A stretch of 64,000 nucleotides of DNA from an uncultured Clostridia bacterium. GTDB taxonomy: Bacteria > Bacillota_I > Bacilli_A > RF39 > UBA660. This document shows positions 1 through 64,000 of the stretch, piece by piece. A model generated the notes under the pieces. That model had not been told where the DNA came from, did no database searches, and worked only from the letters and a program-made list of their open reading frames with translations. Every line of letters begins with the position of its first letter. Position 1 is the stretch's first letter. The stretch is from contig CAMBUO010000003.1 in assembly GCA_945871105.1 (NCBI GenBank), positions 9,747 through 73,746 on the forward strand. Reading direction: 5' to 3'. Position numbers and translations under genes: made by a program.

Positions 1-1076
1 CTGATGAATATCCTATTCAACCTAAAAGACATACAAGAGAGTTTTTAAGAGAACAAGCATATCTTAGACCAAGAACGAATTTATTTAATGCTGTTTTTCG
101 TGTTCGAAGTATAGCTGCTTATGCTATTCATAAATATTTTCAAGAAAATGGTTATGTTTATTTTCATGCCCCTTTAATAACAGCAAGTGATTGTGAAGGA
201 GCTGGACAAATGTTTCAAGTAACAACTCTTGACTTAGAAAGAGTTGCTAAATCAGGTAAAGTTGAATATGATAAAGACTTTTTTGGCAAAATGGCTGCTT
301 TAACTGTTTCTGGTCAACTTGAAGCGGAAACTTTTGCGATGGCTTATAAAAAAGTTTATACTTTTGGTCCAACTTTTCGAGCTGAAAATTCGAATACTAA
401 AACCCATGCATCGGAATTTTGGATGATTGAACCAGAAATAGCTTTCTGTGATTTAAGTCAAAATATGGATATCATGGAAGGTATGTTAAAATACGTAGTT
501 AAATATGTTTTAGAAAATGCTAAAGCTGAAATGGAATTTTTTGATAAATTTGTTGAAAAAGGATTACTTGATAAATTAAATAAATTATTAACTAGTCATT
601 TTACGAGAATATCTCATCATGATGTTATTACTATTTTAAAAGAAGCTAAAGTAAAATGGGAATTTGCCCCAGAATATGGAGAAGATATAGCTAAAGAACA
701 TGAAAAATATATAACTGAATACTTTAATGGTCCAGTTTTCATTACCGATTGGCCAAAAGATATTAAGGCTTTCTATATGAAATTAAACCCAGATGGTGAA
801 ACTGTAGCAGCCGTTGACTTAGAAGTACCAGGTGCTGGAGAATTAATGGGTGGCTCTCAAAGAGAAGAAAACTATGATAAGCTTGTTAAGAGAATGGATG
901 AATTAAAAATGGAAAAAGATAGCATGGACTGGTATTTAAATTTAAGAAAATTTGGGGGATGTCCACATTCAGGTTTTGGAATGGGCTTTGAACGTTTATT
1001 AATTTATCTAACTGGTGTTGAAAATATTCGTGATGTTATTCCATATCCAAGAACCCCTGGTAACTGTGAATACTAA
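1..1076 (+). CDS. asnS: Asparagine--tRNA ligase, C-terminal ~358 aa (5' end outside window)
   Basis: Frame +3 is open from the window edge ([26 protein letters not shown]...) and continuous with ORF 210..1076. It has class IIb motif 2 ([21 protein letters not shown]), motif 3 (GFGMGFERL) and an AsnRS-type C-terminus ([11 protein letters not shown]). Confidence 0.93.
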
Positions 1077-1106
1077 AAAAACTAAGAATTTATTTCTTAG
1101 TTTTTT
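1075..1106. terminator. Bidirectional rho-independent terminator between asnS and the PrsW-like gene
   Basis: A 7-bp stem (ctaagaa/ttcttag) with a 5-nt loop is flanked by an A-run upstream and a T-run downstream. Confidence 0.6.
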
Positions 1107-1863
1107 GATACCCACAATTAGGACAAAAATTAGATTCAATATTAATATGACAATTAGGACAAATACTTAAATTTTTTTCATCTAATAATACAGTTTTTTT
1201 AATCTTTTTAATTGTTAAAATAAACATAGTAACAATAAAGATTAAATAAATAATTAATAAAATATAATTGGCTGATAATAATAAATAATCATATAAACCA
1301 TGTAAAATAATAGGAATTAAAATACTTAATATTTTATTCTTATTACTATCTTTTAAATCCCCAAATTTACTATTACCTAAATAATAACCCATATAGGTTT
1401 GAAAACAAGCATGTCCAGGAACAGCTGTTATAGATCTTAAAATAGCTATAGTAAAAGCCGTTTCACTTGTAAAGACATATAAAATATTTTCTAAACAAGC
1501 AAATCCTAATCCTACAAATACCGAATATAAAATTATATCAAAGTATTGATCAAAGTCTTGATGATTATAAGCTATTTTATAAATTACTAACCATTTAGCT
1601 AATTCTTCAATTAAAGCAATAAAAATAAAAGAATAGATTAGTAATTCAAAATGATTTAATCCTTCTGTTGTTATATATTTTGGAAATACTATAAAACTAA
1701 TTATTGAGATAATAATTACAATAATAGTTGATAATATTCCTCCAAAAAATAATTTTTGTAATAATTTTTTTGGTTCTTTAATGGTATCTTTCTTATAATA
1801 ATAATTACCTATTAAATATATTGGTAATATTGCTAAAAATAATGTTAATAAAATAATAACCAC
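1090..1863 (-). CDS. PrsW-family intramembrane metalloprotease with C-terminal zinc ribbon
   Basis: Multi-pass membrane protein with PrsW-type motifs EELAKW and HGLYD. The C-terminus carries a CPNC...CPNC ribbon. Confidence 0.7.
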   Translation of the reverse strand: MVIILLTLFLAILPIYLIGNYYYKKDTIKEPKKLLQKLFFGGILSTIIVIIISIISFIVFPKYITTEGLNHFELLIYSFIFIALIEELAKWLVIYKIAYNHQDFDQYFDIILYSVFVGLGFACLENILYVFTSETAFTIAILRSITAVPGHACFQTYMGYYLGNSKFGDLKDSNKNKILSILIPIILHGLYDYLLLSANYILLIIYLIFIVTMFILTIKKIKKTVLLDEKNLSICPNCHINIESNFCPNCGYQKTKK

Positions 1864-1978
1864 CTCTATTATAGGATATCATATATTTAAAATATTAGAT
1901 AGATAATTTTTTAGAATTGACTTTATCATTAAAAAGTTATATACTTAAAGTATAATAAGTGTAGGGAGGTAACGTTTT

Positions 1979-3247
1979 ATGGAACGAAAGATTTATAATG
2001 ATTTATTAAGATGGAAAAAAGATGCTTATAAACCTTTATTATTATATGGATCTAAACAAATTGGAAAAACTTATTCAGTTATTGATTTTGGTAGAAGATG
2101 TTATAAAAATATAGTTTATTTTAATACAACAAATAATAAAGATTTATTTGATATTTTTAAAAGAGAAAAGATTCCCGAAAAAATTATTTTAAAATTATCT
2201 GTTTTATCTGGTGAAACTATTTTTAAACAAGATACTTTAATTGTTCTTGATAACGTTGAAAATCCTAATTTAGTTAAAGCTATTAAATTATTTGGTAATG
2301 AACATAATGAATATCATATAATCATGATAACATCTAAGAAAGAATATTTATCTAAATTTAAAGGGGAAGAATTACATTTTAAAGCTATGTATCCTCTTGA
2401 TTTTGAAGAATTTCTAGTTAATGGTGGAAAGAAACAATTAGTAGATTTTATAAGAGAATCTTATGTTAATAATACACCTATGCCTTTTCATCAAATTGCT
2501 ATGGATTTATATAATGATTTTTTAATAACTGGTGGTTATCCTGAAGTAGTAGAAGCTTATTTAGAACATAAAGATTATTTAGTAATCGAATCTATTAAAC
2601 AAAAAATAATTGATTTAATCAAAAAAGAAACAATTGATGCTAATAATTTAATTGATATTCAAAGATCAAATGAAGTTTTAAATAGTTTACCTTATCAATT
2701 ATTAAAAGAAAATAAAAAGTTTCAATATGGTAATATTAAAAAAGGAAGTCGTAGTAAAGACTATGAAGCTAGTATTCAATTTTTAGGTCTTAATGGGTTA
2801 ATCCATCGTAGTTTTAAATTAAATGATGTTAAAAGTCCTTTAAGTAGTTATAAAGATATAGAAAGTTTTAAATTATATCCTAATGATGTTGGTATTTTGT
2901 ATACTATGTTACATTTAAATAAAATGAAATTCATGACTAATGATGAAATAAAAAGAACTTTAATTGAAAATAATGTTGCTAATACTTTAGTTAATTTAGG
3001 TTATAGTTTATATTATTATCAATCAGATGGAAAATCAGAAATTAGTTTTATTGTCCAAAATAGATTAGGAGAAATAATTCCTATCGAAATATTAAATATG
3101 AATTTAACTAAGGCTAAAGCTTTATCAATGTTTACAGCTAAATATAAAGTAGGAAATCCTATTCGTTTAACTGAAGATAATTTTAGTAAAAAGAAAAATG
3201 TTAAGTATATTCCTGTTTATGCAAGTTTTTGTTTAAGAGATTTATAG
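1979..3247 (+). CDS. AAA-type ATPase (DUF4143-like architecture)
   Basis: GGAGG RBS. Walker A is GSKQIGKT and the Walker B-like segment is LIVLDNV. The 422-aa layout is typical of ATPase + DUF4143 proteins; the family call is from pattern memory only. Confidence 0.6.
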   Translation: MERKIYNDLLRWKKDAYKPLLLYGSKQIGKTYSVIDFGRRCYKNIVYFNTTNNKDLFDIFKREKIPEKIILKLSVLSGETIFKQDTLIVLDNVENPNLVKAIKLFGNEHNEYHIIMITSKKEYLSKFKGEELHFKAMYPLDFEEFLVNGGKKQLVDFIRESYVNNTPMPFHQIAMDLYNDFLITGGYPEVVEAYLEHKDYLVIESIKQKIIDLIKKETIDANNLIDIQRSNEVLNSLPYQLLKENKKFQYGNIKKGSRSKDYEASIQFLGLNGLIHRSFKLNDVKSPLSSYKDIESFKLYPNDVGILYTMLHLNKMKFMTNDEIKRTLIENNVANTLVNLGYSLYYYQSDGKSEISFIVQNRLGEIIPIEILNMNLTKAKALSMFTAKYKVGNPIRLTEDNFSKKKNVKYIPVYASFCLRDL

Positions 3248-3289
3248 TATAAAATTGATTTTAATTATTAAAATAGTAATGGTGAGAAA

Positions 3290-3829
3290 ATGAATAATAA
3301 GAAAATTTTATTTATTGCAACAATTACTATTTTTTTAAGTATGTTTTTATTTCATAATATTTATAATTGGTTTCCAAACTTTTTAACAGCATCTTTTTTT
3401 CCAGTTAATGAAAGTTTATTTGAACACTTAAAACTAATGTTTACCACTCAAATAATAATAAGTTTAATTATTTATTTAATTTTAAAACTAAAAAAAATTA
3501 AATTTAGTAATTATTTACTTGGTTTATTAGTATCTACTATAGTAACTATTAGTTTATTCTTTTTAATTTATTTACCAATTTATAATCGTTTTGGAGAAAA
3601 CTTATTTTTAACCATGTCTATTTATTTAATAACTTTGATTATAGGTAATATTATCTTTTATTTAATAAGTAAGAGAAAACATGAATTTTTATTAAATTTA
3701 ATTAGTTTAGTGATTATAAGTATTATTTCAGTAATATTAATTTATTTTACTTTTAATCCTTTAAAAAATGATTTTTTCTTTGATTCTATCGAGGAAATAT
3801 ATGGAATAAAAAATCAAAACACTAAATAG
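3290..3829 (+). CDS. Hypothetical polytopic membrane protein
   Basis: 179-aa ORF with about 5 hydrophobic helices and a GGTGAG RBS. No recognisable motif. Confidence 0.55.
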   Translation: MNNKKILFIATITIFLSMFLFHNIYNWFPNFLTASFFPVNESLFEHLKLMFTTQIIISLIIYLILKLKKIKFSNYLLGLLVSTIVTISLFFLIYLPIYNRFGENLFLTMSIYLITLIIGNIIFYLISKRKHEFLLNLISLVIISIISVILIYFTFNPLKNDFFFDSIEEIYGIKNQNTK

Positions 3830-4064
3830 TAAGAAAGTAAATAAAAAATTATATACATTTTTATGTAGTTATTTAATGTTACTAAAAATTTGTATTATTT
3901 ATAATGATATATTATAGAAAGTTAAATATGTTTAAATTATTTAAGATTATTTAAGCATGTTTTTTTATGGGTAATTATTGTCATTACTTTTTAATTATTG
4001 TATAATACATTAACAAGATGTTAGGCACTACGAGAAAAAATACGATTATATAAGGATGATTAAA

Positions 4065-5198
4065 ATGAAAAAAAATATTTGTAAACCAGATTATGATAGA
4101 AGTATATTATCTATAAGTTCTTCAATAATGAAAAATTATGGTATAGAATCAGAATATAAGTCTTTAATAGAACTTGATGATATTTTAAAAAATAATTATA
4201 AAAATGTTATATTTTTAATATTAGATGGCTTAGGTACTGAAATATTAAGAAAAAATTTACCAAATAATAGTTTTTTAAGAAAAAATGTAATTACAAGTAT
4301 AACTTCGGTATTTCCATCAACGACTGCTGCAGCAACAATAGCTTTACATTCTGGTAAATCACCATTAGAAAATGGCTGGATAGGATGGATGCCATATTTC
4401 AAAGAATATAATAGAATGATAGAGTTATTTTCAGGAAAAGATTTTTATACTAGAGAAAAAATTATGGAAAAACCAGAAAATGGATGTTTAAAATATCAAA
4501 CAATTTATGAAAAAATATGTGAATTAAACAAAGAAATTAAATATCATAAAATATTTCCATCTCGTATTGTAGAAAATGGTGCTACAACATTTGAAGATTT
4601 ATGTGAAAAAATAGAAGAAAGTTGTAACAATAAAAGTAAAAATTTAATATCTGCATATTGGCATGAACCAGATCATACAATTCATCATAATGGAACTGAT
4701 AGTAAAATAGTAAAAAATGTCTTAAAAAATATTGATGAAAACATCAAAAAACTTAAAAATAATTTATTAGAAAGTATTATTATAATTACTGCAGATCATG
4801 GTGCTACAGATGCAGAAGAAGTTTATATAAATGAAATTAAAGAGATAGATGAGTGTTTGGCATTACCACCATCCATTGAATCAAGATTTGTCTCGTTTTT
4901 TATAAAAAAAGGAATGAAAACAAAATTTAAAAATGCTATTAGAAAAAATTTTAAAAATAAATATATTTTATATACCAAAAAACAATTTTTAAAAGAAGGA
5001 TTATTAGGAAGAGGAACACCACATAAAAGAATTGATGAGTATTTAGGTGACTATATTTTAATATGTAATTCAAATTTAAATATTTTATATTCTATTAGTG
5101 GTGAAAAAGATTCAAAACATTTGGCAGATCACGGAGGAATAACTAAAGAGGAAATGATGGTTCCGTTAATTGTTGTAACTTGCAATAAAGATAGTTAA
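4065..5198 (+). CDS. Alkaline-phosphatase superfamily protein (type I phosphodiesterase/nucleotide pyrophosphatase-like)
   Basis: Contains ILDGLGTE, FPSTTAAATIALHSGKSP (nucleophile region) and TADHG motifs. The start is moved to the second ATG, which has better AAGGA spacing; the ORF-track start is 4056. Confidence 0.7.
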   Translation: MKKNICKPDYDRSILSISSSIMKNYGIESEYKSLIELDDILKNNYKNVIFLILDGLGTEILRKNLPNNSFLRKNVITSITSVFPSTTAAATIALHSGKSPLENGWIGWMPYFKEYNRMIELFSGKDFYTREKIMEKPENGCLKYQTIYEKICELNKEIKYHKIFPSRIVENGATTFEDLCEKIEESCNNKSKNLISAYWHEPDHTIHHNGTDSKIVKNVLKNIDENIKKLKNNLLESIIIITADHGATDAEEVYINEIKEIDECLALPPSIESRFVSFFIKKGMKTKFKNAIRKNFKNKYILYTKKQFLKEGLLGRGTPHKRIDEYLGDYILICNSNLNILYSISGEKDSKHLADHGGITKEEMMVPLIVVTCNKDS

Positions 5199-5440
5199 AA
5201 ATAATATAATAGATAAATAGTCAGCAAAAAAATTATATATAAGCATAAAAAATGAAAAAAATAACAAAAGTAAAACTAAAGATGATTTAGTACACAAGTT
5301 CAAAATGAAATTATTAAATATTCATTAATAGTAAATAAGATGTTATATAATAAAATTAATTAAAACTTTATCAAAAAAAATGTCGATTAAAAAAAGAGTA
5401 AACTTTTAAATATTTCATATATTATTATATGGAGGACTAT

Positions 5441-7732
5441 ATGTTTCAAAGATTTGATGAAGAAAGTCGTAAAGTATTAAAAAAAGCTAAAATAGAAATG
5501 CAAGATATGAAACATCCGTTTGTTGGGACAGAACATTTTATGCTAAGTATTTTAAAAAATAAAGATTTAAATTTAACTATGAAATTAAATGAATATAATA
5601 TTTATTATGATAATTTTAAAGAAAAGTTAATTAAATTAATAGGAATTGGTAATAGTTTAAATAATTGTTTTATTTATACTCCTCTTTTAAAAAGAATAAT
5701 TGAAAATGCTATTCTTGATACTAGGGAAGATGGAAAAGTTGAAGTTAATCTTAATAGTTTATTTTTATCACTTTTAGATGAAGGTGAAGGAGTTGCTATT
5801 CGTATTTTAAATGATTTAGGTGTTGATATAGATGAAATGTATTTAGAATTTGTTAATATCGATGAAAGTCCTAAATATAAAAATAAAAAGAAATTATCTA
5901 TTTATGAATATGGCATTGATTTAGTTAAATTAGCTATGGAAAATAAAATTGATCCAGTAATAGGAAGAGATAAAGAAATTAATCGCATGATTGAAATATT
6001 ATTAAGAAGAACCAAGAATAACCCTTTATTAATAGGAGAAGCAGGAGTTGGGAAAACAGCTATTGTTGAAGGATTAGCTTTAAGAATTAGTAAAAATGAA
6101 GTTCCTGAAAAGTTATTAAATAAAAAAATTATTTCCCTATCTTTATCTAGTTTAGTAGCTGGAACTAAATATCGAGGAGAATTTGAAGATAAAGTTAATA
6201 AAATAATCAAAGAATTAGAAAGTAATCCAGATATTATTTTATTTATTGATGAAATTCATTCTTTAGTAGGAGCCGGTGGAGCCGAAGGAGCCATTGATGC
6301 CTCTAATATCTTTAAACCTGCATTAGCTAGAGGCAAATTAAAAATGATTGGAGCAACTACCATAAATGAATATAAAGAATCAATTGCTAAAGATAAAGCC
6401 CTAGAGAGACGTTTTCAAACTACTATTATTAAAGAACCAAATTTTGAAGAAACGAAAAATATTTTAATGAAATTAAAACCTATCTATGAAAATTATCATC
6501 AAGTAATTGTTCCTGAAACTATAATAGATAATATTATTAAATTAGCTGATAAATATATATTTAATCGCAAAAATCCAGATAAAACTATTGATATATTAGA
6601 TGAAGTCTGTATAGCTAGATCTTTAATAAAAGATAAAAATACTAAGAAGATAGAAGATTTACAACAAGAATATAATTTAATTCTTGAAAATAAAAATAAT
6701 TATTTATTACAACATGATTTTTTCCAAGCATCTTCTTTAAAGAAGCAAGAATTATTAATTGAAAGTAAAATAAACGAATTAAAACTTACTAAAAATAAAA
6801 TTACTAAAAAAGAAGTAACTTTAAAAGATGTTGCTTTAGTTATTAAAAATAAAACAAATATTCCAGTTTATGAAATCGAAAATGAAAATAATAATCTTTT
6901 AAAAAAATTAGAAAATATGTTAAATGAAGAAATAATTGGTCAAGAGGAAGTTATTAAAATCTTATGTTTTGAAACCAAAAAACTTAAACTTGGTTTAAAA
7001 AATACGTGTAGACCTTTATCATTTCTATTTACTGGTAAATCAGGAGTAGGGAAAACAGAATTAGTTAAACAATATGCTAAATTATTAGATATGCCTTTAA
7101 TTAGAATTGATGGAAGTGAGTATAAAGAAAGTCATACTACAAGTAAGATTTTAGGATCTCCTCCCGGTTATGTTGGTTATAATGATCATAATTCTATCTT
7201 AGATGATATTAAAAATAATCCTTATTCTATTATTCTTTTAGATGAAATAGAAAAAGTTAATCAAAGTGTTCTAAATTTATTTTTACAAATATTAGATGAA
7301 GGTTTTATAACTAATTCAAGTGGTGAAAAAGTATATTTTAATCATACCATTATTTTCATGACAAGTAATTTAACTTCAAATATTAAATCAATTGGTTTTA
7401 ATCAAAACAATAAAGTAATTAAAGATAAATTAGAAGAAGGATTAAGTCTAGAATTTATTAATCGTATTAATCATATTATGCAATTTAATAATTTAAATGA
7501 AGATATCATTAAAAAGATAATTAATAAACAAGTTAAATTAATTAAGAAAAAATATGCTAATCAAGACATTATCTTAAATATTAGTTCTACTTTTATAAAT
7601 GACATATTAAAACTATCTAATTATGAAACTAGTGGTGCTAGAAATATTAAAAATTTAGTAGAAGATAAAATAGATAATTTAGTTATAGATAATTTATTAA
7701 TTGGTAATAAAAACATTAAAATAAAACTTTGA
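5441..7732 (+). CDS. clpC: ATP-dependent Clp protease ATP-binding subunit ClpC
   Basis: Clp_N repeats (FVGTEHFMLSIL, GVAIRIL) are followed by D1 Walker A GEAGVGKTAIVEGLA, Walker B FIDEIH, and D2 GKSGVGKTEL with LLDEIEK. The start is at the ATG after GGAGGA; the ORF-track start is 5429. Confidence 0.92.
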   Translation: MFQRFDEESRKVLKKAKIEMQDMKHPFVGTEHFMLSILKNKDLNLTMKLNEYNIYYDNFKEKLIKLIGIGNSLNNCFIYTPLLKRIIENAILDTREDGKVEVNLNSLFLSLLDEGEGVAIRILNDLGVDIDEMYLEFVNIDESPKYKNKKKLSIYEYGIDLVKLAMENKIDPVIGRDKEINRMIEILLRRTKNNPLLIGEAGVGKTAIVEGLALRISKNEVPEKLLNKKIISLSLSSLVAGTKYRGEFEDKVNKIIKELESNPDIILFIDEIHSLVGAGGAEGAIDASNIFKPALARGKLKMIGATTINEYKESIAKDKALERRFQTTIIKEPNFEETKNILMKLKPIYENYHQVIVPETIIDNIIKLADKYIFNRKNPDKTIDILDEVCIARSLIKDKNTKKIEDLQQEYNLILENKNNYLLQHDFFQASSLKKQELLIESKINELKLTKNKITKKEVTLKDVALVIKNKTNIPVYEIENENNNLLKKLENMLNEEIIGQEEVIKILCFETKKLKLGLKNTCRPLSFLFTGKSGVGKTELVKQYAKLLDMPLIRIDGSEYKESHTTSKILGSPPGYVGYNDHNSILDDIKNNPYSIILLDEIEKVNQSVLNLFLQILDEGFITNSSGEKVYFNHTIIFMTSNLTSNIKSIGFNQNNKVIKDKLEEGLSLEFINRINHIMQFNNLNEDIIKKIINKQVKLIKKKYANQDIILNISSTFINDILKLSNYETSGARNIKNLVEDKIDNLVIDNLLIGNKNIKIKL

Positions 7733-7743
7733 TTTACTTAAAC

Positions 7744-7772
7744 TTTACATTTATAGACATTTATGGTATAAT
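7744..7772 (+). promoter_or_regulatory. Sigma-A-type promoter for the 7797 gene
   Basis: TTTACA, 17-nt spacer, TATAAT, located about 25 nt upstream of the RBS. Confidence 0.5.
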
Positions 7773-7796
7773 ATGCCTGTTTAAGGGGGAATTTAT

Positions 7797-8591
7797 ATGC
7801 GTAATACTAATATAGAACTATATTTAAAATATAGTAATAACCACCAAGGATATGAAGAAATTTATCAAAGATCATTTAATGAATTATTACAAGAAATAGA
7901 GTTAGAATTTTCTATTTTATCTTTGAAAGAATTAATGGAAATCTATTTATATTATTCTAAACCAAATAGATTAAAAAAGAATTATATGAATAATCTGCTT
8001 ATTTTAATTTATGAAGTTATTACTGAACGTTTAAGTCAATTTAACCCAATTGATGTTGTCGATAATTATGTTGAATTATGCAATAGTATAATAGCTTTAA
8101 ATGATAATATCCAAAGTTATCAAAATATAATTCAAGTTAGAACTTATAATATAGAAGATGATTTCTTTATAAATAATCAAGCAATGAGAAGTCATAAATC
8201 AATAGAAAAATTTATTAAAAATTATCAAGAAGAAATAGAATCATTTAAAGATATATTAGATGTAGCAAAAAGTTCAAATAATTATTTAGAGAAATTAAAA
8301 CTTAATATTCAAGATTATTTAGATAGTTTGATAAATAATTTAACTGAGGAAGAAAAAAAAGAATTAATTCAAGAAATAAATAAAAGAATAGATGTTCATT
8401 CACAAAAATTATTATATCAAAAGAGATTATTATCTAATAGAAAAGTTTTTGATATAGAAATGCGTTTAAGTAATATCGATCCTTCAAATATTCAAGATAA
8501 ATTTGATTTTAGTAATTTAAAGAATAGATTAACTATATATGAAGATTATCGAAATAAATTAATTAATAAAACTAAAAAATCTGGCATTTAA
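7797..8591 (+). CDS. Hypothetical protein (helical, coiled-coil-rich)
   Basis: 264-aa ORF with a GGGGGA RBS. No recognisable motif. Confidence 0.55.
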   Translation: MRNTNIELYLKYSNNHQGYEEIYQRSFNELLQEIELEFSILSLKELMEIYLYYSKPNRLKKNYMNNLLILIYEVITERLSQFNPIDVVDNYVELCNSIIALNDNIQSYQNIIQVRTYNIEDDFFINNQAMRSHKSIEKFIKNYQEEIESFKDILDVAKSSNNYLEKLKLNIQDYLDSLINNLTEEEKKELIQEINKRIDVHSQKLLYQKRLLSNRKVFDIEMRLSNIDPSNIQDKFDFSNLKNRLTIYEDYRNKLINKTKKSGI

Positions 8592-8968
8592 TTACCAGAT
8601 TTTTCATTATTTAAAAAGATTGCATAAGTAGTAAGACCTATTAATAATATAGATAACATAATATAATTGTTATTAAAATAAGCTTTATTATTAATTATAT
8701 CTAAAATACTATTTGTGGAAGTAATTCTATATAACATAAATATATATGTATAAATACCTATATTTAAAAAATTAAATGATATTGTTTCTTGATATATTTT
8801 TTTCTTAGATAAAATAGTTAGAATCATAATAAAAGAATATATTAAATTTAATAGAAAAAATATAATTGATAGAAAACTAGTTTTATATAAATTATCAATT
8901 AATAAGAAGATTATGACTAAATAAGGAATAAATAGTAATAGTCTTAAGTAATATAGTATTTTTTTCAT
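8588..8968 (-). CDS. Hypothetical small membrane protein
   Basis: 126 aa with 4 hydrophobic helices. An ATGA start/stop overlap couples it to the upstream AAA gene. Confidence 0.55.
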   Translation of the reverse strand: MKKILYYLRLLLFIPYLVIIFLLIDNLYKTSFLSIIFFLLNLIYSFIMILTILSKKKIYQETISFNFLNIGIYTYIFMLYRITSTNSILDIINNKAYFNNNYIMLSILLIGLTTYAIFLNNEKSGN

Positions 8969-10164
8969 ACCTCATCCTTTAGTATTTGTTTAGTTTCCAT
9001 TAGATATATATCTTTGAATATTTCATTAAATCTTACTAATTCTTTTTGGATAACATCAGGATAGATTAATTTAGTTGAAAGTATTGCTTTTCTAACATCA
9101 CGAATAGTTACTTCTTTTCGGTTATCGAATGATGCAAAGGAAAAAGCTTGTTGTAAAATAGTAAGAGAAATATCTGGATATCTTACGGATGTTTCGTAAG
9201 TTCTTTTGAATTCAGAGGTTATATCAGTTATAAAAGCCATGATTTTTTCTTTAACAAAATCAGAGTATTTTAGTTTTAAGCCCATTTTCTTTTCAAATTT
9301 GGGATAAGTTCCCATCATAATTTGAATATTCATTTCTCTAGTTGGTTCAGATACTTCAATTTTTTGAAAACGTCTAACAAAAGCTTTATCTCTTAGAATA
9401 TAACGATCATATTCATCACTAGTAGTCGCTCCTATAATTTTAATCGTTCCACGATCGATAACTGGTTTAAAAATATTAGCAAAATCCATGGTATTTTCTC
9501 CATTACCAATTAAAGTATGAATCTCATCAATAAAAACCATAACTTTATCAAGATTTTTTAAATGACTAACCACGTGTTGAACTTTTAATTCTTGGGTTCC
9601 TGGGATAATTCCTGTTAAAGCAGCACTATTTAATTTAAAAATAGTATAACCTTTTAAAGCATCCGGAACTTCTCCTCTTTGAATTTTATAACTAAGTCCT
9701 TCAACAATAGCTGTTTTACCAATACCTGGTTTACCAACTAAAATACCAGATTTTTCAGGAGTTAATAAAATAACAATTAATTGTTTCATTTCATTTTCAC
9801 GACCAATCGCAGGGTTAGTTATATATTCTTTATCGGTTAAATTCTCACCATATTCAATTAAAACTTTATAACTTGGATGGTCTTTAATATTGTTTTCTAT
9901 ATTTTCTTCTTCTTTTCCATCTGATTTTACATCTTCTTTTACATCAATTGCTTCTATATCTGATTCTGGTTGAATCACCTCGGTTTCTTCTTTTACATTT
10001 TCTTCATCTAATAATGCTTCCTCATCATTTACATCAATTACAGTATCAAAAATATTATTTTCTTTCTTTTCTTCTGTTTCATCAACAAGAATATCATCGT
10101 TATTAGAATCATCGATTAGTTCAACATCATCTATTTTTTCTAAATTTTCATCTAATGTTTCCAT
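8965..10164 (-). CDS. Single-module Clp/Hsp100 D1-like AAA+ ATPase with long acidic N-terminal tail
   Basis: GKPGIGKTAIVEGLSYKI, FIDEIHTLIG, IIGATTSDEY and RRFQKIEVSEPT parallel the ClpC D1 module. The first ~110 aa are D/E-rich. There is no Clp_N and no D2 module. Confidence 0.75.
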   Translation of the reverse strand: METLDENLEKIDDVELIDDSNNDDILVDETEEKKENNIFDTVIDVNDEEALLDEENVKEETEVIQPESDIEAIDVKEDVKSDGKEEENIENNIKDHPSYKVLIEYGENLTDKEYITNPAIGRENEMKQLIVILLTPEKSGILVGKPGIGKTAIVEGLSYKIQRGEVPDALKGYTIFKLNSAALTGIIPGTQELKVQHVVSHLKNLDKVMVFIDEIHTLIGNGENTMDFANIFKPVIDRGTIKIIGATTSDEYDRYILRDKAFVRRFQKIEVSEPTREMNIQIMMGTYPKFEKKMGLKLKYSDFVKEKIMAFITDITSEFKRTYETSVRYPDISLTILQQAFSFASFDNRKEVTIRDVRKAILSTKLIYPDVIQKELVRFNEIFKDIYLMETKQILKDEV

Positions 10165-10293
10165 AAGCCACCACCTTTACTTTTCTATTATACCATATTT
10201 AAGTCCTATTATTAAATACCTAATTTAAATTTCTTTTTCTTGTTGCTATTATTAAAAAAAATAGGTATAATAATACCGAAGGATGTGAAAGGG

Positions 10294-11547
10294 ATGAAAA
10301 TAGTAGCTTTAACCAAAGAAGAATTTGATAATTTTGCTTATCATCATAAATATAGTACTTATTATCAAACATCAGCTTATGCCGAAACTTCACGTTATGA
10401 AGGATTAAATACTTTTTATATTGGTTTTGTTCAAGATAACGAGTTAGTAGGAGTTACTTTATTTTTACATAAAACTATTTATTTATATTATAAATATGCT
10501 TATGCTCCAAGAGGATTCTTAATTGATTATACAGATAAAAAATTAGTAAAAAACGTAACAATGGGACTTATTAATTTATTAAAAAAGCAACATTATGCTT
10601 TTATTAAAATAGATCCACCAATTATTTGTAGTGAAAGAGATAATAAAGGTAATATTATTTATTTTAGTAATACTATTAATGATATTTTACAAACTTTTAA
10701 AGATAATCATTATATACATATGGGTTTTAATAAATATTTTGAAAATTATAAACCTCGATTAAATGTTTTTCTTAATTTAAATAGTGATATAAAAAAGATA
10801 TATGATAATATTAAAAAGGAAGCTAGAGATAAAATAGAAGAAAGTGTTGAATCAGGATTAGAAATATCTATTGATAAAACTGGTAATATTGATGAATTAT
10901 ATAAATATATTGGAACTAAAAATAAAAAAAGAAGGAAAAGATATTATCAGGGAATGTATAGTAATTTTTCTCGTAATAATGCTATGGATATTTTCTTTAT
11001 CAATGTTAATACGGATAAGTATTTAAATAATATGAAAAAGCATTATGATATTGAAGCTATTAAAAATGATGAATTAGCTAATTTTGTTCAAGACTTAAGT
11101 ATTACGGGATCAGAAAAACAAAGAATTATTAATGATAAAATGAAATCAGATGAGAGGTTAAATCATTATAAGAATGAATTAATTTATGCTACTAATTTAT
11201 CAAGAAATTATCCAGATTATGTAACAATTGGTGCAGGATTTACCATTAAACATAATAATGGAGTTGATTTAATAATAGATAGTTATTTAGAAGAATATTT
11301 AAGGTTTAATCCTCGTTATGTATTTATTTGGGAACTTATAAAAAAATATAAAAATGAAGGATTTATGTATATTAATTTAAATGCTGTAGTAGGTGATTTT
11401 TCAAAGACAAATTTAGGTAAATATCAATCCTTAAATGATCCTAAACTAAGTTTTCCTTCAACTGTTATTGAGTATATAGGTGAATATGATTTAGTTATTA
11501 ATGAAAGGATTTATCATAAATATAAAGAACAATTAGAAAAAAAATAG
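10294..11547 (+). CDS. FemAB-family peptidoglycan interpeptide-bridge aminoacyltransferase
   Basis: Size (~417 aa), N-terminus (MKIVALTKEEFDNF...YYQTSAYAE) and a central coiled-coil insert are typical of FemA/FemX/MurM. The start is placed at the ATG after GAAAGGG; the ORF-track start is 10240. Confidence 0.75.
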   Translation: MKIVALTKEEFDNFAYHHKYSTYYQTSAYAETSRYEGLNTFYIGFVQDNELVGVTLFLHKTIYLYYKYAYAPRGFLIDYTDKKLVKNVTMGLINLLKKQHYAFIKIDPPIICSERDNKGNIIYFSNTINDILQTFKDNHYIHMGFNKYFENYKPRLNVFLNLNSDIKKIYDNIKKEARDKIEESVESGLEISIDKTGNIDELYKYIGTKNKKRRKRYYQGMYSNFSRNNAMDIFFINVNTDKYLNNMKKHYDIEAIKNDELANFVQDLSITGSEKQRIINDKMKSDERLNHYKNELIYATNLSRNYPDYVTIGAGFTIKHNNGVDLIIDSYLEEYLRFNPRYVFIWELIKKYKNEGFMYINLNAVVGDFSKTNLGKYQSLNDPKLSFPSTVIEYIGEYDLVINERIYHKYKEQLEKK

Positions 11548-11566
11548 AAAGAAATTTCTATTTTTT
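11538..11566. terminator. Bidirectional terminator between the fem-like gene and spo0A
   Basis: A 7-bp stem (atagaaa/tttctat) with a gaaa loop is flanked by A- and T-runs. Confidence 0.5.
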
Positions 11567-12329
11567 AATTTATGACGTATTCTAATCTTAATTTATCAGC
11601 AACCGTTATAATAAATTCTGAATTAGTTGGTTTAGCTTTATCAATATCAACACTATAACCAAATATTTCTTGCATATAATCCCAATTACCGCGATTCCAA
11701 CTAACTTCAATAGCATGTCTTATTGATCTTTCAACTCGTGAGACAGTTGTATTAAATTCTTCAGCAATTTTGGGATATAATTCTTTCGTAATAGCTCCTA
11801 CCATATCAGGATGAAATAATATTTCACTTATGCTTTCTCGAATATAAGAATATCCTTTGATATGAGAAGGAACTCCTAATTCATGTAACACTTTAGTTAT
11901 AGCAATTTGTAAATTATTATGATATAAATCTAAAGTCTTAGAACTAGAATTAATAATATTAGTTGATTCTAAAATTTTCTTTTCAAGTTCAGGTAATTCA
12001 AATGGCTTTAGCATAAAATAATTAACATTCATACTAGCAACTTTTCTAATTACTTCAGGGGTATTATACGATGTTAAAACAATTATTTTTGGTAAATTTT
12101 CAATATCTTTAACATCTTCTAAAACAGAAATACCATCTTTTTTAGGCATGATTAAATCTAAAATAATTAAATCATAATTGCCTAAGTTTTCTTTGATTAG
12201 TTTAACACCATCAATTCCATCATGGGCAACATAATCAATCGAGATTACTGCGTGACTACTAAAATACTCCTTTACCATATCAACGAGTCCAATATTATCG
12301 TCGATCATAAGTACTCTAATTTTGTTCAT
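11565..12329 (-). CDS. spo0A: Sporulation master regulator Spo0A (receiver + Spo0A_C DNA-binding domain)
   Basis: The receiver domain has DDN...[10 protein letters not shown]. The C-terminal region carries the Spo0A signature [12 protein letters not shown] ... [22 protein letters not shown]. Confidence 0.9.
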
Positions 12330-12426
12330 AATAATCCTTTCTTATTACTGCACGCACTACCTTACTTTCTAATTATATAATAATCTACAATTTTTTTAAA
12401 GACCTTTTTTTGTCATCTTTTGTCGT

Positions 12427-13131
12427 TTACTTAATTTTATCAATTAATTCTAAAAACTTATTGGGATTTAAAGTAGCTCCACCAATTAAATAACCATCAA
12501 GATTATTAATCTTATTTAATTCAAGAATATTATCAAGATTAACACTTCCACCATAAATAACTTTTAAATTAATCTGATAATTTTCATTTATATAATTTTT
12601 AATAAAACTAATTATTTCTGTAAGAATATCATTCGTAGGAATTTTACCAGTTCCAATTGACCAAATCGGTTCATAAGCAATGATAATTTTATCACTTCTA
12701 TTATCTTTTAAAGCGATATCAATTTGTTCTTTTAATTTATCTTTAGTTAAATTATTTTCATATTCTCTCAAGGATTCTCCAATACAAAGAACGGGGATAA
12801 TATCATTTTTTAAAGCTAATTTCATTTTATCAGCAATATAGTTATCATCATTAAAATATTTTCTTCTTTCTGAATGTCCTATTAAAGTATATTTAATACC
12901 AAGTTCTTTTAATTGTAAAATAGAAGTATCGCCTGTAACAGCACCAAATTCTTGAAATGATATATTTTGACTACCAACGAGATAATTATTCTTAGCAAAA
13001 TTTTCTATATATAAATCACTTGGAAAAAAGATAATATTATCAATTGGAAATTTATTTTTTATAACTTCTAAGTAGTTATTAATATCATCTTTTTTGAAAT
13101 TCATTTTAAAATTAGCACCTATTATTTTCAT
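12427..13131 (-). CDS. tpiA: Triosephosphate isomerase
   Basis: GANFKMN, GHSERR, AYEPIWSIGTG, YGGSV and GGA motifs. Confidence 0.92.
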   Translation of the reverse strand: MKIIGANFKMNFKKDDINNYLEVIKNKFPIDNIIFFPSDLYIENFAKNNYLVGSQNISFQEFGAVTGDTSILQLKELGIKYTLIGHSERRKYFNDDNYIADKMKLALKNDIIPVLCIGESLREYENNLTKDKLKEQIDIALKDNRSDKIIIAYEPIWSIGTGKIPTNDILTEIISFIKNYINENYQINLKVIYGGSVNLDNILELNKINNLDGYLIGGATLNPNKFLELIDKIK

Positions 13132-14255
13132 TTTAACTCCTTTTCTACTAAGTTAAATAGTTTTTCAATAGATTTATTTTCTTCTTGATTTTTTAAATTA
13201 TTATACATGTCTTGGACTATTTCGGGGTTATTATTAATTTTTTTCATGACACGTGATAGTTGAAAAGGGGTACGAACTCGAAGACCAAATTTATTTTTAG
13301 TAACAAAGTTGGCATTATAATTTTCTTGACCACCATTTCCTGGTATTAAAATCATTGGCGTTTTCATCTCAAGTGCTTCTGTTACCGATAATCCTCCTGG
13401 TTTAGTAATAACTAAAGTAGCAATATTTAAAAGATTAGAAACATCATTAGTAAAGCCTAAAACTGTTATATTAGGAGTATTTTCTTTCATAACTAAGTCA
13501 TTTACTTTATTTTGTAATTCAACATTTTTACCAGCTACAAAGATAATATTAATATCTAATTTTAGTTTTAAAAGAGCTTTTAGATAGTTATAAGTAAAAC
13601 TAGATCCCATAGATCCTCCTCCAAAGAAGAGAATTATTGGTTTATTATTTTTAATATTATATTTTAATTTTATTTTTTCTTTATCATCAGTTACCTTAAA
13701 TTTACTTGATAGGGGTATACCAAAAGGGCATATTTTTTTCTCATCAACTCCAAATTTTAATACTTCTTGTTTAACTATTTCATTACTAACTACAATGTAA
13801 TCTTCATATTTATGGTTTTGAATCCACATACAATTAGAACAATAATCAGTTATAATGGTTATTATTTTGGTTTTAGTATGATATTTTTTATTAATACTTC
13901 CCATCATAATACCACCAAAGAAATGGGTTGCAATTAATAAATCGGGATTATATTCTAAAAAATCTTTTTGAAGTTTTTTATTTAAACAAGCTTTTGTATA
14001 TATTTTATAAGGAGCAGTTACTATTTTATTATCACTTAGTTCATAACCAATGGTAGCAGGTAAACTAAATTGGAATTTAAAAATCATATTAAATAATTTT
14101 AAATTTATTTTTCCAATAAGACTAGCATAATCCATAACATCAACTATTTTTAAATCATAGTCTCCATGTTCTTTAAAATATTCATAAATATAATTAGCAA
14201 CGGTTTTATGCCCCGATCCATAAGAGGCATAAGTAATTAATATTTTCTTTTTCAT
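13128..14255 (-). CDS. MGDG-synthase/UgtP-like diacylglycerol glycosyltransferase (GT28 family)
   Basis: N-terminal YASYGSGHKTVA motif and C-terminal TKPGGLSVTEALEMKTPMI...GQENYNA motif. It shares 4-nt ATGA overlaps with both pgk and tpiA. Confidence 0.8.
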   Translation of the reverse strand: MKKKILITYASYGSGHKTVANYIYEYFKEHGDYDLKIVDVMDYASLIGKINLKLFNMIFKFQFSLPATIGYELSDNKIVTAPYKIYTKACLNKKLQKDFLEYNPDLLIATHFFGGIMMGSINKKYHTKTKIITIITDYCSNCMWIQNHKYEDYIVVSNEIVKQEVLKFGVDEKKICPFGIPLSSKFKVTDDKEKIKLKYNIKNNKPIILFFGGGSMGSSFTYNYLKALLKLKLDINIIFVAGKNVELQNKVNDLVMKENTPNITVLGFTNDVSNLLNIATLVITKPGGLSVTEALEMKTPMILIPGNGGQENYNANFVTKNKFGLRVRTPFQLSRVMKKINNNPEIVQDMYNNLKNQEENKSIEKLFNLVEKELK

Positions 14256-15403
14256 ATATTAATACCAGGTAATTCTTTTCCTTCCAATAATTCAAGAGAT
14301 GCTCCACCACCGGTTGATACATGTGTAAATTTATCTTTATATCCCATATTGATAACACAACTTGCTGAATCTCCACCACCAACAACACTAGTTACATCTA
14401 ATTTACTAATAACTTCACATAAATATTTAGTTCCTTCTTGGTAAATTGGATTTTCATAATAACCCATTGGTCCATTCCAAAAAATAGTTTTACTTTTTTC
14501 TAAGAAACTCTTGAATAATTCTCTCGTTTTAGGACCAATATCTAAACCTATTTCATTAGGACTAATTTTATCAACAACTCTTGTTTCTTCTTTATTTTCT
14601 AAACTAACAATATGATCAATTGGTAAAATAATTTTTTCTTTATCTAAACTTTTTACAAATTCTAAACTATCTTCATCAACTAAAGATTTTCCTACTTCTT
14701 CATTATTAGCTTTTAAGAAAGTATATGCCATAGCTCCACCTACTAAAATATAATCAGCTTTTTTGATTAAATTCTCAACTGTTTTTAATTTATCACTTAG
14801 TTTTGCACCACCTAAAATAACTGTAAATGGTCTTTCAGGATTATTAATAATTGGTAATAAGTTATCTAATTCTTTTAAAACTAAGAATCCTAAACAACTT
14901 GGTAAATATTTACTAATACCGACATTAGAAGCATGAGCTCTATGACAAGTACCAAAGGCATCATTGATAAAAATATCCCCAAGACTAGCCCAATATTTAG
15001 CAAGTTCTAAATCACAACTACTTTCTTTTTTATCATTTAAATCTTCAAAACGAGTATTTTCTAGCATTACAATGTCACCTGGTTGCATCTTTAAAACAGT
15101 TTCTTTAACTAAATTTCCTCTAGTTTCTGGAACAAAAGTAACTTGTTTATCTAAAAGTAAACTAAGTCTTTCACTAACAGGTTTTAAAGAATACTTAAGT
15201 TTATCTTCTTCTTTTTTTACTTTACCAAGATGTGATAATAAAATTATTTTACAATTATTATCTAAACAATAATTAATTGTTTTAAGACTTTCTTTAATAC
15301 GATTATCATCAGTTATTTCTAATTTATCATTTATAGGTACATTATAATCAACTCTAATAATAACCGTTTTATTTCTTAAATTTACTTCATCAATTCTTTT
15401 CAT
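14252..15403 (-). CDS. pgk: Phosphoglycerate kinase
   Basis: RVDYNVP, NDAFGTCHRAHAS, GGAKLSDK and STGGGASLE motifs. Confidence 0.95.
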   Translation of the reverse strand: MKRIDEVNLRNKTVIIRVDYNVPINDKLEITDDNRIKESLKTINYCLDNNCKIILLSHLGKVKKEEDKLKYSLKPVSERLSLLLDKQVTFVPETRGNLVKETVLKMQPGDIVMLENTRFEDLNDKKESSCDLELAKYWASLGDIFINDAFGTCHRAHASNVGISKYLPSCLGFLVLKELDNLLPIINNPERPFTVILGGAKLSDKLKTVENLIKKADYILVGGAMAYTFLKANNEEVGKSLVDEDSLEFVKSLDKEKIILPIDHIVSLENKEETRVVDKISPNEIGLDIGPKTRELFKSFLEKSKTIFWNGPMGYYENPIYQEGTKYLCEVISKLDVTSVVGGGDSASCVINMGYKDKFTHVSTGGGASLELLEGKELPGINI

Positions 15404-15513
15404 ATATCCTCTTTTCCTTCTTTATTATATCATTTAAAAATAATAGTAGCAATAAAAGTAAAAAATATTATAAAAATATTTAAAAAAATGTTTATATTAC
15501 CAAGGGAGGATAT

Positions 15514-17028
15514 ATGAATTTAAAAGATACTTTCTTTGATAATATAAATGGTTATAGTCTAGATTTAAATCAAAGAAAAATAATAACAAGTGAAAATAAT
15601 AATATTTTAGTTGTAGCAGGAGCAGGATCTGGTAAAACTTTAACTATAGTTGGAAAAATTAAATATTTAATTGAAAAAAAGAATGTTAATCCAAAAGATA
15701 TATTATGTATTTCTTTTACTAATGAAACAGTAAATAGTTTAAAAAATAAATTACAAGAAGATATCGATGTTTATACTTTTCATAAATTAAGTTTAGAAAT
15801 ATTAAAAGATAATCATGTTTATTTTCGAATAACGGATTCTGATTATTTAGAATATATTGTTAATGAGTACTTTGAAAGTATTATTTATCAAACTAATTTA
15901 ATCAAATATGTTATTAATTATTTTAAATATTATCATGAAGAAGATTTAACTTATGAAATAATTAAAAAAGATTATTTTAAAGAATTTCAAGCTTATAAAA
16001 AACTAATTATTAAATTTATTAATATGATTAAAAGTAATAATCATGATATTAATAATTTTAAAAGATATTTAAAGAGAAATAAATATATTTTTTCTTTAAA
16101 GAAACAATATAAGAATAAATGTTTTTTATTAATTATGTTTTCTCTTTATAAATTATATTTAGAAGAATTAAATAGTAGTTTTGAAATAGATTTTGATTTT
16201 ATGATTATTAAAGCAACGAATAGTATTAAAGATAAAGGAATGAAACGTTATTATAAATATATTATTATTGATGAATTTCAAGATACTTCAATGGTTAGAT
16301 ATAATTTAATTAAAGCTATTAGGGAAGAGTGTGATAGTAAAATATTTTGTGTAGGTGATGATTTTCAATCTATATATCGTTTTTCTGGTTGTACTTTAGA
16401 TTTATTTGTAAACTTTAAAAAGTATTTTAAAAATGCTAAAATTATGTATATTAATAAAACTTATCGTAATTCTTTAGAACTAGTTAAAATTGCTTATAGT
16501 TTTATTATTAAGAATCATTATCAATTAAGTAAGAAAATAATATCTAATAAAAGATTAAAAAATCCTATTAAATTAGTTTATTATACTAAAAGTAATTATG
16601 AATATAAGTTTTTAAGATTGTTAGATAAATTAAATAGGGAAAATAAAAAAGAAATATTAGTCTTAGGTCGTTGTAATCATGATTTAAGTGTTGTTTATAA
16701 AGGAGAAGTTTTAAATAATAGTTTTACATATAAAAATTTAAAAATAAAATATTTAACTGTTCATACTTCAAAAGGATTAGAAAGTGAAGAAGTAATAGTT
16801 TTAAATGTAAGTGATGATTTGTTGGGTTTTCCTAATAAATTAGAAGATGATGAGGTTTTAAAGTTGTTTTTTAGGAATAAAGAAAGATATTTATATGCTG
16901 AAGAAAGAAGACTTTTTTATGTAGCTTTAACAAGAACCAAGAATAATGTTTATTTAATGACAAGAAAGAATTATGAATCTTTATTTGTTTTAGAAATTAA
17001 GAATAAGTGTAGTGTGTTAGATGTTTAA
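15514..17028 (+). CDS. Short UvrD/Rep-family superfamily-1 helicase
   Basis: Helicase motifs are AGAGSGKT (I), DEFQDTS (II), VGDDFQSIYRFSG (III), TYRNS (IV), TVHTSKGLESEEV (V) and RLFYVALTRTK (VI). At 504 aa it is much shorter than PcrA/UvrD. Confidence 0.8.
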   Translation: MNLKDTFFDNINGYSLDLNQRKIITSENNNILVVAGAGSGKTLTIVGKIKYLIEKKNVNPKDILCISFTNETVNSLKNKLQEDIDVYTFHKLSLEILKDNHVYFRITDSDYLEYIVNEYFESIIYQTNLIKYVINYFKYYHEEDLTYEIIKKDYFKEFQAYKKLIIKFINMIKSNNHDINNFKRYLKRNKYIFSLKKQYKNKCFLLIMFSLYKLYLEELNSSFEIDFDFMIIKATNSIKDKGMKRYYKYIIIDEFQDTSMVRYNLIKAIREECDSKIFCVGDDFQSIYRFSGCTLDLFVNFKKYFKNAKIMYINKTYRNSLELVKIAYSFIIKNHYQLSKKIISNKRLKNPIKLVYYTKSNYEYKFLRLLDKLNRENKKEILVLGRCNHDLSVVYKGEVLNNSFTYKNLKIKYLTVHTSKGLESEEVIVLNVSDDLLGFPNKLEDDEVLKLFFRNKERYLYAEERRLFYVALTRTKNNVYLMTRKNYESLFVLEIKNKCSVLDV

Positions 17029-17062
17029 AATTCTTTGAAAAATAAGGAATTTATAGTAAAAA

Positions 17063-17092
17063 TTGATTAAAATAATGACTTTTCAATATAAT
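17063..17092 (+). promoter_or_regulatory. Sigma-A-type promoter of the T5orf172/MTase/DUF262-HNH operon
   Basis: TTGATT, 18-nt spacer, TATAAT, located 45 nt upstream of the 17137 start. Confidence 0.55.
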
Positions 17093-17136
17093 TTTGGTAC
17101 AATACTATTAAGTTTAGAATTTAGGAGTGAAAAAAC

Positions 17137-17793
17137 ATGAGTCAAAAATCTGGAGTAATTTACATATTAACTAACCCATCTTTTAGAGAATATGTAAAAA
17201 TTGGATATGCGGATGATGTAGTATCAAGAGTTAAACAATTAAATAATTCTGAAGCAATACCTTTTTCGTTTCATATATTTGCTACTTATGATGTAACTGA
17301 AAGATTAACAGATAAGAAATTACATAATTTTATTGATACATTAAATCCGGAGCTAAGAAGCAAAGAAAAAATAGGTAATAAAATTAGAATAAGAGAATTT
17401 TATCATATACCACCAGAAGAAATATATTCTGCGTTTGAAAGTATGGCAGAAGTAACTGGAACAAGAGATAGACTTCATAAATGGGAAGAAACAAATGAAG
17501 AAATAGAAGATAATAAAGAAGCATTAATGTTATCAAAAAATAGACATCATTTTAAAAATATAAGTTTTCATTCAAGTTTAACTGGAAAAGACTATTATTC
17601 TAAAACAAATGAAGATGGAACTTTAGGAATATATGAAAAAGATACGAATATTGAGGTTCCAAATAATTCAAATCCATCAAAACGTCAAATACTATATTCA
17701 GCACTTGAAGATTTAGGTGGAGATGCATCTAGTGGAAATACTCTATATCAATTACAACATAAGTTAGAAAAAATTTTAGTTAGTAGGAAGTGA
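17137..17793 (+). CDS. T5orf172 (MUG113, GIY-YIG-like) domain protein
   Basis: The N-terminal GVIYILTNPSFREYVKIGYADDVVSRVKQLN pattern is typical of T5orf172 domains. AGGAG RBS. The C-terminal half is unassigned. Confidence 0.65.
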   Translation: MSQKSGVIYILTNPSFREYVKIGYADDVVSRVKQLNNSEAIPFSFHIFATYDVTERLTDKKLHNFIDTLNPELRSKEKIGNKIRIREFYHIPPEEIYSAFESMAEVTGTRDRLHKWEETNEEIEDNKEALMLSKNRHHFKNISFHSSLTGKDYYSKTNEDGTLGIYEKDTNIEVPNNSNPSKRQILYSALEDLGGDASSGNTLYQLQHKLEKILVSRK

Positions 17794-17797
17794 TATT

Positions 17798-19006
17798 ATG
17801 GCTAATAAAAAATTACATAAAGCAAAAACTGGGAAAAATGATGAATTTTATACTCAATTTAGTGATATACAAAACGAAGTTAATGCATACATAGAATATA
17901 ATCCTGACGTTTTTAAAGATAAAACAATTTTGTTACCATGTGATGATCCTGAATGGTCAAATTTTACAAAGTTTTTTGCACAAAATTTTGAAAAATTTAA
18001 ATTAAAAAAATTAATAAGCACTAGTTATGCATACGATAGTAAACATATAACAGAACCTTACCAATTATCATTATTTGAATCAGAATCACCACAATTTGAT
18101 AGAAGTAAAACTAAATCAAATGGGAAAATATTTACATTAGACAGAGATTTAAATAAATCTGGTAAAATAGATATAAATGATTTAGAATGGAAATATTTAG
18201 ATGGAGATGGCGATTTCAGATCTGAAGAAGTAATAAAGTTGAGAGATGAAGCTGATATTGTTGTAACTAATCCACCGTTTAGTTTGTTTAAAGATTTCAT
18301 GAAATGGTTAAATGAATCTGAAAAAAAATTTTTAATTATAGGTCATCAAAACGCAATCACTTATAAAGAGGTATTCCCCTATATTAAAGAAAATAAAATG
18401 TGGTTAGGTAAAGGATTTAAAGGCGGTGCAGCTTATTTTATAAACAAATATTATACTGATTATGCAACTGCTGACAATCATCAAGAAGGTATGATTAGAG
18501 TGTCAGGAGTTGTATGGTTTACTAATTTAGAACATGGAAGAAGACATAAACCATTACAATTAATGACTATGAGTGAAAATATAAAATACAGTAGACATAA
18601 AGAAATAAATGGACATGAATATGTTAAGTTTGATAATTATGATGCTATTGATGTTCCATATACTGATGCTATTCCTTCAGATTATGATGGTGTAATGGGA
18701 GTTCCAATTACGTTTTTAGCAAAATATAATCCTAGTCAATTTAAAATTATAGGTATTGCTAAAACTCCAATTGGTTCTCATTTGAGGACGAAAGTTTATG
18801 GTCAACAAATTCAACATAGTATAAAAAATGGAAAAGAAGTTTTAAGTAATGTATCAAAATTAAATGATGGTCCAGCAATTTATTCTGAAAATATACCAAA
18901 TAAATATCCATATTATGAAGTTGATGGTAAATATTATATTTCAACCTATGCTCGAATATTGATAAAATTTAAGGAGGAAAAAAATGAAAACAATATTGAA
19001 AACTGA
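17798..19006 (+). CDS. N6-adenine DNA methyltransferase (EcoRI-methylase-like family)
   Basis: Catalytic motif IV is VVTNPPFS (NPPF at 18269..18280). The N-terminal [13 protein letters not shown] segment is recalled from the EcoRI-type methylase family. It starts 4 nt after the upstream stop. Confidence 0.8.
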
Positions 19007-20147
19007 TTTAACTGTTAGAGATATAAATGAGGGATTTGTTTATAATGAATATGAAGGAAAAGGATTATTTGGATGGGGTGGTAAATTAACAATTCAACCT
19101 GAATATCAAAGAAATTATATTTATGCTGATGGAAAAAGAGATGTTGCTGTAATTGATTCATTATTAAAAGGGTATCCTTTAGGTTTATTATATTTTGTTA
19201 AAGTTGGTGAAGATAAATACGAAATTTTAGACGGTCAACAGAGAGTTACCAGTTTTGGAAGATTTATTACAGATAAATTTGCTATTAAAGATGAACATGG
19301 TATGGAACAATATTTTGATGGACTTGCCAAGAATTTACAAGATAAGATTCTTGATTCACAGTTAACAATTTATATTTGTGAGGGGGAAGAATCAGAAATT
19401 AAGGAATGGTTTAAAACAATTAATATCGTAGGTGTTCCACTAAATAATCAAGAATTATTAAATGCTATTTATTCTGGACCTTTTGTAACTATGGCTCGTG
19501 AAGAATTTTCTAATTCTCAAAATGCAAACATTCAAAAATGGAGTGCATATATAAAAGGTGATGTAAACAGACAAGAATATCTTGCGACAGCTCTTAATTG
19601 GGTGAGCAAAGGTAATATTGATAGTTATATGAGTCAACATAGATTTGATACTAATATTACAGAATTAAAAACATATTTCAACTCTGTAATAACTTGGGCA
19701 TCAACTGTCTTTAAAGATGTTAAATCTGATATGAGAGGTTTAGAATGGGGAAGATTATATGAAATGTATCATAATAATTCATATGATCCTAACAAGGTTT
19801 CAGAAATATTATGTAAATTATATGCTGATTTGCAAGTTCAAGATACTAAAGGTATATGTGAGTATATATTAGGTGGATGCAAAGATACTAAACTTTTAAA
19901 TATCAGAGTATTTGATGATAATACTAAGCGTGTTGTATATGAAAAACAAACTCAAGAGGCAAAATTAAAAGACATTAGTAATTGTCCATTATGTGCAATA
20001 GGAAATGACAATAATAAAAATCGTATTTGGGAATTAAAAGAAATGGATGCTGATCATGTTACTGCATGGAGTAAAGGTGGATCTACAGATATTAATAATT
20101 GTCAAATGTTATGCCAGACACATAATAGAGCAAAAGGTAATAGATAA
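18984..20147 (+). CDS. DUF262 (ParB-like, DGQQR) - HNH endonuclease fusion, GmrSD/BrxU/SspE-like
   Basis: The N-terminal half has QPEYQR and DGQQR motifs. The C-terminus has CPLC ... [12 protein letters not shown]...[15 protein letters not shown] (HNH with zinc ligands). An AAGGAGG RBS lies inside the MTase 3' end, giving a 23-nt overlap. Confidence 0.8.
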
Positions 20148-20187
20148 AGAATTAGTATCGAAAATATATAATTTATTATTCAAAATT

Positions 20188-20216
20188 AAAGATTCAGACT
20201 GCAACTGAATCTTTTT
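20188..20216. terminator. Hairpin terminator shared by the convergent DUF262-HNH and PIN genes
   Basis: A 10-bp perfect stem (aaagattcag/ctgaatcttt) with a 7-nt loop and a T-rich tail. It overlaps the last codons of the PIN gene. Confidence 0.55.
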
Positions 20217-20709
20217 CTAATTCATTTATTAAAGTATTAATATCTACTTCTGGTATACGTGTTGTAGAACATATTTTTAATAATTTACAAGCATCTATTG
20301 CTTTTCTACAAGAAATGATATTATAATGTTTCATTAATTTAATAATTTTTAATGTTCTAAAAACTTCTACTCCATTACTTTCTGAGTAATTCTTTAATCT
20401 ATTATCACCTGTAGCAAGTATACAATGATTGTCTCTTGCTATTACATAATTAAGTAAATCGTATGTTGATAATTTTTTTTCTATAATAGATAAACTACTT
20501 ACTTCCATTAATTGCATTGGTGTTGCAGATATAACTTTAAATTTATTAATTAATTTAATATTACCAGTTTTTGAATTTATTTCATCGTTTTTAATCATAT
20601 CACTTATGTAAACATTATCTAAATTAATAAATTCTTCTAATATATTGGCATTATTTAAGTCTGTTATTATATTTGTATCAGTAATTATTATCTTCGTTGT
20701 TATATTCAT
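20194..20709 (-). CDS. PIN-like domain protein (putative toxin/nuclease partner of XRE-ImmA)
   Basis: It shows IIITDTNIITDL (first acidic site) and ILATGDNRLK (distal acidic site) in a ~170-aa alpha/beta pattern. It overlaps the upstream regulator gene by 32 nt. Confidence 0.55.
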   Translation of the reverse strand: MNITTKIIITDTNIITDLNNANILEEFINLDNVYISDMIKNDEINSKTGNIKLINKFKVISATPMQLMEVSSLSIIEKKLSTYDLLNYVIARDNHCILATGDNRLKNYSESNGVEVFRTLKIIKLMKHYNIISCRKAIDACKLLKICSTTRIPEVDINTLINELEKDSVAV

Positions 20710-21715
20710 CTATTGTAACTCCTAATAGTTCACAAGCTTTATTTAAAGAAATTATTTTATCAGCTTCTAACTTGTGTATTATTCTTTTAAATTGATATGA
20801 TTTTTCAGGTTGAATAAGATCTGGATCATTTTTTCCTATACGTTGACTTAAAAATATGCTTAATTTTTTGTATAAATATTCAGATATAATGTTTAAATCT
20901 TTTAATCTATAGATAATAGCTGAATAACTAACTTTAAATTCATTTTTAAAAGCTATTAATTCAAAGAAACTTATATTATTTCTTGATATTCCAAATTCGT
21001 TTATTACTGCTTCTTTTGGCATTAATAGAGCACTTGCAAATCTATTACATAATTTTTCTTCATATTCACTATTTATATTCAATACTAAATGTCCTAATTC
21101 ATGGGCAATAGTAAATCTTTGTCTTGCTCCATCTTTTATACTATCAAGTAAAACAATAACAGGAATATTATTAACCAACTCACTTAATCCATCAAAATTA
21201 TCAAAACGATTATCAGGATTTTTAATTTGAATTATAATAATACCTAGATTTTCAAGAATATTAATTAAATCGGATATTGGTTGTTTATTTGATATTTTTA
21301 TATAATTTCGAAAATCATTTGCAGCATTTTCAGCTTCTTCAATGCTATTACATGTATATTTTTTTAATTTAATATTATTAGTATGTATATTATTTATTTC
21401 AATAATTTCTAAATACTTAGAAACTTCATTTTGTATTAATTCTTCTAAAAGTTCTAAATTTTGTCCAGTTAATCTTTTTTTCTTTCTAAATGAAGTAAAT
21501 TTCATTTCTGGTGGATTATAAACCTTTAATAAATCTATAGATTTAACTCCGTATGCATTGGCAAAATCAATTAACTTTTTTGAATCCGGTAAAATTTCAT
21601 CTTTTTCATATTTAGAAATAGCAGTGGCTGTCATATTAAGAAGATTACCAGCTTCTTTAAGTGATAAATTTTTTAATAATCTAATTCTTTTTAAATTTTT
21701 TCCAATTCCATTCAT
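20678..21715 (-). CDS. XRE-family HTH fused to ImmA/IrrE (COG2856) zinc metallopeptidase
   Basis: The N-terminal region LKRIRLLKNLSLKEAGNLLNMTATAISKYEKDE is an HTH_XRE. The central FTIAHELGHLVLN segment is an HEXXH zinc site. Confidence 0.85.
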   Translation of the reverse strand: MNGIGKNLKRIRLLKNLSLKEAGNLLNMTATAISKYEKDEILPDSKKLIDFANAYGVKSIDLLKVYNPPEMKFTSFRKKKRLTGQNLELLEELIQNEVSKYLEIIEINNIHTNNIKLKKYTCNSIEEAENAANDFRNYIKISNKQPISDLINILENLGIIIIQIKNPDNRFDNFDGLSELVNNIPVIVLLDSIKDGARQRFTIAHELGHLVLNINSEYEEKLCNRFASALLMPKEAVINEFGISRNNISFFELIAFKNEFKVSYSAIIYRLKDLNIISEYLYKKLSIFLSQRIGKNDPDLIQPEKSYQFKRIIHKLEADKIISLNKACELLGVTIDEYNNEDNNY

Positions 21716-21739
21716 ATAGTTATCTCCTTTATGGTTTAT

Positions 21740-21768
21740 ATTTTACTATAAAAAAGAAGAAATGTAAA
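21740..21768 (-). promoter_or_regulatory. Probable promoter of the XRE-ImmA/PIN operon, overlapping the left arm of an inverted repeat
   Basis: On the minus strand: TTTACA, 17-nt spacer, TAAAAT, located ~25 nt upstream of the AAGGAG RBS. Confidence 0.5.
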
Positions 21769-21896
21769 CTAAAAATATATCTTTATTTCTATAATTTTTA
21801 TTTCTTTATTTTAATAAAAACAAAATAAAGAAATTAAAATATAGAAATTATTAAATTATAATAAAAGAATTATTTAATTATTTTTAGTTTACATTT
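21760..21896. repeat. Nested inverted repeat (17-bp perfect outer arms, ~28-bp inner hairpin)
   Basis: The outer arm aaatgtaaactaaaaat (21760..21776) pairs with atttttagtttacattt (21880..21896). The inner arm tttctttatttt (21801..21812) pairs with aaaataaagaaa (21822..21833) and extends with one indel to 21785..21848. Confidence 0.8.
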
Positions 21897-21960
21897 TATA
21901 AATATAATCTTATCCTTATTAAATAAGTGAAAAAACCTATAAATAGTGTCAAAAAATAGT

Positions 21961-21989
21961 TGACATTTATGGTGTATTTCTGTATAATC
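21961..21989 (+). promoter_or_regulatory. Consensus sigma-A promoter of rplM-rpsI
   Basis: TTGACA, 17-nt spacer, TATAAT, all perfect. Confidence 0.8.
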
Positions 21990-22059
21990 TATATCGGTAC
22001 ATTGATTCCCGGGTAGTTTTGTGGTGGGAACACAAAGCTAAAAGAAGAGGAGAAAAGAA
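21990..22059 (+). promoter_or_regulatory. rplM 5' leader (possible L13 ribosomal-protein leader)
   Basis: A ~70-nt UTR with ttccc...gggaa pairing lies upstream of rplM. Firmicute rplM genes are known to carry an L13 autoregulatory leader. The structure was not verified here. Confidence 0.35.
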
Positions 22060-22491
22060 ATGAAAAGTTTTATACAAAGAAAAGAAGATATTGTTCGTTC
22101 TTGGTATGTAATTGATGCTAAGGATGAATCATTAGGTCGTGTAGCTACAAAAGCAGCACATATTTTAAGAGGAAAGCATAAAGTAACATATACCCCAAAT
22201 GTTGATTGTGGTGATTATGTTATCATTATTAATGCTAAAAAAGTTAATTTAACTGGTAATAAGTTGAATGATAAGATGTATTATAATCATTCTATGTATC
22301 CAGGTGGATTAAGAGAGAGAAATGCAAAAGAAATGCGTGAAAATTATCCAATTGAAATGATTGAAAGGGCAGTTAAAGGAATGCTACCACATAATCGTTT
22401 AGGAAGAGCTATGGGTAAAAAGTTATTTGTTTATGAAGGAGAAAATCATCCACATACAGCACAAAAACCTACCCAAATAGAAGTTAAATAG
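22060..22491 (+). CDS. rplM: 50S ribosomal protein L13
   Basis: [27 protein letters not shown] ... MLPHNRLGR. Confidence 0.97.
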
Positions 22492-22503
22492 GAGGATAAT
22501 AAG

Positions 22504-22917
22504 ATGGCAAAAGAATATTTCGCTACTGGAAAAAGAAAAGGTAGTATTGCAAAAGTTAAATTAACAAGTGGAAAAGGAAAAATTACTGTTAATGGACGTG
22601 ATGTTCGTGAATATTTTCCATTTGAAACATTAGTAATGGATTTAGAACAACCATTAGTTTTAACTAATACTAAAGAATTATTTGATATTGAAGTAACAAC
22701 TTATGGTGGAGGATTTAGAGGACAATCAGGTGCAATTCGTTTAGGAATTACTAGAGCTTTACTTGAATATGATTCAACTACAAGTAAAGATAGTGAAAAT
22801 AGCTTTAGAAAAACTTTAAAAGCTGCTGGATTAATTACTCGTGATCCAAGAGTTAAAGAACGTAAGAAATATGGTCTTAAAAAAGCTCGTCGTGCTCCAC
22901 AATTTAGTAAACGTTAG
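22504..22917 (+). CDS. rpsI: 30S ribosomal protein S9
   Basis: GTGKRK-like N-terminus, [19 protein letters not shown], and C-terminal [12 protein letters not shown]. Confidence 0.97.
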
Positions 22918-22923
22918 TATAGT

Positions 22924-22960
22924 AAACCTTGTAAACTTTATGTTTATGAGGTTTTTTCTT
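22924..22960 (+). terminator. rplM-rpsI terminator
   Basis: A 13-bp stem (aaaccttgtaaac / gtttatgaggttt, with two G-U pairs), a 5-nt loop and a T-run. Confidence 0.7.
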
Positions 22961-22995
22961 TTAAAATATTCTTATATAATAATTTTGAGGTGTTT

Positions 22996-23838
22996 ATGCA
23001 TATATTTATAATTAATCCAAAAGCAGGAAATGGAAGGGGAATTGAATTAATTCCTAGATTAAATGAAATAAAAGAAAAAATTATCTATGTTACTAAAGAA
23101 AAAGGTGATGCAACTAAATTTTTATTAGATGTTGCTAGTAAATATCCCAATAGTATTGTTTATAGTGTTGGTGGAGATGGAACTTTAAATGAAGTAGTTA
23201 ATGGAATATCTGAGACAAATTGTAAACTACATATTGTTCCTTTTGGTAGTGGAAATGATTATCATCGTATAATTAAAAATATTTATGAGGATAAAGTTGA
23301 TATAGGTGATGTAAACGGTCATAAATTTATTAATATAGCATCAATTGGAATTGATGCTGATATTGTTGATGAAGTCAATAAAGATACTAATAATTTTTTA
23401 AAATATCAAAGAAATATTCTAAAACAATTAATTTTTTATAAGAAAAAAGAAATTAGTATTGCTGAAAAACAAAAACTAATTAATATTTTGACAGTTTGTA
23501 AAGGAAAATATTATGGAAATGGAGTACCTATTAATCCTAATTATAATCTAAATAATCATTTATTTAATTTAATTGAAGCAAGTAATCTTTCTAATTTAGA
23601 AATGTTAAAATGTTTTTTACAAATTTTTCAAGGAAAACATTTGGATTATCCTAAAGTAAATGCATCATTTGTAACTAATTTACAAATTAATAGTAAAATA
23701 CCTATTTTATGTAATGTTGATGGAGAAGTTTTTCAAGATACATCTTTTAATTTTAAATTAATTCCTGATGGTATTACAGTTACTAATAATATACCAGCTA
23801 AAATAAAAAGAATGATCTATAATCACTCTAATATTTAA
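22996..23838 (+). CDS. Diacylglycerol/lipid kinase family protein (DAGK catalytic domain)
   Basis: IINPKAGNG and GGDGTLNEVVNG motifs. The start is taken at the ATG 7 nt after GAGG; the ORF-track GTG is at 22990. Confidence 0.8.
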   Translation: MHIFIINPKAGNGRGIELIPRLNEIKEKIIYVTKEKGDATKFLLDVASKYPNSIVYSVGGDGTLNEVVNGISETNCKLHIVPFGSGNDYHRIIKNIYEDKVDIGDVNGHKFINIASIGIDADIVDEVNKDTNNFLKYQRNILKQLIFYKKKEISIAEKQKLINILTVCKGKYYGNGVPINPNYNLNNHLFNLIEASNLSNLEMLKCFLQIFQGKHLDYPKVNASFVTNLQINSKIPILCNVDGEVFQDTSFNFKLIPDGITVTNNIPAKIKRMIYNHSNI

Positions 23839-24835
23839 CTTTATTAATTGGTTCAATATGCCAATCTTCTTTGTAACTAGCATTTAAAAGAGGAAAGGTT
23901 AAACCAAATCTACTAGCATTTTGATGAGCCCATCCCATACTTGGACAATTAGAATCATTTCTTCCATATCCACAGGCATAACCATTACTTTGATAAAATT
24001 CTAAGTCAGAAGCAATACCAAAACCATGTAAAGAATAACCAGGATAAGCAGCTCTTCCTCTTGTCATAGTATTATAATAATATGTTTGTGTATGATAAGT
24101 TCTACAACCTTGAGTACTAAAAGTAATCGTAAAACCATTTGCATTAGCTTCCTTAATAAAAGCTGTTAATCTAGTATAAAAATAATTATTATAACCATAG
24201 GGATTATTGTATCCTTCTAAACTAGGATTATTAGGACAACTTGTTCCCGAATAGGTTGACCAATTACCATTTATTAATTGAGGATAATAAAATACTCCAT
24301 TTTCAACATAGACATTATTTTGTTTATTATAATCAGTTTCTTGTAAATTTAAAGTATCTTTATTTTCTTCTTTAGAATTTTCTTCTGAATTAATTGCTGA
24401 ACTTATTAACTTTTCAACTTTCGTTAATTCCTTATTTTCTGATTTAGTAGGATTATTAACAGCAATAATAAGGGTGTTTTCTAAATAATTATTTTTTATT
24501 TCATCTGCTAAATCTTTTTTATTTAACATTTTATATACTTTTTTATATTCTTTAAGAACATAACTATTAGCATAATTATAACAAACATTAGTTTTTTTAT
24601 TTAATCCATTATGTAAAGCTAAAGCTAGAACAAATACCATAATAATAACCATAAAACTTTTAGTTTGTTGTTTAAAAAAGTTAATAGTTATTTTTTCTTT
24701 CTTTTCTTTACATTTAATGATTTTTATTAATAGTTTTTCAAAATAGATTAAAGGAATAATAGTCATGGAAATGCCTAAAAAAAGTTTTAAATAATAGGTA
24801 AAAGTTAATAAACTTAAATTATTACATGTAAACAT
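23828..24835 (-). CDS. Membrane-anchored VanY/M15B-type D-alanyl-D-alanine carboxypeptidase
   Basis: N-terminal TM helices. Zinc ligands fit the SLHGFGIASD and EDWHIEP pattern. GGGGGAAT RBS. Confidence 0.75.
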   Translation of the reverse strand: MFTCNNLSLLTFTYYLKLFLGISMTIIPLIYFEKLLIKIIKCKEKKEKITINFFKQQTKSFMVIIMVFVLALALHNGLNKKTNVCYNYANSYVLKEYKKVYKMLNKKDLADEIKNNYLENTLIIAVNNPTKSENKELTKVEKLISSAINSEENSKEENKDTLNLQETDYNKQNNVYVENGVFYYPQLINGNWSTYSGTSCPNNPSLEGYNNPYGYNNYFYTRLTAFIKEANANGFTITFSTQGCRTYHTQTYYYNTMTRGRAAYPGYSLHGFGIASDLEFYQSNGYACGYGRNDSNCPSMGWAHQNASRFGLTFPLLNASYKEDWHIEPINKVKY

Positions 24836-24905
24836 ATTATTCCCCCTAAAACGGGCTTATTATAGCATAAAATAGTAAAAAAAGCAATTTCTTTTAAAAA
24901 AAGAC

Positions 24906-24934
24906 TTGGCAATTAATTTAAAAAATGATAATAT
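24906..24934 (+). promoter_or_regulatory. tyrS promoter
   Basis: TTGGCA, 17-nt spacer with a TGn extension, TAATAT. Confidence 0.55.
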
Positions 24935-24939
24935 ATAAA

Positions 24940-25138
24940 CATATTTAACAAAGAAATTTATTTTTAAGTATTAAATTATTTAAGAGAGTTAGTGGTTGGT
25001 GTAAACTAATAGGTTTAATATGGAAGTTACGTAAATGGAGTTAAATCGCATGTATGCGTTATCATAATAAGTGTAATTACATTACAAAATAAGGTGGTAC
25101 CACGGTTATTTCGTCCTTAGTTTGTAATGTTTTTTTTA
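24940..25138 (+). promoter_or_regulatory. T-box leader (Tyr specifier UAC) with terminator/antiterminator
   Basis: An AGAGA stem-I element is followed by a specifier region (gaaguUACg). The T-box sequence is aaataaGGTGGTACCACGG (25088..25105). The terminator arms are cattacaaa (25080..25088) and tttgtaatg (25121..25129), followed by a U-run. Confidence 0.85.
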
Positions 25139-25156
25139 AAATTTAAGGAGGAAAAT

Positions 25157-26383
25157 ATGACATTATTTGAAGATTTAAAATGGAGAGGACTTATTAAAGA
25201 TATTACGAGTCCTGAACTTGAAGAAAAATTAAATAAAGGAGGAATGACTTTTTATATTGGAACGGATCCAACAGCAGATAGTATGCATATTGGTCATTTA
25301 TCAAGTTTCTTAATTACCAAAAGATTAAAAGATGCTGGGCATCATCCTATTTTATTAGTAGGTGGAGGAACTGGATTAATTGGTGATCCAAAAGCTACTT
25401 GTGAAAGAGATCGTACCCCAAGAGAAGTAATTGAAAAAAATTATTTAGGTTTAAGAAAACAAGTTGAAGATATCTTTGGTTTTGAAGTTGTTAACAATTT
25501 AGATTGGTATCAAGATATTAATATGATAGATTTTCTAAGAGACTATGGTAAATATTTTTCTATTAATTATATGTTAGATAAAGATACAGTTCGTAAAAGA
25601 TTAGAAAGTGGTATTTCTTTTACAGAATTTTCTTACATGATTTTACAGGCAATTGACTTTTTACATTTACATCAGACTAAAGGTGTAGATTTACAAGTAG
25701 CTGGATCTGATCAATGGGGAAATATTACAGCTGGAGTTGACTTAATCAAAAAAGCAACTGGCGATACAGTTTACGCCTTTACAATGCCCCTTGTAACAGA
25801 TAGTCGAGGTGTTAAATTTGGTAAAAGTGAAGGAAATGCTTTATGGCTTGATAAGAATAAAACTTCTTCTTATGAATTATATCAATTCTTAGTAAATGTT
25901 GAAGATAGCATGGTAATTGATTACTTAAAAATATATACTTTCTTATCAAAAGAAGAAATTGAAAAATATGCAGAAGTTAATCAAAATGAACCTCATTTAA
26001 GACTTGCTCATAAAAAATTAGCTGAAGAAATTATTACATTTTTACATGGACATGAAGAATATGAAAAAGCTGTTCATATAAGTGAATCTTTATTTAAAGG
26101 TAATATCAAAGAATTAAGTAAAGATGAATTAATTGATGCATCTAAAAATATGGATAGTTATACCCTTGATGAGGATATGAATTTAGTTGATTTATTAGTA
26201 AATGCTAATATTACTTCTAGTAAAAGAGAAGCTCGTGAATTTATAACTAATAATTCTATTTCAATTAATGGAGAAAAAGTAAATGATTTGGATTTTATTG
26301 TTACTAAAGAAAATGCTTTATATCAAGAATTTACAATTATTCGTAAGGGTAAAAAGAAATATTATGTAATTAAACATAAGTAA
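25157..26383 (+). CDS. tyrS: Tyrosine--tRNA ligase
   Basis: HIGH motif is SMHIGHL, KMSKS-like motif is KFGKSEG, and there is a C-terminal S4 domain. The start follows GGAGGA; the ORF-track start at 25127 falls inside the T-box terminator. Confidence 0.95.
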   Translation: MTLFEDLKWRGLIKDITSPELEEKLNKGGMTFYIGTDPTADSMHIGHLSSFLITKRLKDAGHHPILLVGGGTGLIGDPKATCERDRTPREVIEKNYLGLRKQVEDIFGFEVVNNLDWYQDINMIDFLRDYGKYFSINYMLDKDTVRKRLESGISFTEFSYMILQAIDFLHLHQTKGVDLQVAGSDQWGNITAGVDLIKKATGDTVYAFTMPLVTDSRGVKFGKSEGNALWLDKNKTSSYELYQFLVNVEDSMVIDYLKIYTFLSKEEIEKYAEVNQNEPHLRLAHKKLAEEIITFLHGHEEYEKAVHISESLFKGNIKELSKDELIDASKNMDSYTLDEDMNLVDLLVNANITSSKREAREFITNNSISINGEKVNDLDFIVTKENALYQEFTIIRKGKKKYYVIKHK

Positions 26384-26427
26384 TTGTTAAAACAAGAAAA
26401 ATATGTTACTATTATGTAGGTGAGAAA

Positions 26428-27861
26428 ATGAGTAAAAGTAGTAAAACTAATAAAGATATTAAAGAAGAAAAAAAACAAGTAAAAAAAATTAAAAAAGAAA
26501 AAAAGGATTATCTTTTATTAAGAAAAAAAGCTATAACAATAGGAATTATATGTCTTAGTATTGTTGTTATTGAATTAATTGTTATGTTAATAATGCATTT
26601 AGTTAGAGAAAGTAAAATAACTTATATTGATGCTTTATATCATATTGAAAATGTTGATAATTCTTATTATATTGCAGCAGGATCTAGTAATTTTAAACAT
26701 AGTCGTTATAATAATACATTTTTATATGAATATACAAGTGAAGAAGATAAAAATAATGTTCAAAAGATTTACGCAGAAAAAGCTAAATTAGTAAAATTGG
26801 ATAAAGAATTAAATATAGTTTTTGAAAGTACTTTTAAAAGTGATTATGATTCTTGCTTTTATGATGTTAGTAAAGTAGAAGATGGCTTTATTGCTGTTGG
26901 TAGTTATATTTATGATAAAAAACAAATAGGTTTAAAAACTAGGGATGGCTTAATTGTTAAATATGATTTAGACGGTAAAGTATTATGGAGTAAGAATTAT
27001 CAAGTATTAGGAGATACGGAGTTTAAAGATATTTTAGTTGTTGAAGATGGTTTTATTGTTGTTGGTCAAAGTATTTATGAAAATATGGAAATAGGTAATC
27101 ATCCTGATGGTGGAGGAATCATTGTAAAATATGATTTTGATGGTAATATTATTTGGAAAAATAATTTTGGTGGTAATAAATCAGGTATTTTTGCAAGTAT
27201 CGTTAAAGTTGATGATGGTTATATAGCAGGTGGAAAAGATGCGGCTAATTATGGTATGCTTGTTAAATTTGATTTAGAAGGAAATCGTCTTTGGGTTAAA
27301 AATTATGCTAATACAGACACTTTTGGTTTTACTGATTTAAAAATTAAAGATGATAAATTATATATAGCATCTAGTTATAATGTTTCAGATTTAAAAGATG
27401 AAGAAGATAATCCTATTTATAAATATGATCCATGTATCTTTATCTATGATTTAAATGGAGAATTACTTGATAAAATTACTTTAACTGGTAATAGTGATGA
27501 TCGTTTTAACTCTTTAGTTTTATTAGATGATAAAATAGTAACAGTTGGTTATACTAAATCTAGTGATTTTCCAATTGATAATTTAAAATATAAAAAAGAT
27601 ATGGCTGAATCCTTTATTATAGAGTTTGATTATAATGGAAAAGTAATAAAAAAAGCTGTTTATGGTGGTAGTAAAAATGATATTTTAAGTCAAGTTATTG
27701 TTGCTATTCCTGATACAGCTAATGAAATAAATAAAACTAATGATTATATAGCAGTTGGTTATTCAAATAGTCGTCATGGTTTATTTAAAGGTAATGGTAA
27801 AGATTATTATTCTAAAGTATTAAGATATAGTGATGATTTAGAACTATTAATAGAAAAATAG
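26428..27861 (+). CDS. Membrane-anchored repeat protein (probable beta-propeller)
   Basis: A K-rich N-terminus and one TM helix are followed by about 6 repeats of a ~60-aa unit (DGFIAVGS / DGFIVVGQS / DGYIAGGK / DKIVTVGYT / YIAVGYS ... G..LW.KNY). Confidence 0.6.
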   Translation: MSKSSKTNKDIKEEKKQVKKIKKEKKDYLLLRKKAITIGIICLSIVVIELIVMLIMHLVRESKITYIDALYHIENVDNSYYIAAGSSNFKHSRYNNTFLYEYTSEEDKNNVQKIYAEKAKLVKLDKELNIVFESTFKSDYDSCFYDVSKVEDGFIAVGSYIYDKKQIGLKTRDGLIVKYDLDGKVLWSKNYQVLGDTEFKDILVVEDGFIVVGQSIYENMEIGNHPDGGGIIVKYDFDGNIIWKNNFGGNKSGIFASIVKVDDGYIAGGKDAANYGMLVKFDLEGNRLWVKNYANTDTFGFTDLKIKDDKLYIASSYNVSDLKDEEDNPIYKYDPCIFIYDLNGELLDKITLTGNSDDRFNSLVLLDDKIVTVGYTKSSDFPIDNLKYKKDMAESFIIEFDYNGKVIKKAVYGGSKNDILSQVIVAIPDTANEINKTNDYIAVGYSNSRHGLFKGNGKDYYSKVLRYSDDLELLIEK

Positions 27862-27878
27862 TTCTTTTTTTTAAAGAA

Positions 27879-28271
27879 CTATCTTTGTTTAGCTTTAATT
27901 CTTTCACTACGATATTTAGAAAATTCTAAACCACGTTCATGAAAAATTAAAATTAATTTACTTACATAGTAGTTTTGCCAACCAGTAATTGATTGATCAT
28001 TGAAAACACAAGGATGAGTTTGAATATCAATTAAATCATAAGCATCTTCGATGTTGGATTCATTACTTAAAGATTGCATACATTTAACAGCAGCAGTAAA
28101 ACTTGCTAATTGGTAATTAAAATCATTAATATTACTATTTTTTTGCAAAGATTTAATAACAGTTTGATACCATGCTTGTTTTAGTTCAGGTCTAATAGTT
28201 CTACAACCATCACTTAAAATATTTGCAAACTTATTAGTAATATCAGTTTCATTAATACTATTATTTTCCAT
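27879..28271 (-). CDS. Hypothetical cytoplasmic protein
   Basis: 130-aa ORF. The start is placed at the ATG after the GGGGGAAATA RBS; the ORF-track start is 28325. Confidence 0.5.
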   Translation of the reverse strand: MENNSINETDITNKFANILSDGCRTIRPELKQAWYQTVIKSLQKNSNINDFNYQLASFTAAVKCMQSLSNESNIEDAYDLIDIQTHPCVFNDQSITGWQNYYVSKLILIFHERGLEFSKYRSERIKAKQR

Positions 28272-28408
28272 ATTTCCCCCTTCATAAAACGAGCATATTA
28301 TACCAAAATATTTATAAAAAGTCAAAGAAAAAGAAAATTCACATAAATTTCATTTAATTAATAGTTAAAATGTGATATGATATTAATATAATTTAAAGGG
28401 AGATATGT

Positions 28409-29650
28409 ATGAAAGATAAATTAAAAGATAGTTTTAAAAATCTTAAGTATAAACTAAAAAAGTCATTTAAATTTGTATCTAAAAAAAATCAATATAACTT
28501 TATGGAAGTTGTTGCTATTATGATTATTACAACTATTTTTGGTATGTTTCTAGGTGGTATTTTAATGTATCGAAAAGGATCATTAAATATGGGGATTAAG
28601 AAAGAATTAAATGAGTTTTTAGATACTTATACTGAGATTTTAAATGAATACTATGAAGAAATACCTGAAAATGAATTATTAGAAGCAGGTGTAAAAGGTA
28701 TGATAGGATACTTAGGTGATCCATATTCCGTTTATATGGATAAAGATACAAGTGTAGCTTTTAATGAAAAAATAAATGGTGAATACGTAGGAATTGGTAC
28801 CGAGATTATTCAATATTCTGATGGTAAAATTGAATTTAATGATGTTTATGAAGATGGACCAGCTTATGAAGCCGGTATTAGAGTTAAAGATATTTTAATT
28901 AAGGTTGATGATACTGATATAAGTGATAAAACTTTAAGTGAAGTATCTAGTTTAGTTAAAGGAAAAGCTGGAACTAAAGTAAAAATTACTGTTTTACGTG
29001 ATGATGAAGAAAAAATATTTGAAGTAAAAAGAAAAAGTATTGATATTACTTCTGTTAATTCGGATATTATTGAATATAAAGATTCTAAAGTAGGAGTTCT
29101 TACAATTAGTCTTTTTGCTGCTAATACAAATCTACAATTTGAAAAAGAATTAAAGGAATTAGAAAAGAAAAAAATTGATTCTTTAATTATTGATGTTCGT
29201 GGTAACAGTGGAGGATATTTAAATGTAGTATCGGATATACTATCTCATTTTATTAAAAAAGGTGAAATGTTATATCAATTAAAAACAAAAGATAAAATTG
29301 AAAAAATATATGATAAAACAGAAGATAAAAGGAATTATAAAGTTGCAATTTTAGTAAATGGTGGATCAGCATCTGCTAGTGAATTATTAGCTTCTTGTAT
29401 GAAAGATACTTATAAAGCTTATACAGTTGGTACTGTTACCTATGGTAAAAGTAAAGTTCAAAAAACACAGGATTTAAGTAATGGTGCAACAATTAAATTT
29501 ACTTTCCAAGAATGGTTAATGCCAAGTGGAGAAAGTGTTGGTGGTAAAGGAATGGAACCTGAATATGTTGTTCCATATGAAGCAAGTGATACTGAGCATG
29601 AATATGATAGTCAAATGCAAAAAGCATTGGATTTATTAACAGAAGAATAG
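28409..29650 (+). CDS. S41 family carboxy-terminal processing peptidase (Ctp-like) with PDZ domain
   Basis: An N-terminal TM helix and a PDZ domain (GPAYEAGIRVKDILIKVDD) are followed by the catalytic region DVRGNSGGY ... SASASE ... GKSKVQ. Confidence 0.85.
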   Translation: MKDKLKDSFKNLKYKLKKSFKFVSKKNQYNFMEVVAIMIITTIFGMFLGGILMYRKGSLNMGIKKELNEFLDTYTEILNEYYEEIPENELLEAGVKGMIGYLGDPYSVYMDKDTSVAFNEKINGEYVGIGTEIIQYSDGKIEFNDVYEDGPAYEAGIRVKDILIKVDDTDISDKTLSEVSSLVKGKAGTKVKITVLRDDEEKIFEVKRKSIDITSVNSDIIEYKDSKVGVLTISLFAANTNLQFEKELKELEKKKIDSLIIDVRGNSGGYLNVVSDILSHFIKKGEMLYQLKTKDKIEKIYDKTEDKRNYKVAILVNGGSASASELLASCMKDTYKAYTVGTVTYGKSKVQKTQDLSNGATIKFTFQEWLMPSGESVGGKGMEPEYVVPYEASDTEHEYDSQMQKALDLLTEE

Positions 29651-29659
29651 GAGAATTTT

Positions 29660-31258
29660 ATGAAAAGAAATTTAATTAGTATTTTAATTACGATTGTTAC
29701 TGGTTTAGTATTATATTATTTTATGTTACCACCAATTAATATTACATCTTTATTATTTTGGGTTTATATAATTATTTTACTTAGTGTTTATTTTGTTATT
29801 TCTTGTTTTGATTTTTTACAAACGAAAATTATTAACAGAAGACAATTTAATTTAGTTAATAAATTTAATAAGTCTTTAATAGTATTGTATGGAATATTTA
29901 CTATTATAGGTTTAATTATAATTATTAATATTATTTGTTCACCTCTTTTTAATTCTAAAAGTTATGCTAATCGAATAACTGTTGACGATACTAAAAAGTT
30001 TGAAGAGGACGTTCCTTTGGTTGATTTTAAAGCTATTCCTTTATTAGATAAAGAAAGTAGTCAAAAATTAGGTGATAGAACAATGGGAACAATGCCTGAT
30101 TTAGTTAGTCAATTTTATGTTTCAGATTTATATACACAAATTAATTATCAAGAGGAAATTATTAGAGTAACGCCTTTAGAATATGCTGATATGATTAAAT
30201 ATTTTACTAATCGTCAAGAAGGAATAAAGGGATATATTACGGTTAATTCCGTTAATGGTGAATCTAAATTAGTTAAACTTGATAAAGGTATGCGTTATAT
30301 GCCATCGGCTATGTTTTTGGAAAATTTAGATCGCAAACTTCGTTTTACTTATCCTACTAAAATACTAGGAACTAAGAGTTTTGAAATTGACAATGAAGGT
30401 AATCCTTATTGGATAGTTCAAACTTTATCATATACAGGTATTAATTTAAAAGAAGAAGTTAATGGGGTAATTATTTTAGATCCTATTACTGGGGATAGTA
30501 AATGGTATAAAGTAGAAGATGTTCCAAACTGGGTTGATCATGTCTATGATGCTAATTTAATTATTGAGCAATTTAATAACTATGGTGAATACAAAAACGG
30601 CTTTTTCAATTCTCTATTTGGTCAAAAAGGTGTAGTAAATACCACTGCTGGTTATAATTATTTAGCTATGCACGATGATATTTATTTATACACAGGTGTT
30701 ACATCAGTTATTGCTGATGAATCAAATTTAGGTTTTATTTTAACTAATATGCGTACTAAAGAAACACATTACTATAATATACCAGGTGCTGAAGAATTTT
30801 CAGCTATGGCAAGTAGTGAAGGTGCCGAACAAGATAAAAAGTATAAAGCAACTTTTCCACTTTTAATTAATTTAAATAATAAACCAACTTATCTAATGTC
30901 TTTAAAAGATAATGCAGGACTTGTTAAAATGTATGCTTTAGTAGATGTTTCTAACTATCAAAAAGTCGTTACTTCAGATGCTTCACTTGGTATAGAAGAA
31001 GCGGTAAGACGCTATTTAAATGAAAATACAACAATTGATTCTTCAAATGCAACAACTAAACAAATTCAAATTACGGAAATTAATAGTGCTGTTATTGATG
31101 GAATAACATATTATTATTTAGTCGATAGTGAAAATAATCATTATACAACAAGTGTAAAAACAAATAAAAACAGATTACCATTTTTAAAAGTAGGAGATAC
31201 AATTAATATTAATTATTATGAACAACAAGATATAAGAGTTATAACAAAAATAAACTAA
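29660..31258 (+). CDS. Hypothetical membrane-anchored extracytoplasmic protein
   Basis: 532 aa with 3 N-terminal TM helices and a large soluble domain. It starts 9 nt after the S41 gene. No recognisable motif. Confidence 0.55.
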   Translation: MKRNLISILITIVTGLVLYYFMLPPINITSLLFWVYIIILLSVYFVISCFDFLQTKIINRRQFNLVNKFNKSLIVLYGIFTIIGLIIIINIICSPLFNSKSYANRITVDDTKKFEEDVPLVDFKAIPLLDKESSQKLGDRTMGTMPDLVSQFYVSDLYTQINYQEEIIRVTPLEYADMIKYFTNRQEGIKGYITVNSVNGESKLVKLDKGMRYMPSAMFLENLDRKLRFTYPTKILGTKSFEIDNEGNPYWIVQTLSYTGINLKEEVNGVIILDPITGDSKWYKVEDVPNWVDHVYDANLIIEQFNNYGEYKNGFFNSLFGQKGVVNTTAGYNYLAMHDDIYLYTGVTSVIADESNLGFILTNMRTKETHYYNIPGAEEFSAMASSEGAEQDKKYKATFPLLINLNNKPTYLMSLKDNAGLVKMYALVDVSNYQKVVTSDASLGIEEAVRRYLNENTTIDSSNATTKQIQITEINSAVIDGITYYYLVDSENNHYTTSVKTNKNRLPFLKVGDTININYYEQQDIRVITKIN

Positions 31259-31289
31259 CGACAAGTTAGTTTTTTTAGGAAGGAGGAGT

Positions 31290-32225
31290 ATGCCATCTAG
31301 TATTACTCATGCTTATATAGCTATGAATGTATATGATAAATTAGATAAAAATATTCAAAGAAAGTTATTAAATAGATTAGAAGATTATAAAACTTATAGT
31401 CAAGGACCAGATGTATTTTATTTTTATCATATCTTATTTCCAATTACAAAGAAATCAAGATCAGTTATGAATCTTGGTAGAACTATTCATAATCATAAGG
31501 TTAATAAATTATTTATTGATATGACTAAACAAGTAAAAAGTACTAAAAATACAGATCAATTTATTTTTTTAATAGGTTGGTTAACTCATTATATAGCTGA
31601 TTCAACAATGCATCCTTATATTGAATATCTATCTAAAAAACTAGAAAAGAAACATTTAAGTAAGAAAGATAATCATTTTTTTATAGAAACTTATTTAGAT
31701 AATTATTATATTAGAAAAAAGGAAAAAATTGATTATAAAAAATATCGAGTTGATAAGTTTTGTTTTAATACTAGTCCTAATCAAGAAGTTATTAATTTAT
31801 TAAATAAAAGTATGAAAAATATTTTTCATGAAAAAGAAATGGGGTATTATTATTTTAAATCTATAAAACAAATGAAATCTTTCTTTTATTTTTTAAGATT
31901 TGATCCTTATGCTATAAAGAAAAAATTTTATGAATTAGCTAATATATTTACTAAAAGAATTTTTCGAGATGTTCGTTATTTATCTTATAATTTTCCATTA
32001 AATCATGATGAATTTTTAAATTTAAATCATCAAAAATGGTATTATTTAGAAAATAAAGAGATAACTAGTACCAAAAGTATAATTGATTTATATGAAGAAG
32101 TAGTTAACAAAGCTAGTTTAAAAATAAAAGATTTATATGATTATATTTATAATAATAAAAAAATTGATTTAGAATCTTTATTTGAAAATAAATCTTATGG
32201 AACAGGTTTGACTTTAAATGAGTAG
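31290..32225 (+). CDS. Zinc-dependent phospholipase C-like family protein
   Basis: N-terminal SSITHAYIA and HYIADSTMHP histidine motifs. GGAGGAG RBS. Confidence 0.6.
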   Translation: MPSSITHAYIAMNVYDKLDKNIQRKLLNRLEDYKTYSQGPDVFYFYHILFPITKKSRSVMNLGRTIHNHKVNKLFIDMTKQVKSTKNTDQFIFLIGWLTHYIADSTMHPYIEYLSKKLEKKHLSKKDNHFFIETYLDNYYIRKKEKIDYKKYRVDKFCFNTSPNQEVINLLNKSMKNIFHEKEMGYYYFKSIKQMKSFFYFLRFDPYAIKKKFYELANIFTKRIFRDVRYLSYNFPLNHDEFLNLNHQKWYYLENKEITSTKSIIDLYEEVVNKASLKIKDLYDYIYNNKKIDLESLFENKSYGTGLTLNE

Positions 32226-32271
32226 CCAAAGTTAGATATATTTCATAAACTATTGATTGAATGGGGGAAAT

Positions 32272-33057
32272 ATGTCTAACTTTATTTTTAATTTAAATCC
32301 AATTATTCAAGCTTTATTAGCAACTCTTTTTACATGGGCAGTAACGGCTTTAGGAGCAGCTTTAGTTTTTATGTTTAAAAAAATTCATAAAAATATTTTA
32401 GATAGTATGTTAGGAATAGCTGCAGGGGTTATGATAGCTGCTTCTTTTTGGTCTCTTTTATCACCATCTATTGAAATGGCTAATGTTTTAAAAATAAATA
32501 TTATTTTGTCAGTAGCTGGTGGTTTTTTATCTGGTGGTTTATTACTTTTTATTGGTGATAAAGTCATGAATAAAATGCAAAATAAAAGTAGTAATTTAAA
32601 AAGAACATTAATGCTAATTGTATCAATCACTCTTCATAATGTACCTGAGGGATTAGCCGTAGGGGTTGCCTTTGGTTCAACTTTATATGGTTTAGATGGA
32701 GCCACTTTAATGTCGGCTTGGACTCTTGCTATAGGAATTGGTATTCAAAACTTTCCTGAAGGTACAGCTGTTAGCGTTCCTTTAAGAAGAGAAGGGTTTT
32801 CTAGGAATAAATCATTTATTTATGGTATGTTAAGTGGAATAGTCGAACCAATTTCTGGTGTTTTAGGAGCTTTACTAGTATTAAAAGTGCGAATTATTTT
32901 ACCATTTTTATTAGCATTTGCAGCCGGTGCTATGATTTATGTTGTTATCCAAGAACTAATACCTGAAAGTCAAACCAATGAAAATAAAGAAGTAATATCT
33001 ATGTGTACTTTAATAGGATTTACAATTATGATGCTTTTAGATGTTTTATTAGGTTAA
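32272..33057 (+). CDS. ZIP-family divalent metal transporter (ZupT-like)
   Basis: An 8-TM pattern with HNVPEGLAVG and QNFPEGTAV motifs. The start follows GGGGGAAAT; the ORF-track start is 32257. Confidence 0.85.
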   Translation: MSNFIFNLNPIIQALLATLFTWAVTALGAALVFMFKKIHKNILDSMLGIAAGVMIAASFWSLLSPSIEMANVLKINIILSVAGGFLSGGLLLFIGDKVMNKMQNKSSNLKRTLMLIVSITLHNVPEGLAVGVAFGSTLYGLDGATLMSAWTLAIGIGIQNFPEGTAVSVPLRREGFSRNKSFIYGMLSGIVEPISGVLGALLVLKVRIILPFLLAFAAGAMIYVVIQELIPESQTNENKEVISMCTLIGFTIMMLLDVLLG

Positions 33058-33079
33058 AAAAATTCACCAAAGTGAATTT

Positions 33080-33427
33080 TTAATCTACTAATTTATGACC
33101 ATCAGCATCTTTATCAATACTACCACAAAGAATTAAAATACCTTCAATAAAGCCCCAAACAGCTGATATAGGTGAAAATATAAAACAAGATAAAACAGTT
33201 ATTAATAACTGACCAATTGCTTTACCAGTATAACCTAAATAAAAATTATGAACGCCAAAGCAACCTAATAAAATTCCTAATATACCAGCTGCAATTTTAC
33301 TTTTAGCCGTTGGAAGTGGTTCTTGTTTTTTAGTTTCATTATCATGATTAATAAGTTTTCCACAATTTAAACAAATATCTGCCCCTTCTTTTAATTCTTT
33401 ACCACAATTAGTACAATATTTAGCCAT
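33080..33427 (-). CDS. Zinc-ribbon + TM2 domain membrane protein
   Basis: An N-terminal CTNCG...CLNCG ribbon is followed by the TM2-type segment GILGILLGCFGVHNFYLGYTGKAIGQL. The start is at the second ATG, after GGAGG. Confidence 0.7.
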   Translation of the reverse strand: MAKYCTNCGKELKEGADICLNCGKLINHDNETKKQEPLPTAKSKIAAGILGILLGCFGVHNFYLGYTGKAIGQLLITVLSCFIFSPISAVWGFIEGILILCGSIDKDADGHKLVD

Positions 33428-33466
33428 ACATACCTCCAATATAGTTAATTATATCACATATTTTTT

Positions 33467-34309
33467 TTATTTATTAAATTTTATAATCCGAAAATTACAA
33501 TTTTTACAAAGATTACAAGTTAATTTATTATCCTTAAATCCTTGATTAAGGTTTAAAAATAATTCACTTTTTAAAACATCTTCTAATTCATCTTCAAAAA
33601 TATTACCAAGTTTTAGAATACCTTTACTATCTAAACAACAAGGAACAATATCACCATTTACTAAAATAGCAATATGACTTCTAGTACCAAGACAAGTTCC
33701 TTTATCTAAGATGCTATCTTGAATATTATCTGGCCATTTAAATTCATTATCTTTATCTAAATAAATATTATCTTTAATTTTAATATTTTTTTCCTTTATA
33801 ACTTTATTTATAAAAGATTTATCCAACTTATAATGTGATATTAAGTTATCCACAATTATTGTGGATAACTTATCTAACTTATAATTATCTAATAACCAAA
33901 TACGATAAACAATGGGAATATCTTTTGCTAAGATATCACAAGTATTGAAAACATCGGTAAAGTAGTTTACTAAATTATTTTCACAGTGCAAAGAAACATT
34001 AATTTGTTTAATATTTGTAAATTTTTGTAAAATATTTAACTTACTTTTTAGTAAAGTACCATTAGTAGTTATTTTAACTTTATAATTATATTTTTCAGTT
34101 AATTCAAGTATTTCTAAGAGTTTACTATGTAATAAAGGCTCTCCTTTAATATGTAAATATATAGTATTAGTATATTGTCTAATTTTCTTTAAAATAATGT
34201 CAAATTCTTGTAAAGATAATTCTTTTTTTAAACGGTTATCTTTAGAACAAAAGGAACAGTTTAAATTACAAATATTAGTAATTTCTATATAGATTTTAGA
34301 AAATCTCAT
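33467..34309 (-). CDS. Radical SAM protein with C-terminal Cys-rich (SPASM/twitch-like) region
   Basis: The CNLNCSFC segment is a CxxxCxxC cluster. The C-terminal region has PCCLD ... CNLCKNC. An ATGA overlap links it to the uvrB stop. Confidence 0.8.
33842..33872. repeat. 31-bp perfect palindrome made of two inverted consensus DnaA boxes, inside the radical SAM CDS
   Basis: The sequence is taagTTATCCACAat t atTGTGGATAActta, with 15-bp arms and a 1-nt centre. Degenerate copies ttatccaac (33820 region) and ttatctaac (33871 region) flank it. Confidence 0.85.
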
Positions 34310-36258
34310 AGTTCTCCTTTCATTTCAAATAAAATATCTCTTAATTCCATAGCTCTTTCAAAATCAAGTTCTTTAGCAGCTTGTTTCATTTCTTCTTCGA
34401 TTTTTTGAATAGTATCTATTTTTTCTTTTTTAGTTAATTTAGGAGTTTTTTTATCTTTTGAATCATCTAAATTACTAATTAAATCACGAATTTCTTTAAC
34501 AATTGTTTTTGGAATAATACCATGTTCTTGATTATATTTTTCTTGAATAAGACGACGTCTAGCCGTTTCTTTGATGGCATAGTCCATACTATCAGTTATT
34601 TTATCTCCGTAAAGAATAACATGTCCATGTTCATTTCTAGCACATCTACCAATAGTTTGAATTAAACTACGACTACTTCTTAAAAATCCTTCTTTATCAG
34701 CATCTAAAATAGCAATTAAAGATACTTCCGGAATATCAAGTCCTTCTCTTAAAAGGTTAATACCAACTAATACATCATAGGTACCAAGTCTTAAATCACG
34801 AATAATTTTCATTCTTTCTAAAGTTTTAATTTCTGAATGTAAATAAGCAACTTTAATATCTAATTGTTTTAAATAATTAGTTAATTCTTCAGCCATTCTA
34901 ATGGTTAAAGTCGTGACTAAAACTCTTTCATTTTTATTAATCCGATCGTTTATCTCTCCAACTAAGTCATCAATTTGACCTTCCGTTTTTCTTACTTCAA
35001 TCGTTGGATCAAGTAATCCTGTTGGACGAATAATTTGTTCAATATATTTATTATTAGTTAACTCAAGTTCGTAATCACCAGGAGTGGCTGACACATATAT
35101 AACCTGATTAACTTTTTTTTCAAATTCTTCAAACTTTAAAGGACGATTATCAAGGGCACTTGGTAGGCGAAAGCCAAAGTCAACTAAATTCATCTTCCTA
35201 GCTCTATCACCATTATACATACCTCTTATCTGAGGAACAGTTACATGGCTTTCATCAATAACTAAAAGAAAATCTTTCTTAAAAAAATCAAGTAAGCAAG
35301 TAGGGGTTTCACCTTCTTTTTTTAAAGCTAAATGACGGGAATAATTTTCAATTCCATGACAAAAACCAGTTTCAGCTAACATTTCCATATCATAGTTAGT
35401 TCTTTCTTTAATTCTTTCAGCTTCAAGTGGTTTATTATTATCTAAAAAATATTTAATTCTTTCATTTAATTCTTCTTTAATATTTAAAATAGCTAATTGT
35501 AATTTTTCATCATTAGTTACAAAGTGACTAGCAGGGAAGATAGTAATACTTTTTTTATTTGTTATAATTGCTCCAGTTAAAGTATCGATTTCACTTATTC
35601 TATCTATATCATCTCCAAAAAATTCAATTCTAATTCCATGAGTATGCTCATTAGCAGGAATTATTTCTAAAGTATCTCCACGAACTCTAAAAGTTCCACG
35701 TTTAAAATCAAATTCATTTCTTTCATATAACATATCCACAAGTTTTAACATAATTTTATTACGATCAACTGTATCTCCAACGTTTAAAGTAATCGTTTTA
35801 TTACGATATTCTTCAACTTCTCCAATACCATAAATACAAGAAACACTAGCAACAACAATTACATCATCACGTGATAATAAAGCACTAGTTGCTGAATGAC
35901 GAAGTTCATCAATTTCATCATTTATTTTAGCATCTTTTTCAATATAAGTATCACTTGATGGTACATAAGCTTCAGGTTGATAATAATCATAATAAGAAAC
36001 AAAATATTCAACTCTATTATTAGGAAATAATTCTTTAAGTTCAGAATAAAGTTGACCAGCAAGTGTTTTATTATGAGCAAGTACTAAAGTCTGTTTACCA
36101 GTTTCTTTAATAACATTAGCAATAGTAAAAGTTTTACCAGTTCCAGTTGCACCTAATAATACTTGATGTTTAACACCATCATTAACCCCTTTAATTAATT
36201 TATTAATGGCTTCTGGTTGATCACCACTTGGTTTAAATTTAGAAACTAATTCAAACAT
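34306..36258 (-). CDS. uvrB: Excinuclease ABC subunit B
   Basis: [17 protein letters not shown], Walker [13 protein letters not shown], and a C-terminal UVR motif ([12 protein letters not shown]). The ORF-track GTG start is at 36267. Confidence 0.96.
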
Positions 36259-36421
36259 TTTTATCACTCATCCTTTAATTTTATAAAATATGATATCACA
36301 AACTATTGAAATTATGAATACTTTTAACTAAACAACTACTAATATATATTTTTTAACCTCTAATAATTAATATTATTGTATATTTAATAACATATTATAA
36401 TCACTTAAAAATTTATAATTT

Positions 36422-37225
36422 TTAGTATCTATTAAAAAAATTTCTTAAAAAAAATTCTATTCCATCTTCATTACATGATTTTGTTTTATAAGGAGCAATT
36501 TTTTTAACATCTTCAATAGCATTTTCCATTGCAACTCCATATTTGCTTTTTTCAATCATTTCAATATCATTATAATTATCACCAAAAGATATTGTATTTT
36601 TAATATTTATTTTCTCTAATCTTAAAATATATTTTATTGCTTGAAATTTAGAAACATTTTTTCTTACTATTTCTAACCATCTAATTTCATTATCTTCATT
36701 TTTCATTTCAAATGCATGTAAATTTTTAAATTTATTATTTATTTCATTAATTATTTTATAATTATTTTGATAATTAAATAACTTTATAGTTGAATGAATA
36801 ATATTATTATTTTTTATAAATTCTTTTATATCTTCAATATTTCTAGATAAACCATAATAGTTTAGATCATTTTTTGTATATTTATAGTAGTAATGTTCAT
36901 CAGAAAATTCTATATATTCAAAATTATCATCATACAAATTGATTAATGATTTTATATTTTCTTTACTTAATTTTTTCTTATAGATTATTTTTTTGTTTTT
37001 TATGTCATAAATGATACTTCCTGAATCAGTTATCATATAGTTAATAAAATTTAATTTTGATACAATTTCATAGCACGTATCATATATTCTTCCTGATGCT
37101 ATTACAATAATATGACCATTATCATATAATTTTTTTAAATAATTCTTTGTTCTTGTTGATATTTTTTTATCATAATTTAACAATGTGTTATCTAAATCTA
37201 ATGAAATTACATATCTATTATTCAT
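36422..37225 (-). CDS. Cof-type HAD-IIB phosphatase
   Basis: Motif I is SLDLDNTLL and motif IV is GDNYNDIEM. It overlaps the upstream gene by 8 nt. Confidence 0.85.
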   Translation of the reverse strand: MNNRYVISLDLDNTLLNYDKKISTRTKNYLKKLYDNGHIIVIASGRIYDTCYEIVSKLNFINYMITDSGSIIYDIKNKKIIYKKKLSKENIKSLINLYDDNFEYIEFSDEHYYYKYTKNDLNYYGLSRNIEDIKEFIKNNNIIHSTIKLFNYQNNYKIINEINNKFKNLHAFEMKNEDNEIRWLEIVRKNVSKFQAIKYILRLEKINIKNTISFGDNYNDIEMIEKSKYGVAMENAIEDVKKIAPYKTKSCNEDGIEFFLRNFFNRY

Positions 37226-37898
37226 TATTTATGTCCTTTTTAAAATTGGAAGAATTATGTATAAAAGGAGTTCCTTTATAAAATAGGCAGTATTCTTTAT
37301 TTCCTATAATACGAATTTTTTTATCTGTAATAACTATAACATCTTCTTCTGGTAAAAAAATTAATTTATTCATTTTACTATATTCTTTTAAATAATTTTC
37401 ATTTAATTTCAAGTTACTTTTATTAAAATGACATAAGAGTGAATAATTATTTAGAAAATTCAATCCTTTTGTATCTATATCTATTTTTTTATCTGTTAAT
37501 AAACATCCATCAATATCTTTTCCAAATATTATTGCACCCGCACTTCCACCATAAACAATACCATCATTTAATAAAAAATTTTTAATTTTTTCTAAATTAG
37601 AATTTTCTTGTAATTCTTTCAACAATTTATATGTATTGCCACCTCCTATAAATAATGAACTATAATTATTTAAATTCAATTTTGATAGTTCTATACTGGA
37701 TGTTACCATTTCAAAATTAGTAAAATTAAAATATTCAATCTCTTTTTTAAACCATTTATAACATTCGTTATACTTATTACAATTTAAAGCGAGCGGTATA
37801 TATAGAATTGGCTTGTTTTTATTTATACTTTTAAAAAAATTAATGTAGGCATAAAGGTTTTGTTTGCCAGATCCTCCGCCTGATAGATATAATTTCAT
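37218..37898 (-). CDS. Peptidase E / S51 family (class I glutamine-amidotransferase-like fold) protein
   Basis: IGGGNTYKLLKEL and the GGSAGAIIFG nucleophile elbow. AAGGAG RBS. Confidence 0.7.
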   Translation of the reverse strand: MKLYLSGGGSGKQNLYAYINFFKSINKNKPILYIPLALNCNKYNECYKWFKKEIEYFNFTNFEMVTSSIELSKLNLNNYSSLFIGGGNTYKLLKELQENSNLEKIKNFLLNDGIVYGGSAGAIIFGKDIDGCLLTDKKIDIDTKGLNFLNNYSLLCHFNKSNLKLNENYLKEYSKMNKLIFLPEEDVIVITDKKIRIIGNKEYCLFYKGTPFIHNSSNFKKDINNE

Positions 37899-37909
37899 TT
37901 AATTTCTCC

Positions 37910-38884
37910 TTATCTAATTATTTTTTTTATTCTTTCTTTCGGAACACCACTTGAGGATAATCTTTTTTGCATTTCATTCCAAGGTATATTTATATTTATT
38001 CCAGCCACTTTATATCCTTCATTTACAAGCATATTAATGATATTTGAGTTACAATTTCTTTCATATTCATTTTCTATTATAGAAAAATCAAAAGCATCAG
38101 ATATTTTTTGCCAATCTTGCCAATACAAAATACATTCTTTAAAGTATTTTAAATCTTCAACTTTTAATTTACTTGATGACAATAAATCAGCTAATTTTTT
38201 TGAAAATAGTCTTGCTCGATAACCACTATTTTTTTGTGATGGTTTTACACCACATATAGCAAGCAATGTTATAGCGGAAATAAGTCCTTTTTCAGATGAT
38301 GATAGTTTATCAGAATCACTAAATAAATTAAAATATGATTTATTTCCATTAATACACCATCTAATCCTTTCAATGCCAAAACCCAAATCACACATCGAAT
38401 CAATTTTTTCATTATCTATACGTGTAAAAAAAGTTGTATCTCCTATTTCAATATTATTATAATAATAAAATGTTCTATTACCTGATAAATTTATATTATT
38501 CCATTTATCCTCATAAAAATCACAACATGAAGTTAAATTTCTTTTTTCTAATCCAAGTTGATAGAAAAAATCCAACCAATCTTTTATTAATTTTAAATAT
38601 TCGTTTTCTGATAAATTAAATTTTGCAGTTGTACTATTTATAAATGCTAATGATGTACCTTCAGATAATACATCTAAATATTGTGTTCTAATAACTGGTT
38701 GAGCAATAAATAAATTTTTTTTATCTTCCAATTCATCATTTAAATAACTATTTAAAAGTGGTTGAATTCCTGCACTATAAAAAACTGTATCTTTATTATT
38801 TACAATTGGAAATGGATTAACAATATGATAATCCATTTCCTTAAAATAATTATATATATCTTTTGAAAATAAAATATTTTTCAT
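37910..38884 (-). CDS. Stand-alone alanyl-tRNA-synthetase catalytic-core paralogue (no tRNA-binding, editing or C-Ala domains)
   Basis: By-eye alignment to the E. coli AlaRS N-terminal domain gives FYSAGIQPL vs FTNAGMNQF, QPVIRT vs QRCVRA, DLGFGIERI vs DTGMGLERI, and KNSGYRARL vs ENRGYVLRR. The protein is only 324 aa. Confidence 0.7.
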   Translation of the reverse strand: MKNILFSKDIYNYFKEMDYHIVNPFPIVNNKDTVFYSAGIQPLLNSYLNDELEDKKNLFIAQPVIRTQYLDVLSEGTSLAFINSTTAKFNLSENEYLKLIKDWLDFFYQLGLEKRNLTSCCDFYEDKWNNINLSGNRTFYYYNNIEIGDTTFFTRIDNEKIDSMCDLGFGIERIRWCINGNKSYFNLFSDSDKLSSSEKGLISAITLLAICGVKPSQKNSGYRARLFSKKLADLLSSSKLKVEDLKYFKECILYWQDWQKISDAFDFSIIENEYERNCNSNIINMLVNEGYKVAGININIPWNEMQKRLSSSGVPKERIKKIIR

Positions 38885-38901
38885 AATCCCTCGTCATACA
38901 A

Positions 38902-40155
38902 TTAATAATTATTCACTTTTATTGCTTGATTAATTATTTTTTTAGTTATCTCATAATGCTTATTTAGTTGTTTTATAACAAGATTATTTATTTCCTCTTT
39001 TATTTCATTTGTAATTTCTTGGTTTAATTCTATACTTATATTCCATGGATTTTGAATGCTATCTCCCATTCTTGAAGTACAATAGACAATATTTTCTAAA
39101 TTGTATTTATCATAAATCATTTTGCTAATTTGATCTCCAAGTGCAGTGAATAGTTTTCCTGTATGATATACAGGATTTTTTCCACAAGATGCTTCCATAC
39201 TAAAATGTCTACTAAAGGGTATTACACCACGAGATCGATTTCCTCTTCCAACAGCTCCTTCGTCTCCACTTTCTACAGCACTACCTATTAGCGTCATATA
39301 CATATCATTATTTTTATAATTATCTCGAGTGTTTAAAAATATTTCAATTGGATTATTCGTAAAGTGGTTTAAAATTATGTTATAAATATCTTTTTTTATT
39401 AAATTTAATTTGTTTATATAGTCATCTATATTTTTAACATATAAAGAGATTAATGGTACACATGCAGTAATTTCGATTTTTTTATCTTTTCGCATTCCCA
39501 TTATTTTAATATCATTTCCAGTCCATGGATATTTGTTTTTATATTCCTTAGAATTTAATGTCATTTCTATTTCTAAAACTGTTTTTTCTAATTCACTCAT
39601 TGGATAGTAACTAACCGTTGTAGAAGTATCATTGCATCGAAAGTGATTATTATGTCTACTAAAATCTGTTTTATTAACTACTTCAAAAAATTTTTTTCTT
39701 TCATTTTTAGTTGTATCTTTATCATTATAAACAACTCCAGGTCCTTCATTATGATGAGTGTTATCAACTATTTCTAAATATTTTTCGATATTAAGTAAAG
39801 GAAACAATTCTTTAAAATAATCTTTTATTGTTTTTGTTATTATTGACATGTAATCAATTTTTTCATTTTTAAAACGATCAGTAAATCTTCCATTAACTAA
39901 AACTTTTATTGGTGCAATCATTTCACCACCACCAAATTTTACTTTGGAACCTCCTCCTATGATAGATAATTTATCTATCATATGTCTTAAAATAACGCCA
40001 TAATGTTTCAAGCAATATTGTGAATATGTTGCAGAAATTTTTTCTGATAATGTGTCACAAATATTATCAGGATGTCCTTTTCCTTTTGTTTCAACTACTT
40101 CAAATAAAGTATCATCAATATTAATTTTTTTGTTTACATAAATAAAAGTCTCCAT
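38902..40155 (-). CDS. Archaeal-type methionine adenosyltransferase (SAM synthetase, PF01941-like)
   Basis: It resembles the Methanocaldococcus MAT along its full length by eye: ETKGKGHPDNICD, KFGGGEMIAPIKVLVNGR, CNDTS, GNDIKIMGMRKDKKIEIT, GDEGAVGRGNRSRG and SMEASCGKNPVYHTGK. GGAGG RBS. Confidence 0.8.
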   Translation of the reverse strand: METFIYVNKKINIDDTLFEVVETKGKGHPDNICDTLSEKISATYSQYCLKHYGVILRHMIDKLSIIGGGSKVKFGGGEMIAPIKVLVNGRFTDRFKNEKIDYMSIITKTIKDYFKELFPLLNIEKYLEIVDNTHHNEGPGVVYNDKDTTKNERKKFFEVVNKTDFSRHNNHFRCNDTSTTVSYYPMSELEKTVLEIEMTLNSKEYKNKYPWTGNDIKIMGMRKDKKIEITACVPLISLYVKNIDDYINKLNLIKKDIYNIILNHFTNNPIEIFLNTRDNYKNNDMYMTLIGSAVESGDEGAVGRGNRSRGVIPFSRHFSMEASCGKNPVYHTGKLFTALGDQISKMIYDKYNLENIVYCTSRMGDSIQNPWNISIELNQEITNEIKEEINNLVIKQLNKHYEITKKIINQAIKVNNY

Positions 40156-40350
40156 ATTTTTTCCTCCAAATATACTATTATTATATAATATGTATTAAAA
40201 AAAGTCTATGGCAATCGCTTAAAGATAGTGTAGAAAAGTTTCAGAAAATAAAAAAATGAAATAAGTGTTCTAATCCAAAAAGTACTTAACTCAATAATAC
40301 TTAAACTTAATTTAAATTGACACAACTTTATTCTTTTAAAATATACAATA

Positions 40351-40376
40351 AAAAAAACGCTATTTTGCGTCTTTTT
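40351..40376 (-). terminator. Weak hairpin terminator after the four-gene orphan operon
   Basis: On the minus strand the sequence is aaaagacgc aaaata gcgtttttt. It has a short GC core with one G-U pair, and the U-tract is shared with the stem. Confidence 0.35.
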
Positions 40377-40486
40377 AGCATGTAATTAAAAAGTAGAAAA
40401 ATTTTTATTTTGGATATAAAATAATTTTTTTCAATTTTAATTCATAATTTTTAGTAAAATTTATTCTATTTTACTGATAATTTAAA

Positions 40487-40723
40487 TTATATCTCATCTA
40501 AATTATCTATAATTAACTTAACTTCATCTAAATTTTTAAAAAATAAATCAGTTTTATTAATCAATAAATCTTTTATATCTAACTTTTTACTCTTTAAATA
40601 ATTAATAATTTCTAAACATTCATCTTGATTACAATTAAGATTAAATGCTTCTGAACCTTTAATATTTTCTTTAACTATTTTTAAATCTTCTTCATCTAAA
40701 TAATCTTTTAAAAAATCTAACAT
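40487..40723 (-). CDS. Hypothetical 78-aa helical protein (single helical-repeat unit resembling those in the upstream 579-aa protein)
   Basis: It starts 9 nt after the upstream stop. The segment ECLEIINYLKSKKLDIKDLLINKTDLFFKNLDEVKLIIDNL echoes repeats in the neighbouring gene. Confidence 0.5.
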   Translation of the reverse strand: MLDFLKDYLDEEDLKIVKENIKGSEAFNLNCNQDECLEIINYLKSKKLDIKDLLINKTDLFFKNLDEVKLIIDNLDEI

Positions 40724-40732
40724 TTAATCACC

Positions 40733-42472
40733 TTACATTCTTTTAATATTTTGAAATATATTTTCAACAACAGTTTCTATTTTTTCATATTCTTCTTTAG
40801 TTAAAAAACTATTTTTTGTAATTGCATACATAAGCATATCTTTACTTTCATTCATACCATTATAAATTAAAGTAGTCATATATCTTAAAACTTTATATCT
40901 TGAAATTAATACACCATCTATATTATAAGCTCTTACTTGTTTTGAACTATATTCTTTATCTAAAATTTTGATTGAATTTAGTTGATTGATAAAATCAAAA
41001 GCAATTGTATTATTATCACTTTTTTTAACTATTTCATCGAATATTTGTTCTAATTCCGAAGGTTCTTTATGATAAACATTAAGTTCTTGATAATTATCTT
41101 TATTAACATCTGAATATGTTTTATCATCATAAGTTATAGTACTAGGTAATTGAATCCCTTTTTTAGTATCTTTATAAAGAGAAGAAATATCAATACCATT
41201 TTCTCTTGCTTTAAACAATTTATAAAACATTAAAGAATTCTTTTTTATACAAGCCCTTGACATATTACTAGTAACATAATCAAAAGCATTAAATTCGATA
41301 AAAATATCCAAGATATCTAATTGATTATGATTAGCAAAGGCACTTAAAGTATCACGATAATATTTAGGAGTAATACCATATAAATCAAAGTTTTTTAAAC
41401 TCTTTTTAATTGAATCATGAGGTTTTTCAAAATAAAAGGCACTTTTTTGATAAGCTTTTTCAATATCAACGCCAATCGAACTAAATAATTCTAAATTCTT
41501 TTTAAAATCTTCATAACCACCTATATTTTCATCATCTTTATTATTCGTTGTTTTTTTATCATCAGTATTTCTCATTAACCATTTTCTTTTTCGAGGAATA
41601 AATTTAGCTGGTCTTTTAAAGAAATCATCAAGAAATTCAGAAATATTTAGATTATATTTTTGATAAGTTTTAATGACACTTTCAACTATTTCAGGTTTAG
41701 AATAGATAAATATTCTACTAATAGCTAATTGATAGTTATTAAATATTTCGGTAGAAAATAAATTATATTGTTTTAAAGTTAAAATAATTTGTTCAATATT
41801 TTCTAAATTACCATAAGTTTCTAATTCGGACTTAGCCGTACTTTTAATATCTTGATAATTAATTCCATATTTTTGAAATAATTTTTCTAAATCTTCTTTA
41901 GTAATATTAGTTTTATTAAGAACTTCAATTTCCTCATCTTTATTAGTTATTAATTTCTGTAAAGTTTTTAAAGCTAGATATTTCATTATTTCGATGCCTT
42001 CTCTTAAATGATTATCTTCAATTATAATATTTTTTAATAATTCCATATCTTTATCATCTAAATTATAAGTTTCTACTTTTTTAATTAATATTTCTAAATT
42101 TTTAATTTGTTTTTCTATAACTAAACTTTCTTCTTTATTTAAATTATTTTGTATTTCTTGGTTATAATTTATTTCTTTATCAAAAAGACTATTAAGTTTT
42201 TCTAAATCACTTTCTTGTAAACTATATCCTTGTTTAAGAACAATTTGATAAAAATTTAATAATTCTAAAGATAAATTATCAAGATTTTTAAAAGTATTTT
42301 TGATATTTAAATCTTTAAGTTTTAATATATCAGCTTTAATATCTAATAGAGTATTTATAATATCTTGTTGTTTATCATATTGTTTTTGATAATTTTTTTG
42401 AATATTTTCTTGTTCTTTTTTTAAATTTTTAATATTTTTAGTAAGTATATCCTTAATCATTTTATCGTACAT
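40733..42472 (-). CDS. Hypothetical 579-aa protein: N-terminal coiled coil + helical repeats (mTERF-like pattern)
   Basis: The GGAGG RBS overlaps the stop of the upstream gene. Recurrent units include LFQKYGINYQDIK, LKQYNLFSTEIF, YQKYNLNISEFL, LFSSIGVDIEKAY and LKNFDLYGITPKYY. No catalytic motif was recognised. Confidence 0.6.
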   Translation of the reverse strand: MYDKMIKDILTKNIKNLKKEQENIQKNYQKQYDKQQDIINTLLDIKADILKLKDLNIKNTFKNLDNLSLELLNFYQIVLKQGYSLQESDLEKLNSLFDKEINYNQEIQNNLNKEESLVIEKQIKNLEILIKKVETYNLDDKDMELLKNIIIEDNHLREGIEIMKYLALKTLQKLITNKDEEIEVLNKTNITKEDLEKLFQKYGINYQDIKSTAKSELETYGNLENIEQIILTLKQYNLFSTEIFNNYQLAISRIFIYSKPEIVESVIKTYQKYNLNISEFLDDFFKRPAKFIPRKRKWLMRNTDDKKTTNNKDDENIGGYEDFKKNLELFSSIGVDIEKAYQKSAFYFEKPHDSIKKSLKNFDLYGITPKYYRDTLSAFANHNQLDILDIFIEFNAFDYVTSNMSRACIKKNSLMFYKLFKARENGIDISSLYKDTKKGIQLPSTITYDDKTYSDVNKDNYQELNVYHKEPSELEQIFDEIVKKSDNNTIAFDFINQLNSIKILDKEYSSKQVRAYNIDGVLISRYKVLRYMTTLIYNGMNESKDMLMYAITKNSFLTKEEYEKIETVVENIFQNIKRM

Positions 42473-42486
42473 AATTATTACCTCCA

Positions 42487-44193
42487 TTAAATATCTTTTT
42501 CTTTTTCTTTAGTTAGTTGATAACATTTTTCCATACTTTCATTGATAATATCTTGTAATACTTTTTTATCAGTTTTTGGATCTTGAAATAAAGCTTTTAT
42601 TTTTTGAATATATGATTTAGTTTGATATAATCCAGCATTTAAATTATCATATTCATTATGGGATGCATCAGTCCAAGTAACAGAGAAAAATAATACTATC
42701 CGACCATTTCCATTATTAACAAAGTGTTGATTATGATATAACTCAGCTATTTTTTGCATATTTTCTTCACAAGTAGGAATAATTAAATAGCCAGTTCTTC
42801 CATAATTAGTATTACGAATTCTATATGGTGAAAGTTCTTTATCATATAATTTGGTTTTTATATTTTTATAAAGTTTATCTGTATTAGAATGTATTCTTAT
42901 GTTATCAGCATAACCTTGTTTAGTAAATAAATTAATAGCTTCTCGTAACTCATTTTGTTTAATTAATTGTTTATCAGTATCATCAGAGATTAAATCTTGA
43001 TCAATATAAAAATCTTCTTGCTCTAATTCTTTACTAAATAATATTATGTTGGTGCTGTTAGCAATAAAATCTTCAAAATCTTGGTTATTAGGTTCTAATA
43101 TTTCTATTTCTTGATTTCTAGTTTCATTATAAATTAAAACTTTCTTTTGATATTCTTCAAGTTTATTTTGAAGTTCACTTATTAAATCATCAATTATTTC
43201 AGCATCAGCTTCAAATTCTAAATAATATTCTAAATCTTTTAAACAAGGAATAATAATACTTAAAGTTTTAATTTCTTCCATATTTAAATGAGGATTAGCT
43301 TGTTCAATACTTAAAAAATCACCGTTCATTAAATAATGTTTAATCCCATCATTAAAACTATTATAAATATTTAAAATAGTTTGATGTTCTCTTAAAATTG
43401 TTATAGCTTTATCTTGTAAAGTTTTTAAAATCTCTAATTTTTTTGAATAATTATCTTTTTCTTCTTGTTCTTTAGCATTTCTTGATTCTATCAATATTTC
43501 TAAAGTTTCATCTTCTTCTGTGCTTATACTATCTAATTCTTTTATTACAATTTGTTCATTACTTTCTGTTTGACTTATTAAATCATGAATATTTTCTCTT
43601 GTAATAGGACTTTCTTCTTCAACTTTATGATTTTTAATACTATGATAACCTTTTTGACTAATCAAAGTAACTAATTCTAGTTTTTCAACTAAAGTAGCAT
43701 CTAAAAGTTCAATTAAATCCATGAATTCTGTTATTTCAGTTAAATTTAGTGAAAATTCATTTTCTAAATTATCTAAATAATTTTTTAATTTAGTATATTT
43801 AGTAATAATATCTTCTAATTCTTTAATTTGCTTATTTAATAATTCTTGTTTTTCCTTTTGCTTTGTTTTAATTTTTAATTTAAAATTATCTAATTTATCT
43901 AAAATAACTTTTTTAATACCAGTTTCTTCTATATTAGGATTACTTAAAAACGGAGCTAATTCTTTAATTGAATTAAGAAAACTTAAATCAGTTTCTACTT
44001 CTTTTTCTGCTTCTATTAATAACAAATTATCTTTATAATTATCAATATTTATATTTAATAAATCTGTATCTAAAGAATTTAAAAAATTATCAAGTTCATT
44101 TACTTTTAATAACACATTTTTTAATTTTAATAAATTAACTTTTTCATCAAGTATTTTTTTAACTTGATTAATATAATTACTTAAATTTATCAT
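42487..44193 (-). CDS. Hypothetical 568-aa protein: long coiled coil, acidic middle, distinct C-terminal alpha/beta domain
   Basis: The start ATG (MINLSNY) follows AAAGGTAAG and overlaps the upstream gene by 17 nt. The C-terminal domain contains PYRIRNTNYGRTGYLIIP...GRIVLFFSV. There is no Walker A. Confidence 0.6.
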   Translation of the reverse strand: MINLSNYINQVKKILDEKVNLLKLKNVLLKVNELDNFLNSLDTDLLNINIDNYKDNLLLIEAEKEVETDLSFLNSIKELAPFLSNPNIEETGIKKVILDKLDNFKLKIKTKQKEKQELLNKQIKELEDIITKYTKLKNYLDNLENEFSLNLTEITEFMDLIELLDATLVEKLELVTLISQKGYHSIKNHKVEEESPITRENIHDLISQTESNEQIVIKELDSISTEEDETLEILIESRNAKEQEEKDNYSKKLEILKTLQDKAITILREHQTILNIYNSFNDGIKHYLMNGDFLSIEQANPHLNMEEIKTLSIIIPCLKDLEYYLEFEADAEIIDDLISELQNKLEEYQKKVLIYNETRNQEIEILEPNNQDFEDFIANSTNIILFSKELEQEDFYIDQDLISDDTDKQLIKQNELREAINLFTKQGYADNIRIHSNTDKLYKNIKTKLYDKELSPYRIRNTNYGRTGYLIIPTCEENMQKIAELYHNQHFVNNGNGRIVLFFSVTWTDASHNEYDNLNAGLYQTKSYIQKIKALFQDPKTDKKVLQDIINESMEKCYQLTKEKEKDI

Positions 44194-44731
44194 TTTTCTT
44201 ACCTTTCTTTTTAATACCAATATTAATATTTTTATTAATAGGTATATAGTCTATTTTTTCATTATATGTTAGGGATAAATTACGATATTTTTCAATAAAG
44301 AAAAGATAAGCAGTATATAAAAAAGTTATATTCATATCAAGAATTAATTGAATTGTTATAATAATTTTTTTTACATATAAAATAGATTCAGGGTTATTAA
44401 GAAAATTTTTATCATTAATGAGATTATATATTTGTATTATGTAATTATAAGCTAATGCTTTTTTAGAACTAGAACAATTTTGATATTTTTCTTTTATTTT
44501 TATTATTTCTAATTTTATACGATCAAATTCTGTTAATACTTGATTATTAGTTGTATATATTTTATCTTCTAAAGCATTTATTTTCTTTTGATTATTGATT
44601 ATATCTCCTTTAGTATAGTCATATAATTTTTTATAGTTTTTATAAAGCTTTATTAAATAGTTTACTTCACTAGAAGGGATATTAGTTTTCGTTATATATT
44701 TAAGAAAATCTTTATTATTAAATTCATCCAT
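44177..44731 (-). CDS. Hypothetical 184-aa protein (first gene of the orphan operon)
   Basis: GGAGGA RBS. A coiled-coil N-terminal half is followed by one hydrophobic segment (ITFLYTAYLFFI) and a basic tail. Confidence 0.55.
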   Translation of the reverse strand: MDEFNNKDFLKYITKTNIPSSEVNYLIKLYKNYKKLYDYTKGDIINNQKKINALEDKIYTTNNQVLTEFDRIKLEIIKIKEKYQNCSSSKKALAYNYIIQIYNLINDKNFLNNPESILYVKKIIITIQLILDMNITFLYTAYLFFIEKYRNLSLTYNEKIDYIPINKNINIGIKKKGKKNDKFK

Positions 44732-44750
44732 AGCGTCCTCCTATATTAAA

Positions 44751-44759
44751 AATTATAAC
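44751..44759 (-). promoter_or_regulatory. Extended -10 element (TGtTATAAT) upstream of the orphan operon
   Basis: On the minus strand the sequence is tatatGtTATAAT, about 20 nt upstream of the GGAGGA RBS. No good -35 element was found. Confidence 0.35.
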
Positions 44760-44832
44760 ATATAAGTGAAAAAATTAATATACAAAGATGAAAAATTATG
44801 ATATATTTATTTTGATTGTAAGGAGTGAATTT

Positions 44833-45414
44833 ATGAAAAAAGTTATTAAAAATAATGCAAGTATTATGTCTTTAATATTGGCTATTATATTTTTAATTAT
44901 TGGGGCAGTTATGTTTACAAGACCAGAGTTTATTGTTTTAGTATTTTCTTATGTTATGGGAGGAATTATTATTCTTTTTGGGGTTTATAATTGTATTAAA
45001 AATTATGTCGAAGTTAAAAAAGATAATAATACTTCATCTAAAGATATGATAATTGGAATTACATCTATTGTAATAGGTTTAATTTTTATTTTCTTAGCTA
45101 ATGTTATAGAAGCTGTGATAAGACTTGTAATAGGGGGATATATATTATTTATTGGTCTTAATCGTTTTATAAATGCTTTATATATTAAAAAGAAAGATAG
45201 TCGTTTTATTGCTTTATTAATTATTTCTTTAATATTAATGGGTGGCGGATTATATACTATTTTAGAAGCTAATTTAGCTTTTCAAACCATGGGAATTGTT
45301 ATTATGATTTATGCTATTTTAGAAATAATTGGTTATATATTTAATATATCTATTATTAAAAAAAATGATGTTGAAGTAAAAGATGCTATTTTAATAGAAG
45401 AAAAGAAAGATTAA
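44833..45414 (+). CDS. DUF308/HdeD-like membrane protein
   Basis: Six hydrophobic helices in repeated pairs. AGGAG RBS; the ORF-track start is 44788. Confidence 0.6.
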   Translation: MKKVIKNNASIMSLILAIIFLIIGAVMFTRPEFIVLVFSYVMGGIIILFGVYNCIKNYVEVKKDNNTSSKDMIIGITSIVIGLIFIFLANVIEAVIRLVIGGYILFIGLNRFINALYIKKKDSRFIALLIISLILMGGGLYTILEANLAFQTMGIVIMIYAILEIIGYIFNISIIKKNDVEVKDAILIEEKKD

Positions 45415-45480
45415 AATTTCATCAAAAAAACATATTTTTTTACTATTTTTGTGATATACTTATTAAGTAGGAGAAAGAGA

Positions 45481-46410
45481 ATGAAAAAGGAGTTTAAGAC
45501 CTTAAATGAACAGATAGAGATTTTACAAAACAAGGGGTTAGTGATAGAAAATCTAGAATATGCAAAAGAAGTTTTATTTAGAGAAAACTATTTCTTTTTA
45601 AATGGTTATCGCCATTTATTTATGAAAAGTAATGTTGATAGAACTTATATTGATGGTACTACTTTTGAAGAATTATATAGTTTATTTTTATTTGATCGAA
45701 CATTTCGAAATATAATATTTAAAAATATTTTAGTGATTGAAAATAATATTAAATCAATTATTAGTTATCAATTGTCTTTAAAATATGGTTATAAAGAAAA
45801 AGATTATTTAACACCTAAGAATTTTACTAGTAATAAAGAAAAATCAAAACAAGTAAATGATATTTTAAAGAAAATGAAAAGACAAATAAGTGTTAATGCA
45901 ACTCAACATTCAGCGACGATGCATTATGTTACTAATTATGGTTTTATTCCTTTATGGGTATTAGTTAAAGTATTATCATTTGGTATAGTAGGAGAGTTAT
46001 ATTCTATTTTAAAAAAAGAAGATCAGATGGATATAGCTGATGTTTATCAATTAGATGTTGATGTTCTTTGTAATTATTTAACTATTTTATCAAATTATCG
46101 TAATTTATGTGCCCATGAAGATATTGTTTTTGAAAATAAAACGCAAAGAAAGATAAATGATACGAAATATCATAAACAGTTACAAATACCAATTATGGAT
46201 GATGATTATATTTATGGAAAAAATGATTTATTTGCTTTAATAATTATTATGAAACAAATGTTATCAAAAGAAGAATTTAGTAATTTGATCGAAGAGATAA
46301 AACATAATTTAACTAATTTAGATATGAATTTAAAACATATTAAAATTGATAAAGTATTAGATAGAATGGGATTTCCATTAAATTTTAGTGAAATTAAAGA
46401 TTTAGATTGA
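45481..46410 (+). CDS. Abi-like protein (AbiD/AbiF, Abi_2 family; HEPN RX4H motif)
   Basis: The N-terminal region LNEQIEILQNKGLVIEN...AKEVLFRENYFFLNGY is typical of Abi_2. YRNLCAHED contains R-x4-H. AGGAGAAAGAG RBS. Confidence 0.75.
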   Translation: MKKEFKTLNEQIEILQNKGLVIENLEYAKEVLFRENYFFLNGYRHLFMKSNVDRTYIDGTTFEELYSLFLFDRTFRNIIFKNILVIENNIKSIISYQLSLKYGYKEKDYLTPKNFTSNKEKSKQVNDILKKMKRQISVNATQHSATMHYVTNYGFIPLWVLVKVLSFGIVGELYSILKKEDQMDIADVYQLDVDVLCNYLTILSNYRNLCAHEDIVFENKTQRKINDTKYHKQLQIPIMDDDYIYGKNDLFALIIIMKQMLSKEEFSNLIEEIKHNLTNLDMNLKHIKIDKVLDRMGFPLNFSEIKDLD

Positions 46411-46420
46411 GGTGATTTAG

Positions 46421-47545
46421 GTGAAAGAAAAAAATAAAATTAATTTAGTTATTTATTTATTTGTAGCTTTTGTTCTTGGAGGATTAGTAATGTACTATAT
46501 TGCAATTAATACTAATGTTTATCAAGAAAATAAAAGTGGAAATACGACAAATAATAGTTGTCGTGCTTGTAGTGGTACCATTATTGTTAATGATGGTTCT
46601 TTATCAGCAAGTGTTGAAAAGGTTTATGATGCTGTTATGATGATTCAAAATTATCAAAATAATGCTATTGCATCAACGGGAAGTGGATTTGTTTATAAAA
46701 CTGATGATAAATATGGTTATGTTTTAACAAATCATCATGTAATATCCGGAGCTACAAAGATTGTTTTAATTAGAAGTGATGATAAAGAAATAGAAGGTAC
46801 AGTTTTAGGAAGTGATGAATACTTAGATTTAGCAGTTGTTCGTATTAATAAAAGTGATGTCATTGATACAGCTAAAATTGGAACTAGTGAAAATTCTAAA
46901 TTAGGTGATACGGTATTTACAATTGGTTCACCATTAGGATATGAATATCGAGGAACAGTTACAGATGGTATTTTATCAGGAAAAGATCGTTTAGTTACCG
47001 TTAGTTTATCAGGTAGTAATATTAATGACTGGGTTATGAAAGTATTACAAACAAATGCAGCTGTTAATCCAGGAAACAGTGGTGGGCCACTTGTAAATGC
47101 AACTGGGGAAGTAATCGGAGTTATCTCTTTAAAATTAGTTCAAACAGAAGTAGAAAATATGGGATTTGCTATTCCAATTGAATATGCTATGAGTCATATT
47201 GATTCTTTAGAAAGTGGTAAAGCTATTGTTCGTCCTATGCTTGGAATTAGTATGTTAAATGTTACTGATACATATGCTTTATATCGAAGCGGTATCATGA
47301 TTAAAGACGATATTAAAGCTGGAGTTGTGGTTGTTGAAATAGCTAAAGATAGTGGAGCAAGTAAATCAGATTTACAAAAAGGTGATGTTGTTACTAAAAT
47401 TAATAACGAAAAAGTTGATAACATGGCTTATTTAAGATATGAATTATATAAATATAATGTTGGAGATAAAATAACAATTACTTACTTAAGAGATGGTAAA
47501 GAAAAAACAACAACTATTCAATTAACTGAATATAAAGAAGATTAA
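46421..47545 (+). CDS. htrA: HtrA/DegP-family serine protease with PDZ domain
   Basis: The GTG start lies 10 nt after the Abi stop. The catalytic triad context is TNHHV, DLAV and GNSGGPL. A C-terminal PDZ domain is present. Confidence 0.9.
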   Translation: MKEKNKINLVIYLFVAFVLGGLVMYYIAINTNVYQENKSGNTTNNSCRACSGTIIVNDGSLSASVEKVYDAVMMIQNYQNNAIASTGSGFVYKTDDKYGYVLTNHHVISGATKIVLIRSDDKEIEGTVLGSDEYLDLAVVRINKSDVIDTAKIGTSENSKLGDTVFTIGSPLGYEYRGTVTDGILSGKDRLVTVSLSGSNINDWVMKVLQTNAAVNPGNSGGPLVNATGEVIGVISLKLVQTEVENMGFAIPIEYAMSHIDSLESGKAIVRPMLGISMLNVTDTYALYRSGIMIKDDIKAGVVVVEIAKDSGASKSDLQKGDVVTKINNEKVDNMAYLRYELYKYNVGDKITITYLRDGKEKTTTIQLTEYKED

Positions 47546-47583
47546 AAAAATAGCTAATGATTAAATTCATTAGTTATTTTTTT
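47545..47583. terminator. Bidirectional terminator between htrA and the LysM gene
   Basis: A 9-bp stem (agctaatga / tcattagtt, one G-U pair) with a 6-nt loop, an A-run and a T-run. Confidence 0.6.
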
Positions 47584-48220
47584 AGATTCTACTAGGAATT
47601 AAAATAATTTGACCAACGGTTACATCATCAGTTAATAAATTATTAGCTTTCATAATGTTTTCAACAGTTGTATTGTATCTAAGAGCAATACCTTCTAAAG
47701 TATCATTAGTTCTAATAACGTAGGTTTGATAATTGCTTGTACCAGGAATTAAAATTGTTTCACCTATTTTTAACATATTAGTATTTAAATTATTAATTCT
47801 TTTAATTTCATCAACATTGGTATTATATCGTTTAGCTATATTATATAAAGTATCACCTGGTTTAATTATATATTGAATATTATTATTAGTTTGATTATTA
47901 ATAGGTATTAATAATTGTTCTCCAATATGTAAAAGAGTAGATCCTTGTTGATTAAAATTAATTAATTCATCTAAAGTAATATTATAATTTTTAGCAATAT
48001 CATATAAATTATCGCCTTTTTTAATAGTATAAATTAAATAATCTCCAGGGATAGTTTCTTCTACTAAAGATGTTGGTAGTTTTAAAATTTGTCCTACTTG
48101 TAAAATATTAGAACTTAAATTATTTAAAGCTTTTAATATACCGACTGTTGTATTATATTCTTTAGCAATATCATATAAATTATCATTTTTCTTTACAATA
48201 TATGTGTTTTCCATTTTCAC
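47582..48220 (-). CDS. Protein consisting of four LysM repeats, with no signal peptide and no catalytic domain
   Basis: There are four ~45-aa units of the form Y.[IV]KKGD.LY.IAK.YN.....L...NNL....L..GQ.L.IP. Confidence 0.85.
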   Translation of the reverse strand: MKMENTYIVKKNDNLYDIAKEYNTTVGILKALNNLSSNILQVGQILKLPTSLVEETIPGDYLIYTIKKGDNLYDIAKNYNITLDELINFNQQGSTLLHIGEQLLIPINNQTNNNIQYIIKPGDTLYNIAKRYNTNVDEIKRINNLNTNMLKIGETILIPGTSNYQTYVIRTNDTLEGIALRYNTTVENIMKANNLLTDDVTVGQIILIPSRI

Positions 48221-48248
48221 CTCGTTTAATTATATGCAAGAAAAAACA

Positions 48249-49232
48249 TTATTTGCTTGGACTAGCAAATAATGTATTATTATAATAACGAATAGTAGCA
48301 TCACGATAAGAAGTAGAAGAAATAGGAATATCATGTTCTTTTAAGAAACTAACAATCTTTTCTTTATCTTCTAAAGACATTTCGATTAAATTACCATCAA
48401 TATTGATAATTAATTTATCAGTAAATATATTTTGAATTGCTTTATCTGAATAATTTTTAATACTTTTAAAATTAGATACGTAAATACGTAATAATTTAGC
48501 ATCTTTAGGATCTAAAATTTGATCTCCTGCTTGGGTAATTTCATCAAAACTATAATTAGTTAAAGTAAGAAAATCAATTATACTAAAATTATCACCTAAT
48601 TCTTTAATTTTATTTAAAATAGTATAAACATCATCTTTAATAGTTTCTTTTTGCATTTCTTCTTTTAATTTAAGAGTTTCTATTAATTCTTGATAAAAAA
48701 TAGGTTCTATTGATTTAATCTTTGTCATGTAATTTTTAAAAGATGAGATTTTAATACCAGTTTGAAAGCAAAACCTTTTTAAACTATAATCAGAATCCAT
48801 GAAAGATTGCATAACTTGATTATAATAAGAAGTACTAGTTGTATAAATATTAACTTTCTTTTGATCATTTAAATATGCTTGATAAATATTTAATTTTCTT
48901 TGTAATTCATTTTTTAATACTTCATTAAAGAGCATATCAGGTCGATATAATAAAATATATTCTTGTAAATTATTTTTTAATTCTTTAAATGGATAATCAA
49001 TATTATTTAAAAAATCGATAATTAAATCTGAATCATGTAATAAATCTAATTTATCAAAGATAATAGCATAAGCAGAACGTGATTTATGCTCATTAATATA
49101 TTTTAATATAAGTATTAAAAAAGTTTCTAATTCAATATCTAAACTTTTAGCATAATCATTTAAAATATTTCTATTACCATAGGATAGTATATATGCTTGA
49201 TAAGCATTTTCTAAATTAATAGCATTTTTCAT
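48249..49232 (-). CDS. Hypothetical protein
   Basis: 327-aa ORF co-directional with dut and the LysM gene. No recognisable motif. Confidence 0.5.
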   Translation of the reverse strand: MKNAINLENAYQAYILSYGNRNILNDYAKSLDIELETFLILILKYINEHKSRSAYAIIFDKLDLLHDSDLIIDFLNNIDYPFKELKNNLQEYILLYRPDMLFNEVLKNELQRKLNIYQAYLNDQKKVNIYTTSTSYYNQVMQSFMDSDYSLKRFCFQTGIKISSFKNYMTKIKSIEPIFYQELIETLKLKEEMQKETIKDDVYTILNKIKELGDNFSIIDFLTLTNYSFDEITQAGDQILDPKDAKLLRIYVSNFKSIKNYSDKAIQNIFTDKLIINIDGNLIEMSLEDKEKIVSFLKEHDIPISSTSYRDATIRYYNNTLFASPSK

Positions 49233-49304
49233 ATAATAGCCCCCTTTATAACTTTAGTATTATAGCATAAAAATAAGAAAAAGCAAGAAAAAAATGCTTA
49301 ATCA

Positions 49305-49748
49305 TTAAGCATTAGTAGAGCCGAAACCAGCAGTTCCTCTAGTAGTATCATCTAATTCATCAGTTTCTTGAAAATTAACTTTAAGATAAGGAGTAAAAAT
49401 AATTTGCGCAATTCTTTCATTTTTAGTAATTATTTGTGTTTCTTTTGATTGATTAAATAAAGGCACTTTAATTTCTCCCCGATAGTCAGAATCAATGACT
49501 CCAACTTTATTAGCAGGAGCAAGTCCTTTTTTGGAACCAAGTGAGCTTCTTGCATAGATTAAACCAGCATAACCAGTTGGAATAGCCATAGCAAGACCGG
49601 TACCAATCATAACAGTTTCGCCTGGTTTAATTTCTAAATCTTCATCAAGTAAAGCATATAAATCAGCACCAGCTGAATATTCCGTTCCATAAGTAGGAAT
49701 AATTGCCTTTTCATCTAATTTTTTAATTTTTAATTCTTCTAATTTCAT
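49305..49748 (-). CDS. dut: dUTP diphosphatase
   Basis: SAGADL, ARSSLG, GVIDSDYRGE and a C-terminal RGTAGFGST. Confidence 0.93.
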   Translation of the reverse strand: MKLEELKIKKLDEKAIIPTYGTEYSAGADLYALLDEDLEIKPGETVMIGTGLAMAIPTGYAGLIYARSSLGSKKGLAPANKVGVIDSDYRGEIKVPLFNQSKETQIITKNERIAQIIFTPYLKVNFQETDELDDTTRGTAGFGSTNA

Positions 49749-50273
49749 TTAATTTCTCCTTGCATTTTTTTCATGTAAAACAATTTTTTTACTTTTTAAA
49801 GTTTTTTTCATATCAATTACTCTTTGATTACTTGATCCTCTAAAGTATAAATTAGGATCTTTTAAACTTTCAACAAATTTTCCATCAACTAAAACATCAA
49901 TTAAACTAAGAATTTCTTTCGTTTCCGGATAATCCATTTCTTTTAATTCATCATATAAGTAACCAGAGTAAGCCCAGATAGTTTTTTCAGGATAAACTTC
50001 TTTAACTTTTTTTAGAAGAGGAAGAAGGCCTTTTTGATTAATAAGTTCAAAAGGTTCTCCTCCAAGAAGTGATAAACCTGTTATATAATCATGATTCATC
50101 GCTTCAATAATTTCTTGAATTGTATCTTCAGTAAAATCATTACCATAGTTAAAATCCCAAGCTTCACTATTAAAGCAACCTTCACAATGGTGATGACAAC
50201 CAGAAACAAAGATACTTACTCGAACTCCTGGTCCATTAGCAACATCCGTTTTTTTTATTTTTGCATATTTCAT
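49749..50273 (-). CDS. nrdG: Anaerobic ribonucleoside-triphosphate reductase activating protein
   Basis: DVANGPGVRVSIFVSGCHHHCEGCFN is a radical SAM cluster. The gene is adjacent to nrdD. Confidence 0.92.
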   Translation of the reverse strand: MKYAKIKKTDVANGPGVRVSIFVSGCHHHCEGCFNSEAWDFNYGNDFTEDTIQEIIEAMNHDYITGLSLLGGEPFELINQKGLLPLLKKVKEVYPEKTIWAYSGYLYDELKEMDYPETKEILSLIDVLVDGKFVESLKDPNLYFRGSSNQRVIDMKKTLKSKKIVLHEKNARRN

Positions 50274-50281
50274 AAATCCCC

Positions 50282-52408
50282 CTATAAGTGTAATACACGG
50301 GCTTTTATTTCTTTAGTTTTACCAACATTCCAGAAGTTTTCTCCTAAATAACCACATGTACGACGAGTAACATTCATTTTATTTTTGTCTTTGTTATGAC
50401 AGTTAGGACATTCCCATTCTAAATTATCATTAATAATAATTTCTCCATCATAACCACAAACATGACAATAATCACTCTTAGTATTAAATTCAGCATATTG
50501 AATATTATTATAAATAAATTTAACTAGTTCTTCTAAAGCTTCTAAGTTATTTTGCATATTAGGTATTTCTACATAAGAAATAGCACCACCTGTTGATAAA
50601 ACTTGGAAATCACTTTCAAATTTTAATTTATCAAAAGCATTTATTTCTTCACGAACATCAACATGATAAGAATTAGTATAATATCCTTTATCAGTTATAT
50701 CTTTGATATCTCCAAATTTTTCTTTATCAATACGGGCAAAACGATAACATAAAGATTCAGCTGGAGTACCATATAAAGCAAAGCCAAGACCAGTTTCTTT
50801 TTTCCATTTTGCACAAGTGTCTTTTAATTTTTTCATAACTTTAAGAGCAAATTCTTTTCCTACTGGATCAGTATGAGAAACACCTTTCATAGCCATAGTC
50901 ATTTCATAAATACCAATATAACCAAGAGAAAGAGTAGAGTAACCATCTTTTAATAATTTATCAATTGGTTCATTTTTACCAAGTCTAGCAATTGCTCCAT
51001 ATTGCCAATGAACAGGACTAACATCAGATAAAGTACCAAGTAAAGCATGATGACGACACATTAAAGCTTCATAACATAATTCTAATCTTTCATCTAATAA
51101 TCTAAAGAATTCATCTTCATCTTTATTAGCTAAAATAGCAATTTGTGGTAAATTAATGGAAACAACACCTTGATTAAATCTTCCTTCAAATTTATAATTA
51201 CCATCTTTATCTTTCCAAGGAGATAAGAAACTACGACATCCCATTGGACTAAAGACATTTCCTTCATAATTTTCACGCATTTTAGGAGCGCTAATATAAT
51301 CAGGATATAATCTCTTACTAGAACATTTAACAGCTAAATGGGTTAAATAATCATATTTACCACCATTTAAACAATTGTTTTCATCTAAAACATAAATTAA
51401 TTTAGGAAAAGCAGGGGTTATATAAACACCTTTTTCATTTTTAATACCTTTATATCTTTGATTTAGAATTTCTTCAATAATCATAGCTGTATAATCAATA
51501 TAAGGATCATCTTTATCTAAGTACATAAAAATAGTAACAAAAGGAGATTGACCATTCGTAGTCATTAAAGTATTAATTTGATATTGAATAGTTTGCACAC
51601 CAGATGATAATTCTTCTTTTAAACGATCCTGAACTAATTCTTCAATTTCTTTTTTAGTAATTTTTCCTTTATATTTTTCGGTTAATTTACTTCTAAATTT
51701 ATCTTCACTTCTTTTTAAATATTTTCCAAGATGTCTGATATCAACTGATTGCCCACCATATTGACTACTAGCAACCGCTGCAATAATTTGCGTTAAAACA
51801 GTACAAGCAACTTGAAAACTTTTAGGACTTTCAATTAATTTACCATTCATAACAGTTCCATTATCAAGCATATCAGCAACATTAATTAAACAACAATTAA
51901 AAATAGGTTGTAAGAAATAATCAGCATCATGGAAGTGTAAAATACCATTTTCATGTGCTTCACTAATCTTTTCTGGTAATAAAATTCTTTTTGTTAAATC
52001 CTTAGATACTTCACCAGCAATTAAATCTCTTTGCGTAGAAGCAACAACGGCATTTTTATTAGAATTTTCTTCCATAACTTCTTTATTACTATTTTTAATT
52101 AAAGTTAAAATAGATTCATCAGTTGTATTAGCTTTTCTAATTAATTCTCTTTCATAACGATATAACATATAAGCTTTAGATAACTCATATTTATTAGCTT
52201 CAACTAACTTTCTTTCAATTATATCTTGAACATCTTCAACTAATAATCTTTTCTTTTTTAAAGATTCAATATATTTAATTATACTATCAATTTCTTTATC
52301 ACTAGCCATATCTTCTTCACTAACATCATTGTTAGCTTTTTTAATAGCTGTTCTTATTTTTTCGCGATCATATTCAACAACACGACCATCTCTTTTTATA
52401 ATTTTCAT
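50282..52408 (-). CDS. nrdD: Anaerobic ribonucleoside-triphosphate reductase
   Basis: N-terminal ATP cone, C-terminal zinc site (CHVCGY...CPNC) and glycyl-radical motif RRTCGYLG. Confidence 0.95.
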   Translation of the reverse strand: MKIIKRDGRVVEYDREKIRTAIKKANNDVSEEDMASDKEIDSIIKYIESLKKKRLLVEDVQDIIERKLVEANKYELSKAYMLYRYERELIRKANTTDESILTLIKNSNKEVMEENSNKNAVVASTQRDLIAGEVSKDLTKRILLPEKISEAHENGILHFHDADYFLQPIFNCCLINVADMLDNGTVMNGKLIESPKSFQVACTVLTQIIAAVASSQYGGQSVDIRHLGKYLKRSEDKFRSKLTEKYKGKITKKEIEELVQDRLKEELSSGVQTIQYQINTLMTTNGQSPFVTIFMYLDKDDPYIDYTAMIIEEILNQRYKGIKNEKGVYITPAFPKLIYVLDENNCLNGGKYDYLTHLAVKCSSKRLYPDYISAPKMRENYEGNVFSPMGCRSFLSPWKDKDGNYKFEGRFNQGVVSINLPQIAILANKDEDEFFRLLDERLELCYEALMCRHHALLGTLSDVSPVHWQYGAIARLGKNEPIDKLLKDGYSTLSLGYIGIYEMTMAMKGVSHTDPVGKEFALKVMKKLKDTCAKWKKETGLGFALYGTPAESLCYRFARIDKEKFGDIKDITDKGYYTNSYHVDVREEINAFDKLKFESDFQVLSTGGAISYVEIPNMQNNLEALEELVKFIYNNIQYAEFNTKSDYCHVCGYDGEIIINDNLEWECPNCHNKDKNKMNVTRRTCGYLGENFWNVGKTKEIKARVLHL

Positions 52409-52465
52409 AATTCACCTACTACTTTCTTTTATAGGTCAAGTATAACAGACAAATTTTAGAATTAA

Positions 52466-52496
52466 TGTTGCAATTGCAACAAATTTAAAATATAAT
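52466..52496 (+). promoter_or_regulatory. 16-bp perfect palindrome TGTTGCAATTGCAACA overlapping the -35 of the Crp/Fnr gene promoter
   Basis: The palindrome is at 52466..52481. The promoter is TTGCAA (52468..52473), 17-nt spacer, TATAAT (52491..52496). It lies in the nrdD / crp-like divergent intergenic region. Confidence 0.6.
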
Positions 52497-52545
52497 TAAA
52501 TTAATCAAAAAAGTACTTATTTTATAAAGAAAAGAGAGGTGTCAA

Positions 52546-53181
52546 ATGGAAGTAAAATCAATTTTTGAAGGAATCGAAGAAGAAGATATAAAAAAAATGT
52601 TAAAATGTTTTGATGCTAAAACCAGAACTTTTAAAAAAGATCGAACTATTGTAACTAATATAATTAATATTAAAATGATAGGTATTATCTTAGAAGGAAC
52701 AGCTAATGTTGAAAGATACGATTATAATGGTAATAGATCTATTATTGAAAAATTAGAAAAAAATAGTGTTTTTGGTGAAGTATTTTCAAGACTTGGTAGT
52801 GATATTTCCGTTATTGCCACGAGTGACTGCGAAGTATTATTTATTGAATATGAACACTTAATAAAAAGATGTAAAAAAGGTTGTATTTATCACAGTATTC
52901 TAACTAATAATGTTTTACAATTATTATCCAAAAAAATAGTTGATTTAAATAAAAGATTAGAAATACTATCCAAAAGAACAATAAGAGATAAATTATTATC
53001 ATACTTTGAATTACTAGCTAATAATAATCCCAAGAGAAGTTTTAATTTACCATTTACTTATACCGATTTAGCTGATTATTTATCTATAGATAGAAGTGCT
53101 ATGATGAGAGAAATAAAAAATTTAAAAGAAGAAGGTTTTATTGAAACAAATGGTAAAAAAATAACTTTAAAATCTTACTAA
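52546..53181 (+). CDS. Crp/Fnr-family transcriptional regulator
   Basis: A cNMP-binding-like beta-barrel N-terminal domain is followed by a C-terminal HTH (FTYTDLADYLSIDRSAMMREIKNLKEEG). There is no N-terminal Cys cluster. Confidence 0.85.
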   Translation: MEVKSIFEGIEEEDIKKMLKCFDAKTRTFKKDRTIVTNIINIKMIGIILEGTANVERYDYNGNRSIIEKLEKNSVFGEVFSRLGSDISVIATSDCEVLFIEYEHLIKRCKKGCIYHSILTNNVLQLLSKKIVDLNKRLEILSKRTIRDKLLSYFELLANNNPKRSFNLPFTYTDLADYLSIDRSAMMREIKNLKEEGFIETNGKKITLKSY

Positions 53182-53310
53182 AATATCTTGATTAAATAAT
53201 AAACTTATAGTAATAATTAAATAAATTTAAATTATCTATCTTAATAATATCATCCTTAATTAGTATTAAAAGTATGTAATAATTATAAAAAAATATATAA
53301 AATAATTATA

Positions 53311-53349
53311 AAAAAGTAATTTAAAGTTTTGTCTTTAGATTACTTTTTT
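53311..53349. terminator. Bidirectional terminator between the crp-like gene and metK
   Basis: A 12-bp stem (agtaatttaaag / ctttagattact, one G-U pair) with a 6-nt loop, flanked by A5 and T6. Confidence 0.7.
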
Positions 53350-53369
53350 AGTTTTAAATATATAAATAG

Positions 53370-54491
53370 TTAGTTTAAATATTTTTTTAGTATATTTACT
53401 TTATTTAATTGTTCCCAAGGTAAGTAATTTTTACCAAAATGGGAATAGTTAGTAGTATCTTGGTATTTAATGTTTTTTAAATTTAATTCTTTTATCATAT
53501 TATTTGGAGAAAAGTTAAAGTTTTCTTTTATTATTTCTAATATTTTTTCATTTGGTAATTTATTAGTATTAAAAGTATTTATATTTAAAGATATTTCTTT
53601 TGGTATTCCGATAGCATAGGAAACTTGTAATTCTATTTTTTTAGCAAGACCGGCTGCTACAATATTTTTACAAACATATCTAGCATAATAACTTGCTGTT
53701 CTATCAACCTTGGTATAATCTTTACCAGAAAAAGCACCGCCTCCATGTTTTGAAAATCCAGAATAGGTATCAATTATTATTTTTCTTCCAGTTAAACCTG
53801 TATCAGCTACTGGCCCACCTAAAATAAATCTTCCAGTTGGATTAATTAATATTTTTGTTTTATTATCTATTAAATTACTTGGTATTACTTTTTTTATTAT
53901 ATTTTCTTTTATATCTTTTTTAATTATATCTATATCTATATCATCAGTTTGAATAGATATAACAATAGTATCAATTCTTATTAATTTATTATTTTCATAT
54001 TCAGTTGTTATTTGACATTTACCATCTGGTCTTAAGTAACTTAAATTAGTATTATCTAAAGCTTTAGCTAAATTATTAACTAATATTTGAGTAGTAGGTA
54101 AGTAATATTCATTTTCATCAGTTGCATAGCCAAACATAATACCTTGATCACCGGCACCTAATTCTTTTTGATTAACACCTTGACTAATATCTGGAGATTG
54201 TTTAGTAATATGAATATCTATTTTTAAATTATTACCATTATAATTTAACTTATCATCATTGTAACCAATCTCTATTATTTTCTTTCTAACTAAACTTTCT
54301 AAATCTGGTTTACCTTTTGAAGTAACTTCACCGGAAATGAATATTCCTTCTTTATAAGCCATAACTTCAACAGCAACTCTGGAATCCTTATCTTCTTCTA
54401 AATAAGCATCCAAAATAGCATCACTTAATAAATCACATATTTTATCTGGATGACCCTTTCTTACACATTCACTTGTAAATAAATTTTTCAT
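53370..54491 (-). CDS. metK: S-adenosylmethionine synthase (bacterial MetK type)
   Basis: FTSECVRKGHPDKICD, GAGDQGIMFGYA, GGGAFSGKD and DRTASYYAR. Confidence 0.96.
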   Translation of the reverse strand: MKNLFTSECVRKGHPDKICDLLSDAILDAYLEEDKDSRVAVEVMAYKEGIFISGEVTSKGKPDLESLVRKKIIEIGYNDDKLNYNGNNLKIDIHITKQSPDISQGVNQKELGAGDQGIMFGYATDENEYYLPTTQILVNNLAKALDNTNLSYLRPDGKCQITTEYENNKLIRIDTIVISIQTDDIDIDIIKKDIKENIIKKVIPSNLIDNKTKILINPTGRFILGGPVADTGLTGRKIIIDTYSGFSKHGGGAFSGKDYTKVDRTASYYARYVCKNIVAAGLAKKIELQVSYAIGIPKEISLNINTFNTNKLPNEKILEIIKENFNFSPNNMIKELNLKNIKYQDTTNYSHFGKNYLPWEQLNKVNILKKYLN

Positions 54492-54512
54492 ATATACCTC
54501 CTTTTACTTATA

Positions 54513-54632
54513 AAAAGAAAAAAACTTAGGCATATCCTAAGTTAGATATCCTTATCCATCAGGGTTTAGCACCTAATTTAATAGGTTGCTGGATTTCCTA
54601 GGGCCTGTCCCTCCATCTCTCTTTATAAGGTT
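54513..54632 (-). promoter_or_regulatory. SAM-I (S-box) riboswitch with intrinsic terminator in the metK leader
   Basis: The minus-strand aptamer is CTTATAAAGAGAGATGGAGGGACAGGCCCTAGGAAATCCAGCAACCTATTAAATTAGGTGCTAAACCCTGATGGATAAGG (54550..54630). The terminator is aacttagg/cctaagtt followed by a U-run (54513..54543). Confidence 0.9.
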
Positions 54633-54671
54633 TTTATTTACAAATTAAGTTTATCATATTATTGATATTTG

Positions 54672-55793
54672 TCAATTACTTTTTAATTCTTTTATGGTTT
54701 TCAAAACAAATTCATTTATTTCATCTAATTTAGATTCTATATCTTGTAATAAAATATATTGATTTAAAAATCTATCTTTATTATGTTCTTTATATTTTAT
54801 TTTAAAATAAGTATCTCCATTTATATAATCAGTTAAAAAACGAAGAACTAATTCATAAGTTAAAATTTTAATCGATAGACCAATATAATTAATTTCCTCT
54901 TGAGTTAAAATATTATGAGTTTCTTCTAAAAATCCTTTTAAATAAGCCTTTGTTAAATCTAAATTTAAATAGATTTTATCTTTATCAATTTCATCTTCAA
55001 AAGAATTACTACAAGTAGATCTTATACCATCTCCAATATCAAATAAAATAGATCCAGGCATTACGGTATCTAAATCAATAATAGCAATACCTATATTTGT
55101 ATTTTTATTCATTAAAATATTATTTAACTTTGTATCATTATGGGTAACTCTAATAGGAATACTTTTTCCTAAATTATCAATTATTATACTACATTCTTTA
55201 ATTTTAGAAATTAAATCAATTATTTCTTTAGAAAAATCATAAGCTCTATTAGTTACTTTATTTTCTATACTATCTAAAAAATCTTGAAAACGTTTTTTAG
55301 TATTATGAAAATCTTTAATTGTTTCACTTAATAAATTACAAGGAAAATCATTCAATAAATTTTGAAAATTACCAAAACTTTTACCTGCTTCATAAGCAAG
55401 TTTTAAAGCATCTTGACATTTTTCAAAAGAATCATAACTAGTACAATCTTCTATAAAATCAAAAGCTCGATAATATTCTTTTTCTCCATCTGAATTAATA
55501 TATGTATACATATTTTCATTATTAATAGTTTTAATAATATTTAAAGTTTTATGAGTATTATCTTTTAAATTCTTTAATTTCTTTTTAATATGTTTAGTTA
55601 CAAGTTCAATATTTTTCATAACTAAATAAGGTTCTGTAAAAACATTAGAATTTATTTTTTGTAATAAATATTTATTATGATCATAGGTTAAGATATATGT
55701 TTTATTAATATTACCTTGATTATTTTCTTCAATATTAATTAAATTTCCTTTAAATTTAAAATTGTTTGCAATTTCTTTTACTTTTTTATTCAT
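54672..55793 (-). CDS. APH-fold phosphotransferase (N-acetylhexosamine-1-kinase-like)
   Basis: Catalytic loop RVTHNDTKLNNILM and metal-binding IDLDTVMPGSILFDIGD. The ORF-track alternative start is at 55805. Confidence 0.65.
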   Translation of the reverse strand: MNKKVKEIANNFKFKGNLINIEENNQGNINKTYILTYDHNKYLLQKINSNVFTEPYLVMKNIELVTKHIKKKLKNLKDNTHKTLNIIKTINNENMYTYINSDGEKEYYRAFDFIEDCTSYDSFEKCQDALKLAYEAGKSFGNFQNLLNDFPCNLLSETIKDFHNTKKRFQDFLDSIENKVTNRAYDFSKEIIDLISKIKECSIIIDNLGKSIPIRVTHNDTKLNNILMNKNTNIGIAIIDLDTVMPGSILFDIGDGIRSTCSNSFEDEIDKDKIYLNLDLTKAYLKGFLEETHNILTQEEINYIGLSIKILTYELVLRFLTDYINGDTYFKIKYKEHNKDRFLNQYILLQDIESKLDEINEFVLKTIKELKSN

Positions 55794-55875
55794 CTTTATC
55801 ACCAAAGTTATTATATTGAAAAATAAAAAAAAGTCTACCTTTTTTATAAATATATGTTATAATTATAAATGTCTT

Positions 55876-55959
55876 CCTTGTGTGGCGGAATTGGTAGACG
55901 CGCACGACTCAAAATCGTGTATCTTTGATGTGAGGGTTCGATTCCCTCCACAAGGACCA
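55876..55959 (+). tRNA. tRNA-Leu (anticodon CAA), CCA encoded
   Basis: Acceptor arms CCTTGTG/CACAAGG, D-arm GGCGGAATTGGTAGACGC, anticodon loop CUCAAAA, a long variable arm, T-arm GGGTTCGATTCCC, and a 3' ACCA. Confidence 0.93.
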
Positions 55960-55968
55960 TTAGTAATT

Positions 55969-55992
55969 AACTAGCGTTTGTCTAGTTTTTTT
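55969..55992 (+). terminator. Terminator after tRNA-Leu
   Basis: Stem aactag/ctagtt with a 7-nt loop and a T-run. Confidence 0.5.
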
Positions 55993-56007
55993 GAATAAAG
56001 AGGGAAT

Positions 56008-56661
56008 ATGAAGATAATTATATTAGTTTTATTATTACTTTTAACAGGTTGTTCTAAGGAAAATGTAGTAAATGAAGTTAAGGGAGTAGAAAATACTTTA
56101 AAAGCTGAAAATTATGTTGATGATAATCCCATTGAAATAGGTTTATATAAAAATATAAATGGTGTTTATAAAATTCAAAAAGAATTTATTAGTCCTATGA
56201 ATAGTTTAAAGGATATTGGAGTATTTTCAATTATTTTATCTAATCAAGAAGAAGAAAGAGGAAAATTTAAAAACTTATATGCTAGTTATAGTTCTAATTA
56301 TGAAAATTTTTCTCATTATAAAATTGGTTATGAATTAATTATTAATTTAAATGATGGAACTAGTATAAAAGAAACTATTTTAAAACCTAAGTATTTTACT
56401 AATTATACTTTTAGTGATTATTTATATATTTGGTTATATGATGATATTAACAATAGTGGATGGTATTCCCATATTGAAGAAAATGAATATAATGATTCAA
56501 CTGTTATGACAAGTATTAAATTAATGGCAACAGAGAAGGGTAATCAAGAAATTAAAAACGTCTTAGTAACAGTTTTTACTTATGATGAAGATGATTTTGA
56601 TAGTAAAAATAATTATCGTGGTATTAGTAAGTATACTTTAAATATAAAAAAAGAAGATTAA
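56008..56661 (+). CDS. Lipoprotein, function unknown
   Basis: The signal peptide carries the lipobox LLLTGCS. Confidence 0.7.
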   Translation: MKIIILVLLLLLTGCSKENVVNEVKGVENTLKAENYVDDNPIEIGLYKNINGVYKIQKEFISPMNSLKDIGVFSIILSNQEEERGKFKNLYASYSSNYENFSHYKIGYELIINLNDGTSIKETILKPKYFTNYTFSDYLYIWLYDDINNSGWYSHIEENEYNDSTVMTSIKLMATEKGNQEIKNVLVTVFTYDEDDFDSKNNYRGISKYTLNIKKED

Positions 56662-58484
56662 ATAGATTTATTTTTATCTTCTAAGTTAAAATCATTATCT
56701 TCTGGTAATATATAAGGGAAGTAAAGTTCTTCTCTTTTTTCATGACTAATTTCTTGTTCATTTTTTAGATTATTTAATGTATTTTCATCTAAATTATTTA
56801 AAACTTTTATACCTGTTAAATTAGCTTGTAAAATAATTTCATCTTTTATAGGTTTATTAATTCTTGTTACTAAGTAATGACCGATTTTGGTTAATAAATT
56901 AATGTAATCATTTTCTTCTTGACAATTCTTTAGGGCTTGATAAAATTTTTGACTATTCGGATCACACTCGAAAGAATCGATAACTGAAGTTGTAATATCT
57001 TTATACGTATATAAAAGTTTTTCTTTAAATGTTTTATTTTGAGTAAGGATAGAATCTTTATTTAGCTTTCTTTTTAATAGAAAGTTTACTTGATCATTAA
57101 ATTCTTGAAAATTATGAATATCTAAAATGATATTACTATAAGTATTATACTTAAAAAGTATATCTGATATTTGCATTTTATCAAAAGTCATTATAGCATG
57201 ATTTAAATAACTGTTTTCTAAATTATTATCCCAGGTAGGATCTGACATATATAATCCATGAATATTATATTTATCATCATCTAAATTAACAATAACTCTG
57301 GCATGACCGGCATATTCTACTGGTTTTTCTTCTAAGGTGAATCCTTTTTTATAAGATGTATCGACAGAAACACTTAAGTGCTGAGTATTAATTCCTACTT
57401 TATCAAGTAATACTTCTAATAATTTAGCATAGCCAGCACAAACCATATAGTCATTATCTAAAATATAGCGTAAATACCTTGAATATTCAGGATTTTCTGT
57501 ATTTTCTTTATATGGTTTAAAATTTTTAACTATATTATAAACAGCTATATATTTTTCTAAAGGACTTAAATTAGCTTTTTTAATAGGTTCTATCATACCA
57601 TCTAGTTTTTTTTCTTCATCTAAATATTGTTGATATGGATATTCATATAAATCATTTTTAATAATTAAATCAAGGTTATTATAGTTAGTTTTAAATAATT
57701 TTTGAAAAATATTTCTTTTATCAACTGGTATTTTAACAATAAATTTTTTATTTAGGTTATCTAAAATATCTAATTTTTCACTCATTAAAGTTAGTATTTC
57801 TTCTTCGGAATAATTATGATTATAATCACATATCATGATATCAATAATAGCATTATCGGGTAGAAAACGAAGATTCTCAAATTTTTCTTGTATCAAATTA
57901 TTTAAATATATACTAAGCTTATTAAGGTTCTTTAACTCATTTGGTGTTTTATAATCAAAGGCATATTTACTACATATTTTTTGTTTAATATTCTTTTTTT
58001 CTAAAGTAATATTCATGAATAAATTATCTATTTTTTTTAGTTGTTCTTCTGTTAACTCGATATCTTTTAAATATAACGTAGCATCTTGACGATTAGTTAT
58101 TAGATAGTCGAATAATTCATCATTAAATAAATTAGCATTTAAAGAAAAATAGGTTTCTTTTGAATTTTTGATATTTTTATTAAATGCTTTTATTATTTCC
58201 TGTTTATGTTTTTTAAAGAATTCAGGATGAATAACCGTATCATAATAATCATTAGTTGAAATAGCTACTTGATGATTATTATCTGTATAGGTTAAGTAAA
58301 TATTATTTTTATTGGCTTGATTATCTAAAGTATTATTAATAGGATCTCCTGGTTTGTATTGTTCAGTTACTAAAAAATCGGTATTTACTTCTCCCTTTTC
58401 AATATATTGTAGCAATTCGTTAATATCATTAGTAAATATATATTTATGTTTAAGATTTAAATTCCATAAATTTTTAATATTCAT
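56658..58484 (-). CDS. Large cytoplasmic protein with transglutaminase-like cysteine-protease core
   Basis: The Cys-His-Asp pattern is MVCAGYAKLLEVLLDKVGI ... YAGHARVIV ... YMSDPTWD, embedded in a 608-aa protein with no signal peptide. Confidence 0.6.
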   Translation of the reverse strand: MNIKNLWNLNLKHKYIFTNDINELLQYIEKGEVNTDFLVTEQYKPGDPINNTLDNQANKNNIYLTYTDNNHQVAISTNDYYDTVIHPEFFKKHKQEIIKAFNKNIKNSKETYFSLNANLFNDELFDYLITNRQDATLYLKDIELTEEQLKKIDNLFMNITLEKKNIKQKICSKYAFDYKTPNELKNLNKLSIYLNNLIQEKFENLRFLPDNAIIDIMICDYNHNYSEEEILTLMSEKLDILDNLNKKFIVKIPVDKRNIFQKLFKTNYNNLDLIIKNDLYEYPYQQYLDEEKKLDGMIEPIKKANLSPLEKYIAVYNIVKNFKPYKENTENPEYSRYLRYILDNDYMVCAGYAKLLEVLLDKVGINTQHLSVSVDTSYKKGFTLEEKPVEYAGHARVIVNLDDDKYNIHGLYMSDPTWDNNLENSYLNHAIMTFDKMQISDILFKYNTYSNIILDIHNFQEFNDQVNFLLKRKLNKDSILTQNKTFKEKLLYTYKDITTSVIDSFECDPNSQKFYQALKNCQEENDYINLLTKIGHYLVTRINKPIKDEIILQANLTGIKVLNNLDENTLNNLKNEQEISHEKREELYFPYILPEDNDFNLEDKNKSI

Positions 58485-58549
58485 ATTATCACCTATAATT
58501 ATTATAACATATAAATAAAAAAAGTAACTAGTTTCCTAATTACTTATTT

Positions 58550-59152
58550 TTATCTATTGTATAATTCAACGATTAATGATTCATTGATATCAGCAGATAA
58601 TTCATTACGTTCTGGTAATCTAACAAATTTAGCTGTATTATTGTTTTTATCAAAATCTAAATATTCAACTCTCTTAGTAACATTTTCAAGAGCTTCTTTA
58701 ACACATTTTAAATCTTTAGAATTTTCTTTTAAAGCAATAACTTGACCAACTTTTACTCTGTATGATGGAATATCAACTTTTTTACCATCAACAGTAATAT
58801 GACCATGATTAACAAGTTGTCTTGCACCACGTCTTGTATTAGCAAATCCCATTCTGTAAACTAAATTATCTAGTCTACTTTCAAGAAGTTTTAAGAAGTT
58901 TTCACCATGAATACCTTGTAATTTACCAGCTTCAACGAAAGTTTTATGGAATTGTCTTTCATTAAGTCCATACATGAATTTAACTTTTTGTTTTTCTTTT
59001 AATTGTTCTCCATAGTTAGATAACTTTCCTTGTTTTTTAGTTCCATGCATACCAGGTCTATATGGACGTCTTGCTAAATCTTTACCATTTTCAAGTGTAG
59101 AGAATCCAACACTACGACTTCTTTTATAACTTGGTCCTGTGTATCTTGACAT
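58550..59152 (-). CDS. rpsD: 30S ribosomal protein S4
   Basis: [17 protein letters not shown]-terminus and an S4 RNA-binding domain. GGAGG RBS; the ORF-track start is 59167. Confidence 0.96.
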
Positions 59153-59309
59153 ATTTTCCTCCTTCAATATTATTCATAAACATTGATATTTATCACTTTC
59201 TTAGGGAGTTTCTTTTAATATTTTCACTACATAACCGATAGTTACTAATAAACTCAAAAAACACATTAAAAAAGCTGATAAACTGGGTTATCAATTGAAT
59301 ATGTACTCA

Positions 59310-59338
59310 TATTATATAAGAGTAGTAAACTTTTGTCA
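59310..59338 (-). promoter_or_regulatory. Consensus sigma-A promoter of rpsD, followed by a ~150-nt leader
   Basis: On the minus strand: TTGACA, 17-nt spacer, TATAAT. The long 5' UTR is consistent with S4 autoregulation known in Bacillus. Confidence 0.7.
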
Positions 59339-59409
59339 ATTAAATTTTTAAAAATACTAGGCAAAAACTAAAAAAAATAGTATTATGATGAATAGGAGGA
59401 AAAGATAAG

Positions 59410-60288
59410 ATGATATTAAATATAATTTTAGGTTTTTGTATGGCTTTAGCTGATAGTGTTCCCGGGGTATCAGGAGGAACAGTTGCTTTTTTATTAGGTT
59501 TTTATGATGAATTTATTAACTCGTTAAATTACTTAATTAAAGGATGTAAAGAAGAAAGAATTAAAGCTATTAAATTTTTAATTAAATTATTAATAGGTTG
59601 GGTAGTAGGAATGGCTTTAGCTGTTTCCATTCTTGCTAATGTTTTTGATCAAGGTATTTATAAAATAAGTTCTTTATTTTTAGGACTTGTAATTACTTCT
59701 ATTCCTATTATGATTATGGAAGAAAAGAAAAATTTAATAAATAAAAAAAATATGTTATTCATGATACCAGGTATTCTTTTAGTTGTAGTTTTATCAATTA
59801 TTAAAGTGACTAAAGGATTAGATTTACAAAATTTAAATTTAGGTATGATTATCTATATTATGATATCAGGGATGTTAGCAATTTCAGCCATGGTATTACC
59901 AGGTATTTCAGGATCAACTTTATTATTATCATTTGGTTTATATATACCAATTATAACAGCTATTAAAAATCTTCTTCATTTTGATTTTTCAGGATTTTCT
60001 CTTTTACTTATTTTTGGTATAGGAGTATTACTTGGTATTTTTGTCTCAATTCGAGGCATAAAGAAAGTTTTAGAGAAATATCGTAGTCAAACTTTATATG
60101 TGATTATAGGTATGATGATAGGTTCTCTTTATGCTATAATTGTTGGACCAACAACTTTAAAAGTTCCAAAAGAAGCCATGAATTTTAGTAATTTCTCGAT
60201 TATTTATTTTCTAATAGGAATATTAATTGTTTTTGGTTTACAAAAGATGAAAAGTTTACCATTTTATAAAAAAGAATTAAAGAAATAG
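59410..60288 (+). CDS. DUF368 family membrane protein (PopT-type undecaprenyl-phosphate translocase family)
   Basis: The motif DSVPGVSGGT is repeated as LPGISGST in the second half. About 8 TM helices. Confidence 0.75.
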   Translation: MILNIILGFCMALADSVPGVSGGTVAFLLGFYDEFINSLNYLIKGCKEERIKAIKFLIKLLIGWVVGMALAVSILANVFDQGIYKISSLFLGLVITSIPIMIMEEKKNLINKKNMLFMIPGILLVVVLSIIKVTKGLDLQNLNLGMIIYIMISGMLAISAMVLPGISGSTLLLSFGLYIPIITAIKNLLHFDFSGFSLLLIFGIGVLLGIFVSIRGIKKVLEKYRSQTLYVIIGMMIGSLYAIIVGPTTLKVPKEAMNFSNFSIIYFLIGILIVFGLQKMKSLPFYKKELKK

Positions 60289-60342
60289 AAAAAAATTTGT
60301 AATTTCATATAATATGGTATAATGATATTAACAGGTGATGAA

Positions 60343-61434
60343 ATGAAAGTAATGATAAGTGCTGGGGGAACCGGTGGGCATATTTATCCAGCTATTAGTA
60401 TTATTAATAAAATTAAAGAAAATGATAAAACAGCTGAATTTCTTTATATAGGAACAACTGATCGGATGGAACATGAAATAATTCCTAAGCAAAATATTCC
60501 TTATGTCGGAATTGAAATGAAAGGTTTAAGTAAAAATATTTTTAAAGATATTAAAAGTTGTTATTTATTAAGTAAATCTTTAATTAAAATAAAAAAAGTT
60601 ATTAAAGAATTTAACCCCGATATTGTAATAGGTGTCGGTGGTTATGTAACTTTTCCAGTTATTTATATGGCTAAAAAATTAGGATATAAAACATTTATTC
60701 ATGAACAAAACTCCATTCCGGGTAAATCGAATAAATTATTAATTAAATATACGGATAAAATTGCTGTTAGTTTACCTGGCAGTTTAGAATATTTTCCCAA
60801 AGAAAAAACCATTTATACTGGTAATCCTCGTAGTAGTGAAGCTATTAAAGCTCTTCCTATTAAAAAATATGAATTAGGATTAACAGAGAATAAACAATTA
60901 GTTTTAATTGTAATGGGATCATTAGGCTCAATGACTATTAATAAAGAATTAGAAAAAATTGCTCTTAAATTCAAAGATAAAGATTATGAAGTTATTATTG
61001 TAACTGGTAAAGATTACTTTGATAAATTCCAAGATATTAAAGTTAAAAATGTTCGAATTGTTCCTTTTTTAAATAATATGTTGAATGTTTTAAAAGTTTG
61101 TGATTTAATAGTAACCCGGGCTGGTGCTTCGACAATTGCCGAGATAACAGCCATTGGTTTACCTAGTATTTTAGTACCAAGTCCATATGTTGCTAATAAC
61201 CATCAATTATATAATGCTATGGAACTTGTGAATAATAAAGCCAGTGTTTTATTAGAGGAAAAAGATTTTAATGCTAATAATCTTTTAACAAAAATTGATG
61301 AAGTTTTAAATAATAAAAAAATGTTACAAGAAATGCATAAAAATGCTTTAAAATTAGGAAAACCAAATAGTAGTGATTTAATTTATAAATCAATTAAAGA
61401 GTTGGTAGGTAATGAGGATGGAAAAAGTAATTAA
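60343..61434 (+). CDS. murG: UDP-N-acetylglucosamine--N-acetylmuramyl-(pentapeptide) pyrophosphoryl-undecaprenol GlcNAc transferase
   Basis: MISAGGTGGHIYPA and TRAGASTIAEITAIGLPSILVP. The ORF-track start is 60322. Confidence 0.93.
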   Translation: MKVMISAGGTGGHIYPAISIINKIKENDKTAEFLYIGTTDRMEHEIIPKQNIPYVGIEMKGLSKNIFKDIKSCYLLSKSLIKIKKVIKEFNPDIVIGVGGYVTFPVIYMAKKLGYKTFIHEQNSIPGKSNKLLIKYTDKIAVSLPGSLEYFPKEKTIYTGNPRSSEAIKALPIKKYELGLTENKQLVLIVMGSLGSMTINKELEKIALKFKDKDYEVIIVTGKDYFDKFQDIKVKNVRIVPFLNNMLNVLKVCDLIVTRAGASTIAEITAIGLPSILVPSPYVANNHQLYNAMELVNNKASVLLEEKDFNANNLLTKIDEVLNNKKMLQEMHKNALKLGKPNSSDLIYKSIKELVGNEDGKSN

Positions 61435-62350
61435 TGAAATTATGAATAAAAAGATAGGTGATGTTATTGTTAATGCTAGTTTAGCTAAATACACAACCTA
61501 TAAAGTTGGAGGGATAGCAAGAGCTGTTGTTTACCCCAAAGATACTTTAAAATTAGTGGAATTAATGGAAATTATAAGGGAACATGATGTTAAACATTTT
61601 ATTTTAGGAAATGGTAGCAATGTTTTATTTAGTGATAATGTATATGAAGGAATTATTATTAAGTTAGATAATTTTGATAATATTGAATTTTTTGATCGAA
61701 AAATTAAAGTAGGAGCAGGTTATAGTTTAATTAAGTTGGCTAATGAAGCAATGAAAAGAGGCCTTGCTGGTTTAGAATTTGCTTCTGGTATTCCCGGAAC
61801 GATTGGGGGAGCTATTTTCATGAATGCTGGTGCCTATAATTCAGATATGTCAAAAATTGTGGAAAGTGTAACCGTTTTAACCCCTGACTTAAAAGTAATA
61901 AATCTTCGTAACAAGGAAATGCTATTTGGTTATCGAGAAAGTTTTTTACAACATAACCGAGGATTTATTTGTTTAGGTGCTATCTTAAAATTAAAACATG
62001 GAGATCGCGATATTTTAGAAGAAGTGATGAAAGATCGTAAACTAAAAAGAAAAAGAACACAACCCTTAGAATATCCATCAGCAGGTTCGGTGTTTAGAAA
62101 TCCTGAAGGAATGTATGCCGGAGCTATCATCGAAGAATTAAATTTAAAAGGATATCAAGTAGGTGGAGCGAAAATAAGTGAAAAACATGCAAATTTTATT
62201 ATCAACGTTGGCAATGCTAAAGCCTCAGATATCAAACAAATAATTGATTTAGTTAAAGAAAAAGTTAAAGAAAAATATAATATAGCTTTAAGAGTTGAAC
62301 AAAGACTCGTGAATTGGAATATTGAAAATGAAGAAAAAAAAGAAGAATAA
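61412..62350 (+). CDS. murB: UDP-N-acetylenolpyruvoylglucosamine reductase
   Basis: TTYKVGG, GNGSN, and AGSVFRNP...GAKISEKHANFI. The start could instead be 61418. Confidence 0.92.
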   Translation: MRMEKVINEIMNKKIGDVIVNASLAKYTTYKVGGIARAVVYPKDTLKLVELMEIIREHDVKHFILGNGSNVLFSDNVYEGIIIKLDNFDNIEFFDRKIKVGAGYSLIKLANEAMKRGLAGLEFASGIPGTIGGAIFMNAGAYNSDMSKIVESVTVLTPDLKVINLRNKEMLFGYRESFLQHNRGFICLGAILKLKHGDRDILEEVMKDRKLKRKRTQPLEYPSAGSVFRNPEGMYAGAIIEELNLKGYQVGGAKISEKHANFIINVGNAKASDIKQIIDLVKEKVKEKYNIALRVEQRLVNWNIENEEKKEE

Positions 62351-62999
62351 AAAGAAAATAATTTTAAAAATATTAATTATAATTATTATCCTCGGAAGTT
62401 TAATTTTCTATTTTAAAAATATGAAAATTAAAAATATCTATGTTACAGGAAATAATAATTTAAAAGATCAAGAAATAATAGAATTAGCTGGTATTAATAA
62501 TTATCCTAATCTATTTCAAATATCATCAAGAAAAATAGAAAAGAAAATTAAATTAAATCCCTTAATCGATTCTGTTAAAGTAAAAAAAACATTTTTTGGT
62601 AAAATTACTATTAATATTAAAGAATATAATCTATTACTTAAAAATGAAATAGATAATACTATTTATTTAGATAATGGTCAAAAAATAACTAATGATATCA
62701 ATATAATAGGTTTACCAACTTTAACAAATGATGTTGATAAAGATATCTTAAATAATTTTTTAAAGAAATTAAATACTATTAATAAAGATATCCTTAGTAA
62801 AATATCGGAAATTACTTATTCTCCGAATGAATACGATAAAGATTTATTTTTATTCTTAATGAATGATGGTAATTATGTTTATATAACAACAACAAGATTA
62901 GATAATATTAATAAATATGAAAATGTTTTACTAGAATTAGAAGGTAAAAAAGGTATTATTTATTTAGATAGTGGTAATCATTTTGAAATACTTGAATAA
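62322..62999 (+). CDS. divIB: Cell division protein DivIB/FtsQ (POTRA domain)
   Basis: A K-rich N-terminus and one TM helix are followed by the POTRA-like segment IKNIYVTGNNNLKDQEIIELAG. Its position after murB supports the call. Confidence 0.75.
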   Translation: MKMKKKKKNKKKIILKILIIIIILGSLIFYFKNMKIKNIYVTGNNNLKDQEIIELAGINNYPNLFQISSRKIEKKIKLNPLIDSVKVKKTFFGKITINIKEYNLLLKNEIDNTIYLDNGQKITNDINIIGLPTLTNDVDKDILNNFLKKLNTINKDILSKISEITYSPNEYDKDLFLFLMNDGNYVYITTTRLDNINKYENVLLELEGKKGIIYLDSGNHFEILE

Positions 63000-63068
63000 T
63001 TTAGATAAAATTCTTTCCAAGGAAAGGATTTTTTGCTATAATTTGGTTTGTAAAGTTAGGTGAATACT

Positions 63069-63770
63069 ATGTATGATATAAATTTAGATAATTTTCAAGG
63101 ACCAATGGATTTACTTTTACATTTAATTAAAAAGAAGAAAATGAATATTTTAGATATTAAATTAGAAATTATTATAGATGAATATTTAGAATATATAAAA
63201 AAATGTGAAGATTTAAATTTAAATATAGCTAGTTCTTATTTAGTTATGGCCTCTGAATTATTAGAAATAAAATCAAGAATGTTACTTCCGCATGAAGAAG
63301 AAGTTTTGGAAGAAGATTTAGAAACTAATTTAAAAAATCGTTTAATTCAGTATGAAAAATATAAAAATATGGTAAATGTTTTTAAAGAATTAGAAGAAGA
63401 AAGAAAAGATTTTAAAACGAAGAGTCCTACTAGTATTTTAGAATATAAAGAAAATGAAGTTATTCATAGTTCTTTAGAAGTAGATGCTTTAAAAAAAGCT
63501 TATGAAGAATTATTAAAAAGAATTGAAGATGAGAAACCAGTTCAAACAAAAGTTACTAAAAAGGAAATATCTGTTGATGATCAAATTAATAAAATAAGAG
63601 AAAAGTTTAAACAAGAAAAACAAATTAATTTTTTTGATTTATTTGAATTTAAAGATAAAAGTTATTTAGTTGTTACTTTTTTAGCTATTTTAGAAATGGC
63701 TAAAAATAAAGAAATTGTTATTAAGCAAAATAGTAACTTTGCAAATATTGTATGTGAGGTAGTAGAATGA
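63069..63770 (+). CDS. scpA: Segregation and condensation protein A
   Basis: LDNFQGPMDLLLHLIKKKKMNILDI and ASSYLVMASELLEIKSRMLLP. The ORF-track GTG start is at 63060. Confidence 0.92.
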   Translation: MYDINLDNFQGPMDLLLHLIKKKKMNILDIKLEIIIDEYLEYIKKCEDLNLNIASSYLVMASELLEIKSRMLLPHEEEVLEEDLETNLKNRLIQYEKYKNMVNVFKELEEERKDFKTKSPTSILEYKENEVIHSSLEVDALKKAYEELLKRIEDEKPVQTKVTKKEISVDDQINKIREKFKQEKQINFFDLFEFKDKSYLVVTFLAILEMAKNKEIVIKQNSNFANIVCEVVE

Positions 63771-64000
63771 ATTTAAAAGGTGTTTTAGAAGGTATTTTAT
63801 TTGTGGTAGGTGATGATGGAGTTACTTTAAAAGAATTAGAAGAAATATTAAATATTAAAAAAGAAGAAGTTAAAGACTTAATTTTAGAATTAAAGCATGA
63901 TTATGAAAATACTGATCGAGGAATTAGATTAAGTATTTTAGGCGATGCTTTTAAATTAACTACCAAAAAAGAACATAAAGAGTATTATCAAAAATTATTA
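63767..64000 (+). CDS. scpB: Segregation and condensation protein B (N-terminal part; 3' end outside window)
   Basis: An ATGA overlap links it to the scpA stop. The translation MNLKGVLEGILFVVGDDGVTLKELEEIL... matches the ScpB N-terminus. Confidence 0.88.
   Translation, partial: MNLKGVLEGILFVVGDDGVTLKELEEILNIKKEEVKDLILELKHDYENTDRGIRLSILGDAFKLTTKKEHKEYYQKLL

Follow-up and report, generated by a model that had tools for sequence, protein, structure and literature searches.

Within the 64,000-nt stretch of DNA that was analysed (the window), four open reading frames were found on the minus strand at 38902-40155, 37910-38884, 37218-37898 and 36422-37225, and they are referred to as genes 1 to 4 in this order. 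The gaps between them are 17 nt and 11 nt, followed by an 8-nt overlap of genes 3 and 4, and a GGAGG-like ribosome binding site was observed before every frame. A terminator-like hairpin on the same strand (40351-40376), with a 10-pair stem followed by a T-run, closes the upstream gene and delimits the operon on its 5' side. A promoter-like -35/-10 pair (40180-40214, minus strand) precedes the ribosome binding site of gene 1 by about 25 nt and can be read as TTGCCA-18-TATTAT or TAGACT-17-TATAAT; this is a consensus match only, and such sites are no commoner in the region than in shuffled sequence. A first-pass annotation had described a tight minus-strand cluster with ribosome binding sites, encoding an archaeal-type methionine adenosyltransferase (MAT), a paralogue of alanyl-tRNA synthetase (AlaRS), an S51-like protein and a Cof HAD phosphatase, and both the layout and the four assignments stood up in our analysis.

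Gene 1 matched PF01941 from end to end with 348 bits, and TkMAT (4L4Q) with a phmmer E value of 2.5e-68. The catalytic and adenosine ligands of the solved archaeal enzymes (TkMAT, MjMAT 7P83 and SsMAT 4HPV) are kept, including the catalytic His, the ribose/amino Asp residues and the GRGNR motif, and the equivalents of His33, Asp201/Asp283, Tyr271 and Asn161 are all present. However, two Met-carboxylate ligands are altered (His62 to Arg57 and Asn64 to Met59), the gating loop has 37 residues instead of 22, i.e. about 15 more, and the score of 307 bits is below every NCBIfam equivalog cutoff (435-577). The MATs of related gene cassettes form a subtype of their own (designated RHM), marked by a longer gating loop and, for the majority, altered Met-carboxylate ligands, and unlike the archaeal enzymes they are bacterial and always encoded beside gene 2 and the S51 gene. 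Since a canonical bacterial metK with S-AdoMet_synt N, M and C domains (53370-54491, minus strand) was also found in the window, gene 1 is a second MAT. This metK is 13 kb from gene 1 and is controlled by a SAM-I riboswitch (54549-54631, minus strand); no riboswitch was found upstream of gene 1. An extra MAT beside a riboswitch-controlled metK was seen in the window and at locus L004. The first-pass annotation had missed this second-copy context.

Gene 2 (324 aa) had no Pfam match, reached only E~5e-4 with the AlaRS NCBIfam models, scored under every AlaRS family cutoff and gave no significant match in a profile search of PDB sequences. Nevertheless, its kinship to AlaRS is solid. With the AF2 model of gene 2 (pLDDT 90.3), the top Foldseek matches of the predicted fold were AlaRS catalytic fragments (E 4e-12 to 1e-8, TMq 0.56-0.68), and the family profile built from 102 sequences aligned to residues 2-413 of E. 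coli AlaRS with a probability of 98.5% and an E value of 1.7e-14. [quoted passage not shown] Residues ~196-324 are collinear with the helical domain, including the conserved PSNxxxGY and the position of the YDTYGFP motif. The first-pass annotation had stated that gene 2 lacks the tRNA-recognition, editing and C-Ala domains; the first of these statements was wrong, and only the latter two domains are absent.

Residues of gene 2 were mapped onto those with published roles in AlaRS (PMC12143591, PMC6055181). R66, F81, W128, E146, D166, G168 and R173 are the conserved equivalents of E. coli R69, F90, W170, E209, D235, G237 and R242. The adenine-stacking Phe and Arg, the α-phosphate Arg and the α-amino Asp were invariant or near-invariant among 59-100 diverse family members, which covers the equivalents of R69, F90, D235 and R242. 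Judged by its sequence, gene 2 is not a pseudoenzyme, a possibility that the first-pass annotation had tied to loss of these ligands. In contrast, N212 corresponds to D149, a position at which almost every member has Asp or Glu, and the variable V214 position is occupied by T151. In the helical domain, the Asn303 equivalent and the basic helix residues R225 and K229 are kept in most members, whereas the window protein has Gln (Q217) at Asn303. Asp400, the essential reader of G3:U70 in AlaRS (PMC6055181), is replaced by Ser or Thr in the family (S311 in gene 2).

Gene 3, which encodes a PepE-like serine hydrolase, matched Peptidase_S51 with 76 bits, and its triad Ser119-His157-Glu184 is conserved. 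Both the fold family and the Ser-His-Glu triad are common to the peptidase E/S51 family (PepE 1FY2; Lmo0363 3L4E), of which Lmo0363 is the best solved relative (E 1.4e-7), but the score of 46 bits against PepE is below the equivalog cutoff of 156. No signal-peptide-like N-terminus was seen on inspection of gene 3. Gene 4, a phosphatase gene of the HAD-IIB class, matched Hydrolase_3 with 188 bits and TIGR00099 (Cof) with 161 bits, above the cutoff of 137.

The first three genes were syntenic in every related genome fetched. MAT, mini-AlaRS and S51 were adjacent in all 22 species genomes retrieved and likewise in 26 of the 27 dereplicated metagenomic lineages that could be tested, most of which belong to the Patescibacteria. 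Besides gut Bacilli, many ultra-small (CPR) bacteria carry the trio, and many of the genomes that carry it are very small; identity between its Bacilli and Patescibacteria versions is 31-44%. In some lineages gene 3, unlike other members of the S51 family, is fused to the mini-AlaRS (P0236, two independent contigs), with the domain order catalytic, tRNA-recognition, hydrolase. In another fusion (P0266) the mini-AlaRS is joined to a glycosyltransferase (GT)-like protein that is 41% identical to the product of a free gene following S51 in other loci. These fusions point to consecutive chemistry. Synteny of this extent is far beyond what chance would give, and MAT, mini-AlaRS and S51 form one functional unit and not an accidental grouping. 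The first-pass annotation had treated all four genes as one unit, which held for these three (by synteny and fusions) and failed for the HAD gene. Of ~20 Bacilli loci, only 5 had a Cof-type HAD gene no more than ~2 kb downstream of the cassette (immediately next to it in the window and L007), and none was found near the cassette in the three CPR genome loci L025-L027; therefore, it is a lineage-specific accessory outside the conserved core.

Further genes that join the trio in subsets of loci encode a GT-B glycosyltransferase-like protein, radical SAM enzymes, methyltransferases or, as here, the HAD phosphatase. The strongest extra partner of the trio, missed by the first-pass annotation, is seryl-tRNA synthetase (SerRS). 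Of 23 testable lineages, 12 have its gene no further than two genes from the core, in several orientations; it immediately follows S51 at three Bacilli loci and is placed within the cassette in L028. About half of the lineages lack it near the core, and it was not found in the 64-kb window. Common descent of the CPR lineages could account for part of the SerRS adjacency. A secreted antibiotic is made less likely by the cytosolic look of all three proteins and by the lack of any exporter or regulator conserved alongside the module.

Searches of the literature and of defence models gave no match, and no paper describing a MAT, mini-AlaRS and S51 module was found, in agreement with the first-pass annotation, which knew of no described pathway or defence system of this composition. 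Catalytic cores of aminoacyl-tRNA synthetases (aaRSs) recruited outside translation, and co-encoded with pathway partners as gene 2 is, include MshC (the mycothiol Cys ligase), EpmA/PoxA, GluQRS, AsnA and HisZ. To our knowledge, none of these is derived from AlaRS, coupled to a MAT or S51 protein or equipped with an acceptor-stem recognition domain of the gene 2 type. A closer parallel may be ascamycin biosynthesis in Streptomyces sp. 80H647, where AcmF, a truncated AlaRS-like, aminoacyl-tRNA-dependent transferase, acts on Ala-tRNA and adenosine sulfamate, AcmD is an aaRS and AcmE is a hydrolase that reverses the AcmF reaction (PMC12945691). As judged from its published description, AcmF resembles gene 2 in that its domains are limited to those for aminoacylation and tRNA recognition; AcmD and AcmE are encoded alongside it, and its nucleotide site accommodates an adenosine derivative (PMC12945691). 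By this analogy, SerRS would correspond to AcmD, gene 2 to AcmF and S51 to AcmE, with the MAT as the source of the adenosine partner. There are clear differences. AcmF has lost most ATP- and alanine-activation residues and carries N-to-Q and D-to-E changes, whereas gene 2 keeps them except for N212 (Asp/Glu) and retains the motif-2 and motif-3 Arg as well as D235. The partner synthetase is SerRS instead of AlaRS, the hydrolase has the S51 instead of the α/β-hydrolase fold, and the module occurs in gut Bacilli and CPR bacteria instead of actinomycetes. A sulfonium (SAM) would take the place of the sulfamate as adenosine partner, and SAM has no obvious nucleophile where the ascamycin sulfamate has its own.

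The probable role of the module is to attach an amino acid to an adenosine compound or a tRNA and to take it off again. We propose, with a probability of roughly 0.35, an ascamycin-like scheme in which an aminoacyl group is transferred onto SAM or another adenosine compound and is hydrolytically removed again; an aminoacyl/adenosyl small molecule is a plausible product. The substrates and the direction of the steps that we infer are as follows. The cassette MAT would supply the adenosine-bearing partner, either SAM or a close analogue of it. The mini-AlaRS would bind the adenosine compound or ATP in its intact adenine/α-amino-acid site and then build an aminoacyl linkage from a small amino acid, for which serine is the best candidate. 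The linkage may arise through the enzyme's own adenylation chemistry, or the aminoacyl group may be delivered, in the manner of AcmF, by an aminoacyl-tRNA on the retained acceptor-stem domain. The S51 hydrolase would cleave the linkage, as AcmE does, for proofreading, recycling, release or self-protection. Points against this scheme are the differences from AcmF, the lineages that lack SerRS, the housekeeping and translation genes around the module (rel, serS, uvrB and other aaRS genes) and the very small genomes of many carriers.

A tRNA-linked role of the module is a serious rival, though rather unlikely: gene 2 would charge a tRNA or tRNA-like acceptor non-canonically with a small or SAM/Met-derived amino acid, and S51 would stand in for the missing AlaRS editing domain as a bolt-on activity that deacylates wrong or surplus products, with SerRS and tRNA-Ser as the related pathway. 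The AlaRS fragment with which gene 2 is collinear suffices for charging of tRNA-Ala and microhelices, the Asn303 equivalent, R225 and K229 are conserved in most members, the domain order of P0236 mirrors aminoacylation, recognition and editing in AlaRS, and genes of tRNA biology are frequent neighbours (serS, other aaRS genes, miaA, the CCA-adding enzyme and tRNA-Ser genes). However, the Asp400 replacement and the Gln at Asn303 in the window protein, the acidic to neutral pI of gene 2 (5.5-6.7) and the lack of a dedicated tRNA gene conserved in the cassette argue against it, and the ever-present MAT would be left without a role. Less probable again is a ligase or amidotransferase acting on a non-nucleoside scaffold, similar to MshC, whose partners are a GT4 glycosyltransferase, a phosphatase and an amidohydrolase, or to AsnA. 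Gene 2 would adenylate an amino acid and couple it to an amine or sugar, as in mycothiol synthesis by MshC, or amidate a carboxylate in the manner of AsnA. The S51 protein, with its GATase1 fold, would act as an amidohydrolase or supply ammonia, the scaffold would come from the GT-like protein, inositol-1-phosphate synthase and HAD, and the MAT would feed methylation or aminocarboxypropyl transfer. This would fit the P0266 fusion, the free GT-like gene after S51 in ~20% of lineages, the myo-inositol-1-phosphate synthase and methyltransferases flanking some CPR cassettes, the PIG-L deacetylase gene near the L004 cassette, the sugar-phosphatase-type Cof HAD of the window and the weak similarity of S51 to GATase_3 and PdxT. 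The GT, inositol-1-phosphate synthase, PIG-L and HAD genes are each present at a minority of loci, whereas the MAT is a constant member; S51 has Ser as its nucleophile and not the Cys of glutamine amidotransferases, and the retained tRNA-recognition domain and the SerRS linkage would be unaccounted for.

Housekeeping SAM supply by a riboswitch-free second MAT, with gene 2 as a HisZ-like regulatory subunit that senses a ligand and S51 as an ordinary peptidase supplying amino acids, is slightly less credible still. HisZ, the partner of HisG, is a precedent for an aaRS-core paralogue that serves as a regulator, the surroundings are of a housekeeping and translation type (rel, serS, uvrB, other aaRS genes), and the MAT is the best conserved of the trio among Bacilli (67-82% identity, compared with ~50% for gene 2). 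On the other hand, the catalytic ligands of gene 2 are near-invariant over ~100 sequences, the S51 triad is kept, both fusions suggest that the joined proteins carry out consecutive steps, and the cassette MATs are the distinct subtype described above. We consider a role as an anti-phage defence system or toxin very improbable; upon infection it would, for example, deplete ATP, Met or SAM or produce a toxic aminoacyl-nucleoside, with SerRS as the target or a resistant copy. Cluster-encoded aaRSs are a known self-resistance strategy, as for the albomycin SerRS, an SduA_C (Shedu-type nuclease domain) and an HTH gene are near the L004 cassette, and MccF-like S66 peptidases adjoin some cassettes. 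However, a PADLOC match was obtained for none of the 8 proteins tested, no relatives were present among 50,697 phage records, and the mostly housekeeping neighbours showed no recurring defence-island pattern over ~100 loci. The only plasmid matches were to a distant stand-alone Rhizobium paralogue without partner genes. This type of protein, named "Alanine--tRNA ligase-related protein" (e.g. WP_138334269.1), is also a shortened AlaRS paralogue (~300 aa) and is encoded without MAT, S51 or SerRS neighbours. It aligned to the gene 2 family with an hhalign probability of 97.4% and an E value of 1.4e-11, but is nearer to true AlaRS than gene 2 is, with 80 bits to TIGR00344 and the Asn212 equivalent kept (EIGN).

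Four tightly spaced minus-strand genes with ribosome-binding sites (RBSs), as reported in the first-pass annotation, were reproduced in the window, which has a G+C content of about 23%. They are gene 1, encoding an archaeal-type MAT (38902-40155, 417 aa), gene 2, a mini-AlaRS (37910-38884, 324 aa), gene 3, an S51 hydrolase (37218-37898, 226 aa), and gene 4, a Cof-type HAD (36422-37225, 267 aa). Successive genes are separated by 17 nt and 11 nt and then share an 8-nt overlap, and a Shine-Dalgarno-like sequence was found before each ORF. A terminator-like hairpin predicted from the sequence (40376-40351, minus strand) ends the gene upstream of the operon, and a promoter-like pair lies about 25 nt ahead of the RBS of gene 1. 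No terminator was predicted in the interval between gene 4 and uvrB. Rfam searches of the operon and its upstream region gave no riboswitch or T-box at the gathering threshold or, over 36200-40800, at E≤1, and neither was found at eight related loci. There is no T-box ahead of the cassette, and therefore no specifier codon to reveal the amino acid.

Directly 3' of the operon, uvrB and a gene for a 280-aa radical SAM/SPASM protein overlap by 4 nt (33467-36267, minus strand), a pair that recurs in the related loci L007 and L014. Since this radical SAM/SPASM protein has the radical-SAM core and nothing more in common with the MAT-coupled radical SAM enzymes of loci L028 and L029, it was not counted in the module. 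On the same strand, 40487-44731 contains four successive ORFs of 78, 584, 577 and 184 aa which, judged by eye, appear rich in Lys, Glu and Asn and possibly coiled-coil; Pfam and PADLOC gave no match for them.

The MAT, mini-AlaRS and S51 genes constitute a widely distributed three-gene module, in which SerRS is a frequent fourth member. Close relatives of gene 2 number 131 (325-335 aa), and no functional name is attached to any of them. When 185,579 species genomes were scanned, 22 loci were obtained, and the three genes were found together in all of them. The loci came from uncultured Bacilli, 'Mollicutes'/'Tenericutes' MAGs, Mycoplasma sp. CAG:776, Candidatus Aphodocola and three Patescibacteria (CPR), whose proteins are no more than 31-44% identical to those of the window. 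A metagenome scan added 80 loci, representing 67 dereplicated groups, and MAT and S51, the latter free or fused, adjoin gene 2 in 26 of the 27 groups with enough flanking sequence. An exhaustive profile search showed at least 383 clusters of the gene 2 family at 50% identity, mostly from Patescibacteria, and the family has no Pfam model. Most of these clusters resemble the proteins of the CPR loci in form, being 365-420 aa long with an N-terminal extension. The observation in the first-pass annotation was real and far stronger than its reader could see. Three members of the proposed four-gene unit are syntenic in all 22 species-genome loci, but HAD is present in a minority: it lies within about 2 kb 3' of the cassette in five Bacilli loci only, adjoins it directly in two of these, the window and L007, and is better regarded as accessory than as a core member.

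Neighboring genes were counted in the 23 groups having at least 1.5 kb past each end of the core. Within two genes of the core, SerRS was located in 12 of these groups and a GT-B-like gene in five. SerRS was variously placed: in divergent orientation to gene 2, before or after MAT, or, in L028, in the interval that separates S51 from gene 2; in three Bacilli loci it directly follows S51. This link was missed in the first-pass annotation; no SerRS was found within the 64-kb window. All cassette-linked SerRS proteins exceed the serS equivalog cutoff, and the Bacilli and CPR proteins share only 31-40% identity and gave no indication of co-transfer, so that the idea of a special co-transferred SerRS paralogue was rejected. 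Two very different types of SerRS occur among the related uncultured Bacilli. Bacterial-type genes were seen in the loci L012 (9663-10970), L014 (9679-11013) and L024 (9688-10989). The SerRS of L009 (15269-16555) is about 30% identical to these and also passes the serS cutoff; its top match was Aquifex SerRS (2DQ3, 337.1 bits), and Pyrococcus horikoshii SerRS (2DQ0) scored 336.5 bits.

Natural fusions were also observed. P0236 joins the mini-AlaRS to S51; it occurs on two JGI contigs, downstream of a radical SAM gene and MAT. P0266 joins the mini-AlaRS to a GT-like domain, and the gene order on its own contig is radical SAM, MAT, S51, SerRS and the fusion; a free gene after S51 in L027 shares 41% identity with the C-terminal half of P0266. 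In two lineages, MAT shows translational coupling with mutually homologous radical SAM genes, and another radical SAM gene is found 5' of MAT in L037. Methyltransferases, myo-inositol-1-phosphate synthase (MIPS) and S66 peptidases were neighbors of the cassette in a minority of loci. In four Bacilli loci, a short Rel gene is located directly 5' of the cassette (L004:5284-6717, L011:3170-4615, L012:5241-6686 and L013:5275-6708). The encoded proteins of about 480 aa contain HD_4, RelA_SpoT and TGS domains, and neither ACT nor any further regulatory domain at the C-terminus was detected. The gaps between Rel and the cassette are just 12-22 nt, suggesting that the cassette is co-transcribed with this stringent-response enzyme. 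A dedicated tRNA gene was sought in about 110 loci; the tRNA genes were scattered, some of them tRNA-Ser, and none was conserved. In L004, a gene with a Shedu-type SduA_C nuclease domain (12023-13060) and a PIG-L deacetylase gene (10438-11172) are both less than 3 kb 3' of the cassette.

The assignment of gene 1 as an archaeal-type MAT was upheld by a full-length match to PF01941 (348 bits, cutoff 27), covering residues 9-410 of 417, and by matches to solved archaeal MATs with E values of 2.5e-68 to 1.3e-63. Its best NCBIfam equivalog score was 307 bits, and every equivalog cutoff (435-577) was missed. Gene 1 was compared with the solved archaeal TkMAT, using the residue roles described for that enzyme (PMC3853416). 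Gene 1 keeps the catalytic His (GHPD), the Asp residues for ribose and amino binding, the Tyr that stacks on adenine, Asn161 and the GRGNR phosphate loop, and the equivalents of TkMAT His33, Asp201, Asp283, Tyr271 and Asn161 are present in all 55 aligned proteins (the window and 54 metagenomic cassette MATs). The resemblance first noted does not extend to the Met-carboxylate ligands, as His62 and Asn64 of TkMAT are replaced by Arg57 and Met59 in gene 1 and in all cassettes of the RHM subtype. This Arg/Met signature was found in all Bacilli copies and most CPR copies; the HHN subtype from CPR retains the canonical His62 and Asn64. The gating loop consists of 37 residues in gene 1 compared to 22 in archaeal MAT and is lengthened in 54 of 54 aligned cassette MATs. 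Comparison of the MAT subtypes (RHM, HHN and HHQ) with the mini-AlaRS pocket revealed no clear co-variation.

The first-pass annotation overlooked that the window also carries a canonical bacterial metK (53370-54491, minus strand) with a SAM-I riboswitch before it (54549-54631, minus strand, 64 bits). The related genome of L004 has the same pair. Judged from sequence, gene 1 is thus a second, specialised MAT. An APH-family phosphotransferase gene (54672-55805, minus strand) is located immediately 5' of the metK/SAM-I riboswitch pair, and an APH-like kinase precedes the cassette MAT in the CPR loci L047-L052.

The profile check proposed for gene 2 failed with PF01411, as the window protein had no Pfam hit; one CPR homologue cleared that model (35.4 bits, cutoff 30.3). 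Against the NCBIfam alaS models gene 2 scored 18 bits (E about 5e-4; cutoffs 457-745). A 28-sequence family profile found nothing significant among PDB sequences (AlaRS at E=0.12), so that kinship had to be sought with a predicted structure and a larger profile. The AlphaFold2 model, built with 28 homologues in the alignment, had a pLDDT of 90.3. Catalytic fragments of AlaRS gave the best Foldseek matches in the PDB (TMq 0.56-0.68, E 4e-12 to 1e-8, about 420 aligned columns), and the top 15 were AlaRS without exception (E 4e-12 to 5e-9); the GlyRS alpha subunit ranked next. In global hhalign, a 102-sequence profile of the family was collinear over residues 1-324 with AlaRS residues 2-413 (98.5% probability, E 1.7e-14). 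From this collinearity and the published domain limits of AlaRS (PMC12143591), gene 2 extends over two domains, the beta-sheet domain for catalysis and the helical bundle for acceptor-stem recognition. It ends at residue 324, near AlaRS residue 413, without editing and C-Ala domains. The AlaRS origin and the missing editing and C-Ala domains claimed earlier were therefore supported by Foldseek and hhalign, but the tRNA-recognition domain, which had been called absent, is present.

Core residue equivalences were obtained by hhalign of the 28-sequence alignment to E. coli AlaRS, whose reference sequence (1-438) was confirmed against PDB 3HXU, and were read with published residue roles (PMC12143591, PMC6055181). 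In gene 2, R66 corresponds to the alpha-phosphate ligand R69, F81 and R173 to the adenine-stacking F90 and R242, and D166 to the alpha-amino ligand D235, while W128, E146 and G168 correspond to W170, E209 and G237. Two positions of the alanine pocket are changed, with D149 in place of N212 and T151 in place of the serine discriminator V214. At the G3:U70 readers, Q217 aligns with Asn303, and most relatives have Asn there; S311 replaces Asp400. Among 59 very diverse family members, Q62, R66, F81, R173 and E273 are invariant, and conservation reaches 90% or more at D166, W128, G148, G168, G170 and E172. Asp or Glu occupies position 149 in nearly all of about 100 sequences, and position 151 is variable (T, A, S, I, V or N). 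With the R69, F90, D235 and R242 equivalents kept, gene 2 is, by this alignment, not a pseudoenzyme.

The S51 and HAD assignments also held. Gene 3 matched PF03575 (Peptidase_S51) with 75.8 bits (cutoff 23.9), and its Ser-His-Glu triad is preserved family-wide, with S119 and H157 invariant among 23 aligned homologues and E184 (LPEED) found in every full-length one. Against the PepE equivalog for Asp-X dipeptidase (NF003642) it scored 46.5 bits, under the cutoff of 156. Gene 4 was confirmed as a HAD of the Cof type (188 bits; TIGR00099 161 bits, cutoff 137), and its translation contains the DxDxT and GDxxND motifs as DLDNT and GDNYND.

None of the four operon proteins or the four upstream ORFs matched a defence model in PADLOC-DB, and no description of the MAT/mini-AlaRS/S51 module was found in the searchable literature. 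Each member protein family is known, and it is their combination that we found undescribed there, in agreement with the earlier statement that no pathway or defence system was known for this gene set. Of the earlier interpretation, the functional unit of active-looking enzymes, unmatched by known systems, was retained; its account of HAD and of the tRNA-recognition domain was not, and it lacked SerRS and the second MAT.

In ascamycin biosynthesis, AcmD, an aaRS, provides Ala-tRNA; AcmF, a truncated AlaRS-like protein with aminoacylation and tRNA-recognition domains only, moves the alanyl group onto adenosine sulfamate sitting in its nucleotide site; and the hydrolase AcmE takes the alanyl group off (PMC12945691). 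Gene 2 is similarly truncated to these two domains. As candidate counterparts of AcmD and AcmE, SerRS adjoins the core in 12 of 23 groups and three Bacilli loci but was not found in the window, and the S51 hydrolase was present in 26 of 27 lineages. SerRS, mini-AlaRS and S51 can be mapped one-to-one on this logic, and because of this mapping we favor, at a probability of roughly one in three, an aminoacyl transfer in which SAM or one of its derivatives takes part and which hydrolysis then reverses or processes. In the chemistry that we infer for the module as a whole, the private MAT could furnish SAM as the adenosine-bearing partner, the mini-AlaRS would transfer an aminoacyl group, probably seryl or another small residue, and S51 would remove or process the product; HAD, GT, radical SAM and methyltransferase genes may be lineage-specific tailoring. 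Several observations argue against aminoacyl transfer. AcmF has lost most ATP/alanine-activation residues, with N to Q and D to E among the changes, whereas gene 2 retains the Arg residues of motifs 2 and 3 and the Asp, with only Asn212 altered, to Asp. In addition, no exporter is conserved with the module, its surroundings are housekeeping genes, and SerRS is missing from the 64-kb window.

An aminoacyl-adenylate and SAM are nearly isosteric, and an improbable variant is that the mini-AlaRS makes no adenylate and holds MAT-supplied SAM in its place. The family-wide change of Asn212 to Asp or Glu would then neutralise the sulfonium, a 3-amino-3-carboxypropyl or aminoacyl group would pass to or from the tRNA 3' end, e.g., of Ser-tRNA(Ser), via the acceptor-stem domain, and the S51 protein would be the eraser. 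Gene 2 could instead be a genuine mini-aaRS, for which the non-homologous S51 protein serves as editing module, and the mini-AlaRS::S51 fusion indeed copies the AlaRS domain order; however, the Asp400 equivalent is lost and MAT is left unexplained. The GT fusion and the MIPS, HAD and PIG-L genes would suit a ligase or amidotransferase resembling MshC or AsnA, with a sugar or inositol as its scaffold, although each occurs in a minority of loci. A housekeeping MAT with gene 2 as its HisZ-like regulatory subunit is countered by the invariant catalytic residues of gene 2 and by the natural fusions. A defence or toxin system finds little support.

The mini-AlaRS is an uncharacterised AlaRS-derived family at the center of the module. 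To our knowledge, AcmF is so far the sole characterised AlaRS-derived member among non-translational aaRS scaffolds. If an aminoacyl-SAM-type metabolite or action on tRNA proves true, the family would represent a new branch of such scaffold uses, and it would explain why an archaeal-type MAT is kept in bacteria already having MetK. The variant with SAM in the adenylate site, if true, would imply a new kind of SAM chemistry linked to tRNA, or else a novel aminoacyl-tRNA species, common to CPR and gut Bacilli. The module could thereby expose conserved physiology or host interaction of ultra-small bacteria and uncultured gut Bacilli, and the SerRS linkage offers a concrete, testable handle on its function.

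No relatives of the gene 2 family were found in phage records, and the sole relatives in plasmid records were distant, stand-alone Rhizobium proteins named 'alanine--tRNA ligase-related protein', for which we know of no assigned function. The gene on Rhizobium indicum plasmid pPR13E03 (L112:8872-9774) has counterparts on 43 further Rhizobium replicons. Unlike gene 2, this 300-aa protein keeps the Asn212 equivalent, and the partner genes are absent. In L112, the one Rhizobium locus examined, toxin-antitoxin and ABC-transporter genes adjoin it. An unusually dense cluster of aaRS paralogues was observed 3' of the radical SAM, MAT and mini-AlaRS::S51 genes on the CPR contig of L029 (13497-18977), with the same genes in L030. 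It comprises tandem ProRS-like paralogues of 409 and 389 aa with 26% mutual identity, a methyltransferase, a class IIb aaRS core of 373 aa that lacks the anticodon-binding domain, and a peptidase of the S66 (MccF/LdcA-like) type.

Follow-up and report, generated by a model that had tools for sequence, protein, structure and literature searches.

A four-gene operon of very AT-rich gut Bacillota that may encode a new toxin- or defence-like system

The window (the whole 64,000-nucleotide stretch of DNA analysed here, from an uncultured Clostridia bacterium) contains a minus-strand run of four genes, A to D, for proteins that an earlier note, made from the sequence alone, took as a candidate novel multi-protein system with a role either in defence or in a structural assembly. 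What does such an operon do? The quartet, a set of proteins without earlier description, is conserved among gut Bacillota with very AT-rich genomes, and it may represent a new toxin/defence-like system. We favour, with a probability of roughly 0.35, a chromosomally fixed toxin/abortive-infection-like (conflict) complex acting on nucleic acid. Almost as likely is a lineage-specific housekeeping scaffold, that is, a nucleoid-, RNA-, ribosome- or division-associated complex whose substitution-tolerant helices drift fast while its core position is kept.

Operon architecture

Inspection of the locus recovered all four ORFs as previously described, co-directional and translationally coupled (Table 1). 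As ~9% of random codons are stops at a GC content of ~23%, chance is excluded for reading frames that stay open over 568 and 579 codons, and all four ORFs were undamaged in every relative examined. For gene B, the mechanical ORF list started at a TTG (44220), which was rejected; all homologues begin with MI(N/D)L at the ATG. The ribosome-binding site (RBS) of gene C, GGAGG, lies 8 nt 5′ of the start and directly after the TAA of B, rather than overlapping this stop as first thought.

Coupled genes, an extended –10 element, strong RBSs and a weak terminator were all present, in agreement with a single unit. A good –35 element was not found to go with the –10 element of gene A, and a generic promoter scan returned promoter-like sites no more commonly than in shuffled sequence. 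The terminator-like hairpin (40376–40351; 10 pairs, three of them G-C) is the sole such site within 40000–45000.

Table 1. Features of the operon (window positions)
Feature	Position	Strand	Length	Remarks
Four-gene operon A-B-C-D	44731-40487	minus		co-directional, translationally coupled ORFs
Extended –10 element TGTTATAAT	44752..44760	minus		upstream of gene A; consensus match only, taken from the sequence itself
RBS of gene A, AGGAGG	44737..44742	minus		5 nt 5′ of ATG; taken from the sequence itself
Gene A	44177..44731	minus	184 aa	ORF list
Gene B	44193->42487	minus	568 aa	ATG start 17 nt inside end of A
B residues 1-207, N-terminal helical domain	43573..44193	minus		homologous to C N-domain; hhalign
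B residues 211-440, acidic, poorly conserved middle	42874..43563	minus		pI 4.3; inter-lineage alignment poor, many indels
B residues 441-568, basic C-terminal alpha/beta-type domain	42490..42873	minus		candidate RelE/ParE-like (Gp49/HigB-like)
Gene C	42472->40733	minus	579 aa	homologues all begin MY
C residues 1-178, N-terminal helical domain	41939..42472	minus		paralogous to B's; AlphaFold2, pLDDT mostly 90-98
C residues 192-432, predicted mTERF-like short-helix solenoid	41177..41899	minus		AlphaFold2 model
C residues 473-578, C-terminal domain	40739..41056	minus		beta-hairpin 515-524, then S524-x-x-K527-x-x-R530 helix
Gene D	40487..40723	minus	78 aa	9 nt downstream of C; ORF list
Weak intrinsic-terminator-like hairpin and T-run	40351..40376	minus		110 nt 3′ of D

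Distribution of the quartet

Searches of Pfam, NCBIfam, PADLOC, PHROGs and PDB sequences returned no match for A, B, C or D. The expectation that homology-based annotation would be blind to the quartet is thereby borne out, as is the lack of any diagnostic motif or known family (Pfam, NCBIfam, PADLOC and PHROGs). The C family comprises at least 328 clusters at 50% identity. The earlier note had made its idea depend on finding the quartet together elsewhere, and A-B-C-D, or minimally B-C-D, was indeed met again in about a dozen distant lineages (~13 distinct modules, with C 22–48% identical to the window protein). An orthologue of A (145–206 aa) stands ahead of B in 11 of 13 distinct modules, and one of D comes after C in all 13. 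Two tandem copies occur in one genome; otherwise, the module is usually single-copy. All lineages in which the family was detected have a GC content of 20–27%, and no counterpart was detected in model Bacillota; this restriction, like the tandem duplication, counts against a housekeeping scaffold.

Domain composition of the four proteins

The N-terminal domains of B and C are homologous: in hhalign, the profile of B (residues 2–207) aligned with that of C (1–197) collinearly from the first residue (probability 92.8%, E 4e-7), and the C HMM matched residues 1–210 in many B proteins. In the AlphaFold2 model of C (pLDDT 93.5, pTM 0.79; 118-sequence alignment), this domain consists of helices 2–47, 66–80, 87–110, 113–135, 140–152 and 156–178. 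The solenoid behind it is broken by a disordered Lys-rich loop (297–313), contains conserved residues (G318, N326, Y365, D389, E393, Y399, S405) and has weak internal repeats (196–269 vs. 327–394). Two human MTERF1-DNA complexes (3mvb_O and 3n6s_A) were its best PDB structural matches, with no other structural neighbours, the similarity being weak (Foldseek probability 0.87, E 0.5–0.7, target TM-score 0.43–0.44); Pfam mTERF matched none of 81 C family members. An mTERF-like fold of C is hence weakly supported by the model. Of the initial coiled-coil reading, the helical character stands, but the model shows a compact N-terminal domain and a short-helix solenoid instead of long heptad rods. In the C-terminal domain, Y516, S524, K527 and R530 are invariant or near-invariant in 81–118 family members.

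Protein B retains the acidic central segment recognised from the outset. Its C-terminal domain (pI 8.75) carries the motifs YRIR (457), RTGY (466) and HNEY (512), and a comparison of 10 divergent B proteins showed R466 to be invariant and Y515 almost invariant. Three distant homologues that lack an insert found in window-type B matched Pfam Gp49 (PF05973) with 18–21 bits (E 4e-4 to 2e-2), all below the cut-off of 23.9 bits. Window-type B itself gave no match to Pfam Gp49 and nothing in NCBIfam, and no significant link joined the two B types at the profile level. As judged from sequence, the C-terminus of B is a possible RelE-type RNA-cutting domain.

Protein A is basic (pI 9.5) and all-helical, with a Lys-rich tail and a conserved motif (IQxILxMNITFYY), and family searches with it gave no match. 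Its previously noticed hydrophobic helix is present in the window protein (Kyte-Doolittle mean 1.63) but marginal, with no conserved transmembrane segment. Because the mean is lower in homologues (0.5–1.5) and the segment contains conserved D/N/Q residues, the helix is probably amphipathic and buried and does not anchor the protein in a membrane; neither signal peptides nor transmembrane segments were found in the quartet proteins.

Protein D, acidic and helical, is a short form of a 95–100-aa family and the best-conserved quartet member. Its family resembles two or three mTERF-type repeats: Pfam mTERF (PF02536) was the top match for the L012 protein (E 0.049) and the family consensus (E 0.016) and ranked second for L014 (E 0.095), all sub-threshold at 12–15 bits vs. 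a cut-off of 23. D also aligned weakly with C 321–356 (hhalign E 5e-4, probability 31%). The quartet proteins look like nucleic-acid binders. Folds of the mTERF type bind nucleic acid in the service of gene expression, a point in favour of the housekeeping scaffold.

Genomic context and mobility

The DUF308 and Abi_2/AbiD genes said to adjoin the operon were verified (Pfam 3e-42; PADLOC AbiD 9e-60), but the hint of defence drawn from them was not sustained. The arrangement DUF308-Abi_2-HtrA is a fixed synteny confined to the window lineage, and Abi_2 evolves like a core gene (83–90% identical to the window protein, with dN/dS near 0.1). Modules of other lineages lie outside defence islands, beside prfB-yvjA, uvrA, mraY-ftsW (dcw cluster), rpoBC, rluB or asnB. 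The Abi neighbour is therefore a lineage-specific synteny and no evidence for a defence island.

At least four deep lineages hold the module in the prfB...uvrB/uvrA region, and one has it inside the dcw cluster, with mraY on one side and ftsW on the other. No presence/absence polymorphism was seen, the same locus being occupied in 7 of 7 window-lineage genomes, and searches of 50,697 phage records, PLSDB plasmids and IMG/VR turned up no sequence relatives. The module looks vertically inherited at core chromosomal positions, the very outcome that the earlier note had set against defence. Such a fixed syntenic spot, together with a module that is always present, usually single-copy and absent from phage and plasmid records, supports a housekeeping scaffold.

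Immediately 3′ of D lies an insertion hotspot, filled with RhuM, a MAT block or nothing, depending on the genome. At one locus, an ISL3 transposase adjoins the module. This transposase, along with low-probability viral structure matches to minor tail and tape-measure proteins, would suit a prophage or mobile-element remnant kept by chance (e.g. tail or tape-measure-like helical proteins). That origin is highly improbable: besides the missing relatives in phage, plasmid and viral collections, no integrase or other phage gene occurred in any module context examined, the BFVD matches had probabilities <0.45 and TM-scores <0.2, and frames are intact and cores constrained over very deep divergence.

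Rate and pattern of evolution

In six relatives, A, B and C were only 34–53% identical to the window proteins, compared to 83–90% for UvrB, HtrA and Abi_2. Values of dN/dS were 0.4–1.1 for A–C vs. 0.02–0.26 for flanking genes. Between relatives L001 and L005, A, B and C were 69–70% identical and UvrB, HtrA, Abi_2 and DUF308 98–99.5%, with nucleotide identity falling from 96–99% to 67–87% precisely over A-B-C. Synonymous differences at codons for the same amino acid amounted to 15.9% in the module vs. 6.8% in the flanks (p 9e-13) and, at 4-fold sites, to 31% vs. 12% (p 5e-7). This 2.3–2.6-fold excess at conserved codons points to an older or imported module allele. Simple relaxed constraint does not predict a 30% difference in A, B and C beside near-identical flanking proteins, sharp boundaries of divergence and a synonymous excess; these argue against a housekeeping scaffold, as does local dN/dS >1 in the N-domain of B, its fastest-evolving part (windows of 1.2–2.8, L001 vs. 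L005). A second lineage followed the same pattern (UvrA 91% vs. A–C 38–46% identity).

At short range, in contrast, A–C are under purifying selection (dN/dS 0.15–0.39, window vs. L025, 92% nucleotide identity), so that deep values near 1 partly reflect synonymous saturation. The functional cores (C 200–579 and B 441–568) are likewise constrained (dN/dS 0.14–0.45), the C-terminal domain being the slowest-evolving part of B (0.16–0.23). Both forms of constraint count in favour of a housekeeping scaffold. A nearby unannotated gene (48249–49232) evolves as fast as the module; fast evolution may thus be general for non-enzymatic proteins here, again to the benefit of the housekeeping explanation. 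Rapid evolution with signs of allele exchange fits a conflict system.

Proposed function

The initial idea of a novel system, defensive or structural, gains from the recurrent unit and its fast evolution and loses the Abi argument, with core positions and absence from the mobile-element collections searched speaking against a defence role. For the conflict complex, we count translational coupling, unit conservation with its tandem copies, the B/C N-domain, the mTERF and Gp49 matches, the RelE-like motifs and strong constraint of the basic C-domain of B, rapid evolution and the insertion hotspot. Against it stand non-mobility, core contexts, weak RelE and mTERF assignments, short-range purifying selection and the failure of PADLOC defence models to match the quartet; the operon also contains no small DNA-binding antitoxin gene.

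In the conflict complex, A, B, C and D would form a cytoplasmic four-protein assembly acting on nucleic acid, with B and C possibly pairing through their paralogous ~200-aa N-terminal helical domains. C, lengthened or capped by D, would form a superhelix like that of mTERF proteins, equipped with a conserved basic hairpin-helix, and this platform could bind DNA or RNA. The small, basic, conserved C-domain of B, with its RelE/ParE-like features, might cut or block RNA, possibly on the ribosome, and would be restrained by C and D until the rapidly changing surfaces of A and of the N-domains encounter a trigger, e.g. a product of a phage or mobile element. If cells were addicted to the antidote subunits, the module could stay fixed at one locus despite its racing sequence.

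Comparison with known systems

mTERFs (PF02536; MTERF1-DNA 3N6S, 3MVB) are organellar proteins of eukaryotes, whereas the quartet is bacterial. The likeness lies in the short-helix solenoid in the middle of C, whose sole PDB neighbours are MTERF1-DNA, in a sequence rhythm (FLxxxGIxxxxIxxI...) of the D and C repeats, and in the top Pfam rank of mTERF for D in two of three positive queries. Unlike mTERFs, to which all matches are weak (e.g. Foldseek E about 0.5, TM-score 0.44), the repeat protein is divided between two genes, and C adds its N-terminal helical domain, Lys-rich loop and C-terminal hairpin-helix domain.

With RelE/ParE toxins of the Gp49/HigB-like type, the comparison starts from the last ~110 aa of distant B homologues, whose best match is PF05973 (positions 9–78 of 90). 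Window B has the same strand pattern and the YRIR basic pair in a small, basic, conserved domain; its invariant Arg three residues before Tyr (RTGY) resembles RelE R61-x-x-Y64, and its near-invariant C-terminal Tyr resembles Y87. YRIR, RTGY and HNEY presumably line up with YKIK, RLVY and ...Y87 of RelE. Apart from the sub-threshold scores, window-type B differs by a ~25-aa insert between two strands, by having the domain fused to a helical and acidic stretch of ~440 aa ahead of it, compared to a free 90-aa toxin, and by the lack of an adjoining HTH or RHH antitoxin.

LXG type VIIb modules (effector, Lap1/Lap2 helpers, immunity) offer an analogy for a secreted or contact-dependent antagonism module, in which B and C would be effectors targeted by a common N-terminal domain. 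A and D would then act as small helical chaperones or confer immunity, and the delivered toxin would be the RelE-like domain. Large proteins sharing a ~200-aa helical N-domain with different C-termini, small helical partners encoded on both sides, no signal peptide or transmembrane segment, a possible RNase-type end of B, and fast inter-strain divergence with allele exchange all resemble such modules. We nevertheless consider this unlikely: neither the proteins nor about a dozen neighbourhoods yielded LXG, WXG100, Lap, DUF3130/DUF3958 or EssC-type matches or secretion genes, the C-terminal domains show conservation and not polymorphism or swapping, there is no variable toxin/immunity pair, and C is too big and too conserved for an immunity protein.

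Compared to fused or multi-component toxin-antitoxin and Abi systems (e.g. AbiD/Abi_2), the quartet is unrelated in sequence to Abi_2 or any PADLOC model, much larger, devoid of an NTPase, and apparently inherited vertically at core loci, in contrast to a patchy, mobile distribution. What it would share with them is a possible RNase-type effector encoded with operon partners, and fast evolution.

Anatomy and family membership of the operon

Inspection of the minus-strand genes A to D revealed one conserved, cytoplasmic four-gene unit, whose reading frames all lie where the earlier note had placed them (see table). At ~23% GC, about one in 11 random codons is a stop, so that frames of more than 560 codons kept intact in every relative mark B and C as real genes. 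Longer TTG or ATG starts offered for these two genes by a mechanical ORF list are unused by homologues (beginning MI(N/D)L in B and MY in C). Rfam searches detected no RNA element inside or beside the operon, the sole matches in the window being a SAM riboswitch and a tRNA gene.

The acidic centre previously noted in B is genuine (pI 4.3). As for the hydrophobic helix reported in A, it exists, but is marginal and not conserved as hydrophobic across homologues; A is hence read as a soluble protein, and the idea of a membrane anchor was dropped. A is otherwise basic and helical, with no relation to B, C or D in hhalign comparisons.

Features of the operon and its surroundings, with the predicted domains of protein C
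Feature	Position	Strand	Description
Gene A	44731-44177	minus	184 aa ORF
Gene B	44193-42487	minus	568 aa ORF; ATG inside last 17 nt of A
Gene C	42472-40733	minus	579 aa ORF; GGAGG 8 nt upstream, directly 3' of B's TAA
Gene D	40723-40487	minus	78 aa ORF; 9 nt past C
TGTTATAAT	44760-44752	minus	precedes A
AGGAGG	44742-44737	minus	precedes A
Terminator-like hairpin	40376-40351	minus	sole one within 40000-45000
MAT block	36422-40155	minus	four genes between D and uvrB; window only
uvrB region	33467-36267		uvrB followed by a radical-SAM/SPASM gene
Abi_2/AbiD gene	45451-46410	plus	
Flanks of Abi_2/AbiD gene	44788-45414; 46421-47545		
327-aa protein gene	48249-49232	minus	no family match
SAM riboswitch	54549-54631	minus	Rfam, 64 bits
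tRNA gene	55876-55956	plus	Rfam
C, N-terminal domain	residues 2-178		compact, helical (AlphaFold2 model)
C, solenoid	residues 192-432		short helices; disordered Lys-rich loop 297-313 (AlphaFold2 model)
C, C-terminal domain	residues 473-578		beta-hairpin, then helix (AlphaFold2 model)

None of the four proteins scored above noise in Pfam, NCBIfam, PADLOC or PHROGs; in PADLOC-DB v2, A, C and D had no match and B had one at E 0.036 (PDC-M02B), taken as noise. PDB sequence and profile searches (C with 9- and 118-sequence profiles, B, and a B C-terminal profile) yielded only coiled-coil and designed-protein noise, and Pfam searches run one by one on 81 diverse C members uncovered no recurring family. 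The A, B, C and D families are thus all missing from these five resources, in line with the earlier expectation that no known family would be found. HMMs of A-D detected no further paralogues among the window ORFs.

Word-indexed searching retrieved only 21 close relatives for C and five for B, and the same 21 proteins came back with a 118-sequence C alignment. By exhaustive HMMER search of 1.84 billion cluster representatives, the C profile matched 328 proteins at E <= 1e-3, of which 214 passed <= 1e-10. Those listed are almost without exception full-length (560-750 aa), and none bears a name beyond 'hypothetical protein'. Altogether, hundreds of Bacillota lineages from gut and rumen each carry ~1,400 aa of protein per genome that at present has no annotation. 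A literature search on bacterial mTERF-like proteins or defence returned nothing relevant and no paper describing such a module.

Core chromosomal contexts across lineages

Among the sampled contigs, the order A (145-206 aa)-B (490-700 aa)-C (573-746 aa)-D (77-100 aa) recurs in about 13 distinct modules, two of which lack A, and all module loci have 20-27% GC. Where a genome carries a name, it is a rumen or human-gut MAG labelled 'uncultured Erysipelotrichaceae' or 'uncultured Bacilli'.

The module's contexts are core chromosomal. In the seven genomes of the window lineage, it lies between HtrA-Abi_2-DUF308 and uvrB. At three other loci (L012/L013, from one organism, and L023) it is framed by prfB and a yvjA-like gene on one side and uvrA-lgt-trxB-whiA on the other; L022 shares the former side, with no uvrA downstream. 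Further modules are found between rpoBC-ISL3 and asnB (L021), after rluB (L014) and ahead of asnB (L024). In a spore-former-like lineage (L020, 5335-12273), the whole module resides inside the cell-wall and division cluster, with mraY on one side and ftsW/spoVE on the other, a place normally occupied by murD. A YitT-type gene seemed to replace A in L013 and L022, yet proved to be the yvjA-like gene ordinarily found after prfB, as it is in B. subtilis.

In the prfB-type lineages, uvrA comes right after the module and no uvrB intervenes (L012 5236-8046, L023 11475-14285); in the window lineage, it is the radical-SAM/SPASM gene and not uvrA that comes after uvrB. With uvrA lacking uvrB at one locus and uvrB lacking uvrA at the other, the usual uvrB-uvrA pair is split, the module being located at the break.

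In L013 (1822-10540), two tandem modules follow prfB-yvjA, B542-C573-D99 without A and then A163-B-C746-D100, with a mutual identity of 40-58%. The split of the second B is only apparent, owing to scaffold Ns. Similarly, the seeming division of B in L025 (62-aa and 411-aa pieces) stems from a 10-N scaffold gap and not from a mutation, so that B is no pseudogene there.

When a close alignment of C was searched, three MAGs were found in the genome contig collection, and nothing in JGI metagenomes or IMG/VR; tblastn of C against 50,697 phage records and PLSDB plasmids gave no match. Foldseek against BFVD suggested a likeness of C to viral tail or tape-measure proteins, which was rejected as noise given low-probability matches only. 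That the operon is a prophage remnant is very unlikely. More generally, contexts as well as phage, plasmid and IMG/VR records revealed neither a patchy or mobile distribution nor recurrent co-location with defence genes.

Accelerated divergence of A-B-C

Protein identities to the window, measured in six relatives, were high for UvrB (89-90%), HtrA (83-88%) and Abi_2 (83-90%) and much lower for A (43-53%), B (34-41%), C (42-48%) and D (45-62%). The module thus evolves several-fold faster than its neighbours, and it does so with a recombination-like footprint. Between two close relatives, L001 and L005, the UvrB, HtrA, Abi_2 and DUF308 proteins are 98-99.5% identical, D 96%, and A, B and C 69-70%. 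Nucleotide identity is 96-99% in the flanks, 67-87% from a point ~85 nt into A through to C's end, and 97% in D. A second lineage (L012 vs. L023) follows the same pattern, with 91% identity for UvrA vs. 38-46% for A-C.

Nei-Gojobori dN/dS amounted to 0.43-1.07 in A-C, near-1 values at this depth being partly due to saturation, compared with 0.02-0.26 in five flanking genes. Windowed analysis identified values >1 in the B N-domain and the C-terminal domains as the conserved parts. Comparison of the window with L025, a locus 92% identical to window 40550-44600, gave dN/dS of 0.15 (A), 0.26 (B) and 0.39 (C); it is from these low values that saturation at depth is deduced, and that selection is read as purifying overall.

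To avoid the multiple-hit problem, synonymous change was assessed only at codons specifying an identical amino acid in L001 and L005. Of these, 15.9% differed in the module vs. 6.8% in the flanks (Fisher p 9e-13), as did 31% vs. 12% of 4-fold sites (p 5e-7). This synonymous excess implies that the A-B-C segment coalesces earlier than its surroundings, which points to allele import, long-lived alleles or a local mutation hotspot as candidate causes.

A large non-synonymous excess, sharp boundaries and allele exchange are the usual signature of conflict or balancing-selection loci, here borne by an architecture that is confidently foldable yet unmatched. We tentatively favour, at a probability of roughly one in three, a conflict module of toxin-antitoxin or abortive-infection type that is fixed in the chromosome. 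In such a module, the conserved C-terminal ends of the proteins would be retained while the surfaces of A and the N-domains race, and addiction would keep the module at a single locus. We give only a slightly lower probability to a housekeeping scaffold under loose constraint that would act on DNA, RNA or ribosomes. Such a scaffold would accommodate the vertical inheritance and core contexts, but the sharp divergence boundaries, the tandem duplication and the excess of synonymous change speak against it.

As a caveat to this pattern, the 327-aa protein outside the operon also diverges fast (41-47% identity to its L001 and L019 orthologues), its adjoining LysM protein being 71-82% identical; at the equivalent place, L001 has two tandem genes of about 340 aa.

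Abi neighbourhood and local plasticity

Among the neighbours are an S51 peptidase and the MAT, DUF308 and Abi genes of the earlier note; the MAT is of archaeal type and the Abi gene is Abi_2 (PADLOC AbiD E 9e-60). The earlier note's context argument, adjacency to an Abi gene, did not survive: the Abi_2/AbiD gene is real, but the DUF308-Abi_2-HtrA block is syntenic in all six relatives and Abi_2 behaves like a core gene (dN/dS about 0.1). Moreover, the AbiD neighbour is confined to the window lineage; elsewhere, the module is next to quite different, housekeeping genes. Abi adjacency is consequently no evidence of a defence island.

On the other side of the module, the D-uvrB site is empty in L009; L001 has RhuM there, L005 a fragment of RhuM and the window the MAT block. 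Since its contents vary among relatives, it is regarded as an insertion hotspot, hinting at local plasticity. The MAT block encodes an archaeal-type S-adenosylmethionine synthetase (PF01941), a 324-aa protein that faintly matches class II tRNA synthetases, an S51 peptidase and a putative HAD/Cof-like protein, the last assigned from its DLDNTL motif only. In L005, a ParE/YafQ-RelB toxin-antitoxin pair (15413-15995) occurs downstream of the radical-SAM gene; it is missing in the near-identical L001.

Predicted architecture of C and D

An AlphaFold2 model of C built from nine sequences (pLDDT 58) was discarded in favour of one based on the 118-sequence alignment, which reached a mean pLDDT of 93.5 and a pTM of 0.79. 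According to this model, C is a well-folded helical protein combining a solenoid with conserved basic and polar patches. Family-conserved residues map to the second solenoid half (G318, N326, Y365, D389, E393, Y399, S405) and to the hairpin-helix (Y516, S524, K527, R530). Residues 181-470 are mildly basic (pI 7.85), and the internal repeat signal is weak.

Foldseek of the C model against PDB gave no significant match, the two best being human MTERF1 on DNA (probability 0.87, E 0.5-0.7, target TM-score 0.43-0.44). D aligns weakly to C residues 321-356 (hhalign), and its family displays an mTERF-like sequence rhythm: Pfam mTERF ranked first for the family consensus and a homologue of D, and second for a further homologue (E 0.016-0.095), at 12-14.6 bits and thus below the 23.1-bit cut-off of PF02536. 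As neither the 81 C members nor the C consensus matched Pfam mTERF, the mTERF-like fold is retained as a weak, closest resemblance for C and D and not as family membership. mTERF proteins form superhelices of repeated ~30-aa three-helix motifs and bind double-stranded DNA or structured RNA. C and D together may bind nucleic acid, the mildly basic middle of C lending this only indirect support.

A RelE-like lead in the C-terminus of B

Residues 1-207 of B are homologous to residues 1-197 of C, with which they align collinearly starting at residue 1 (hhalign probability 92.8%, E 4e-7); B and C are hence paralogous in their N-domains and different downstream. We infer that the two proteins pair via this shared domain.

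The last ~125 residues of B are basic (pI 8.75) and constitute its most constrained part. For three distant homologues of an insert-less type (L012, L013, L014), the best Pfam match of this region was Gp49 (PF05973, RelE/ParE clan) at 18-21 bits, no B protein reaching the 23.9-bit cut-off. No Gp49 match was obtained for window B, whose C-terminus contains a ~25-aa insert, or for six further B proteins with an insert; NCBIfam and PDB sequence-profile searches with B C-termini found none, and hhalign gave no significant link between the window-type and insert-less C-termini. Comparison of 10 divergent B C-termini showed R466 to be invariant, with Y469 and Y515 nearly so. RelE/ParE toxins have a small alpha/beta fold, an antiparallel sheet against N-terminal helices, and cleave RNA with basic residues of the sheet and a C-terminal Tyr or His. 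A hand alignment sets YRIR/RTGY/HNEY of window B against YKIK/RLVY/Y87 of RelE, so that the conserved B residues may be the equivalents of R61/Y64/Y87 in RelE. As a lead from sequence comparison, the B C-terminal domain may be a RelE-type RNase. No small DNA-binding antitoxin was found in the operon, A, C and D lacking HTH, RHH or AbrB matches.

Possible functions and relation to known systems

Combining these elements, a more speculative version of the conflict module can be drawn, which we consider possible but doubtful: a new class of immune or addiction module without an NTPase, core in a whole group of ultra-AT-rich gut Bacillota, in which the mTERF-like solenoid of C and D would read a nucleic acid and control the RelE-like RNase of B, and the fast-evolving surfaces of A and the N-domains would sense invaders. 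If true, this would be the first function for an mTERF-like fold in bacteria.

Should the operon be a conflict system of whatever kind, it would represent a defence or addiction design invisible to PADLOC and DefenseFinder-type HMMs, and would show that a system of this sort may belong to the syntenic core and need not be carried on islands. Should it be housekeeping, it would mark a nucleic-acid-handling machine in organisms not yet culturable. Under either reading, the family alignment, domain boundaries and conserved residues make direct tests possible.

The module is without a described counterpart in its combination of paralogous N-domains, a two-gene mTERF-like solenoid and a possible RelE-like end, with no NTPase. 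With secreted LXG-like effector modules of type VIIb it shares a plan in which one N-domain is common to several proteins and small helical proteins accompany them. That it belongs to this group is nonetheless improbable, every membership test having failed: Pfam searches (E up to 1-5) found neither an LXG domain (PF04740) nor WXG100/Lap partners in A, B, D or the 81 C members, and about a dozen module neighbourhoods contained no EssC-like secretion gene. LXG modules, furthermore, carry a polymorphic C-terminal toxin and an immunity gene, whereas in the present module the C-terminal domains are the conserved parts.
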